NCBI GenBank assembly: GCA_032718475.1
Contig: JAUCBJ010006630.1
Span: 23,117-87,116 of the forward strand
DNA length: 64,000 nucleotides
Reading direction: 5' to 3'
Source: Nemertoderma westbladi
Taxonomy: Eukaryota; Animalia; Xenacoelomorpha
The first letter of the stretch is position 1. Every line of letters starts with the position of its first letter. The notes under the pieces were generated by a model that saw nothing but the letters and a program-made list of their open reading frames with translations, did not search any database and was not told the origin of the DNA. Both the position numbers and the translations under genes were made by a program. Of this stretch, positions 1 to 64,000 are shown one piece after another.

Positions 1-702
1 AACACCTGAAACCTTCAGACTGTGGTAAACAAGATTACTGCTGGAGAGTTCGATTAATTGCGAGTCAAACAGCGGAATCGGGGAGCCTGGCATTCGATAG
101 CTTGGGCTTACAGGAGCGCATTTTATCACAAACGCGTGACTTGTGTATCTTAGGCGAGGCAGACGTCTTGCATGAGACTGGCTTCAAGGCCACACCATTA
201 CCCGAAAGAACACGCCACCCTCAAGAAGACCCGCAGTTTCGTATTTTTAGAGCCCAGAAGGCCTGACAAGAGATCAAGAAAGATAGTGAATGTCGCCGAA
301 AGAACGACATCAAAGTCGCAGATCCGGATGACTTGGGGCACGGTTTCCCTTCCTAGAGAACCACGAGGAGGGACAGGATATGCTTTGCCAGAACCTATGA
401 GGATTCAGACAACATCGGAGCGTGAGGTGTCAGCGGACGGAACGGTCCCGCCCCTTAGACTCCCTCCTAGCGTTGCGGAGACTCAGTCCGACACCACTAA
501 GCTCATGATTGGGATCGGACGAGGATTTAGAGGATTGATCGCCCGACGGATGTGCAAGATACCAGTTGTTCCTTTTGCTAGTGTTTTAGAACCGCAGACA
601 GCTCGACGCCGAAACCCGAGCCTGGTTCGATCTCGACCACCACCCAGTCGTCTTAGAGGGCGGGGAAGAGCTCGTTCGACGAAGGATAGAGGAGCGAGGT
701 AG
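1..702 (+). pseudogene. Degenerate C-terminal part of the Bel/Pao accessory (exonuclease/zinc-knuckle family) gene, element 0
   Basis: Frame 1 from base 1 reads NT*NLQTVVNKITAGEFD*, aligning with YTWNFVAICDRITKGVFTE in ORF 55628..59092; it ends in an RGRGRARS tail like ORF 55341..55832; several stops. Confidence 0.6.
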
Positions 703-1394
703 AGGAAGAAAGGCTTGCGAGCCTACCGTTGGAGTTTGAATTGGTGTTGGAGTTGGAGAGCGTGATGGAGAAAGGAAGGCTTGCTAGCCTACCATAAGCA
801 ATCAGCGCTCAGGAGAAGATATCTGGACCAGTAGGACGAACTTTACAGCTCATCAGGAGAACACTTTAGAACAATTTGGAACTTATTTGAAAGTGTTTTA
901 GCGTATTACTTTGATCTTATCAATCTTAAATAATTTGTAAATTTGAATTATATTGTATATTACATTATGAAAGCGTTTCAATTGTTTGTCTTAATTTGTT
1001 AATTTGTTTATTATGAGAACTGAAAACCCTTTTTTTATATTTTATGTACTAAATTAGGTAATGAATTTGTATTTTGTATTTGTATGTATGAAGGTTTTAT
1101 AATTACGTAGTATTTGGAATATTGGGTATGCAATATGTAGAGACAGTGATTATTTTAAATTTTAGGCCCCATCCTAGATTTAAGAGATGTTTTAGTTAAT
1201 TATTTGTGTGTATCAATTGGTGAAAACAGTCTTATTTACAGTTTTCATGGAGCGGTGATGGATTATTTCACTGTTAAGTAGTAATCTACAGTACCATGTA
1301 AAAACTTTCTAATCCGACGTAATTTTGACTTAATTTGTAGTAATGTAATATGCCTATTCCTATTAGTAGGTATTAGTTCATCAGTGACTCTATT

Positions 1395-1466
1395 GGCGCA
1401 GTGGTCAGATGGGTTAAGGCATTGGTTATATTCTAAGTAGGTTATGGGTTCGAATCCCGGTCGGGA
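1395..1466 (+). other. tRNA-like (Ser/Leu-type head) sequence with Pol III A/B boxes inside the LTR
   Basis: A-box-like TGGTCAGATGG followed by GTTAAGGC; B box GGTTCGAATCC at 1447-1457; no intact cloverleaf. Confidence 0.5.
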
Positions 1467-1514
1467 ATTTGCATTGTTGGGCTATTAATTTTCGATTTCA
1501 TCGAACTAGATAAG

Positions 1515-1652
1515 CCAATGAGATTGGTACAACACATAGAACGATGGGTTGGGCCAATCATAGAGCATCGAACATCTTATTGCTCCAATGTGAGGCCATG
1601 TAATGTTATAGAATGTTCTAGCTAATTCCACGTCCCAGATTTGCTATATAAA
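1515..1652 (+). promoter_or_regulatory. LTR U3 Pol II promoter
   Basis: CCAAT at 1515, 1554 and 1585; TATATAAA at 1645-1652. Confidence 0.55.
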
Positions 1653-3430
1653 GGGCGGTTTACCCTCCGGTTATCACATACTTGATCACTAATCTAGACT
1701 AATCTTTACTTAATTATTCCTAATGTTAACTTTGTTATTTGTAAAGTAAAGTTGACAAATCTTTTGTAAATACGTAAATATACTGTAAACTATTGAATAT
1801 GTATATTTCCGATTGTCCACCTTTGGAACAGCCAAACATTTGGGAAATGGCTGCCTAAACCGTTAAGCCGTCAGCAACGCAGGGAAAAGATGTCCACAAC
1901 ACTCTAAGCGCCCACATTAGATTCGCCCGCGCGCCCGTTTGAAGCATGCCACCATGCCATACAGCACCCACTTCAGAGGAAGGCAAGACTTTGTTTGACG
2001 CTATTGCCCGCAATAAGACCTTTAGATCAGGGTAAAGCGTGACGCCATCCTGGGAAGCCGTAAAATTTAGGATCAGATATTTTAGAGATTTTAGACAGAG
2101 GCAAACAAGCAAAATCCCCGGATTAACCTGTATCTCCTACAGGTGTGAGCTATTGCTGTTCGTTAAGACGCGCAAGTACACTTAGGTGCGGATAGCACAT
2201 GCTCTATAATTTGGTGATTTGCACTACTGACAGTTCTGTACCGGTTCACCTTGTAGTTCGTACATTTTCCCGCCCCTGTCTGTGCCCGAAATATTTGATC
2301 AGGCAAGGAGCAGCTTTTGGCTACCGGCACATGCTTGGCCTAGGGAGGTTACTAACATCCTACCGCGCCTTGCCACATACTGATAGGTATTTACTGTTAA
2401 CCACCGCAGTAACAAAGTTCTAGAATCAAATTTGTATACCAGATCAGCTAACGTACGGTAGTAATTAACACCTATTTTCTTATCTTACAATCAGAATCTG
2501 GTATTAGTGCCGATCACGGGTGTAGTTACTAATACCGTAATTGCCCAGTTGAGTTGTAGATAAGGAGGAGAGAACTTTGACGTCAGTTTGTAAGTATTGA
2601 GCCTACAGCGCGTAACTAGCTTATTTTAGTAGCTAGCGCCCAGTATTGATTTTGATTAAGATCACTAAAACCTAGTATATCGCAATATACCAAAATTGTT
2701 TTATTCGTAACACACACACACACACACATGTCCTAAAACATATATACTCCCCTTCAAGACCTACTAGTTATTGATTACTTTTAGGTTACTTTCAATAAGA
2801 GATATTCTGCAGTTCTACTATTCGTATTTTGTAATTTTAGGAGATTTTAGTATTTAGTTTTATGGCAAGTATTTTAGATGGCATGCACCCCTTTTGACTG
2901 CTTTATCTGATCAGCAGTATTGTTACTTTAGGCACCGCCCCCTTTTGACTGCTTCCTGTTGGTAGTATTGTTACGCTAGTCTGTTAATCCACTAGAATGT
3001 ATATAAACTATATAAATCACACCGCGGAAAGTTTACGGTATTTAGGTCCATTAGCGATAGTTAGAATTCGCTGCGCGGGGATTGTTTTCCCATGAGTTTG
3101 GTCTGTCACTGTAAACTGTACATCTTCCTCACCGATCAGAGGCCAGGTATCCTGTTTTGTCTAGTTTGCCCAGGCATTTGACTCGCCCACGTATTAGAAT
3201 AGACACCAGGCTCCGTTCCTAGCCAGTAGTTGCTTATTTAGTATCTTGCGTGTTTAGGTACCCTGGACTGGGATTTATTGTCGGATACTGTACGAGCCCG
3301 TATACACTGCTAGATCTTACATTAAGGTACATTGTTACTAGGATCCGGTAGGCGGTATACTACTGGACTTTTCAATTGATATAGAACTATTGGAATTGAT
3401 GTGGGATACAGGTGAGCATTTTATCAATTA

Positions 3431-4004
3431 TGTTAGCGAATTCAATTCCACTAACCACCCCATAAAGTTGGACAATCAGGGCCTTTAAGCAATATTGGGG
3501 AGTACGAGGTTGATTGCCAATCAACCTCGTATCACCCCAATAAACGGGGACGACAAACCCCAAAGGGCCTCACACAATAGAGGTTAGAGGTCAGGCTACC
3601 TCAAGGAGAGAGAGTAACAGCATTGGGGGGGGGGGGGGGGAAACACCCCCGCAGAGCTGAAGGCGAGAAGTAGGTAATCAACCAATCGGGGGACAGGAAA
3701 GGCATCAGCTGAGTAATAAGGCCAACGTGGTGTGATATATTACCGGTTGGTGTTCAGTTTACAGTTTAGTTTACTCAGTCATTCAGTCAGGGCAGTACGG
3801 TGATATTTTATAACCTTCACCGCCGTCACCAACTATAACCTATATTTTACCGGTCAACTGTGCTTGCTATCTACTATCACCCTATATTACACATATATAT
3901 TTCCACATTTGATAACGTTAGAACAACAAACTATTATCTTTTCATTCGCACGGCGGGGACGCGTAAATAAACTACACCGGTCGGGATTCTCGGATCCCGT
4001 CACA
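3431..4004 (+). repeat. 5' LTR of element X
   Basis: TGTTAGCG...GTCACA; direct repeat of 9323-9901. Confidence 0.92.
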
Positions 4005-4052
4005 GTTATAAAATGTAAGAACTACCCGAACTGTGACTGCCAAAGAGTAAAG

Positions 4053-6666
4053 ATGAGTCAAGAGGGAGAGACGACACTGCCGCGGACCCCGGACGACAAC
4101 CTAATGATCCACAAGGCCGCAACGAGACGGTATCGACCTACGAGGCCGGATTCGTCGACGAGAAACGGTCCGGCGGCCCAGGCGGAGGGCGGCCGTCTAC
4201 CACAGCGAGGGAGAGAAGAGTCAAGAGAAGGGAGAGACGAGTCAACGCGCGACGGCGATCAACGTACCCATGTCGCCGGCCAGCCACAGGCCAAGGGCGA
4301 CGTATGGCCCACCGGAACGGCAACGGTGGAGCCGCCGGTACGACGCCGGACACGGAGAGAAAGGGGAAAGGTTGGCGACGAGGACGTCGGAGTCAGCGAT
4401 CGGCTCCAATGGGCTTACATCACCACAAAGGAACAGTTGAGGGAGGCCAAGGAAGGGGCGAAGATAGACCAGGTGAAGCTAGAGAAGAGCCTAGGTGAGT
4501 CGAATAAACATTTTGATTATCTGGTGCGCATTGGGCAGGGAGAACTAGCCAATGAGAGAGCGAGAGGGGTCGCCACCGAACTGTTTGAACTGTGGGAATC
4601 TAGGGGTATGGAGCCTGGTGTAGTGTACATAGGGCCATACTTAGTTGATGCCAGCGGTGTTAAGTTAGTGGGTTGGGAGGGACTGCACGAGGGCAAATCT
4701 GAGGTTAGTTCCGAGGATTCGGTCTCGACGGTCAACGAAAATCCCAGAAAGCGGGGGAAAGTTAGCAGGACGGAGAGGCAACGGGAGTCCGTTGTGACCA
4801 ATAAGTCCGCTACATCCTCCGCGAAAGAAAGAAGGGTGCGGGAGATAAATCTGGCGTATAAATTGACAATTGCGGCGCTAGACCAAAAAGAGTTAGAGAG
4901 GCGACTGAGGGAGAGACCAGAATAGTTGGAGAGTGAAAGAGAGTTGGCGAGGGAGTGTAGAGAGAGAGCCGAGGAGCGTATAGAGCGGGAGATGAGAGTA
5001 GAGGACGAGCCGACGAGGCGGTTTGAGATGGTTGCGAGAGGGGCAGAGTTGGCCGAGCAGAGTATACGAGAGGACAGAGAGAAAGAGATAGAGGCAAAGT
5101 GTGTGCGGGATGTTTTGCATGCCCGCCTAAGGGGGCTTATGCAATATCAAGTCAAACAGAAGCGCTGACTAAAACTGGCGCAGTTGGGACTATCAGAGAG
5201 TGAGGCTGGCTCGGGTAGTATTTGCAAGGAGCCAGAGGTAGTGAAAACGTTTGTTAATACCCCACTTACTCTTACAGGCACCGGGCAAGAGAACCAGAAC
5301 TGGTGTAGCCGTACGGGTGGGGGGGGGGGGGGTAATAATAATACGTCAGAAGTAATTAATATTAATAGTACCGTAGTGGATAACCCTAATCAAACTTTTA
5401 TTGCAGAAAATAATATTTTATCCGGTGATTCTAATTTAAATTTAAATATAAATAATTCAAATAATAATATTAATTCAAATATTCAAAATAATCCGAATAA
5501 TATTAATTCAAATATACAAAATAATTCGAATAGTAATTTAAATTTAGAAAATAATAACAATTCTAATTTAAATAATTTAAATAATAATATTGATAACGGG
5601 GCTATTAATACTAATGTAGACACAGGCAGTCCGGCCAACAAGGGCCTGCAAGGCCACGCAGTTAGTGCGCAGGGAGTAGCGGGAGTGAGAAACCCCGATG
5701 GGGGCCTGGTAGGCCACGTAGTTAGTAGGCAGGGAGTAGCGGGGTTGAGTCAACCCGATGGGGGCCTACCAGGCCACGCAGTAGTAGAGAGAGAGGCGGG
5801 GGTGAACAGACCCAGCCATAGTAGAGACAGTGCGTCGACTAGAGAGGGATGTAGAAGTGAAGTAAGAGATAGTGCAGTTAGATGTGGCGAGTGGGGGGGG
5901 GGGGGGGGGCTACGGGCGCCCCACCACGAGAGATTATTAGCAAGAGGGGGGGGGGGGGGGGGGCAGAGAATGTCCCACAGGCGTCGGCGGATAATGCGCG
6001 GGGGGCAAGTTAGGTGAACCGCGGCACCCAATGATGGAGAATAGTAGTAGAAGAGTCGTTGCTAGGTGCAACTGGAGAGCGAGGACGGATAGCGAGCCGT
6101 CGGTAGTAGAGATGGAGTCAGGGAGTCAGTGGGGTCGAGCTCCGGGAGATTGCCGTCGCCCCGGGGAGACGCGACATGACGAGGCGTACTACGCGCCGAG
6201 AAAGGGGTACAGGATGTACCGGTACGAGGATGAGAACAGTAGAGGGGGTCGAAGAGAAACTTCCCGGCAGGATCTACTTACCGATCGAGAATACGGTAGC
6301 CGCGGGGAGGATTATTCGAGAAGGTTGAACTTCGATCCCGAGCGACACATACAGACTGCAGGACATACTGTAGGCCTTACTGCACATACTATAGGCCATG
6401 CTGGGAGAGATAATGTAGGCGATAGGGTAGCGCGGACGACGGGATTAGATCCGGAAGTCGCGGAGTACATGCCGGTAGGTAGGCAAGAAGTGGATAGGCC
6501 TATATCGGTACCAGCACAGCAGCATGACTATAATATCCAGGGACATAACAAAAACCCGGTTGAGGGGGATATTGCAGATAGGCAATATAAACAACCAAGA
6601 ACAAATATATGCAAATACCCGGTTGAGGGGGATATTGCAGATAGATGGATGGGCCACAATATATGA
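4053..6666 (+). pseudogene. Disrupted gag-like/unknown ORF of element X (charged coiled coil, Asn-rich and RG-rich segments)
   Basis: Consecutive plus-strand ORFs 3864..4925, 4926..5168, 5184..6017 and 6031..6666 separated by stops or a frameshift; first ATG after the LTR at 4053; no recognisable domain. Confidence 0.5.
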
Positions 6667-6939
6667 ACATCAACCCCAGTACCAAACATAACACCGGTGA
6701 GGGGGGGGGGGGGGCAGGGTGACATTCCCCCACTACAAATATCCGCAGTATAGACAACCAAGAACAAACAAGTAGAGGAAACAAGTACAGTAGGGTGAGC
6801 TAGAGGAGAAAGATGGGAGAGATGAGAAGGGAACAGGGGGTGCTTTGAAATAAGTAGGGCACGGGCGTGATGACGTGTTTGATGTAAGAGCAGGGTATGT
6901 TAACTAGGGTGGGTGCCGGGCACAAGAGGTGCCGGGCAC

Positions 6940-8230
6940 AAGAAGTTAGCAGAGTAGAGGTACTAGTAGAGTGGTTGTGGGCACCGCAAGCGCCACGTAG
7001 ATGAATAAGGTAGTAGAGTTAGTATGAGTTAGCAATGTAGAGGTAGTAGTAGAGTGGTTGTGGGCACCCCAAGCGCCACGTAGATGGAGGTAGTTGAGTT
7101 AGTAAGAGGGTACGTAGTACCGGTTAGTAAGAGTTAGTGGAGTTAGAGGTTAGTAAGAGGGTAAGTAGTACCGGTTAGTAGAGTTAGTAAGAGTTAGTAG
7201 TAGTTCACATAATTAACATACCCACTTTGCCGGCACTCAGAGCGTCACGTGCAGGCGAGGAGACGTAAAGGGGATAAGATGTAAGGTAGGTGTAGAGGAG
7301 ATAAGATGTAGATAGAGTAGAGGGAGTAGATGTAGAGGAAGTAGATAGAGGCGGGAGAGATGCGTGATGAAGGGGTGGCCCATAAGTTATTGAGTAGTCT
7401 GGTGGGTTGGACGGAAAGGGTACGGACGTGCCGAGGTGTATGCATAGGTGTAAGAGTACCTCGTACGAAATATGAGAAGTATGAGCACCTAGGTGTAGGA
7501 GTACCTTGTATGAAATATGAGAAGTATGAGCACCTAGGTGTAGGAGTACCTTGTATGAAGTACGGGAAGTATGAGCACCTTTGATGGCACTGAGGGCGCC
7601 ACGTACGGAATTGAGGGGGGCATGTATACATAACCGTAGTTGTAGGATGCCAGGTAGTAGAGTAGTAGAGGCGGGCACATAGGGTGCCAGGTAGTAGAGT
7701 AGTAGAGGCAGGCATGTAGGGTGCCAGGTAGTAGAGTAGTGGATGCGGGTGCATAGGGTGCCAGGTAGTAGAGGCGGGCACATAGGGTGCCTAATGTAGT
7801 AGAATAGTAGAGAGGGCACAAATAGAGGGGGGGTATGTACATATGCTATTGCCAAAGAGTATGGAAAGTTAAAACCTGTGGGCGCTAAGGGCATCATTAG
7901 TAAGAGTAGTAAGAGGGTACGTAGTACCGTTAGCTAGAGGTAGAGAGTCAGTAGAGTTAGTAGAGGTAGAGAGTCAGTGGAGTTAGTAGAGGTAGAGAGT
8001 CAGTAGAGTTAGTAGAGGTAGAGAGTTAGAAAGTTAGTAGAGTTAGTAGAGGTAGAGAGTAAGTGAAGTTAGAGAGTTAGTAAAGGTAGAGAGTCAGTAG
8101 AGTTAGAGAGTCAGTAGAGTTAGAGAGTCAGTAGAGCCAGGGAGTTAGTAGAGCTAGTGGAGTCAGTAGAGTTAGCAGTAAGAGAGTAGAGACTGTAGAA
8201 GTAGTAGCTAGAAAAGGTAGATAGGATAAT
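6940..8230 (+). repeat. Purine-rich minisatellites inside element X
   Basis: Tandem AGTAGAGTT/AGAGGTAGAGAGTC, GGGTGCCAGGTAGTAGA and GAAGTATGAGCACC units. Confidence 0.8.
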
Positions 8231-9322
8231 AGCACAGAACAGGGGCAAATAGAGATAAGACAAAATTAAAATAAAAGTTAAGAATATCAGGATCACCTCC
8301 AAACTACAGAAGGGCCTTCTAGGTGGCCTTCGAAGGTCTGGTAGACCACCCGGGGCTGGAGAGCGAGTCGGTGTAATAAAACAGCCGGCATCTAGTAGAC
8401 AGGGAGGTCGATACACATAACAGAGCTGGGAGAAGTTGTAAACGGATAGACTTGAGGGGAAGCGACTGGAAGAAGTCGCCAGGTGAGAAAGGCGGAGAGA
8501 GAGTTTAATAGTAGGAGTGAAACGCGTTATGTAGACGAGCATATAATATAATATATATAATAATAATAATTATAATCTTATAATAATTATATAGTAATTC
8601 ATATATATTATACAGTATGTACCGTAGTCAAGTACAACCTTTTTCCAATTAGCTACTGGGACTCGGGACTAATTGACTAGGGCGACGGGACGGGACTTAG
8701 ACGGCTCCCAGTAACATGGTGCACACATGTGTGGGACCCGATAAGTGTGTGGTCATTAAACAACAGGGCGGAGTTCAGGATTTATTGTGAAAGCTCGTAT
8801 CCTGCGGGATAAGAATCGTGCAGATAGGCACTACCGGGATATGAGTAGGAGGGGCACTTGATAGGACCACAGGCGTAAAGAGTGAGGAGTATGAGAAGAG
8901 TATGAGAGGAGAATGCAAGAGAGATAGCGAGAGGTGGTGTGGAGGCGCGCGGAGAGTGCGGGTGCAATTCAAGTGTGGGGGGGGGGGGGGAGGAGTAAGA
9001 GACAGAGTGAGGGACAAGGAGGTCCGAGAGTTAGAGCGGAAGTAAAGAGAAGTAGAGGAGAGTTATGGTGTTGGGGAATCAAAAATTGTGTGAGAGAAGC
9101 CCACAATCAGCCCGACACGGGACGGCAGATGTCTTGGTGTAAGATAGACAAAGTTGCACCAAGACGGGGTAGCGATATCATACCCATAGGGAGCGGCCTG
9201 GAAAGCCGGCTCCAAAGAAAATAACTCCACCTCACACCCGATAGTAGATCGGGATCCAGCGGAATTGTAGCGCACTAGAGGTGGATGCTATCTTCTCGCC
9301 GGGAAGATAGCATGGGGGGGAG

Positions 9323-9901
9323 TGTTAGCGAAATCAATTCCGCTAACCACCCCATAAAGTTGGACAATCAGGGCCTTTAAGCAATATTGGGGAGTACGAG
9401 GTTGATTGCCAATCAACCTCGTATCACCCCCAATAAACGGGGACGACAAACCCCAAAGGGCCTCACACAATAGAGGTTAGAGTTCAGGCTACCTCAAGGA
9501 GAGAGAGAGTAACAGCAGCGGGGGGGGGGGGGGGGGGAAACACCCCCGCAGAGCTGAAGGCGAGAAGTAGGTAATCAACCAATGGGGGGACAGGAAAGGC
9601 ATCAGTTGAGTAATAAGGCCAACGTGGTGTGATATATTACCGGTTGGTGTTCAGTTTACCGTTTAGTTTACTCAGTCATTCAGTCAGGGCAGTACGGTGA
9701 TATTTTTTAACCGTCACCGCCGTCACCAACTATAACCTATATTTTACCGGTCAACTGTGCTTGCTATCTACTATCACCCTATATTACACATATATATTTC
9801 CACATTTGATAACGTTAGAACAACAAACTATTATCTTTTCATTTGCACGGTGGGGACGCGTAAATAAACTACACCGGTCGGGGTTCGGGGATCCGGTCAC
9901 A
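9323..9901 (+). repeat. 3' LTR of element X
   Basis: Direct repeat of 3431-4004, preceded by a PPT and followed by the TSD. Confidence 0.92.
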
Positions 9902-10416
9902 AATTACTCGATTTCTTGTTCAAGGACTTCCAAAATTGTTCAATGGTAAAGTAGACGATGCCCAGTATTGACACTTTCTCATAAATGCCTTCCCGGTAGG
10001 CAGGTCGCTGTGAAATTTATTATTCACATTAATGGGAGTTGAATAGTCGCTGTGTTAAAGGTTGGTTTACTCACATGCTGGGAGCATGGACATTCAGCAT
10101 CACAGCCTCACCGGAAGCCTATTCGATTATAGAACAGGTAGCAAGCAAGTAAACAGTCTGCAGAAGATGACTGCTCCTCTTTTGATATCTGCTACCTGAA
10201 TGTAGTGCATGGGGTGGGAGCTACTCATATGCAAAGTTTTGCTTCCAGTAATTCAACTTGTCTTTATTTCATCGACCCCAGAGTATGAAATGTTGAATTT
10301 ATAATTCTTTTAAAAAAGCAAATTTTATTAAATTTAATAGTGACTTGGGTAAAACTTGGGACGCAAATTCAACTACTTTTCCGCTTCAATTACGAAATAA
10401 TATGTAATAAACTCAC

Positions 10417-11162
10417 CTTGTTAACTTGTTTTTATCCATGTAAAATTTGCGCAACAACTTGATATCATTCATTTCAGATAATTTTGTAATAAGATTACTT
10501 CCTAAATCTAGGGAAATCAACTGGCCAAATGGAATACATGCAGTACACACTTCGGTAATGGAATTATCTCTTACAGATAGCGTTGTGAGTGATGACATAT
10601 TCTGTAGTCCCAAAGATGATATGTCGGTCAGATTATTTCCGCTTAAATCGAGAATTTTGATGGACGTGAGGTTCTCAAAATAGTTAACACCAATTGCAAT
10701 GGTAGTGAGTTGGTTCTTAGCCAAGTTGAGAATCTTTAATTTTATCAATTTGTTTATCCCAGAAGAATTAACATTAGAGAATTTGTTTCGATCAAGTTTT
10801 AAGGTTGTCATGTTGATGGCGTTACCTAGTCCATTGGGTATAAGATCTAAGGAATTGTTGCTGAGTTCCAGTTTGGTTAAAGTTGGTTGAATAAGGAATT
10901 CTGTTGCGGTAACATCAATATTTTCCAGGACTCCATCAATAATTTTCAACTCAATTAAACTAACATTTAATTCTTTCCAGGCTGTGATAGCTTCCTTCCC
11001 AATCTCCTTCTTTGTCAACCCATTAACGATTAGTTTAACTTCTTTATTTTCTTTGAAATCATCTTCTGGAACAGGAAATACGTCTGTACCCCTTCTAAGA
11101 CATTGTACAGTGTTCAGAAAATTACGGCAAATGCATCGCGATCTCATTCCGACCTTACATTT
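10417..11162 (-). CDS. Internal exon of a host extracellular leucine-rich-repeat protein (Cys-rich LRRNT cap plus LRRs)
   Basis: KCKVGMRSRCIC...C cap followed by LxxLxLxxN repeats; acceptor TTTCAG ending at 11163 and donor GTGAGT at 10416-10411 on the minus strand; open frame throughout. Confidence 0.85.
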
Positions 11163-11721
11163 CTGAAATTCACAAACATGTTCATTATTTAAGGGGATAA
11201 GTGGTGGTTAACATGTTTTTAAAAATTGTGTTATTTTTTCAGAATATCCCCAATAATTAAAAAATTAGCTATACACATGATAAAGTCTGTTGTCTGATTG
11301 TTTCACCCAAAAAATAATAAATAGAAAGGAAACTAATGATTCCTTCTAAAGGAAGTATTCTATGCTCGCTATTATACTATTATATTAATGCGATATTAAT
11401 GATATTAATTTCTAGACATTGAAAAGTAATTCATAAATATGAGGGAAGTTCAAAGTAAAATCTTGATTCGGTCAGGATTAAAATACAACTAGAAACATAT
11501 TACTGTTGATTACTGTTACACATTAATAATGTTGATGAAAGGTATGTACGAAGCCCTGAAAGGGACACAAAAATATTGTTTTCTATCATCTGCGCAAAAC
11601 TTAGTATCTTGTGTACACCCGGAGTACAGTGATTTCTGTGATGGGCTCTATGGCTAGCTATGGTGTACGAATACTTATTGACTTTACGTTTATCACATTG
11701 GTTTAACTTGCCTTGCCTTAA

Positions 11722-12190
11722 CCCTATTAGTACACTGGGCTATAAAAAGTTGTACAAACACCGGAGGGTAGGGAGGTCATATTGACCCCCACAAATTTTA
11801 ACGAAAACGTCTGATATTTTGTTTTGTACGTAGATTTCAATAGTGTTAATCCCACCAAGAAAAAATTTTTGAAAAATTTACTGGGGTGGTACCAAAATTA
11901 CAAGTAGTGAACAATTTGAAAGATAAATTTTTCAGCTAACCTTTAGCTAACTTAACCTAACTTTCAGCTAACAGGTTTTCTGGGGCGTTGAATCCATTGG
12001 AAAATATTTAAAAATGATCTGATTACTATAAAAGGCAGTTTTAGTCCTCTACGTAGGCAAAAAAAAGTGAATAAAAACAAGTAACCAGTACTTTTTAGTT
12101 TGAATACAAATTTTTGAAATCACTTACACGATGCTATGAATTCATATTTTCAGGTTTTCTGGGGGCCCTGAATCTAATGGAATACATTTC
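11722..12190. mobile_element. Truncated piggyBac-type non-autonomous element (one end)
   Basis: TTAA|CCCTATTAGTAC...; reverse-complement homology to the right end of 48392-49938; inner boundary approximate. Confidence 0.7.
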
Positions 12191-12648
12191 TAATAAATAA
12201 ATAAAATGATATAAAATTAATAATAATATATAATAATAATTTAATTTAATTTCTCCAGCGTCTCGCCGAAGCACTCTAGGCCCGGTGGAACGGGAAGCAG
12301 GAAGGGGGTTTCAGCAGACGGAAGGGTTTCTAGGGGCAATCAGTAGGAGGCTACTGTTCGGCCTGCTGCGGACGAATTCCCTCTGTCTCCGTGGAGGGCG
12401 CCGCCCCTGGCGAGGTCTCGGGTTTGGGGAAGGGGCAGTCGATAAACAGTCGACTGTCTAGATTTATCGGTTTCCGACCCGGACAGATGTTATTGCCTGC
12501 ACTACTATGGTCGTCGATATCAACCTTAGATATATAACATAAACTATTACAATATCGCAAAATGGTTTGATTTATTGTGCTATAAATTCTACATCATATC
12601 TAATTTACATTTTCCTTATAATTAAATTTAATAATACTACTACTACTA

Positions 12649-13105
12649 CTAGGTCGAGCAAGCTCGGAAAGTGAAAACGAGATCCTTCCAGGCTTCCATC
12701 TCCTTCCATCTCATAGTTGTCGCAATTTCGTTGCTCCCAAGGTCAGTATCCCATTCAAGTTGATTTATATATGTTATGGCCTGTCGTCCACGACTACGCT
12801 TTCCATGAGTTGGTTGCCAGAGAAGTAGATCTGGTATGACCCCGTCTTTACTTCGCCAGCAGTGCCCACTGAATCTTAATCTGCGTTTATGGAGGGTGGT
12901 TGATACAGGTGGTATTGTACCATAAATCTCGGCGTTTGTCATGTGTTGTCTCCAGCTGAAGTTTAGCGCTGCCCATAGTAGTCTTGTATATCAACCATCA
13001 ATTCGTTGTGCAGGTGATTTAGTCAGTGTCCAGGTCTCACCCCCGTATTAAAATACACTTTCCACTGTGACTCGAAAGAACTTAGTCTTCAAGTGCCTGA
13101 AGAGA
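12649..13105 (-). pseudogene. LINE A ORF C-terminal part
   Basis: RRLRFSGHCWR...LLWQPTHGKRSRGR, an RTE-type C-terminus; continues WKSDLSR from 15421 once the insertion is removed. Confidence 0.85.
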
Positions 13106-13192
13106 GTCAGGTCAGGTCAGTTCAGTTCAGGTATTCTAGGTCATTGATCAAGAAAACTTGCCACCTCCATGCAGCATAAAGGAAGTGCCAAC

Positions 13193-14453
13193 TGTTCGCG
13201 GTATTTCAACTTTTCCTAACGCAAGTTGAATATTTTTTGGATTTAATTTTAATTAATATTCCGATATCACTACTGGGTGCGGGAACATGGGATTTGGGCA
13301 CATTAAATGGACTGGGGGCGATTTATGGGCAAATATTGGGGCGACTTACGGGGTACGGGACTCATTTCATGTTTTTAAGGGCCAGGGGTGGGAGGAAAAG
13401 TTAAGCAGTATTCAGGTTTGCCTGATTACTATTAGGCCTAGCCAACTTCCTGCTGCCTGTAGAGGTGGATTTGGTAACTCGCTAGGTCTAAAGGACAAGG
13501 ACTACATTTAGCGGTCCCTGGCCAACAGCAGTTATTACGAGCCTGAAAAGGACATCAGAAAGTCTGCTGCTTGTGTCAGGGATTTGCGACGGGAACCGAC
13601 GACAGACCCCTAGCCAAGCCGTACTGGTTCCTGACCGATCCCTTCGGGGTTCGGGAAGGGTGGGATGGACACGCGAACGGGTCGACCGACTAACGGAGGA
13701 AGGGTTCGACGAGGACTGCCTTCCTGAAGTGGGTTCCACAACCGGCGTTAGTACGAGCCTGAATAAGGACTCGGAAAACCACCAACCATTGGGGCTCACG
13801 ACGGGCTGACAGACCCCTTGCCAAGCCGTACTGGTACCTGACCGATCCCTTTGGGGTTAGGGAAGGTTGGGACGGACACGCAAACGGGTCCACCGACATG
13901 ACAGACCCCTAGCCAAGCCGTACTGGTTCCTGATGATCGATCCCTTCAGAGTTCGGGAAGGGTGGGACGGACACGCAACCGGGTCTACCGACTGGACCGA
14001 CCCTTAGCCAAGCCGTACTGGTTCCTGATGACCGATCCCTTCAGGGTTTGGGAAGGGTGGGACGGACACGCAACAGGGTCGACCGACACCGACACCACAA
14101 TACCGAGACTAGGACCGGGGGAAAATTAGGGAACATTAGTTAGGCTAAAATCTGAGCGAACAGTGGGTAATTAAATAATGTACTGTAGGGATTTATATTG
14201 TCGTGTTATATTATTGTGAATATTTGGTGTATATTTGTTTGGGGAAGCCCAACTTATTCTCAATCAACTGTAGGGAAGTTACATTAAAGAGTATATCCAA
14301 CCAATGAAACTTTTCCTCAACCGCAATCTTGCATTTAAGAACGTATTCCTTCTCCACTACCAATATCCGGTGACTGGCCGGGATTCCGTGGTCTGAAAAG
14401 TTTCGCCTCCAGCATCGGCGTTTTCCCCCATGGTGTCTGGAATAACGGCAACA
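13193..14453. mobile_element. Solo LTR
   Basis: TGTTCGCG...GGCAACA termini; flanks CCAAC/CCACC (one mismatch); removing it restores the sequence seen uninterrupted at 29815-29835. Confidence 0.75.
13600..14090. repeat. Tandem repeat of roughly 85-100 bp units inside the solo LTR (about 4 copies)
   Basis: Repeated GACCCCTAGCCAAGCCGTACTGGTTCCTGA...TCCCTTC...GGAAGGG...GGACACGC. Confidence 0.8.
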
Positions 14454-15420
14454 CCACCTGTAGCTGCATAGACCCTCTTACTAGGGCAAATCTGGTCCTG
14501 TAACTAGGACCCCCTTCATTCTGGTTCGTTCTGGTTCCCCCTTCATTCTCTCGCTCACATATGTTCAGCGCCACCCGGTTGGGTAGCACCCACCATTCCC
14601 ATTGAGGCTGTGCCATAGGTCAGGACCGACCCTTCACCTTACTGCAGTTTTACTTACATCTTAGCCTACCGGTCGTTGTGCCTGTGTCTTCGATATTACC
14701 GCAGTACCGTGTTTGTGCTGCATACCTATCTGTCCCATTATACTGTTATACAGTTATATGAGTTGTGATACATATACGTTTGCCTTTGTTGCTGTTCATA
14801 CACCAGCGTCTACTTTACCTTGGCGCAGCATACTTTCATGTCAGGTGAGGACCTTCGAATACGTAAGGGAAAGGCAGAGGCAGCCTTGAATAGGCTTTTC
14901 AGGATTTGGAAGTCACTGAGAATTATTTGGAAACTTAAGGTCCGATTATTTAGAGCAGCAGTAGTTCCAGTACTCCACTACGGGAGTCCATGCTGGGCTC
15001 TAACTGCTGAGGACAGCAATACTCTGGATAGCACATTCACAAGAATGCTACGCCGGGTTCATTGTGTCAAGTACAATGCACACATCTCCAACCAGACACT
15101 ATATAATGTTGAAGGTGTCTCATTGGTTCCCCCAAGCTAGACACTAGAACAAAATCGCCTCCGCTTTGCAGTACATTGCTTTCACCGTGAGGACCAGCCA
15201 GTGCATAATCTTGTACTTTGGCAGCCTCATGGAGTGAATAAGCATGGTGGACAGCCCATGACTTTCTTGGGACGCATCATAAAGGACCTGGCCTTGAAGA
15301 TGCGGATGATCTAGCAAATGTCATGGGTAATAGGGAGTTGTGGCGGTGCAATTTTGTCGATAAACCGACACAGCATTCTTAAAAATGCAGCTGCAATGCA
15401 GCATGCCGATCCTAGTAGTA

Positions 15421-17880
15421 GCCTGGAGAGATCTGATTTCCAGATGGTATCCATTTTTGATAGAGCTACCCAAGCCTTTGCTTACCTAACTTCTATGTCC
15501 TTTTTGCTACTCTCTATCCATCATCCAAGGTACTGGAAGTCGTCGACCTTCCTTAATTGATTATTATCAATGGTTGACAAGTTTCCATCAACATTAAAGG
15601 TCATGAATTCGGTCTTGGTAGCATTTATATGCAATCCAACCTCCTCAGCAGCTCTCTCCACTTTATTTAGTAGAATCTGTGCATCTGCTAGCGCATTACA
15701 GAGCAGGGCGATGTCATTCACAAAGTCGGTGTCTGTGACCGTAGTTGCCGGATATCTACTACTTCTGCGTTCTTGAAGTGTGAATCCCAGATATTCACCC
15801 TTTGTGGCCGTCCTCATTGCGTAATCCTGCACAATTACAAATAGTAATGGTGCTAATGTGTCACCTTGCAGTACGCCAGCCAGGATTGAGAAAAACTCAG
15901 TTTCACCTTCTGCTGAGAGTACATGCGCTTCTGTGTCACAATATAACAATCCAATGCCAGCAACAATTACTTCTGGTATTCCATAAGCTCTTAGGATTTC
16001 AAGCATTTTACCTCTATGGATGGAGTCGAATGCCTTTTTGAAGTCCGCAAAAGTCATGACTGCGGGGAGATTTTTTGACTTAATTCCTTCAATCAGTCTT
16101 CGTAGGGCAAGTATCTGAGCTATTGTTGATCTACTTGGTCGAAATCCGTCTTGGCTCCTACGCAGTAGTTTCTCTATGTGAGGCCTAATCCTATATAGAA
16201 TCATTTTATTGTATATTTTGGCAGCTACCACAAGCAGACAGAACCACAATAGTTTATTGGTATGCCGAGGTCTCCTTTCTTGGGGAGAGGCTTTAGTTGA
16301 CCTTTACTCCAAATTGGTGGTGGCTTTTCCCCTTTTATCATCCGGTTGCAAACATTCAATAATGGTCTGTTTAGCACTCCAGTTTTCCATACCTCTGCTG
16401 GGATTCCATCTAATCCACTCGCTTTATTATTGGACATGCTTTTAATGCTTCTTTGGAGTTCGGCAGGTGTGAAGGCCCCTGTTTCTATAGGTAGTGAGTG
16501 TCTTGTCATATATTTTCCTTGTGGGCTGATTTTGATGTTTGGTGGCTGCCCAAGCAAGTGGCTGAAGTGATTTTTCCACTTCCCAACACGTTCTTCAGGA
16601 CTATCGGCTTTGAGGCGCCCCTTTGCACAACTTTTCCGACCAGATACCTCATTTACAGTTTGCCAGGTAAATCTTGATTGTTGCTGTATGTGAGCAGGTT
16701 TAGTTGCTTCAATTTTATCCTGTATGTACTTTTCCTGGCTGATGTTGTAGGCCAATTTAAGATCGTCCTTAGCTTTCTCAACCTTGTTAATTTTTTTGGT
16801 TGTTGGTTGTTTGGTTCTCACTTTGTAGACTATCTTAAGATCTTCTCTCTTACAAGTAACCTCAGAGTTTTGCCATGGCACATACAGTTTTCGTTTGGGT
16901 TTCTGGGGGATATGCTTCTTAGCTGATTCCTTGTGGTCTGTTATATTCTGGCATATTGAATCAGTGGACTGGTCTTCATCCGTTGACTGAAGTGCTTCAA
17001 AGCGGTTTTGAACTTCTATTGTGTAAGCATCCTTTACAGCATTGTCAGTTCTGAGTTTCTCCCAGTCATAGTTGATTTGCTTGCTCGTCCCGGGCCTGCT
17101 GGCTCTCAAACTGAGTCTGATCTCTGCAGTCACAATTCTGTGGTCCGAACCAACTAGTTTGAATGAGCTGTATGCCTCGCATGCAGTTGATCATGCTGTT
17201 TCTCCACTTTTTGTTTATAAGGATGTAATCTAGTTGTGCTTTGGTTCCATTAGGGTATTGAAAGGTCCATAGCTTCCCCTTACTATTTTCGAATGTGTTG
17301 TTTGTTGGTATCAATTCGCATTCTTTCATTAGGTCTAAAAGTAAGTAACCATTTCTGTTAGAACTGGTGTTATATGTGTAACCCTTGATGTATTCTGGGC
17401 CAATTTGCACATTCGGGTCACCAGCAATGACTTTAACATCGTGTTTCGGAATGTCCTTTATAAGTCCAGTCAGGGTTCTTCATAATACTTAACTGCTTGT
17501 TCTGGCTCTCAGGCATTGGTTGGACTGTAGCAACATATAACTGTTGCCTTGGGATTCCCATCAAATGTTGCGATCATAACCCTGGAATTTATAGATTCGA
17601 TGTTGTTTAGGGTCTTAAGTGCAAATGGGCTTAGCAGAATTCCTACTCCACCAATTGATGCATTGGCCGAGTTTCTTACTACTGAGCTTGTTACTAACGT
17701 CCATCCATTTCCAATGTCATTGTACTTCATGGCAGTGTCTTCGTGAGAAATCCGATGTTCTTGGAAGCAGATGACGTTGATGTTATATTCCATTGCCATA
17801 GCAACCATGTCACCCTTTGGTATGTGCTTTCAGCGTGGGTGCGTTCATTGTAGCCGGTATTTCTCCTGGAGGGTTCTCAT
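15421..17880 (-). pseudogene. LINE A APE endonuclease-reverse transcriptase ORF, frameshifted
   Basis: APE motifs CFQEHR, GGVGILL, CYSPT, QLDYILI; RT motifs KASGLDGIPAE, DFKKAFDSI, GVLQGDTLAPLLF. Confidence 0.9.
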
Positions 17881-18004
17881 ACTCATATCTTTCAGTTGTG
17901 AGAGTAAATCGCTTGTGGTCGCAACTCCTACAAGCGTCTTCGCAGTAGGTCGCCGTTGGTTGATTACCTTCCACCGACCTTGTCAGCATGTCTAGCTGTT
18001 GGTT

Positions 18005-19195
18005 TGTTCGCGCTTTTAAGACCTTTGGCAGTTTAACCCGCCAAATCTATATGTCTTCTAGGTTATAAATCGACTTTAGCCTATGACAAGTATTTGACAA
18101 AAATAAATCCAACATTAGCCGAAGCCAGTCTATGCGCAACCATTCACCCGCTGGATATACCCGGGAGACTGGATTCGGATGCTTTAATTTGATTGCGGTG
18201 CAGGCCTACCGTACTATTCGATTGATCGTTAATATAATTCCTGACAAATATCATTCACTTTCGGGAAATATTAGCAGTTCCTTTAGGATGTGGCGCTCTA
18301 TCTATATAAACAGAGCTATGGCTTACACTAAACACAACGGAATGGATTATAAGTTACACATAAGGCGCATTCTTTAGGAGATGCTTTGTTACGCGGACAA
18401 GCACATACAGACTATTGCACACCGCTGCACACTGAATTGCCGATAGTCACTGATTTTAATCATATATAAAGAGAATAGCAACCGACATTTGTAGGGCCTA
18501 TAAAATAGCATTCAATTCACTACAAACCACGATAATATAAGTCGCAATTGCTATATGTAACCGGTCTCTCTAACCTTAGTGTATCAAGAAGATCGGGGTT
18601 TCTGATCGTTTATCGTTATTCTCCAAATAACAATATGTAAACAACTGATACAATTAATAACAAACAGTAAAAGGTACCGTACCGTACCGTACCATACCGT
18701 ACCGTACCGTACCGTACCGTACCGTACCGTACCGTACCGTACCGTACCGTACCGGTAACAGTTATGTGTTCTTATAATTAAAGCCGTTCTAATGTTGGAA
18801 TAATTCAGAATAATCCTATAGCCGATGTTCTAGGCTCTGGAAAAACCATCACACTGAACCCTGTGAGCTGTTGCAGGTAGCTTTCAACACAAAGAGGAAA
18901 AGCTCTCATTGGCAGAGTTCCATATTCCACAGATTCCACGAATGTCTAAATGCCGAACTATTCGGGTTTTTGCAGCCCTTAGCCAACACACAGGATGAAT
19001 CACTCTGCTTGGTTGACCTTGCTCTGGTTGGTTGATCGAACAGAACAAAGAGGCCATACATACAGCAAATCAGCCAATTATCCGGTAGCTTGTATCATTT
19101 GAGTTAGGGAGTTTTTCTTTAGAGTATTTGAGCGCATTGAGGGAAACTGGATTGCGAAGCAAAAGGGCCAGTTATATCCCACAAAAGCTTTTACA
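18005..19195 (-). repeat. 3' LTR of element 1
   Basis: Plus strand TGTTCGCG...AAGCTTTTACA; direct repeat of 28178-29700. Confidence 0.92.
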
Positions 19196-19221
19196 CCGCT
19201 CCCAGAAAATGGGATTTAATT

Positions 19222-20822
19222 CTATAAAATATAAAAAATCACAGTTTCTAAAATATAAAAATACTCTAAACAGTTAGTCTTTCTTGCGTGGACGGCGTTT
19301 ACGCAGTTTTTTAAAGCTAGCAAGAGTCCTTTTCTCTTTGGGGGGAGCCACTTTACTAGGAGGGCCATAACTCCTGGGTGAAGGGTGCAATATGATTGCA
19401 TCAGAAGGTGTAGGATTATGGTCGGGGTATCCGCCGTTTCGATATGCTTCTCCTCAAGCTGATTTTCCTCCGCTCGTAGCTGGATACGTTCATCCAAAAA
19501 CTCTCGCAGAGAATAGGGTCGTCCAAGTTCGATATCTTCTCAGAGATTCTGGACTTCCCGATCGAACTGAGATAAAGTTAATTCGTTTACCGCTTGGACC
19601 CGCTGCCGCAATTTACGTTTCTCTAAACAATTGTAGGTTCATTTTCCGATCTTTTGACGAATAGTGTCCAACGCATCTCGTACAACTCTCTCCTCTGCCT
19701 CAGTGACAGGTTGTATCGGGTTAAGCCGGGACGATGGTAAGGGTGAAACGGCGATATTAAATGTCCGTGTCCCAATCCAGCTAGGTAGGATGGGCTAATA
19801 TCTAGGAAGCCCACAACCGGGGTGCCACCGACTAATTGTTCAGGCAACACCAGATCTTTGAACAGTGAGTACAGCTCGGGAGGATCCTTCATACTAATAG
19901 GATCAAGAGTCTGAGGTCTCACTAGGGAATGATGAGGTCTGATTGAGTATTCCGGAACTCTGATCATCGGTTTATTTAAGGATCGTCTGAGTCGAACGAG
20001 CGTAGGTGATAGGTCAAACAAATTTCGCTCGAAACTCCCGCAAGTATAGCGAGTAAAACCGTGTTTAGTGCAACGTCTCCGTGGATGTTTAGGTCTTTCC
20101 GTTTGTTGGTTGGGTCTAGGGCATTCATCGCAATAATACCAAAGACGCACGTCTTGTAGGGGAGACGCGAGTGATCTTTCTCCAGCTTACAATATTCCTC
20201 CATCTGTTCGAAGCTATCCGGTACAACAGGTAGCGGTCGATCGGCGGTAAGATACATCATAGTGGAATAGAGCCGTTTGAGTTCTACCATGCCTTGTATA
20301 TCTTGAGATCTATATCTTGTATATCATGTATACCTTGAGGATATCAAGTTTCTAGATTCTGTTGACTGGTAATATCGAGATATGTTTCTCTCAAGAATTC
20401 CAGATATTTTGGTGAAGTCGCTGCGTTTATCCGGCTCTTCAACATCTTCACTTTCGAGTCGGTTTCGAATAGAATTTTCGTGTTCGAGTCTCAGTTTATC
20501 GTTCCGCTTCTGCTGGGTATGATATATAAATAAAACCATTTCTCTTTTGGTGTCTATATCGTTCGTATCGTGTAGGTCGATAGGATGACCAGTAGTTAAG
20601 AAGTCCATATACGTACCATTTACGACGCGCACAGCGAGCGGTGATTTTTCTACAGTCCAACCCAGGACATTGCTCCCGGGACATTGGCGGTTAGATATAA
20701 CGACCATCGTCCTCCGTAGTAGTTGGACCAGCGTCGCCGCGTATCAAGCTATCAACAAACGCTTGTAAAGGTAGAGTATATCGCTCCCTGATACCAAGAT
20801 CATCTTCTATCAACTCAATCAT
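19222..20822 (-). pseudogene. Accessory gene of element 1: N-terminal region with CxxC...CxxH module, exonuclease absent, frameshifted
   Basis: RLYSTMMYLTADRPLPVVPDSFEQM and RLWYYCDEC...RCTKHGFTRY align with RLYHMNMYLRHEEPLPAVRDQFDGM and KLFYKCGEC...RCPAHQFLRY in ORF 55628..59092. Confidence 0.75.
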
Positions 20823-22458
20823 ATCTGCTATATAAGTTTATCCATATTATAATGAGTTTATATTTAGGCGAGCGGGCGTCGCTGCCTACCCCTCTCTGCC
20901 CCCAGACAGTGCGAGATCCTCAGCGCTGGTGTACTTTCGCCGATGTGCCTATCGCCAACGTCGTAGCTGCACAACGACTACAACAACCAGCACGAGTCAC
21001 TCCACCGTCCGTCCCAAAGGCATAGATATACTTCAGGTTCTTACTGGAGAGTTAGGGCTACTTTTACAATTGCGACTCGCTACTGTAAACACACCTTAGT
21101 AGTAACATTCACCTACAAACGCACAAATTCCACGTAACTGTCTCAAATGGTACACATTCTATCACACATTCGGGTCATTTGTCCGTTAGTGCCTTCCAGA
21201 ATGTCACGTTGTTATTATGTATCCTTGGATACTAGCGGTGTGCTATTTATTCCGTATGCTATTCAATGAGCAAGCTTTTTATTGTTCTGTTAACTCGCTT
21301 CTAATTCTAGCGTGGTTGTTGCTATGGTGACATTATGGAAAGCTAGCGGTAGAATTAGGGTAATTCTCATGCATACAGATCTGGGATGCTATTTAATAGT
21401 AAGTCTTTAATGGTCAATATCATCTTTATATATGATTTTATGAATTTTATCGGCTATTGACTCTATATTGGAGATTCTCGCACACTAATACACTTAATAG
21501 GTGAATCTCCGCTCCCATGATCTATTAATTAATGGAATTTTGGGAATATTAAAAATTGTATAAAATAACAATTTATCAAATTCATTAAAAGATGAATTTA
21601 AATTTATTCCCGTAATTTTATTATTTAATATTAAATAGACACAATTTTATTCCAGAGCAAGTCTGGGGACTGGGATCCTTGATTCTAGGGATTTGTCCTT
21701 TTAAGAGTATCGGTAAGTGCTACGATATCTTAATCGACTAGAATTTTAAAGGATCTGAAATTTGACAGATTTTATAAATATTAATAATTAATATTTAGGA
21801 TGGGCACAAGTTTATTCCAGAACAAGTCTGGGGACGTTAACCACTGATTCTAGAAATTTGTCTTTCAAGTATATCGGTGGGTGCCGCGATATCTTAATCG
21901 ACTAGAATTGCAGATGGTCAAAGGGTTTAACAGATTTATTTTGCGTTTTACGCTACTGTTAAAGGGACATCACGCTACTATATGTATTATTTAATATACG
22001 GTATGAGAGCAATATCGCACGAAGCAATGTCAGTGTGAAGAGGCAAGTCGTTTCCAAGGTCTACCCAGAGCTTGGTTTAGCCGAGACACGAGGATCTGAA
22101 CTTTGCATTCCTAATACTCTGCCTACCAATAATACTTGAATATAGTAGGAGCTTTATTGTACTTTAATAAGTACAAACATTTCATCTTACTGTAGTTACG
22201 TATTTGTAATGTAATACGGACAGTAAGGAAAGAGAAAAAAGAATTATTTCTCGCCGTCGCACTAAATATATAATATATAAGTAATTAAGTAATAAACGCG
22301 AATATATATTGCACTAATCTACTAAATAATCGCTAAATAACATTCCACTAAATAAAATTAAATAAAACGATTATAATAAAATTACATAATAATACATACA
22401 TAAATATAAAATAATAAGAATGTAAAATAATATGGTCACACACCCACTCCATATGTTG

Positions 22459-25400
22459 TTATGTTATGGAGTCCCTAGATATTTGTCGGATTAGGGAAGT
22501 GGTCGTGGGAAGAGTATCTTGCCTTCCATAGTTTCCGGACAGTTTTCGGTCTCTTTCCAGTAAACATAAACGACCAGCTGGGCGATTGAGTTGTTGTGTT
22601 ACTTTCTCCGCTCCCTTGGCCTGTCTAATCTCAGCCGGGTTAAGGTGGGGAGGCCATTCATCTTCTTTACTTAGGAAGTCGGGTTCACCTAACCAGTCTG
22701 GAGTATCTGTCAGTTCTTGAGGAGTTGCTCCTCTGGAGGCGATGTCGGCTAGATTAATCGTCTCGGGGCAATGTCTCCATTGATCTACATTGGAGTTGAT
22801 GTCGTCATTATCTGAGGAGTATGATCTTCCCTCAGTTGGATCGTCTAACACACTGCTCTCATCTTCCCATTCTCTTACTTGATATACCTGATCTTTCAGT
22901 AATCTTTCCATGAGAGTTCTACGGGAAGGGCCAGTAAAGTACCAACCCACTCTAGTTCTTCCCGCATAAGCTTGTAGTGGTTGCGGTTGAGCAGGCCGTT
23001 TCTCCAATGTCTCGAGCACTTCATGCGCATTTTGACCGATGAGTATTTGGACTCCAGGGAAATCGGTGTTGAATCCAGGTATTTCAAGCTGCGGGGTGAA
23101 GTCGTCCTCATCCCAGTTATAAGGTTCCACTTGGCTGGTAGCGAAGTTCTTTATCGCTACCATTTTCACTGACCTTATGCTGTGTTCTCCTAGTTCATCC
23201 TGGGGGGTGGACAACGCGCCTACATAATAATCCGCTATTACGGTAGATTTCCAAACCTGCATAATTCCTGACATGTTTAACTTAGTTCGGAACTTGGGTT
23301 GTCCAGCAAAGATGTCTTTGGCTAGATATTTGTCGATGAATGTTCCTGTGCTACAGGAGTCAAGGAGGGCATTCACTATATAACTCCTTTTAGGTCCGTG
23401 GACCCTTAACTGTACTACAGGAAATTCTCGGATTCCTACATTGGAAGTTGGTGCTTTCCAAGATGGTTGTCGATCAGAAGTAGTTAGGGGGAGCTCACTG
23501 TCGGTTTCCTTCTCATACGTAAGTGCTCGATACACTGCAGTATTTATTAAGTAACAGGATTCGTTTTCGTCTGAGAATTCGTCCATATAGAATCCTTCCA
23601 TTTCAGAACTTTGGTCGGAGAATTCGTCCGTATAGAATCCTTCTATCTCAGAACTTTGGTCAGTGTCGTTCACATCACTGAATTGGACATGTAGTTCGGA
23701 CTCACTTACCTGACTCGGGTTGTTTCTTTCGAATTTGGTGTGCAACAAGATATGATGTTTCGCGCCGCACTTAGCACACCTCGCGTCGGAGTAACAGGTT
23801 CGCCGTTGGTGTCCTCGTCTGAGGCAATTATAACACAACCGCTTATCCCACATGACTTCACGTCTATCTTTTAATGATTTCTTTAGGAATTCATCACACA
23901 CATTTAAACGGTGGGGCCCGTCGCACAACACACATTTGGGCTTGATGTTACTTACTTTAACATGTGCTGTATGGTGCGCACTCGTTCTTTCCTCGGGCTT
24001 TCTTACATGAATTCTCTTAGGAGATGTAGGAGGAGTTTTTCTTACCTGTTCTCTCCTGTCATTGGTTCGAGACTTGAATTTACTTACGTCCTTTGGGGTT
24101 TTATTGTCATAGTAAGATCTTTCAGTGTCTTTCCCGCTGTCTTCCTCTTGAGAAGCCTGGCTTTCGCCGTCGTCTGTATAACACACTGGTATTACTTTTC
24201 TCCTAGAAATGGGTTTCTCACTTACCTTATTTTCCGGTGTCTTCTCTCTGGACTGCTTTAGGAGCTGTAATTTTACCTCTCCATCTAAGAATGACATGAG
24301 ATCAGCCATGGTAGGGTCTCGTCGTTGTTGTTCCATCATATATAACACTTTCTTGTCCCAGTGTGTACCTACTCTACCCTTGGGCAAAGTAGATGCTAAG
24401 GCTCCTACAACCATAGAATTCTGGTATTCATGAGACTTACCTAACCAATCTAGTTGTCTACAGATCTCCTGAATCTCGTCGGAAAACTCTATAATCCCGC
24501 TGCTAAGAAACTTTCGGGGCGCCATTAATTTTGCATACAAATACCTAGCTATGTTTGTCCTATTACCATACCTGATGTTTAGTGTATCCCAAACTTGTCT
24601 TAATCCATCTGGATGTCCAATAAACTTTAACGCCATTAACTTGGGAGGTCCTTCCAAACACTCGATGAGGAATCTAAGTTTCTCTCCGTTAGATAGTACA
24701 GAGTTCTGTATGTTATCTTTGTAATATTCATTAAAAGGTAACCATTTCATCTCATCTCCATTGAACTTGACGATCTCTCCACCTTTACCGCTTGACGGGC
24801 TTTGGTTCTAGCCATTTGACGCGTAAAACTTTCTTGGGCCATCGTATTATTTAATATCGAATTATCGGTATATAAATTTCTCGGATTATGATCAGGTCTA
24901 TATGGAATATCATTGTCAACAGGTTTATAATTACCCTTAATAGGGTTTACTATAGGAGTTTCTACTTCACTAGCAGTATAGATACGTGTAGGCTCCACAC
25001 CTTGTGCATAAAATACTTCAGACCTAACAGGTTGACACATTGTTACAGAGGGTGGTGGTATACCCTTTTGTAAATTTACTAATTTATCGCGTTCTGACGC
25101 AATACTCTGCTGCACTTCTTGCAACGCTAACCTACACTCTCTTACTGCTCCCTTTAACTGCTGAACAGTCCCTTCCAACTCCCGGACCTGCTGGGAGGAA
25201 CATTTACAATATTCCCTCAGCTGCCCGAGCAGGAGACCCATCTCCCGTCGTCCCTCAGCTACCCACTCGACCGCCGAAGCGGGAGTCGCCAACGTAGTAG
25301 CGGGCAAGCGAGAGACGACGGGCGATAAATTCTTGATATCTCGCTCAGCGTTCAGGGTGGGTTCGGACTCGGGAACAGTCCTACTGGGCACAGGTAGTTT

Positions 25401-25915
25401 CGTGCTGTGCAAAGGGAATTTAGAGGTAGGTTCTGGGAGTACAGGTGTCTCTATCACCGAAGGGGTGGCTTCGAGAACAGGCCTACTTATTTCAGGCTCA
25501 TCTACTATAGTAGGGAGTCTTTCTATTGTAATAATTTGGTCTGTGGGTTCTGTACTACCTAAGTCTGTGCTAGCTAGTCTCACCGCAGGAGGCAAGTTAG
25601 GTAACTTGGACAGTGTGGCATTCTTCTACGCCTGCTTGAACGAGATTTATTACCTCTACTTTCGGGATCTCTTATATCACCTTCATCGGAGGAGGCAAAT
25701 CCCTGTCTTCTGGTTTGTCTCCTCAAGTCTGCTTCTGCCACTGCCTCTGCCGCTTTTCTTTCTGCTTCTGCCGCTGCTACTTTTCTTTCCGCTTCTGCAG
25801 CTGCCGCTGCTGCTGCTTTTCTGTCTACTATCCTTTCAAGACACTGTCCAAGTTGAAGACTCATTCTAACACCTTTCAAAAGACTATCTGACAGTGCCCG
25901 TTTTGTGTCAGACAT
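22459..25915 (-). pseudogene. Bel/Pao gag-protease fused in frame to short RNase H and integrase C-terminal remnants
   Basis: Bel/Pao gag core (LSNGEKLRFL...L..RYG); three zinc knuckles CVLC..H....C, CYNC...GH....C, CAKC...HH..LH; protease ALLDSCS; WRHC..TINLAD and LNRP..RL remnants; frameshifts near 24750 and 25590. Confidence 0.88.
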
Positions 25916-27249
25916 ATTTGATTTGTACAGTCGAATGCCTACTGCTAGATTACAGTTAAAGCAAGTCTAGTAATTCAGTATCAACTGTTAGCCTAGTAAT
26001 TAATTACCAATACTGCTACTCAGTGTAGCATGATATATATAATATATTAGAATACCGGTATGCTTATAGTATATATATAAGTATTATTACAGACTAGGTT
26101 TGTCACAGAATACCGGTATATAATTTTAGCACAAATATATAAATATATAATAGGCCTATCGTGAATACCGGTATACAGCTTACACTTATAGTATATATAA
26201 GTATAATTATGGACTAGAATTAATTACAGAATACCGGTATAATTTCAGCCTAAATTTATTGAAATAAATATAATAAGCCTATTGTAAATACCGGTATGTC
26301 AATTATTTTAAAATAATTGAATTTCTGAATTTTAGGGGTTACTTGGTTACTTTACTTTACTTGATTACCGTTATTTAAGCAGTAGTCCAACTGACATTAA
26401 GACCTAATTGATGTATGGCAGGCCTACTATTTTATAAATTGGTTTGAGTTGATTTATAATATATATACCCGTATGAGGGGTTTTTGTTACAATATTGAAA
26501 TATATGTTATTATTTCTGGGAAGTAATCACTACACAAAAGCTGTGCGCTCTCAGTGAAGTGCTACTTGTTGGACACTAAAACAAATAATTATACTTTCCT
26601 AAGTTACTTATCTACGAATTACGTACAATACGGGTGAGATTACAATCTCTAAATAAACACAAAAAATTACAAATACACAAATACAAATTTTCTAGGGTAA
26701 TTTTACAGGAAGTCTACAAACCAGCCTAACAAAGGGTTAGAAATCTGGTTATTACAAACGGACAGGATACTACGGTATTTGAAAATAACAAGCCGTAGTA
26801 AATATATTGCATTGTCCAGATAGGAAAATACCACCGTCTGACGACTTATAGCCGTATCGCTATAAGTACTACGTTATGTATCACGGAGTGTCCCTACCTG
26901 GAAGTTAATTACCGCGGTCTACCAGAACCAACGTGCCTATTAACCACTTTACAACACAAATATACTGCCCACACACTAATTACCTTCGGAAAGCACTGTA
27001 CACTAAACCCTAAATTAGGTACAAGTACTTGTACAACAAATAACCAGCAGTTAGAAATACTTGAACAGCTAAAAGAACCACGGCATCTGCTGGAGTGACC
27101 GGTGCACAAAATCACCAGTCTTTACCTACGCCAAGCAGCCCTGATGTAGTACCGGGGTTAATTTAACTATAACGGTATGTATAACAAGCACAATTACTGT
27201 AGGAATAAACTTGGGGATATGAAAGTTGCAAATAATCGCATAAACTCTG

Positions 27250-27830
27250 AATAATAAATATTACGCTACCCGTACAAACTACTCAAACAAAATACAAACC
27301 AAACGCTGGCAGACTACTATCAAGCCTAAATAAATTACAGTATGTGCAGATTCCGAAATGGTTAGTTAGTATGCGTTCTAACCGAGTAGTACGACTTATT
27401 CTTTCGAGGGGGATTTACCTTACAGCTCTGGCTGCCCCTACTTTCCTAACCGGCACTTTATCGGACATACACTCTACACACACCACAATCTCTTCAGACC
27501 TAACAACAGCCAGACAACAATCTAGCCTACAAATTATCTGAATAAGAAATATTACGGTACCTGTACAGACTACACAAACAAAGTACAGACCAAACGCTGG
27601 TAGACTACTATCAAGCCTAAATAAACTACAGGACATGCAGACTCCGAAATGGTTAGTTAGTATGCGTTCTAACCGAGTAGTATGACTTATTCTTTCGAGG
27701 GGGATTTACCTTACAGCTCTGGCTGCCCCTACTTTCCTAACCGGCACTTTATCGGACATACACTCTACATGCACTGCAATCCATTCAGACCTAACAACAA
27801 TCAGACAACAGTTTAGCCTACAAATTATCT
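27250..27830. repeat. About 290-bp tandem duplication in the 5' leader of element 1
   Basis: Two copies of ...CCGAAATGGTTAGTTAGTATGCGTTCTAACC...; single copy in element 2 (about 42440-42730). Confidence 0.8.
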
Positions 27831-28177
27831 GTACGATCTGAGCAGACTTACACGCCTTCTGCTCAATATTAGCCTACTAGTAAATAAAACTGACAGAAAT
27901 AAGTAAACCATGCAAAGGAATAAGGGGTGATCAATCCCTAATCCCCTAACAGCCTACAATATACAATATATCACAATTGAAATAATACTGATGTACCTAT
28001 ACTGCTGTAAGTGCCGGTTCCGGTGGTTAGGTAGTTAGGCCTACAGGTTACCGGTCGACCGGTACTTCAGCTTTATTGCTTACGGCAATAAAGAAGCAAT
28101 AACCGTTATTGTTCTTACCAGAACAATAGTAAACTGTATTTATTGCCTACACTGCAATCAGAATTAATAACTGTTAC

Positions 28178-29700
28178 TGTTTGCGCTTTTAAGACCTTTG
28201 GCAGTTTAACCCGCCAAATCTATATGTCTTCTAGGTTATAAATCGACTTTAGCCTATGACAAGTATTTGACACAAATAAATCCAACATTAGCCGAAGCCA
28301 GTCTATGCGCGACCATTCACCCGCTGGATATACCCGGATGCTTCGGATGATTCGGATGATTCGGATGCTTTAATTTGTTTGCGGTGCAGGCCTACCGTAC
28401 TATTCGATTGATCGTTAATATAATTCCTGACAAATATCATTCACTTTCGGGAAATATTAGCAGTTCCTTTAGGACGTTGCGCTCTATCTATATAAACAGA
28501 GCTATGGCTTACACTAAACACAACGGAATGGATTATAAGTTACACATAAGGCGCATTCTTTAGGTGATGCTTTGTTACGCGGACAAGCACATACAGACTA
28601 TTGCACACCGCTGCACACTGAATTGCCGATAGTCACTGATTTTAATCATATATAAAGAGAATAGCAACCGACATTTGTAGGGCCTATAAAATAGCATTTA
28701 ATTCACTACAAACCACGATAATATAAGTCGCAATTGCTATATGTAACCGGTCTCTCTAACCTTAGTGTATCAAGAAGATCGGGGTTTCTGATCGTTTATC
28801 GTTATTCTCCAAATAACAATATGTAAACAACTGATACAATTAATAACAAACAGTAAATAGCAGTAAATAATGTGCAATACAGCAGTAGGTACCGTACCGT
28901 ACCGTACCGTACCGTACCGTACCGTACCGTACCGTACCGTACCGTACCGTACCGTACCGTACCGTACCGTACCGTACCGTACCGTACCGTACCGTACCGT
29001 ACCGTACCGTACCGTACCGTACCGTACCGTACCGTACCGTACCGTACCGTACCGTACCGTACCGTACCGTACCGTACCGTACCGTACCGTAACGTACCGT
29101 ACCGTACCGTACCGTACCGTACCGTACCGTACCGTACCGTACCGTACCGTACCGTACCGTACCGTACCGTACTGTACCGTACCGTACTGTACCGTACCGT
29201 ACCGTACCGTACCGTACCGTACCGTACCGTACCGTACCGTACCGTACCGTACCGTACCGGTAACAGTTATGTGTTCTTATAATTAAAGCCGTTCTAATGT
29301 TGGAATAATTCAGAATAATTCCATAGCCGATGTTCTAGGCTCTGGAAAAACCAACACACTGAACCCTGTGAGCTGTTGCAGGTAGCTTTCAACACAAAGA
29401 GGAAAAGCTCTCATTGGCAGAGTTCCATATTCCACAGATTCCACGAATGTCTAAATGCCGAACTATTCGGGTTTTTGCAGCCCTTAGACAACACACAGGA
29501 TGAATCACTCTGATTGGTTGACCTTGCTCTGGTTGGTTGATCGAACAGAACAAAGAGGCCATACGTACAGCAAATCAGCCAATCAGCCGGTAGCTTGCAT
29601 CATTTGAGTTAGGGAGTTTTTCTTTAGAGTATTTGAGCGCATTGAGGGAAACTGGATTGCGAAGCAAAAGGGCCAGTTATATCCCACAAAAGCTTTTACA
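28178..29700 (-). repeat. 5' LTR of element 1
   Basis: Direct repeat of 18005-19195 with an expanded microsatellite. Confidence 0.92.
28888..29259. repeat. (TACCG)n microsatellite, about 74 units
   Basis: Direct observation; the homologous array at 18674-18754 has about 16 units. Confidence 0.95.
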
Positions 29701-30211
29701 TGGTTGATTACCTTCCGCCTATCCATTGCATACAACCCTGCTGCCGATTCTAAGGGTCCTTTTGTTACATAAATCTTACACATATCTTACACATATCCTT
29801 CATGCAGCATAAAGGAGGTGCCACCTGTAGCTTCATAGACCCTCTTACTAGGGAAAATATGGTCCTGTAACTAGGACCCCCTTTGTTCTAGGATAAGGAC
29901 GCCCTTGGTGCTGGATTAAGTAGCCATATACTTGGCTGCAGTGGTAAAAGCACCCCCCAACCCCCACTATGGATTACATTAGTAATGCGGAGTTCCAGCC
30001 ACTAGAGGCCAGTGGAATGACTGGACACAATCGGCCTCACAGGCGTCAATTATCTCCTGACCGGCTGCCTGTCTCACTCCCTACTGGAGAGAGAGCGGCA
30101 AACGATTCTTTGAGTCCCTTTCCTGATGACCTTTCTGGCCCAAACCCTGGGTCACCAGGGAGGCCAGATTATGAGGGGGAGAGGGATTCTGGAGTTGGAG
30201 GCTACTCTCAT

Positions 30212-31403
30212 TGTTCGCGCTTTCAGACCTTTAGCAGTTTAATCTGCCAATTTTAGGTGTCCTCTTGTTTATACGTCGACTTTAGCCTACAATAATTATT
30301 TGGTACACATGAAGTAACATTAGCCGAAACCAGTCTATGCGCGACCAATCACCCACTGTTAAGGGAGACTGAATTCAGGCGCTTTGAAGTTATTGCGGTG
30401 CAGACCTACTGTATTATTTGATTGATCGTTACTATATAATCTCTGACAATATTATTCACTTCCGGGGAGATATTAACAGTTCCTTTAGGACGTGGCGCTT
30501 TAAGTATAAAACAGAGTTATGACTTACACTAAACACAACGGGGTGACTACTGATTCTTGCAAATATCGCATTCTTTAGGAGATGCTTTGTTATCAGTCAA
30601 ACTGCTTCACACGACTTCACACTAATGCACACTGATCTGCCGACCGTCACTGAATTCGATCATATATAAGGAGGATAGCAACTGACACATGTAGGGATTA
30701 TGAAATAGCATTTAATTCACATAAAACCACTATAATGTAAGTCGCAATTGCTACAGGTATCCGGTCCCTCTTACCTTCAGTAATCAAGAAGATTGGAGGT
30801 TTTATGATTATTTATCGTTATTCTCCAAATATAACAACATATCCATCCATATATAATAATTAAGGACAGACAGTAAACAGAAGTAAAATAATGCAATTAA
30901 CAATCAGTATGTTACGTAGTGCATTGAGTTAATGCCACCAGTATGCCGTATGATCAGCAATGAGTCAGGTAAGATAACAGCTTTGCACTCCTATAATCAA
31001 AGCTATCTAATGTTGGCCAAAGTCTGAAACTTCCACAACAGAAGTACAGAAGATTTCCAAGCCGGTTCTTCTGGCCCAGAAAGGTAAAAAAAACCAAGAC
31101 TGACATGCCTATTACGGTTTACATAGGCTCTTGTCACACATAAAATGAAAATCGCTCTGATTGGCTGAGCCAAACAAAGAACAAAGAAAAGTTCCACGTT
31201 GGCTGTAAATCAGCTGATAGATTGCGTCATCTGAGTTCCCGTCTTTTAGAATATTAAGCGCATTGCGGAGAAAATGGCTTGTTATGTCCACTAAAGCACA
31301 CATGCAGACATAGCGGGTAAAAATGGCTTGTTTTGTCCGCTAAAACACCTACACGGTATATTGCATAGAAAAATGGCTTGTTATATCCGCAAAAGCTTTT
31401 ACA
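30212..31403 (-). repeat. 3' LTR of element 2
   Basis: Direct repeat of 42975-43981, which lacks about 185 bp present here. Confidence 0.92.
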
Positions 31404-31481
31404 CCACTCCCAGAAAATGGGATTTAATTATATAAAATATAAAAAATCACAGTTTCTAAAATATAAAAATACTCTAAACAG

Positions 31482-34461
31482 TTAGTCCTTCTTACTTAAA
31501 CGGTGTTTACGCAGTTTTTTGAGGCTAGCAAGAGTCTTTTTCTCTTTGGGCCGAGCCACTTTACGAGGAGGGCTATAACTCCTAGGTGAGGGGTGCAATA
31601 CAATTGCATCAGAAGGTTTGGGGTTACGGTCGGTGTATCCGCCGGTCGAGGTACCCGGTTGATCGATATCAACCTCTGAGGAACGAGGTCGAACAACCTT
31701 TAGAGCGCGTTTCAAGACAGCAGCTCTTACTGGTCCCTGACGAGTCGTCTGCACGAGAGCGGTAGGCGGACCATGAGTAGTAAGGAACTTCCTAGGTTTG
31801 ATGGTTCTTTCTAACTCGTGTTCTCGGGCTCTATATTCATAGGCTCATCTATGAACTTCCTGTAGTTCTGGATGCGAGTTGATGAACAAGTCACCATATT
31901 CCGGATTTTGACGGATGAAGTTGATCAAGTTATAGGAATTAAGATCATTAAGATTGATGTTCCTGAGATACTTGCGAACAAATTTGGTTGAAATATTCTC
32001 GCCAACACGCTTCATTAGTTTGTAACTCGGTGTGCGAGATTTATGCTCAATGGAAGCAAATAGATACGGATGAAATATATAAACTCCTTCATAGGCACGT
32101 CCAGGGTAATATCGATGACGTGACTCGCAGTGGAGATCCGCGTTCGCTTCCCAGGCTCGAATGTAGCACAGGGTAATCATTTCATCTACACTCTCTAGAT
32201 CTTGATTGAAAGGGCAATCAAAACTGGCGTGTCCTTTAAACTGGTACTGATGGCATTGAGTCATAAATTGAGGGCAGACTGCAAAGATGTGTAAGTTATT
32301 GAGTCTACAATACGCACAATACACCTTCATTGTAGGTTGGTCTTGGAAGTAGGAGCAGGGTGTGCTGGAGTCCACTGGGGTAAAATGGTCTCGTGATGAG
32401 CACAATCGGTAACTTTTCCGAGAAACATAATTGGCATGCCGATAATCGTATGCGGTGAGACATTGTGGACCTTGATACCATTCCAGGACGTGGTCGTTGT
32501 CACTGCTCCGTGGCGCTGTGGGCTGCATCTCCTCGGATTCTAAGAATATTGGTTTGTCTTCCAATTGTATAGCTGAGGTAGGTGTAGCTGTCTCCTCAAG
32601 CGAACCCACTGTTTGAACTTCCATGATAGAATAACCTGTGGGAATTCGGGGTCTTTGTATAACAGAGGAATGTAAGTTCTGTATACAAACGTCCTTGAAA
32701 ATAGCGAAGCCAGCACTGTCTAACTTCTCAGCAGCTGAGTCTCTTAGGCTGAGCTTAGTTAGAGCGCGGTCCTTAAACTGACTATCAACGTTACGGAACG
32801 GAGTCAGAAAGCGCCTAAAGCATTCGAATCGGATGAATTTATTGTGTTCATCTAGCTTGGCGAGTTTGGTTCCGAGTATCAAGGGATGGGCACGTATAGT
32901 ACGACTGCACACATCAGCTAGCCAACCGGGAAGTGCGGTGTTCTCGAGGATAGTGTGCATAGCTAATGAGGGACGAAGGGGAACACTGATAAAGCTATAC
33001 ACAACGCCAGGTGCGGTCAATGGTCCGTCGAAGTATAATCGAGAATAATGATCTCCATATACTTGTTGATAGTTGATAGGGTTTCCGACTTTGAAATTCC
33101 ATCCGTATTCTTGGAAGGCAAGATGTCCGATGGAGGTTTGTTGTACTTTATTAATGCCGCTGGGTGTATTGGCATACATAGTTCGGAAAAAACCTCGGCC
33201 TTCTGCCCAGGGAGCAATCAGCTGGGTGTCTACGAAAGGATATGGGATATTCTCCATGTTGCTGTTGTATGCCTAATATGTCTGCCATTGATGGTAGAGA
33301 GCAAGGGAAGACCTATGTCGTATTCAGCAATATTCAGAAATACGATCTTAGTAGGAGGATTCAACATTCGAAGACCATCTCCAAATGAATTTATCCCCGA
33401 TCATTAATGGAGGTGAACAACCAGATTTATGACACATAATGGTACCAGTTGTTCACTGACTGTCTATGTGTCCTTTCAGTCCTTGTATCACGGTCGTGGA
33501 CTTGAGGAAAATAGGGGTGGTTGATTATCTAATCAACAACAAGAGGAGTAGGAGTTGATACTATGAATATTAACACAATGGTACATGGACAGGAGGTGTG
33601 GACACCAATATAAGCATCCAAATAAACCGTAAGGGATGAGGAGGTTTAGTAGGAGGCGGTACGATCAATACCACGATACCACTATGATTGGTCGATCATC
33701 TACCAAAAGCTCCAAGCGCGTTGGGTAGAGAAGATGGGAAGAAGAGGGTTTCTCTATCAATGTCTTGTATCCTTGATAGCGATAGATAGAGGGAGAATAG
33801 TAGTAGGGAGAAAGAAGGATATGTGGGTAATATCTATAAGAGACCACAATGGACATGTTTCCCTTTTACGTCCTTACTCATTCTTACTCTTTGATTGTGA
33901 CACTAATCACAATAATTGCAGGAAGAGGATGAAATAAGAGGAAATTACAGCCTCCCGAAGGAGACCGCCCGCGAGCACCCGCGCCCCGGGAAAAACTATT
34001 CACATTATGGACCCTGGACATAAACGTATGAATTTTCTCCAGCTGGTTCTCCTCTACTTGTCTTTACAAGCATTCTTCCACATTCTATCTTTCGAGAGGT
34101 TTCGAATAGAACTTTCGTGTTCAATTCTCAGTTTATCATTCCGACTCCACTGGGTATGATATTTAAATAGAACCATTTCCCTTTCGGTGTCTACATCGTC
34201 TGTATCGTGTAAATCGATAGGATGACCAGTAGTTAAGAAGTCCATATACGTACCATTACGATGTGTATAGCGAGCTGTGAATTTTCTATAGTCCAATTCA
34301 CGCGTGAGTTGTTCTTTTGACATTGGCGGTTCGATATAATGGCCATCATCCTCCGTAATGGGTTGACTGGCGTTGCCGCGTATTAAACTATCAACAAACG
34401 CCTACAATGGTAGGGTATATGGTTCCCTGATACCAAGATCATCTTCTATCAACTCAGTCAT
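31482..34461 (-). pseudogene. Accessory gene of element 2 (exonuclease-like C-terminal half and degenerate CCHC knuckles), fragmented
   Basis: ORF 31845..33257 aligns along its length with ORF 55628..59092 (PFVDT, Y.W.FK, HPL..G, RFLTPF, WE..AD.H, VR.Y.R..N); N-terminal pieces at 34054-34461. Confidence 0.8.
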
Positions 34462-36136
34462 AGTTGCCGTATGAGTTTATCAATATTATAATCAATAATA
34501 TTTAGGCTAGCGGTCTTCGCTGCCTACCCCTCAAGGCCCCCGGACAGCGCAAGATCCTCAGCGCTGATGTACTGTTGTCGCTGTGCCTCTCGCCAACGTA
34601 GTAGCTACACAACGACAACAATAGCACGCGCGAGTCACTCCACTGTCCGTCCCAAGGGCTTAGATTTACTTCAGGTTCTTGCTACAGAGGTAGGGCTACT
34701 TTCACAACTGCAACCCGCTACTGTAAACACATTTTAGTAGTAACATTCACCTATAAACGCACAAATTCCACACAACTGTCACAAATTGTACACATTCGGG
34801 CCATTTGTCCGTTAGTCAAGTGCCTTCCAGAATGCCACGTTATTATTATGTATCCCTGGATAATAGCAGTGTGCTATTTATTCCGTATGCTATTCAAAGG
34901 GGCAAGCTTTCTATTGTTCTTTTAACTCGCTTCTAATTCTAGCGTGGTTGTTGCTATGGTGACATTATGGAAAGCTAGCAGTAGAATTAGGGTAATTCTC
35001 ATGCATACAGATCTGGGATGCTATTTAATAGTAATTCTTTAATTGTCAATATTCCCCTTTATACATGATTTTATGAATTTTATCGGCTATTGACTATATA
35101 TTGGAGATTCTTGCACACTAGTATACTTAATAGGGTAAATCTCCGCTCCCATGATCTATTAATTAATGGAATTTTGGGAATGTTATAAATTGTATAAAAT
35201 GGATATGAATTTAAATTTATTCCCGTAAATTTTATTATTTATCTTTAAAATAGACACAATTTTATTCCAGAACAGGTCTGGGACTAGGAACCTTAATTCT
35301 AGGAAATTCGTCCTTTTAAGAGTATCGGTAAGTGCTACGATATCTTAATTGACTAGAATTTTAAAGGATCTGAATTTTAACAGATTTGGATTTATTGATT
35401 TTCTAGAGTTAACTTGTAAGTATTTACTCTATTATATTTGTTTTGACAAATTTTTAAATATTAAATAATTAATATTTAAGATAGGCACCGAATTATTCCA
35501 GAACTTGTCTGGGGACGTTAACCACTGATTCTAAAATTTTGTCTTTCAAGTATATCGGTAGGTGCCGCGATATCTTAATCGACTAGAATTACAGATGGTC
35601 AAAGGGTTTAACAGATTTATTTTGCGTTTTACGCTACTGTTAAAGGGACATCACGCTACTATATGTATTATTTAAGATACGGAATGAGAGCAATATCGCA
35701 AGAAGCAATGTCAGTGAGAAGAGGCAAGTCATTTCCAAGGTCTACCCAGAGCTTGGTTTAGCCGAGACACAAGGATCTGAACTTTGCATTCCTAATACTC
35801 TACTTACCAATAATACTTGAATATAGTAGGATCTTTATTGTACTTTAATAAGTACGGACATTTCATCTTACCGTAGTCACGTATTTATAATATGATACGG
35901 ACAGTAAGGAAAGAGAAAATAATGATTTCTCGCGTTACACTAAATATATAATAAGTAATTAAGTAATAAACACGAATATATATTGCACTAGTCTACTAAA
36001 TAATCGCTAAAATAACCTTCTACTAAATAAAATTAAAGAAAACGATTATAATAAAATTACATAATAATACATTCATAAATATAAAAATAATAAAAAATTA
36101 TAAAATAATATAGTCACACACCCACTCCAGACGCGG

Positions 36137-39100
36137 TTACGTTGGGGAGTCCCTAGATGTTTGTTGGATTAGGGAGATGGTTGTGGGAAGAGTATCTTGC
36201 CTTCCATAGTTTCCGGATAGTTCTCTGTCTCTTTCCAGTAAACCTAAACGACCAACTGGGCGATTGAGCTGCTGCGTTTCGAATAGAATTCCAGGTTTCT
36301 TAAAGTTACGTCGCATGACGACGAGTTCTACTGATCGCACTAAACCATCATTGGATACATGAGTCTCGATGATACGACCTGTCTGCCACCGCTTATGTGG
36401 AAGATCTGATTCCACAATAAGGACCATGTCTCCGGCGCTGACGTTTTCTTGCTGCGCAAACCACTTGGTTCGAAGTTGTAGCATAGGCAGATAATGTTTT
36501 TGAAATGGTCAGCGAAATGACGGGATAATAACTGCATAAGTTGCCAAGTTTGTCGGCAGTATTCGTCTCTGTCTGTGATTTCCGATTGTGGGAGCATGGC
36601 TACAGGTTTCTTCAGTAGGAAGTGCGCGGGTGTAAGCGCTTCTAGGGAGTCGGGACTTGATGAGACTGGCATAAGCGGTCTCTCGATAAGATAGGCGGCA
36701 ATTTCCTCCATTAACGTCCACAAAAGTTCGTCGGTGAGATAAGCGCGGCAAGGCACTATAAAGTGAAATGCGGTCTTCACACTCCTTATTAATCTCTCCC
36801 AACTTCCTCCCCACCAAGGGGTGTCGGCGGCGTTAAAGGTCCAGCTAGATGATGTTACCCTTAGCTGATCGTCCACCTGTCTTTGGTTCCAATATCTAAT
36901 GTAAGCTTTGATCTCATTATTGGCACCAATGAAGTTCGTTCCCTTATCAGATCTCATCGTGTTGCTAGTTCCAAAGCGAGCAATCTGTCGGCGTAAACTC
37001 AGTATGAAGCTGTTGATAGATAGATCGTTCACCATATCTAGATGTATCGCTCTACAAGTCATACAGACAAAGATGACACACCATCGCTTGACTATAGTTC
37101 TAGCACGATATACTTCAATAGGGCCAAATAAATCCATACCGGTATTAGTAAAGGGTGGTTCATAGAAGCTTACGCGTTCCCTAGGTAATTCTGCCTCGCG
37201 CTGTGTTAAAGGCCTTCTGAATGCTTTCCTACAGGGTATACAGTTCCTAAGAACTTGGTTCAGAGCTCTACAGGGTTTTTGAAAATAATAGCGAGTTCGA
37301 ATTTCGCTAAGAACTCGTTCTCTACCAGCATGGTAAAGCTTACTGTGAACATCTACAATCATCTTGATTTGTATTTCAAGATTTCTAATGAGTAGGGGAA
37401 ACTTAGTGTCAAAGGATAATGGAGCATTAGTTAGTCTTCCTCCAACGCGTATTAACCCATCTATCATTGTGCTAGAGAAACGATCCCTTAAGCGCATCTG
37501 TGGATTTCTCAACAACAGGAAATACTTATCGGAATCCTCATAGTATTGCAGGAGTCTCAGTATATGCTTATTTGTTTCTTCATGCTCTTGTGGTAACTGA
37601 TCCTCTCCTTCAGAAATCTGTCTGATATATTGTATTTGGGAAGATCTTTAACAACATGGACCTGTGCAGATGTCAGTGGAGCGGTATCACTAGCAATCTT
37701 CGTCCTGGAGTAATGATGGTGGAAGCATCGCTTCAAATACACGACGGCCTTACAAAGCCGAGCTATAGTGATTTATCACTCTCTGCAGGAGAGGTGAGAG
37801 TCCCTGCGAGACGTCTGGTGTTCCAGATTTCCAGTCTCTCTCTCTGTTGTGGAGATTCACAACAGATTTATTTGTGGCGGGTGAGTTTAGATCCACAGCG
37901 TCGTCTCCAGAAGTGTGTAGTACAGATAGATCTATCACTGGTTTGAATAACTTTGATTTACTCGTCCGGGTTTTAGGTTTCAATTTCTCCGCTCCCTTGG
38001 CTTGTCTAATCTCAGACGTGGTAAGATGAGGAGGCCATTCATCTTCTTCTTTACTTAGGAAGTCGGGTCCACCTAACCAGTCTGGAGTATCTATCAGTTC
38101 TTGAGGAGTTGCTCCTCTGGAGGCGATGTCAGCTGGATTAATCGTCCCATGGCAATGTCTCCATTGATCTACATTAGTGCGACTAAGTATAATGGCTACT
38201 CTGTTGGTAACAAAGACGCTGAACTGACAGACTTCATTGGTTATATACTCCAAAACGAGTAAAGCATCAGTCCAATAGACAGTTTTCTCCAGTGGATAGT
38301 CGATCTGTTTTGTTACATTCCAGCCGATGGCTGTAGCATATAGAGCCGCTTTTAACTCCGCTCGAGGAACTCGTAATTTGTTGTTTATCAAGGCCTTAGA
38401 GGTAACCAAGGCAACTTTAATTCCATCCGGAGATTTAACTCTCAGGTAGGCTACTATACCTATTCCCATATCGCTGGCGTCTCCAGACACATGGAGTTGA
38501 TAGGAATATGTGGGGAGAACGTGACCAAAATATGAACGGGAAATCGTAAAGTTCTCGATGGATGGTAGAGAATCTTCCCATTTCATCCACTTCTTTAGTA
38601 GTTCTCCCTTAAGTGGATTGTCCCACGAGTGGTTTTCAAGCCACATTTGTTGTACTAAACTCCGAGCAACCAATATAACGGGGCTAATAAATCCCAATGG
38701 ATCGAAATAAGTGCTCAGGATACTTAGACAAATCCGTTTAGTTCGAACTGGATTATCTCGCCTTTTTAGCTGGAAAAACAGGATATCTCTCTCCGTGTCC
38801 CATTTCAAACCAAGCGTCTTGGTTTCTGGAAGATTGTCCTTGATAAGGTCCAGATCTTTAACACCTCAATCTTCCGCCGGGATCGATTCCAGAAACTCAC
38901 GGGAGTTACTTGTGAATTTGGTTAGTCGAAATCCACCGCGTTTCAAGCACTCTACCGTTCCCTTGGCAACATCAATGGCTTCTTCCACTGATGGGAGGGA
39001 CTTTAAATTGTCGTCCATGTAGATATCCCGTTTGATGTTGTCGATAACCGCTTTTAAGAAGGCGTCCCGGTTGTCATCCACAGTAGTACGCACCACTGAG

Positions 39101-40372
39101 CAAGCGTTCGAGGGGCTTGAGATGATCCCGAAAGCCTGGATGGTCATCCAGTACTCCACCAGTTTTTGGTCGAGGTCTCCTTCAGGCCACCACAGAAATC
39201 GTAGGCTGTCTCGATCCCTATCCAGCGCCTTAACTTGTAAGAACATACCTTCTATATCCGAGGCAAAAGCGATAGAATATTGCCGGAATCTTAAGAGTAT
39301 TCCCAACAAGGATTGGAGTAAGTTGGGTCCCGGCAACAACTCAGAATTAAGGGATTGGCCCATGTAAAGGGCGGAGCCGTCAAATACTACCCGGACTTCG
39401 TTGGGTTTACCGGGTTTGGGAACGTAATGATGTGTTAGATAATACGTTCTCTCAGTTACGGTTGTTTCTTCTGGTACTCGCTCCACGTATCCCTTATCGA
39501 TGAATTTCTTCAGCTATGTCTTATACATCTCTTTAGCTGAAGCATTGGCCGTAAGACGCCGATGTAGTTGCGCAATTCTCTTCTCCGCCAAGGGTCTGTT
39601 ATTAATAAAGTTTTCGTTCTCGCCGTCTGAACGGAAGACCCCTCTCATACCTACCTTGGTCTTTAAGAAAACGTGTAGTCGTTTCCTGGATCTGCTTGAC
39701 TCTTTCCTCCTCGACAGATAGAGCCTTGTCATAGGAATTAGGCTCTACAGCTTCTTGCGTAAAGAATCGTACGGCGTGTTCATCGTGAAGTTTATCATTG
39801 TATCGATCTATCACCGCATTTAGCTCGTCATTGTAGTCGAATTGTCCGCCATGATTGACAAGATGGCACAGTTGCATTTGGTTTCTCCAAACTTCACTCT
39901 CGGTGAGGAGGTTGATTGTATTTTCCTCGTCAAATATTTGGGTAATATCGTCGTTATCTGAGGAGTATGGTGTTCCCTCAGGTATGGTCTCTCCCTCACT
40001 GATTTCTTCTTCCCATTCACTCACCTGATGGATGTGGTTGGTAGGTACTCTTTCCATGAGTGTTCTACGGGAAGGTCCAGTGAAGTACCAACCTACTCTC
40101 TTTCTTCCAGCATAGGTTTGCAATGGTTGCGGTCGAGCAGGCCGTTTTTCTAATGTCTCAAGCGCCTCATGTGCATTTTGACCGATTAATATTTGCACCC
40201 CTGGGTAGTCGGTGTTGAATCTAGGGATATTATGTTGCTGGGTAAAATAGTCTTCATCCTAGTTGTAAGGTTCCACTTGGCTGGTAGCAAAGTTCTTTAT
40301 CACCACCATTTTTACTGACCTTATGCTATGTTCTCCTAGTTCATCCTGGGGAGTGGACAACGCTCCTACATA
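36137..40372 (-). pseudogene. Bel/Pao pol (protease C-terminus, RT, RNase H, integrase), frameshifted
   Basis: VRVVFDGSA, SDIEGMFLQV, YMDD, GDASD, WTDA, NPAD, H...H...CxxC, DLFGP, SDKGTNF, WERL. Confidence 0.93.
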
Positions 40373-41400
40373 GTGGGTTCTGTACTACCTGAATCAGCAC
40401 TAGCTAGTTGCCTTCTCACAGTTGGGGGCAAATTAGGCAATTTCTGATGGTGGGGCGTTCTTCTACGTTCGCTGGGACGAAATCTATTTTCTCCGCCTTC
40501 AGGATCTGTTGTATCGCCCTTATCAGATGATGTAAATCCCTGTCTCTTGGGAGTAGATTGACTCATCATCTGCATCTGACTAGCTGTTCTCTGCTTATTC
40601 ATGTAGTCTTGCTTCTCTTGAAGATTTTCCAACTCTAGTTGGGTTGTCTCTTCAGATGCCCTCCGTTCTGCTTCTGCCACTGCCTCTGCCGCTTTTCTTT
40701 CCGCTTCTGCTGCTGCTACTTTTCTTGCCACTTCTGCCTCTGCCGCTGCCGCTTTTCTTTCCGCTTCTACTGCTGCATCTGCCGCTTTTCTTTCAGCCTC
40801 TGCCGCTGCCGCTGCCGCTGCCGCTGCAGCTGCCGCCTTTCTTTCCGCTTCTGCCGCTGCCGCTGCTGCTGCCTTTCGGTTTTCTATGCGTTTTTTCTTT
40901 AATTGTTCTTCCTGTTCTCTAGCGATGAGTATGCTTTCATCAAATTTAGCCTGTTCAGCGGCTAACATTTCGGCATATAACGAGTCCAACACAAATTTGG
41001 CTCCCTCACTCTTAGGGTGAAGTCCAGCAAGCCGTCTCCTTTACTCTTTGTCTCCTATAAATCGCTGATAGTCCGACAGATAGATGTCAATAGCATCCTT
41101 CTTCTGAGGTTTTTCGGTCGTAACTCGCTTTCCACTTGAGAAAAGGCAGCGTCTGTTGATTCTCCTTGGGTCGAGTGCTCAGTTAGCTGAATTTTCCATT
41201 GGGCCATTCCTTGGACTTTAAGACTCACTCGTTGGAACCAAGTCTTTACAGCGACTTGCAATGACGTGTCTTGGCTTCTCTTCGGGGCTTCCTCAAAGGC
41301 TGAAAGGATTAGTCTGATCTGTAGAATTTGTTCTCTTCTTGATAAAGCAGCTCTCCCTGCTCTTGAGGTCCGTGAGGTTGTTGAAACAGGTCACACCGGG
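40373..41400 (-). pseudogene. Bel/Pao gag N-terminal coiled-coil fragment of element 2
   Basis: AAAAEAERK repeats homologous to 25580..25915; ends at the STEPT deletion junction. Confidence 0.7.
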
Positions 41401-42974
41401 CTTGAACCAACTTTTAGTTCGAAAAATTTTAACAGTCAAAATGAATGTTTCACGTGATTCATATCAACATTCTAACTTAAAAAAACCAAATTTAAAAAAA
41501 AACGGTTACTTTTTGAAATAATTGAAAAAAGCCGTTTTTGACCAAAAATAGCACTTTGACACCAAATTTTCAAATATGAAAATGCAAAAGATAAAATTGA
41601 ACGGTGAAAAAGAATATCTTACCTGGTTAATATGGTCATTCTAACTACAAAAAATGAAATTAAAAAATTAACGGTCGATTAATTTTTTCAAAAATTTAAA
41701 AAATAACTCTTGACCAAAAATACCATATTTAGCACCAAATTTTCAAATATGAAAATCAATAATTACAATCATATAGGTATTTCTCTTTTTCCACAAAGGT
41801 TTTCATGTAAGGCGAAAATAATGGTAATATTTTCCAGAAGAATTGGTGATATGGTATGCTATTTTTCAGTGGGTGTTACTTGTTGGACACTAAAACAAAT
41901 AATTCTACTTTACTAAGTTACTTATTACTACAAGTTACTTACATATAGTGTGAGATTACAATCTCTAAATAAACAAAAACAAGTGACACGTAGAAATTTT
42001 TAGGGTAATTTTACAGGAAATCTTCAAACCAGCCTAACAAGGAGTTTATAAGTACTACGTTATGTAGCCGGAGTGTCCTTACCTAGAAGTTAATTACCAC
42101 AGCCAACCAGAGCTAACGTGCCTATTAACCACTTTACAACACAAATATACCGCCTACAAACTAAATTACCTTTGGAAAGTAGTGTACTCTAAACCCTAGA
42201 TTAGGTACAAATACTTATACAACAAATAACCAGCAGTTAAATATACTTGAACAGCTAAAAGAACCACGGTATCTGCTGGAGTGACTAGAGCATAAAATCA
42301 ACGGTCTTTACCTACGCCAAGCAGCCCTAATGTAGTACCAGGGTTAATTTAAATATAACGGTATGTATAACAAGCACAATTACTGTAGGAATAAACTTGG
42401 GGAAGTTTGAAGGTTGCGAATACTCGCATAGACTCTGAATAATAAATATTACGCTACCCGTGCAGACTATACAAACAAAATACAGACCAAACACTAGCAG
42501 ACTACTGTCAAGCCCAAACAAACTACAGTATATGCAGACTCCGAAATGGTTAGTTAGTATGCGTTCTAACCAAGTAGTACGACTTATTCTTTTGGGGGGG
42601 ATTAACCTTACAACACTGGATGCCCCCACGTTCCTAACTAGTACTTTATCGGACATTCAATCTACACACACTGCAATCCCTTCAAACCTAACAACAGCCA
42701 GACAACAATCCAGCCTATAAATTATTTGCACAATTTGAGCGGGCTTACACTCCTTCTGCTCAATATTTTGCTTACAGATAAATAAAACTGACAGAAATAA
42801 ATAAGCTCTAAAAGAAACTAAACAGCCTACCACTATACAAACATATCAATCGAAATAATACTAGTACCGGTAAGTACCGGTTCGGGTAGTTGGGCAGTTA
42901 GGCCTACAGCTTACCATTCGACCGGTACCTTGGGCTTTATTGCCTACGGTGCAATAAAGAAGAAAAGCTGTCAT

Positions 42975-43981
42975 TGTTCGCGCTTTCAGACCTTTAGCAG
43001 TTTAACCTGCCAATTTTAGGTTTCCTCTTGTTTATACGTCGACTTTAGCCTACAATAATTAATGGTACACATTAAGTAACATTAGCCGAAACCAGTCTAT
43101 GCGCGACCATTCACCCACTGTTAAGGGAGACTGAATTCAGGCGCTTTGAAGTTATTGCGGTGCAGACCTACTGTATTATTCGATTGATCGTTACTATATA
43201 ATCTCTGACAATATTATTCACTTTCGGGGAGATATTAACAGTTCCTTTAGGACGTGGCGCTTTAAGTATAAAACAGAGTTATGACTTACACTAAACACAA
43301 CGGGGTGACTTCTGATTTTCGCAAATATTGCATTCTTTAGGAGATGCTTTGTTATCAGTCACACTGCTTCACACAACTTCACACTAATGCACACTGATCT
43401 GCCTACCATCACTGAATTTGATCATATATAAGGAGGATTGCAACTGACACATGTAGGGATTATGAAATAGCATTTAATTCACACAAAACCACTATAATGT
43501 AAGTCGCAATTGCTACAGGTAACTGGTCCCTCTTACCTTCAGTAATCAAGAAGATTGGGGGTTTTATGTTTATTTATCGTTATTCTCCAAATATAACAAC
43601 ATATCCATCCATATATAATAATTAAGAACAGACAGTAAACAGAAGTAAAATAATGCGGTGAACAATCAGTATGTTACGTAGTGCATTGAGTTAATGCCGC
43701 CAGTATGCCGTATGATCAGCAATGAGTCAGGTAAGATAGACTGGCTTTGCACTCCTATAATCAAAGCAGTTCCACGTTGGCAGTAAATCAGCTGATAGAT
43801 TGCGTCATCTGAGTTCCGGTCTTTTAGAGTATTAAGCGCATTGCGGAGAAAATGGCTTGTTATGTCCGCTAAAGCACACATGCAGACATAGCAGGTAAAA
43901 ATGGCTTGTTATGTCCGCTAAAACACCTACACGGTATATTGTGTAGAAAAATGGCTTGTTATATCCGCAAAAGCTTTTACA
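42975..43981 (-). repeat. 5' LTR of element 2
   Basis: Direct repeat of 30212-31403. Confidence 0.92.
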
Positions 43982-43986
43982 CTCAT

Positions 43987-46900
43987 GTTCCACCCCGACC
44001 AACAAAGCCATTGGTGAATCTGAGGCAAGTCACTAGACTAGCCTCAGTAAACACCTTAACACTCGGGTCCCCAATGCGACAAGGTAAACTGACTGCCTTG
44101 GCAGATAAGATTTCTCTTAGTGGAGTGGGTGTTCAAGGGCACCGAATGCAGACTGGACAGACTGATGAGGTTCTGATAAAGGACATGGGGGACGGTTGGC
44201 GACTCGCCCTCGCTTCAGCAGATGATAGCGGCAATGGTGGAATTGGTCTATTGATGAATCCAACTGCAAATGCAGCATTGGACAAAATGGACCAAATCTC
44301 TAACCGCATCATCTGTTGCCACTTCTCCATGTTCTGGAAGACTGGCTAAGAAGTTTCCTAAGGTGGTTCTGATTGTGTGCTATGTGACGGGATCCACCGA
44401 GGATCCCGGTTTATCCGGTTATCTTGACTATGCATCCCCGCCGTGTGTATGTGAAAGAAATTCTGATTGAGAGTCTTATTGTCTTTGGTATGTATAATAA
44501 TAAAGTATAAGCACAGATTGAATGAGTACCGGTAAGATAGTGATGACTAGATGATGATGGTGGCAGTGGTCGAGGACGGTGTTAAGAGTTCCCGTTCTGC
44601 CCTAAATAACTGACTAACTAAAGTGAATGAAATGACACAACAACTGGTAATATATTGCACTGGTTGGCCGTATTACATTACTCAGCGGATGCCTGCCCCC
44701 CATTGGCTAATAACTCACTTCTCGCCCTCCTATCTCTCTGGGAGTGTTTCCCCTCGCTGCTGTCACTCTCTCCCTCCCGGAGGTGTAACCTCTGACCCCC
44801 ATTGTGCGTGTGTCCCTTTGGGGTTTGTCGCCCCGTTTATTGGGGTGATACGAGGTTGATTGGCAATCAACCTCGTACTTCCAATATTGCTTAAATCCAA
44901 CTTTGTGGGGTGATTGGCGGAATTGAATTCACTAACATGCTACTCTCCAACTAGTGTTGCCCCTGTAGAGGAGGTGAAAAATTTCTACCAGAATCTACAA
45001 GCAGCTACTGATAGAGTGGATCAGCATGCATTCTTAACATTCCTGGGAGACTTTAATGCAAATCTGCATCAATCACCTACATCGCCCTGGGTCTATAACA
45101 ATAGTGTTAACCGAAATTCCGTCCATCTTCAGGATTTTATCTCTGAAAATGGATTGTTTTCGGCTGTACCCATTTCAAGAAGCGAACTGGAAAGCTATGG
45201 ACTCATTGTGGACCCAGTGGTCACAAGCCCCAGATAGACCATATCCTGTTTCGTAGGAAATACAGGAGCTCTATACAAGACTGTAATGCATTTACAATAC
45301 GACCCTTCTCCAATGATCACCGCCTTATTGTGGCCAAGGTAAGACTTAGTCTGCGTGCTAGCAGAACAACGAAATCTGCCTTGCCGCGGCATGACTGGTC
45401 CTCTCTGTTGCAACAGCCATGTGTGAGATCCAGCTTCACACTACAGCTGAGCAACAGGTATGAGGTTCTTGCCTCTGAGGCCGCAGATCACTGTGAGGGC
45501 TATACTGCCTTCACAGAGGCAGTTAAGTTAGCAGCCGCAGAAACAGTTCCTGTATACCCTCGAAACAGGAAATGGGCCACCTGGACTGACAACAAAATTC
45601 AGAAGTGCCGAAATGACCTCTACAAGGCGCAGAAAAAGTCCCGACTCAAACAGAATACAGCGGCCAAGAATGCAGCTAAGGCTGCTTCTAGGTCCCTGAA
45701 CAGGCAGTACTCTGTTAATTAAAGGATTGATTAATTAATTAAAGGAGCTAATAAACCAACAGGTTGATGCCATCAATGATGCTGACGACAACAGGCAATC
45801 ATCCCAGGCAAGGAGATCGTTCAACTTGCTTGCTGGTCGAAAAAGCCAAGCAACCACCAAGTTTAAGACTGAATCACCAGCCGATCGCCTCAATGGTTGG
45901 AAGGCCCACTTTGAAAAGCTCCTCAATAATGATAGGGTATTGCCTGACAACTTTATAGAAGTAAAAGTGTCTAAGTCTGTACTCCCAGATATTCCCATTG
46001 GTGATATTTCCTTTGCAGAAGTGAAGGCTGCTGCAAAGAGCATTAAGACCAATCGTGCCAGTGGAGTAGATGGTTTTCCCCCTGAGGTCTTTAAAATACC
46101 TAAGTGTTTAAAGCTCACCTATCCCATCATAGTAGACATGTACCGAACAACAAGAGTCCCACAAGAAATGAAAACAAATTGGTGCCAGTTCCCAAGAAGG
46201 GCAACCTAACACTCTATGGTTCTTTTCGAGGAATCTCATTGATCTCGATTGCTGCAAAGCTATACAATAGAATTCTATTAAATCACATCAGGGATCCCAT
46301 TGAGAGACTGCTCCGTGGAAATCAGAATGGGTTCCGTAAAGGTCGTGGGACCATGTAGCCCATTTTGGCACCTAGAAGGATAATTGAAGAGTTATCGAAA
46401 ATGAAAGACAGGCATCTGGCTTTTATCTTTGTTGACTTCTTCAAGGCCTATGATTCAGTCTCTCACTCACGTATGTTCAGCATACTTTCATTATATGGGA
46501 TACCTGATGAAATTATTGCAGCAATCAGATCAGTATACGATGGTTCGACAACAATTGTGTCTACTGTTGACGGTGACACAGAACCATTTGAAGTGTTATG
46601 GGGCGTCCTCCAGGGAAACACACTTTCACCATTCTTGTTCATAATTGTTGTTGACTATGTCCTACGCATGTCCTTAGATCATCATAATGATGATGGGGTG
46701 ATGATAACTCCACCTACTGGCTCCAGAAGTCGAGGAAATCCTGCCAAGTACCTAACTGATCTAGACTTTGCTGATGACTTAGGAGTACTCTCAGAATCAC
46801 TAGAGAGACTAATGAGCTCCTCAGCTCATTAAAATATGCTGCATCTAGTGTTGGTCTTTTTATTAACTCCAGAAAAACCAAAATTTTGACAGTTAACTTT

Positions 46901-47542
46901 GAAAGTCCTCAGCAAGTCTCTGATCGGATGAGCAAAAGCACAAAAGATGGTATGCTTGAGCATGTGGACGACTTCTGTTACCTGGGATCATGGATCCGGA
47001 AGTCAGGTGAGGACCTTCGAATACGTAAGGGAAAGGCATGGGCAGCCTTGAATAGGCATTCCAGGATTTGGAAGTCACCGAGAATTAATCGGACACTTAA
47101 GGTCCGATTATTTAGAGCAGCAGTAGTTCCAGTACTTTCAGGGAGTCCATGCTGGGCTCTAACTGCTGTGGACACCAAATCTCTGGATGGCACATTCACA
47201 AGAATGCTACGCCGGGTTCATTGTGTCAAGTACAATGCACACATCTCCAACCAGACACTATATAACATTGGAGGTGTCTCATTGGTTCCCCCAAGCTTGA
47301 CACTAGAACAAAATCGCCTCCGCTTTGCAGGACATTGCTTTCGCCGTGAGGACCAGCTAGTGCATAATCTTGTACTTTGGCAGCCTCATGGAGTGAATAA
47401 GCATGGTGGACACCCCATGACTTTCTTGAGACGCATCTTAAAGGACACTGGCCTTGAAGATGCGGATGATCTAGCAAATGTCATGGGTGATAGGGAGTTG
47501 TGGCGGTGCAATTTTGTCGATAAGCCGGCACAGCATTCTTAA
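43987..47542 (+). pseudogene. LINE B APE-RT ORF, disrupted
   Basis: GGIGLL, CYSPT, GDFNA, RASGVDG, QNGFR, DFFKAYDSV, QGNTLSPFLF, DFADD, RLRFAGHC; stops, frameshifts and a solo LTR insertion. Confidence 0.92.
44383..44937 (-). mobile_element. Solo LTR related to the element X LTRs
   Basis: Minus strand TGTTAGTGAATTCAATTCC...GATCCCGTCACA; TSD TGCTA (44378-44382, 44938-44942); splits the LINE B VCY|SPT motif. Confidence 0.9.
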
Positions 47543-47908
47543 AAATGCAGCTGCAATGCAGCATGCCGATCCTAGTAGTCCTTTTGTTACACCTTGAACC
47601 AAGTGTGCCTCCTGGGTTAGGTTAGCTAACACTGGTAGAGGAGCATCCAGCATAGACAGGGCGGGGCGTGTACCGGTATCATCTCTATTGCAGATGCGTA
47701 TCAAGCCTTTGCCTTCAATGGTGCCCTAGGCGCTATAGCCCTCAATGACTTATTTAGTTGACAGGGCTAAAACCAAGCCACTCTTGATCAACTAAATACT
47801 GAATAGGCTATGCTAGGCTTATCGGGCCTGCCCTACTGGGCTGACAGCTACCGGTAGTACCACATTACCGCCATAGTGGTAGCAGGATCCGGGGACCTGA
47901 CCTGACTA

Positions 47909-48240
47909 TAAATTTAATAATAATTTATAATAACTACTTAATTTAATAATATTATATAATAATCATTTATAATAATAATTTAATTTAATAATATTATATA
48001 ATAATAATTTGATTTAATAATAATTTATAATAATAATTTAATTTAATAATAATATATAATGATAATTTACAGTAATTTAATTTAATAATAATATATAATA
48101 ATAATTTAATTTAATAATAATATATAATAATAATTTAATTTAATAATAATATATAATAATAATTTAATTTAATAATAATATATACTAATAATTTAATTTA
48201 ATAATAATATATAATAATAATATAATATAAAATAAAATTC
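47909..48240. repeat. AT-only minisatellite (AATAATAATTTAATTT-type)
   Basis: Direct observation; the same motif occurs at about 12215-12250. Confidence 0.85.
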
Positions 48241-48391
48241 AATTTTATAAACAAACAATGAGACTAAACTTGCATCCAGCTGTATAATATACAAGAAACA
48301 GGCGCTAGTAATCGTAACAATAATTTGTTGTTGCATATAATACTGGCGTTACTACAAACAGATTCGAAACTCCGGATAAATAGTTCCTTAA

Positions 48392-49938
48392 CCCTATTAA
48401 ACCCGGGGGGGGGGTCAATATGACCCCTCCCATGGTTTTTTTATTATAATTCTGAAACAAACGCAGTTGGGAATCTGAAATCTCTGAAATCTGAAATCAA
48501 TCTTCCTAGTAGTGAAAACCGTTTTCAAAAATATTGGGTACTTTTCGATTTATAGCACCATTTTTTAACCCTACTTTTGGCACTTTTTTTGAGACGTTTT
48601 TTGAAAATTACATTTCATTAAATATGAATTGTAACATCTCGGTTTTTGATTTACACCGGTTTTTTGGTGTTAGAAATTGGATGGAATTCATATAAATTGA
48701 TTTAGAAATTTCTAACTTGTTTTTTTCGATGGGTGCCAAATTTTGGTGCCAGCACCAAATTTTGAAATAAGTCAATTTTGTAAATTGATTGTTTGAAACT
48801 TGTTTTTTACGCAATTGTGGTTTTTTGAGGTTCTGGATTCGATGAAATATATACGAGTTGAACCAAGCGTATCAAACTTGTATTTTTCGGTGCTGTGTGC
48901 TAATTTTGGTGCTAGCACGAAATTTTGAAAATCCATTCAATATATAAAATTGCTTGTGACAATTTATTTTTTGCGTATTAGAGGTTTATGGCTGTTCTGA
49001 ATTCAATGTAAAATATAATTATCGAACTAGACATCTCAAACTTGTATTTTTCGGATGTGGGTGCAAAATGTGGTGCTAGCACCAAATTTTGAAAACCATC
49101 AAATATATCAATTGATTGTGTCACCTTGTTTCTTGCGTTATACGGGTTTGTGATGGTTCTGAATTCAATGGAATCAGTAAAAATTTCATAAGGGTTCTCA
49201 AACTTGTATTTTTCGCCGGTGGGTGAAAATTGTTGTGCCAGCACCAAATTTTCTGAAAATATGCAAATTGATAAGTAGATAGTATCACCTTGTTTCTTGC
49301 GTTATACGGGTTTATGAGGGTCCTGAATCCGATGGAATCCATAAAAACAGCACTGGACATCGCAAACTTGTACTTTTTGGTGATGGGTACGAAATTTGGT
49401 GCTAGCACAAAAATTTGCTAAATTACGCCGAAAAATACAAGTATCAATGATCTGGCTTATTAGAAATGTATTCCATTAGAATCAGCGCTCTCGAAAACCT
49501 GAAAATGTGAATTTATAGCATCGTATAAGTGAATTAAAAATTTTGTGTTCTACCTGAAAAGTGCTGGTTACTTGTTTTTTTCATTTTTTTCCTACGCAGA
49601 GAGGACTAAACGGCCATTTATAGTAATCATATCATTTTTAAATATTTTCCAATGTATTTTGCACCCCAGAAAACCTGTATTGAAAAATAATTAGCCGAAA
49701 ATGTAACTTTCAAATTTTTTGAAAATTGTGCACTACTTGTAATTTTGGTGCTGCAATAGAACCACCCCAGTACATTTTTTCGAAAATTTTTTTTTTCGGT
49801 CGGATCCAGACAAGTGATACCTACGTACAAACAAAAAATCAGACGTTTTCGTAAATATTTGTAGATTTTAGAGGGGGGGGGTCAATATGACCCCCTCCCG
49901 GTATTTGTACAGCATTTTATAGCCCGGTACTAATAGGG
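48392..49938. mobile_element. Non-autonomous piggyBac-type DNA transposon
   Basis: TTAA|CCCTATTA...TAATAGGG|TTAA; subterminal GGGGTCAATATGACCCC at both ends; internal tandem repeats; no transposase ORF. Confidence 0.8.
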
Positions 49939-50599
49939 TTAAGTCGTATTTTTGGGCTATTTCCGTCTTTATGTCTAACTGACAACTGTATTCATTCAAA
50001 ACTCATGGAGCAGGATTTATGAAACTGACAATGCGAGATAGCGATGTCACAGGAATTGATTTTGTGTACGTATTGTATTATTATTATTATTATTATAAGT
50101 CTTCTATGTACTTAATTTCTGAATATATGACCTCAATACAGTGAAATCCTTCTTTTAAAATTAACTATTAAAAAAATACTAGCTACACCCTACCCACCCA
50201 CTCACCTTGCCAGCAACAATAAAAATGCGATGAAACACTACAAAAATTAAGTTCTAGAACAAACATTATTTGTTCTAGAAATTTTTTTTTCCAGTTCTGA
50301 TTAGCGAAGATGTTCTAGAACATTATTTAAAAGTAAAAATAGAGCATTAATTATTTCTGAATTTTTTTAATTGTTCAAGAACAAATAATATTTGTTCTAG
50401 AACATTTAATATTTATTTATAAATTAGCTATCATAGCTATCATCTATTCTGGAACATGTTCATAAAAAGAAATAGCAAAAACTAACTGTAATAAAAATTT
50501 TGAGGGGGGGTGTACCTATAACACACTAGTATCGGTACCGGCACCGTGTTGTAAATACAACAAGATTATACACTTTATATACTTTACACAAAATATACT

Positions 50600-50667
50600 T
50601 TTTTTGAAAATATACTTTTTCGTTAGACTTGATTACTGTAAGAATTGTTGACTGACTGGCTGGCTGA

Positions 50668-50698
<31 letters not shown>

Positions 50699-50850
50699 AT
50701 CTACAGCCAAAACTACTCTAACGATTTTGATGAAATTTTCACAGCATCTAGATACCGCGATTCTAAGGTCCCTGGCATGATCGGCTACTCCGTCCATAGC
50801 CTCTGGGCTCGAAAAATAGAGATAAACTAAAAAAACGCCATAGGCGCAAT
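50600..50850. mobile_element. Possible DINE/HINE-like (non-autonomous Helentron-type) fragment
   Basis: (GACT/GGCT)n tract followed by AAAACTACTCTAACGATTTTGATGAAATTTT, resembling the core of such elements; boundaries unclear. Confidence 0.4.
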
Positions 50851-51029
50851 GGTAAAATAACACCCATGACAGCTGGTGTCCTGATGAAAAATGGCTTATG
50901 TAATGCATTTCTACACAAGGCTTAGTAATAAATCGATGAGGTTGCCAAGAGTATTATACTTAGTACACCCATACTGTTTGTTTAGGCCCTGCACTCTCTG
51001 TCAAAGTAAACATTAACTGGTTGATTTAG

Positions 51030-51510
51030 TTTGTGGTTCTACACAGGCTTAATATAAATCGATGAGGCTGCCAACTCGTTGGTTTAGTTTGCAATCTATT
51101 ACCGCCTCAGCTGAATAACTCATCCCCCTGCTGAATGACTGTTAGGTACAGTGTATTGGCTACATTAATGCCAACATTAATACTGTGGAGGCAGTATGCT
51201 TATAAGGTGGAATGTTTACTCAGCCATATACTGATACTCTGTAAGGCTAAGACTAACATTATAGTTTGAAATATAAAAATCACTGCGTTTGTGGTTCTAC
51301 ACAGGCTTAGTATAAATCGATGAGGCTGCCAACTCCTTGGTTTAGTTTGCGATCTATTACCGCCTCAGCTGAATAACTCTTCCCCCTGCAGAATGACAGT
51401 TAGGTACACAGTGTATTGGCTACATTAATGCCAACATTAATACTGTGGAGACTGTATGCTTATAAGGCGGAATGTTTACACAGCCATATACTGATACTCT
51501 GTAAGGCTGT
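51030..51510. repeat. Direct repeat, period about 258 bp, two copies
   Basis: TTTGTGGTTCTACACAGGCTT...GATACTCTGTAAGGCT occurs twice. Confidence 0.8.
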
Positions 51511-52119
51511 AAAGTATATAAAAAGTTGTATACACAAAATTTTATACACTATAATAAAAGGCATTAGCGCGGCCTGGGTGCCCACTTATTGTAGCATAAG
51601 CATTTTTACCTAATTTTTTTATAAATGTTATAGAACACGTGTTAGCTATCAATTTTGATAAATATTTTTGTTCTAGAACACATTTTTTTTGTTGGAAAAT
51701 ATTTTTTATACTAGCTAGATTTTTCAACTTTTTTTTATAAATGTTAGAAAAATAAGAACTCACAGTACTCACAGTGTCGGCAGTGACTCACAGTACCTCA
51801 CTGGTACCTCATTTTATAGCACCGTATAGCACCTCATTTTTAAAACGTATATTGTTGTTTCTATAGTTACGTTGAAGAGTTCTAGAACAATATAAAAGTG
51901 TTATATCCTATTCTAGAACATAAATAAAATAAAAATATAATGTTCTAGAATATATATAGCTAGTTTTTTTAATAACATAACATAACAAAATAATTCATAA
52001 CTCATAACAAAATTAAGCGGTAATTTCAAATTTTAATTGGTTGTTTTGGTTTTTGGTAGGGCTGTAGGGCAGTAAGTATAATGGAATATAAAGTCCTGCT
52101 GATACAGGTAATAAAATGT

Positions 52120-52661
52120 GTGTCAGTCTGTCTGTCAAAAAAATAAGGAAGCATATTATGTAATGAAAACATTCGCCATGGGGGTTTTCCAGGTAGCTGA
52201 TCTCATTTCTGATGCCAGTTTTTACGACTGACCAACTCAAGGCTGTCTGTGTCTGTATGTATGTCTGTTTGTGTGTTTATCAGTCTGTCAGTCAATAAAT
52301 AAGGAAGAATATTATGTAATAAAAATATTCGCCATGGGGGTTTTCCAGGTCTCTGATTTTATTTCTGATGTCAGTTTTCACGCCTGGCTCGACTCACGAC
52401 ACACTGTGTGACAGACAAAAAAACAGACACAGACAACCTAGAGTTGGTCAGTTGTAAAACCTGACATCAAAAATGAAATCAGAGACCTAGAAAACCCCCA
52501 TAGCGAATGTTTTTATTACATAATATGCTTCCTTATTTTTTGACAGACATACTGCCAGACAAACAGACATACATTCAGACACAGACAGCCTAGAGTTCGT
52601 CAGTCGTAAAAACTGACATCAGAAATGAAATCACCAACCATTAAAACCCCCAGAGCGCGAA
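52120..52661. repeat. Foldback-like array: two forward and two inverted units of about 150 bp, the last cut by element 3
   Basis: ATAAGGAAGCATATTATGTAAT...CATTCGCCATGGGGTTTTCCAGG and its reverse complement. Confidence 0.75.
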
Positions 52662-54904
52662 TGTTAGTAGATTTAATTTAAGTCTTGAGTTTTTTTTATA
52701 CCAGTGTAACTAATTTGATAAACAACCGCGACCTCTATACTAACAGCAGAACTGTTGAACAGACCAATACCCGTTAATATCCTTCTGCCAACCTAATAAG
52801 TTCTCGTCTAACCAATAAGACACAAAGACTGCTCTACTGTTAAGTAAAGGGGATCAGGAGCGTGCTATTACTAAATTGTAAGGGTTGCTAAATACAAACC
52901 GCTACTTACCGTTAGATGGCGCTAATCTGCCGTCCGCTAATATATTTTACTAAATTTACACAACTCCTGCAAAATCGCTTGTTCCTTTCTCTACCGATTG
53001 CTCGATAGAGAGCTAACTGTTCGAATCTATGAGCCACGCAGGAATAACCAAAACAATAAACCCGAGTCGGCTCCCTAAGCTTACTTAAGACGAGTGCGAG
53101 AGGCCTTGCACTCAGAGTATTCTTACGCCTAATTTTATCACTATTAAAGCACGCTATTACCTACGTCTTTCTAATCGCGAATACTGGAGGTTCCCTAACG
53201 TAATGTGTGAATGCGAGAATATTTAAAATATCAAAATGGTACAGTATCTGTTTCTACGTGGATAATACCACCCCGAGTCTAAAACTGCCCGCGACTGGCT
53301 TTAGGCCAGCAAAACTACTAGCGTATCGTGCGTACCGAATAGTGCGTTCTAGCTGATTGCCCGCTAATACAAATAACCGCTTAGCGTGAATAGTTTACAG
53401 TACACTAATTATTACCTTAGCTACTCTCCGCTATGCTGCGTACTAATTCTTAATTTTTACTAATTAATTACAGTCACAAATATTTAACAGCGTACTAATT
53501 ACTAAGAGTTCCAGAATACGTAATTCTAATTTATCACGCAACAGGTTTCGCTAGTAATAGCCTAAATTGCCGTATTACTTTGACCTAATCAATAACTAAT
53601 TATTGTAACTAAGAAATAGAAATCAATCAAAGGAAAAGGAGCGCCTATCTAAGCATTCGTAATCTTAGGCACACTTCAATAACACACCAATCAGCGTTAG
53701 AAATCACAGTTTACAATTGTGCAATTCACTACTCGTACTCCACACTCAACGTTTTAATACGCGCAGGCCTCTCCCGGGTACATCTAGGATTCCTAACTAA
53801 CCCAATTCCTGCCCCCCTAATACTAAATAGAGACAAAACCTGGATCATCAGCCCCCTAGATACTGTACCGGCGATCGGTCTGCGTGCCGCAGTGCAAGAT
53901 ACCCGCCCGCAACGGTGACCCTGGCCAGCGTTGCCCGCTTTGAATCCTCCGCTCTCTCCTAGTCGCTCAACCCCCCGATGCGCCCACCGCCCACTGGCAC
54001 CTTAGCCCTCCATGATGCTAATAGCTACCGTAGCGGCGCATGCAAATCACAAAGTCTGACAGTCTCAGGAATCCCTTGGGATTATTGCGCAGAAAAGAAT
54101 CACATAGAACCATCAATCAAAGGTAGAAATCATAGTTCGATTGTAATTTGCAGTAATCGAAGGAATTATTGAGAAACACAAGCAAAGTAATCGCACTAGC
54201 AAATCATTCCAAGAAATTAATCAAAATTAGCAAATTGCAGAAAATACGATATCCTAATACAAAATTAGAGACAGCTCAGCAAGTAAATTGTAACAGGGGT
54301 GTGTCATGTGATAAAGCATGAACATATGAACAAATATATGAACAACAAAAGGCCCTACCGGCACACCGCCAATTTATAGGTGATCCGGATGGGGTGATGC
54401 AATAAGGTGACTCAATCGCTCTCCCATTGGCTCTTCAGTCCATGCTAGCATTAAACCAACCTGGAAGCAGTTAATCCAATAAGGAGACCGGATTGTAGCC
54501 CTATGCCCTCAAATTATTACCATATATGGTAATGGATCACGTCTCTGGCTGCTGAATGGCCAGGACAGCGTCCCTATATGCTAGCCCTATCAAACTAATA
54601 TCAGCAAGCACAAAATCCAGGGTCCGAGTAACTCGCTACCCTGGAACTATCTACATATATCCTAATACAAAATTACGTAGGTAGGGCTACATACTATACA
54701 AAATGAATGGATGCAAAATATATGGGCGTTTTAACTTCCTTACCTAAATGTCACCACACTGCGCCTTATCTAAATAATTATACTGCACAACGGACTAATA
54801 TTACGTACAGTATAACGGACTAATACTGCATACTGCATAATGGACTAATACTGCATACTGCATAATGGACTAATACTGTGGATACAGCGCCATATACCGT
54901 AACA
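52662..54904 (-). repeat. Inferred 3' LTR of element 3 (about 2.2 kb)
   Basis: Minus strand GGAGCGG|TGTTAC...CTAACA; no second LTR in the window for confirmation. Confidence 0.6.
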
Positions 54905-55627
54905 CCGCTCCAAGGGAAATCATATAATGTTTCCCTCCAATTGTAGAAGAGTATAAGGTGATGTATACAAAACAAAATAAATTTCTTCCAACCAATCTAA
55001 ATAACATAATAATTCTACTATTTACAAATATTGCCATAGATATTGCATAATGAATTACATACAAATTAAATTTACAAAATATTGTTTCTCGTTCATTCTT
55101 ACTACATAATGATTACTACATACAAAATCAAATATAAAAATTTTGCTAGGGCAAGTGAAAGGAGTAAGCCAAACCCGCAGGTTTGTCTCCCCAATCACTT
55201 CCTTCGCCTCTTTCATAATATAAATTCAAATAACTCAACTAGTGTATACGAGTCTAGTCGAAAATTTTCAAATGCTACAATATACATCAGAGCGACGATG
55301 ATGTATATATCTAGAGTCTGTCGCCCTGTGCCATAATGTATTATCGACCCGCTCCTGGGTTCTTTGGGCTCGCTCCTCTCTTTCGTCCCCTTCCCAGATA
55401 CACTAATCTACCTCTAGTCGACTCCGTTGACGGCGTCCGTGAGGCGTCACTCCCCGGAACCGGCGACGACGTTCCCTGAGCCCCGACAGATTCTCGGCTC
55501 GAACTTCTCCCTCGGCCTCGTCCCAATTGTCGCGCTCCCGTGGTCGCTTCCGCCAACTCTTCCTTCTGCAGTTGCACACGCGCTTTCTCAGACGCCCCCT
55601 GCGCCTTGCGCTGCAACCGTTGAGCTT

Positions 55628-58600
55628 CTATAATGGAGTGGTAGTGGTCGTCCTTGACTTGACGCTTGTCTCGGACCCCTCCTCCTGGTTCTTTCCCGAG
55701 CCTTGAGCTCCAGCGGTCGTCGCTGTGGTCGCTGCGATCCTTTGTTCCTGTATCCTCTCGGCGGTCAATGAACCCACTGGCACATGAGTCAACAAGAATT
55801 CGTTGCGGTATTGTATAGCCGCCATCCTCCAATCACCTCGCGCGCGTACCACTTTTCTAGTCTCCGTAAATACACCCTTCGTGATGCGATCGCAAATAGC
55901 AACGAAGTTCCATGTGTACTTATTGTCCATGTTCAATTGTCTGAAGTATTCTCGGACTACGATAACTCCAGTGTTCTGTGGAAGGTCTTGAGCAGTTAGG
56001 ATGAGCTCCTGATATTGTGGTAGCGATTGAAGATATGGCTCGTACGCAACATGCGATGGGTCTACCGCCCAAAACCCATATCCCGCTTTAAATGGTAACC
56101 AACGCATCTGCGCTTGAATATGGTAATCCGCCACACTCTCCCACTTATCTAACATCTCCCGAAGTAGGTTAGCGCTATGGTTTTGAAAGGAATCATCTCG
56201 CAGCTGACATCTCGCGCTACAGTGTCCTTTTACCCCACAATATCCACATTGAGAAATGAAGACGGTGCACGTGTGAAACGAATGGTCGGTCTCATTGCAC
56301 CAACGACAGACCTTATGCGCCGCCTCTATTACCGCGTCGCACGACTTTAGATTGTGCCTTGTGCTGCCGCACAATTTGCACCTACGCGCTTGTGGAAACC
56401 AGGCCCTCTCGTATATGAGGTCTCCAATCGGTTTTGCACTTCCTTCCTTCCCAATGTCTAATACGATGTCGTCCTCTCCGGTCAACGGTTGTCGATCCGG
56501 AACAAAGTAAACATCCTCGCCCTTGTCCTCTATCTCCAATATTTCCTCCCGCGTTCGTTTCGGATATGTCTTCTCCACCGGAAGATCTACTCCGAACACC
56601 TCTACTAACGTTTCCGGCCAGCCCTCCTTAACAGGTCTATCAGCCTCCGAGTGGAAGGGAGTACCAAACCCGCGGGTTTGATTCCCGAACCACTTCTCCA
56701 AAGCTTCTGGCGTCGGATATTCCATCGACGGTCGGTCTCCCAAATCTCCGATGTTCTGTCGATATACTCCTTCGAATATCGCTAATCCTTTCCTCACCAT
56801 CGACGTATTCTCTAACGATTGGTTGAAGAACGGGGTTAAGAAACGCTTCATCACGTCGGATTGGATTCCCCCTTTCGAGCGAACGTATTGATCTCCTCCG
56901 AATACCAATGGATGACGCTTCAAAACTCGCGCAACGATATCCGCTAATAAACAAGTCACCGTGTTCGACTCAAGCACCAAATAATATTGTAGCGACGCAC
57001 GGGGTGGCGCGCAAATGTTCCAATACACTAACGCTTGCCGCTTGAAGTGGGATTTGAACTCCGCTCCCGGTGGCGTGTTGTATTCGCCATACGCCTCCTC
57101 GTACTTCTTCTGCGTCTTTAACTTAAAGTCCCAATTATACAACAAGTGTGCTATAAAGCCCATACCAGTCTTGGCAGAGTTGGGATACTCCCTATAAATT
57201 CCAATATCCTGTGCCCATAGCAACAATAGCTTGGTGTCGACAAACGGTCTCGGCAATCTATCTTCCAGATCAGTCATGGCGTTGAAGTCGCTCTCCAAAT
57301 CGCTCTGGACTCCCGATCCCACCTTGACGTAATCTTGGTTGAGAATAGCCTCTCTAACTTTCTTTGGTAACATCCTGGCGTCGATACGCTCCGCTCCGTG
57401 CATACCTCCTCGCCTGCATACCTCCAAAATCTGTTCCCTAGGATCCTTCCCCTTCCGATATTGTGTCGTTATGATGGGCTCCGGTCTCTCTCGATCCGCC
57501 CTCACACGCATAAACACATGAGTCACACCATCGGCCGCACGAATTTGAATACACTTGCTGGTCAAACATTCCTGATGGGACCCTCCTTCATTGTCGTAGA
57601 ACATCACTCTCCAATCCTGCAGTGATTCCTCCGTTTTCCTCCACTGACGCTGAATCTCATTTGATGGGGTCCACATGCGCTCGATCGCCTTGTGGTCATC
57701 ATATCGGGTATAAGAACCCTTCCTCCTCAGCCACGTCTGGTCTACTTCCTCGTCATCTGGGAATGTAGCCACCGCGACCCATACCTTGATGTACTTATCC
57801 AACCATCCGAATAACTTACTCTCCTTCCCCGGAGCTCCAATCTTGTCCAAAGTGTCGTAATCTGTGATCTGCATTGGGACATCACGCAAGAACTTCGCGC
57901 ATAAAACTTCCCGTAGACAGTCAACGTTCCAATGGTCCGCCATTCTTACCATCGGCAAGAATCGTATCGCTTCTCGCGACTCTGGATGATCTACTAATAT
58001 CGCAGGTTCGGTGCCGTCAGAATAATACACCGGTCCGGGTTGAGATACGACCTGTGGAACAAATCCGGTCACTCTCCTCGTCTCCTCTTGATGTCTATCC
58101 GCGGTCTTATTATACTCCGCTATCCTGTTCTCAAATAACTCTTTCGCCTTCGCCGCTCGCTCCTCCTGCCGCAACGCGTCTATGTCGTCCTGATGCTCAG
58201 GTGTGGGGCTTCTCACTCGGTGAGGTGAAGTAAACGCAGTCCAGGGACTCGAGAGCTCCAAACCCACGGGTTTGGTACCCGAGTCCCGCGCCGCTTCGCG
58301 CCGCGCCTCTAGATCCTTGTAGGCTCGGTACAGCGAAATGGCCGCTGCCGTCTCTATCAAACTGGGTGTCGAACAGGGTTTAATCTCCGTATACGGATCT
58401 AATGTCGTAACGGTCGGCGTAATGGGTCTCGGAGGTCGCTTTCCGCTGAAGTCGATACTGATCATCGGGTTGCTCATCGGGTAACCTCCCTCGTTGTATC
58501 TAAGGAATTGGTGAGCTGGACATCGCGTTAATATCGGTTCCGGATGTTGCTCGTCTAATCGGTCGGGAATCGCCACGTCCTGTTTATTCATGCATTCACC

Positions 58601-59047
58601 ACACTTGTAGAAGAGCTTGTATACGCTGAAGACTTTCGGCGTCTCCTGATCCTCGCCTCGAGTCCTCCGATACAGATGCATTCCGTCGAACTGGTCTCGG
58701 ACTGCAGGTAGAGGCTCCTCGTGTCGTAAATACATATTCATATGGTATAGTCGTGCGATTTCCTCGTCCGGATCTGCGCTAATGTCGCACACGTCCAAAG
58801 CAAAGTCGTAGGGATACCGCGTGCGATACTCTCTCCGCAAGACTTCCATCCGGTCCCCCAACGCTCTCATTCTTTCTCTCCGTAATTCTTTATCATAACT
58901 TGGTTTATACTTCCCGTTCAGCTCCATCACGGACCGCCCATGGTAGTAAACGTTAGAGTCTTTACATCCTGGTCGCGCGAATGGTAGCTCCGCCTCCTCT
59001 CTGGCAGTAAATCCTCTGCGCGGTTGCGCTCTAATATCCCTCTCCAT
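55628..59047 (-). CDS. Accessory protein: CxxC...CxxH module, DnaQ-like DEDDy 3'-5' exonuclease (WRN/Mut-7/EXD type) and three CCHC zinc knuckles
   Basis: Uninterrupted ORF of over 1100 aa; ExoI VMFYDNEG, IQI, LP..V...ILNQDYVKVGSGVQSD (ExoII), FVDT, GMGFIA..LY, ExoIII-like QYYLVLES; knuckles CKLCGSTRHNLKSC, CRWCNETDHSFHTC, CGYCGVKGHCSARC; the RG-rich tail in 55341..55832 may be its frameshifted C-terminus. Confidence 0.8.
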   Translation of the reverse strand: MERDIRAQPRRGFTAREEAELPFARPGCKDSNVYYHGRSVMELNGKYKPSYDKELRRERMRALGDRMEVLRREYRTRYPYDFALDVCDISADPDEEIARLYHMNMYLRHEEPLPAVRDQFDGMHLYRRTRGEDQETPKVFSVYKLFYKCGECMNKQDVAIPDRLDEQHPEPILTRCPAHQFLRYNEGGYPMSNPMISIDFSGKRPPRPITPTVTTLDPYTEIKPCSTPSLIETAAAISLYRAYKDLEARREAARDSGTKPVGLELSSPWTAFTSPHRVRSPTPEHQDDIDALRQEERAAKAKELFENRIAEYNKTADRHQEETRRVTGFVPQVVSQPGPVYYSDGTEPAILVDHPESREAIRFLPMVRMADHWNVDCLREVLCAKFLRDVPMQITDYDTLDKIGAPGKESKLFGWLDKYIKVWVAVATFPDDEEVDQTWLRRKGSYTRYDDHKAIERMWTPSNEIQRQWRKTEESLQDWRVMFYDNEGGSHQECLTSKCIQIRAADGVTHVFMRVRADRERPEPIITTQYRKGKDPREQILEVCRRGGMHGAERIDARMLPKKVREAILNQDYVKVGSGVQSDLESDFNAMTDLEDRLPRPFVDTKLLLLWAQDIGIYREYPNSAKTGMGFIAHLLYNWDFKLKTQKKYEEAYGEYNTPPGAEFKSHFKRQALVYWNICAPPRASLQYYLVLESNTVTCLLADIVARVLKRHPLVFGGDQYVRSKGGIQSDVMKRFLTPFFNQSLENTSMVRKGLAIFEGVYRQNIGDLGDRPSMEYPTPEALEKWFGNQTRGFGTPFHSEADRPVKEGWPETLVEVFGVDLPVEKTYPKRTREEILEIEDKGEDVYFVPDRQPLTGEDDIVLDIGKEGSAKPIGDLIYERAWFPQARRCKLCGSTRHNLKSCDAVIEAAHKVCRWCNETDHSFHTCTVFISQCGYCGVKGHCSARCQLRDDSFQNHSANLLREMLDKWESVADYHIQAQMRWLPFKAGYGFWAVDPSHVAYEPYLQSLPQYQELILTAQDLPQNTGVIVVREYFRQLNMDNKYTWNFVAICDRITKGVFTETRKVVRARGDWRMAAIQYRNEFLLTHVPVGSLTAERIQEQRIAATTATTAGAQGSGKNQEEGSETSVKSRTTTTTPL

Positions 59048-59806
59048 TATGTTACGCGTATATACATATATATATATCCCAATAAGTGCCATTACGTAAC
59101 CAACTACACTGTGGGTAAATCAGTTAAATGTCGCCGAAGGACAGACCTCCCGAACCCCCCCGCCTTCCAGCAGTTCAGGTTCGACTCTCTAGATCCCGTC
59201 TCTTCCTAACTAACTATCCTCTAACCTATTCCCATGCATAGCGCAAAAACTTTGGAGATAAACTGGCCGTGACCAACTCACTTTTTGATGCCCAAACTAC
59301 TCCCATTACTCGTACTAAACTACAGTAGTTAGAAAGGACTATAGCCACAATACTCGACTATACCAAACCCACAGGTTTGATAATCGAACATCACACATCC
59401 TGCAAACTACTGAGTGGGGTCCATGTACGCCTCTGGTGCTACTAACCTTTAGCACCTTAGTTGTACTGTTGGCACCAATCTGTGGAAGTTGCTAAACTCA
59501 ATTTACACTCCTACGTAATATAGCCGTCACCATGGTTTCTAAATGCTATTTTCCAGGCTTCACGACTTTTCAAATTACTGTTTATCTATAGACGAATTCT
59601 AAAACGCGTCTATACACAGCGTCTGGAATTGTCTTGGGTTCACTTCTAATTTTTAAAATTTTCGAATTTTTTCCAAAATTTTTGAAATAAAATTTTGTTT
59701 TGATACCCACCAGACAAAACTCAACGCAAATCACCACAACCCCGCTCCTATGCATTTCCTTGTATTTGCATACGAGGAATGCATACGAAGTGAGTTGCGT
59801 CCAACA

Positions 59807-61802
59807 CTAATTCAGTTTTGAGGCAGGAGACAAATTATAATCTCCCGTCTCGATACGTGTCTCCTCTAATAACACAATATCTTGGACCGGTCGGTCCAAG
59901 GTGTGTAAACCATTAGTTTTACACTTTTTTGGGTGCGGACACTTGCACCTAATTTTCACAGTGACTGTGCGCACTATGTTTTGCACGTCTGGGTGTGTGT
60001 GCAAGATCACTCCCGTCTCCCAATACTTTCTCTTGACAATGGGTTCGGTTATCAACACGTAATCTCCCCTTTGGAGACTCCGAACCGTTTTGTACCACTT
60101 TGTTCTGGTGGATATGGTGGGAAGATAGTATTCCCGCCAATATTCCCAGAATGTGTACGCCACAAACTGTGTTACTTTCCAGCTCTTACGACTATATAGG
60201 TCGGCACTAATGGGTTCTGATGCCGGCACAAGAAATGCTGGACTCTGCATTAGCAAATGATTCGGCGTTAATGCAACACCGTCTGGCAACATAGCTATCG
60301 GCCTCGAGTTTAGGGTATGCTCGATTTCAATAAAAGCTGTGACCAGTTCGTCGTCGGTAAGTTGTTTGTTCACAGGCAATGTTTTGGCAATGGCCTGCTT
60401 CACAGAGCGAACCAAACGCTCCCAACTTCCTCCTCTCCAAGGACTTTCTGGAGTATTGAATCTCCATTCTACTCGTTGCGGCAAAAGTGCTGCAGAAATT
60501 TCCTTATTCTGTGCTGCTTTATGAGCCGCGTTCAACTCGCTATTCCCTCCGACAAAGTTTGTACCCTTGTCAGAGTAGAACGCCTTTACTAGTCCTCTCC
60601 TGGCCATAAATCTCTTTAAGGCCAGGAGCAGAGATTTAGTCGACATGTCTGCCACACGCTCGATGTGTATGGCTCTACTCGCCATACATGTCAGTAGCAG
60701 ACCCCATCGCTTGTGGGTCAGCCGTCCACTCTTTGCTTCAATCGGACCAAAACAGTCCACCCCTGTATTCGTAAAGGGTGGGTCATATGCCTGCACTCTC
60801 GCTTCCGGGAGTTCAGCCATCTCCTGTTCCAATACTCTGGCGTTCACTCTCTTGCAAACCAGACAGGCGTCGTACATAGTGCCTACTGCCCTGCTTGGCT
60901 GCAATAGAATGAATCGCTGTCTCGCTGCCGACAGACAGTGTAACTTTCCCGCGTGATGCAACCTCTTATGTATATCCCATAGAATCGCTCTTTGCAATTC
61001 CATTGGGTGACTAGGGATTATCACTGGGAACCGAAACTGTGAGTTTATGTCGACAGTCTGGATTCTCGATCTATGACAAATTAAACCCTTATGGATTAAT
61101 GGACTCCATTTTCTAAGGGGTTTATAGAGAACTGGTCGTTGAGCCGATAATAGATGGAATTCTTTAGGGAAGGCACACATTTGATAATGCTTCAAATGCT
61201 TTAATTCCGCTTGATCAATCTCATCCTCTGTCAGAGGTTGTTTCAATTTCCGAATTCGCTCACTATTGGTGCTCAATGGTTCTCTCAAATGTTTCGAATG
61301 TTTTAAACAAAGGTACGAAATGTATCGGCTTAACCACGCAGTTCTTTTACAAATTGTCAGCCAAGAGGCAGACGAATTTAGTAATTTGTCATAAACACTG
61401 CATGACTCTAATGCCAGCGACGGTTGTCCGCTATCCAATGGAAGTTTCGAATCCAAACCCGCAGGTTTGGAAACCAAAGGATCCATTGTGTCGGTCATTT
61501 TCTGTCCGTCACTTACCAATTGTGACTGTCGTCTAGTCTGTAAGGGTGGTTTTATGTCATAACTTACCCTTCCTGACCTAGTAGTCACGTAAGTCTGTTG
61601 ATCTGACAGGTCTCCAGGCCGCTCCAATGACTCTTCAGGCCGCTCCAATGACTCTTCAGGCCGCTCCAATGACTTAAGTTTGGCTTTAGACTTCGACTTA
61701 GAGACTTTCTCCACTTTGACTTCTGCATCTTCAGGCATCGGATTGGTAATAGCCTCTCTAACCTTCTAACGCTCCGCTCCGTGCATACCTCCTATCTTTA
61801 GG

Positions 61803-61859
<57 letters not shown>

Positions 61860-64000
61860 CTATCTTTAGTCGCTCTGGCCAATGTTCCTGTGTCCTTGTT
61901 AGAAAATCAGGTCCATGCAACCAAAACTCCTGCGACTCTTCCCGACAGAATTCCGCCGGCATTGCACCTCTCGAAGTTATGTCGGCCGGGTTCAACACTC
62001 CCGGACAATGTCTCCATTGTTCCTTCGTCGAAAAATCAACGATCTGAGCGCGTCTATTGGCCACAAATGTCTTTAGTGCAATATTGTCGGCCGCAATGTA
62101 TACTAACACCAAGGATGCGTCCGTCCAATAGAATAAGGTCAATGTCGTATCTAATTCCTCAGTTATCTGCTTACTTACCTCGACTGAAACTACAGCCGCC
62201 TGTAACTCTGCACGAGGGACAGTCATATATTTGACCGGCATTGTCTTTGATCTAGAAGTCACAAAGGCCGTCTCAAACTTGTCCTGACTTACCTCTCGGC
62301 GAAGGTAGGCTACCATACCAAAGCCGGTGTCACTTGCGTCACTAAATAAGTGGAGTTCGAGATCAGCTGGGAATACCAACTGATTCGGAAAGTAAGAACG
62401 GGGTACGTCTATGTTTTTCAATAGATGTAACTCGGCTTCCCACTCCCTCCACTGCTTTGCATGTATAGGAGATATTGGTTCGTCCCACTCTAAGTCGGAC
62501 AACCAAATTTTCCTCATGCACGCTCGTGCCTGTAATATAACCGGACTGATAAAGTTCATCGGGTCAAATAGTCTACTTAATGTCGATAAGCAAATCCTCT
62601 TTGTCAAAACTTTGTCTGGGCTACTGGGCTCAAATCTAACTCTTACCTGGAACTTATCCGAGTTCGGATTCCAAGCGAGTCCCAGTACTCGCGCCATGGG
62701 GATTGGTTCTACCTCCAATTCTATGTCTCCGCTCCCGCGATCTTTTACCGGGAACGATTCTAATAGGGCCTCCGAATTAGTAGTGAACTTGGTCAGAGGA
62801 AATCCCCCTGTAGCCAAGCACTCTTGCAGGCCGTGAGCCACTTCTATGGCTTGTTCCGCTGTGTCCTTGGACACCAATCCGTCGTCCATATAGAAGTTTC
62901 TCAAGATGGACTCGATTACTTCTACTGGGTACTTACCAATCTGGGCTGTTGCCGTTTTCTTTAGAACGAACAGCGTGCCATTCGGACTATCGCGGGCGCC
63001 AAATATCCTAACGTACATTTGGTATGTAACCACTGGGCCGGATAAGTCTTCATTCTCAAACCAGAGAAATCGAAGGCTATCCTGGTCTGCCTTACAGGCT
63101 CTTACCTGGTGGAACATCGCCTCGATGTCACAAGTAAATGCGAATCGCCGCTGTCTAAAACGCAACAGTATTCCAATCAAATAGTTATTCAGGTTGGGAC
63201 CATCCATCAACTCTGAATTCAGGGACATACCTCTATAGACTGCTGCGCAGTCGTTGACTACTCGGACTTTGTCTGGCTTGTCAGGGTGAGTCACATAGTG
63301 GTGTGGAAGGTAATAAGTCTGGTCTGTCACTAAGTCAGGGTCCTCTACCTTCCCAGCAAATCCCTTGGCGAAATAGTTGTTGATCTGGGCGCAATACTTC
63401 TCCCTAATGCCTGGATTCTTCAACAACCGAGCCCTTACTCCGTTTAATCTTTTCAAGGCTAAGCTGTAGTTGTTCTCCAACTTAGGTGGTTGTCGACGCC
63501 ACAACATTCCAACTTCAAAATGTCCAGTCGGTAGTAGACGTATGGTATCTTCCATCATCTCCAGCGACCGCTTCTCATCAGTAGACATGGCTAGGTCATA
63601 TCCACCGGGTTCCATTGCGTCCCTGTCCAGCCATTCGACGGTTCTGGCTCCTGTCTCGAGGTCCTGGCGTATCAATTCCTTCTGCAATTCCTCCTCACTG
63701 TATTGGAAAATGTCTAGGTCTCGATATTTAGCCACTTGACCCTCCACTATGTCTGTATAAGTCAAAACGTTACTCAGATAAGTAGCGTGGACCGCTGAAC
63801 CAGACCCACGGGTCTGATAACAGTAGTCCTCGGGTTCACTATCTGTCCGGTTGTTATGAAGTGGTTCCGACAACCTAACATTATCAGGAATCAACTCCTC
63901 GTCCGACTCGCTAAAGTCACTATAGTGGTCAATACAGGTTCTCCTAAACTCGTCTATGTCTGGTGGTTCTACTAACGGTGGTTGAATTATAGGCTGTAAT
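59807..64000 (-). pseudogene. Bel/Pao pol (RT, RNase H, integrase) of element 3, split by a single 113-bp insertion
   Basis: CDIEAMFHQV, YMDD, FSDAS, NPAD in 61849..63894; HHCC, DCFGP, SDKGTNF, WERL in 59807..61738. Confidence 0.93.
61803..61863. repeat. (GATA/TATC)n microsatellite inside pol
   Basis: Direct observation. Confidence 0.95.

Follow-up and report, generated by a model that had tools for sequence, protein, structure and literature searches.

In Tf1, reverse transcription is primed by bases 1-11 of the element's own RNA, which are released by an RNase H cut (accessible sections of PMC7175516), and Tf1-like self-priming has been proposed for Tj1 of S. japonicus (accessible sections of PMC4600332). 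A preliminary description of the DNA analysed here had presented this mode as one known from chromoviruses, which holds for the Tf1/sushi group and is too narrow as a general statement, as the accessible sections of PMC6317226 predict self-priming both in Tcn1 and in the TAR lineage of plant Ty1/copia elements (Houba, Osr-1). Belpaoviridae are described by the ICTV as having LTRs of 0.2-1.2 kb and an 18-nt primer-binding site (PBS) that accepts tRNA-Arg or tRNA-Gly, with a poorly understood replication that starts from a host tRNA (PMC8742986). Primers are not mentioned in the accessible sections of the Bel/Pao surveys PMC3118150, PMC554778, and PMC6238403, nor do those of PMC3601003, PMC6934838, PMC8220671, PMC13524379, and PMC3286476 contain anything on Bel/Pao self-priming. 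The literature searched held no report of Bel/Pao self-priming or of a primer made by splicing, and a prior mention is possible in subscription papers, Repbase, or GyDB. Here we describe two Bel/Pao elements, E1 and E2, from a 64-kb window of Nemertoderma westbladi DNA (the whole stretch that was analysed). Judged from their sequences, Bel/Pao elements of this type quite probably prime minus-strand DNA with RNA derived from their own LTRs rather than with a host tRNA, and such self-priming is best read as a variant of a known mechanism, predicted in a superfamily described as tRNA-primed.

E1 (18005..29700, minus strand) is a non-autonomous element flanked by a 5-bp target site duplication (TSD), in which the gag and protease region is present and RT and integrase are largely deleted, and E2 (30212..43981, minus strand) is a decayed element that likewise has a 5-bp TSD. 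Pfam identified DUF1759 in E1, in a gag(-protease) open reading frame (ORF) at 22459..24807 (minus strand), and Peptidase_A17, Integrase_H2C2, and DUF5641 in both element 3 of the window and E2, where the RT-RNase H-integrase region (36233..39603, minus strand) has interrupted frames; these domains place E1, E2, and element 3 in Bel/Pao. A Ty3/gypsy chromovirus Pol of the Tf1/sushi kind was ruled out, as the domains of E1 and E2 are of Bel/Pao type. Searches by tblastn with Bel/Pao polyproteins supported the order PR-RT-RH-IN, with E1 lacking most of pol, and the best protein matches had 34-42% identity, the named ones among the matches listed coming from molluscs, corals, echinoderms, a barnacle, a tunicate, and fish. 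The 5' LTR of E1 (28178..29700, minus strand) measures 1523 bp and its 3' LTR (18005..19195, minus strand) 1191 bp, the latter directly preceded by a polypurine tract (PPT; 19196..19203, minus strand) with a spacer of 0. In E2 the 5' LTR (42975..43981, minus strand) has been reduced to 1007 bp by a 186-bp deletion, and the 1192-bp 3' LTR (30212..31403, minus strand) again has its PPT directly upstream with a spacer of 0. LTR pairs in the window share 96-98% identity, and both elements have LTRs with TG..CA ends, a TSD, and a PPT, as Belpaoviridae do. E1 and E2 thus resemble the Belpaoviridae of the ICTV in LTRs, gag-pol order, PPT, Pfam domains, and animal host, and differ from them in an extra ORF after pol and in the absence of a tRNA-type PBS: an 18-nt PBS for the 3' end of tRNA-Arg or tRNA-Gly was absent from both, and, as had been claimed for this locus, neither has a TGG-type PBS, the first TGG occurring at +58 in E1 and +59 in E2 and none within 57 nt. 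As both elements are defective, an intact relative would have had to supply their proteins. The 3' ends of element 0 (1-1260, plus strand) and element 3 (54904 downward, minus strand) share the PPT of E1, and their 5' ends lie beyond the window.

The preliminary description rested its case on pairing between each PBS and the LTR, and recomputation reproduced both helices at the coordinates it had reported. The non-TGG PBS of E1 (28167..28177, minus strand) abuts the LTR end, and its bases 28177-28167 agree without a mismatch with the reverse complement of the putative self-primer, LTR positions 431-441, which lies at 29270-29260 in the 5' LTR and 18765-18755 in the 3' LTR (both minus strand). 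The non-TGG PBS of E2 (42974-42964, minus strand) pairs 11/11, with one G-U, with LTR positions 420-430 of the 3' LTR (30984-30974, minus strand), and the corresponding site in its 5' LTR, near 43736-43748, is altered, as the description had cautioned. Helix positions 1, 8, and 10 differ between E1 and E2 on both sides, again as claimed, and position 3 on one side only; when the partners were swapped between the elements, Watson-Crick pairs dropped to 8 and 7. Both primer sites are preceded by the same conserved block. The four bases after the 5' LTR of E2 (42974-42971) are identical to the four after its 3' LTR (30211-30208, minus strand; the TSD), which could be chance or conversion. As bases 1-4 of the PBS and of the TSD therefore agree, the G-U position of E2 could reflect decay or conversion from the 3' flank.

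With two related copies and an 11-mer that is almost self-complementary, it had to be considered that the match in E1 and E2 arose by chance or by local inverted duplication, aided by the near-palindromic, AT-rich character of the site. E2 fits such an origin when taken alone, as by Watson-Crick pairs its match is 8 nt and was equalled by 39/400 random 30-mers, which is not significant. In E1, at least 11 nt were reached in 12/3000 dinucleotide shuffles of the LTR (offsets 0-3; p about 0.004) and by 3/400 random internal 30-mers. This result, the three two-sided changes, and a 3'-end register, zero offset, and array position that recur in distant relatives (below) leave us giving chance hardly any credence. 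Further copies of the E1/E2 families with both site and PBS were sought with the exact pattern of the common LTR end, which had 0 matches in metagenome contigs, and with a protein scan of viral contigs, which yielded no relative; neither search supplied another copy. Contigs of one sequencing run of uncertain kind (X1) covered E2 with many differences and barely covered the LTR region of the primer site. As in Tf1/Tf2, Tj1, Tf1/sushi, and Tcn1 (accessible sections of PMC7175516 and PMC4600332), a tRNA PBS is lacking and a PBS of about 11 nt, adjoining U5, complements the element's own LTR in primer orientation. Unlike those Ty3/gypsy chromoviruses, E1 and E2 belong to Bel/Pao and have a loop to the PBS of about 750 nt or more, and whereas the primer of Tf1 has been shown to be the RNase H-cut 5' end of the RNA, that of E1 and E2 is putative. 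They share with the plant copia TAR lineage (Houba, Osr-1) a self-priming that is predicted from sequence outside the chromoviruses, and differ from it as animal Bel/Pao elements (accessible sections of PMC6317226).

Relatives were collected by querying with the RT-RNase H of element 3 aligned to 30 of the 120 homologues listed. Out of 559 confirmed metagenome loci the best 80, from 48 families, were retained; self-comparison of these loci yielded an LTR end and PBS in 18. When only contiguous pairing was allowed, the 18 loci gave one clear match, and in five the best partial match lay immediately after a pyrimidine tract and AG. Pairing across a splice junction explains most of the other loci of this test. 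For the splice test, L055 (repeat in coding sequence, not LTR) and L006 and L045 (of the families of L007 and L036) were dropped, leaving 15 loci, in which any GT could be joined to any AG 40 nt or more away; only Watson-Crick pairs counted, at PBS offsets 0-4. This revealed that in 11/15 loci the PBS pairs over 10-16 nt across a predicted GT-AG junction in the locus's own LTR, each match being reached by 0-6/400 random internal 30-mers. The donors picked were GTAAG or GTGAG in 9/11, although any GT was admissible. L033 has a contiguous 10-nt pairing; L036, a sister copy of L030, is degenerate and fails the pairing test; and L043 and L059 have a TGG-type PBS and no pairing to their own LTR. 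The LTR end of L023 was shifted by 26 nt after the match had been seen, because the contig ends inside the 3' LTR. When 15 loci were scanned more widely, without a null distribution, four family results recurred, L028 and L058 joined them, and nothing convincing emerged in nine loci, including four families with a 5' LTR start (L012, L024, L047, and L073). The predicted LTR introns that bring a PBS-complementary sequence together at the exon junction measure 71-351 nt (L007, L008, L019, L020, L023, L028, L030, L037, L041, L042, L054, L058, and L064). Comparing all elements with one another, own PBS and own LTR paired over at least 10 nt in 16/19 elements, against 10/342 foreign pairs, of which 2/10 were between sister families and 6/10 against the long LTRs of E1 or E2, a point in favour of chance in the latter two. 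The own LTR was strictly the best partner in 13/19 elements, L033, X (an unrelated element of the window, below), and E2 being among those where it was not. The relatives make self-priming considerably more credible, as most testable ones pair, usually only once the predicted intron is removed. E1 and E2 represent the uninterrupted form of the putative primer and most relatives its predicted splice-made form, which is unlike Tf1 and is not mentioned for the copia TAR lineage in the accessible sections of PMC6317226.

The LTRs of E1 and E2 themselves share a donor-like and an acceptor-like motif (18574-18328 in E1 and 30774-30529 in E2, minus strand), 247 and 246 nt apart, on the downstream side of the putative primer; one base after the acceptor comes another donor-like motif. 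This pair is a possible LTR intron, whose removal would shorten the loop to the PBS. A splice-made primer in E1 and E2 was rejected as unneeded and not significant (15/400 and 40/400).

The position of the pairing is as regular as its presence. In all 17/17 elements, E1 and E2 included, the putative primer ends in AC or AT, and the base after it is C in 15/17; the helix is invariably in primer orientation, with 0-4 nt between its end and that of the LTR. As both primers of reverse transcription define the ends of the cDNA, PBS and PPT spacers should match. A PBS offset of 0 was accompanied by a PPT spacer of 0 in 6/6 elements (E1, E2, and X included) and in 0/13 others (Fisher p 4e-5), and under a stricter PPT rule in 5/6 offset-0 elements (p 5e-4), an agreement that is expected if the PBS site sets the cDNA end. 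Tandem arrays begin with the base that follows the primer in 7/17 elements, including E1, L023, L030, L042, L054, and L028; this test was designed after examples had been seen, making its p value optimistic. More generally, the register, offset, and array counts are not fully independent, and their p values assume more independence than related elements provide. In E1, a 371-bp array of a 5-nt unit (28889..29259, minus strand) begins at this base in the 5' LTR, and the primer copy of the 3' LTR (18755..18765, minus strand) is followed by an 81-bp array copy at 18754-18674. The six core bases of the E1/E2 site, which may resemble an Asn anticodon loop, would suit a different account, in which the primer at the PBS is half of a host tRNA, or another small RNA, and the match to the LTR arises as a by-product. 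Half-tRNA priming does exist in Ty1/copia lineages (accessible sections of PMC6317226). We nevertheless consider this account very improbable, as the PBS varies by family and follows the element's own LTR, often across a splice junction, which a single host RNA cannot do. No tRNA genes were found in the window or in the relative loci.

These observations suggest a route by which E1 and E2 would prime their own reverse transcription. Starting from the pairing at the LTR end, the RNA would begin at or upstream of the 11-mer, which would fold onto the PBS, probably aided by nucleocapsid. By analogy with Tf1, a cut just 3' of the 11-mer, after AC/AU and before C and most likely made by the element's own RNase H, would provide the 3'-OH. 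RT would then copy U5 and R as far as the cut and jump to the 3' R, and misaligned jumps there would explain why tandem arrays start at that base. In most relatives the sequence complementary to the PBS exists only across the predicted junction, and the primer would form once the LTR intron has been spliced out. TATA positions fit this route less well. A TATA-like hexamer close to the 11-mer, flagged in the preliminary description, lies 11 nt upstream of it in E1 and E2 and likewise in L037, and if it is the promoter, RNA would start downstream of the 11-mer, which would then be missing from the 5' RNA. In 1/17 elements (L020, 29-31 nt upstream) the TATA is spaced as expected for RNA that starts at the primer, and in L007, L028, and L054 a TATA 88-135 nt upstream would make the primer internal. 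In an equilibrium fold of the E1 5' region the primer-PBS helix had a probability of at most 0.03, the meaning of which is limited by the expanded array and a loop of more than 1 kb, and in X the value was 0.8 under one assumed start and 0.01 under another. The primer-PBS duplexes are weak (-7.7 to -17.9 kcal/mol). A U5 hairpin was predicted in E1 (28197..28218, minus strand, 20 nt before the LTR end) and in E2 (42994-43013, minus strand), and no U5-leader stem is common to both.

The inconsistent TATA spacing and the disfavoured helix in the E1 fold would suit a pairing that is real and selected, with a structural or regulatory role in dimerisation, packaging, or a splicing check, in elements that use another primer. 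We consider this unlikely, given the constant primer orientation of a helix whose end is 0-4 nt from that of the LTR, an offset that matches the PPT spacer, and a single 3'-end register, and given that E1 and E2 have no TGG within 57 nt and the TGG-type relatives have no pairing. Self-priming is preferred on the strength of the 11/11 match in E1, the two-sided changes, the pairing in relatives, the register, the offset/PPT agreement, the arrays, element X, and the Tf1 precedent; counted against it are the TATA spacing, the E1 fold, the weak duplexes, E2 taken alone and the damage to its 5' copy, the families L012, L024, L047, and L073, and the rows of L033 and X in the comparison of own and foreign partners.

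The distribution of the two forms was examined on an unrooted tree of 17 RT-RNase H rows, which had no outgroup and left out L054 for its short alignment. E2 and element 3 formed one long supported branch, L033 grouped with the spliced L037 and L042, and the TGG types L043 and L059 fell together. A single clade of spliced types was rejected (p-AU 1e-6), as was a clade of the contiguous types E2 and L033 (p-AU 3e-5), and at least two switches between the predicted spliced and contiguous forms are needed. A 3' LTR copy that was spliced and then reverse transcribed could give rise to an intron-less LTR. The broader proposition, which we regard as evenly balanced, is that a large aquatic branch of Bel/Pao does without tRNA priming, that in most of its families the spliceosome joins LTR exons into the primer so that splicing gates reverse transcription, that the forms in the window are intron-less, and that tRNA priming is in the minority. 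The splice-made primer of the relatives is the more surprising part when set beside the uninterrupted form, and splicing that builds the primer would link reverse transcription to RNA processing in a new way. If true, self-priming would occur in all three superfamilies of LTR retrotransposons, which bears on whether hairpin priming or self-priming preceded tRNA priming (accessible sections of PMC3601003). Self-primed elements would also evade the tRNA fragments that silence through the PBS, and would be overlooked or misread by annotation software for which a tRNA PBS is obligatory.

Self-priming had been placed in the clade that carries an exonuclease gene. Element 3 has an intact extra ORF of 1163 aa after integrase (55628-59119, minus strand) with cysteine-rich motifs, and homologous pieces are present in E1 and in E2, where the part at 31845..33272 (minus strand) has 24% identity to it. 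In an Atlas comparison of the element 3 ORF, the 3'-5' exonuclease family (PF01612) was the third match, with a score of 0.91 and 157/256 features, and a single-sequence fold had a pLDDT of 34; a 3'-5' exonuclease is a lead only for the product. The extra ORF was found in 0/80 relative loci, the best-ranking metagenome loci retained above, yet most testable loci pair, so that the pairing signature is much wider than the exonuclease-like gene and, as far as these sequences indicate, does not need it. Self-priming in Bel/Pao is supported at the sequence level by the relatives, the register, the offset, the arrays, and the comparison of own with foreign partners, and its tie to an exonuclease-carrying clade is not supported by these loci.

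The window contains a third element with the pairing signature. Element X (3431..9901, plus strand) is an LTR element with LTRs of 574 and 579 bp and a 5-bp TSD, whose putative self-primer in the 5' LTR (3803..3814, plus strand) pairs over 12 nt, with one G-U, with a non-TGG PBS at 4005-4016. Searches with Pfam and by tblastn with Bel/Pao polyproteins detected neither a domain nor a Bel/Pao match in X, which is unrelated to E1 and E2, with its class unassigned. An LTR fragment related to X lies at 44592-44938 (minus strand). Elsewhere in the window, RVT_1 fragments at 15521-17190 (minus strand) and 46359-47542 (plus strand) resemble pieces of non-LTR retrotransposons, accompanied by a 580-bp stretch shared at 94% identity between 14840-15419 and 47002-47579. 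A leucine-rich-repeat ORF occupies 10413-11207 (minus strand), and an imperfect long inverted repeat at 52117-52665 is foldback- or MITE-like.
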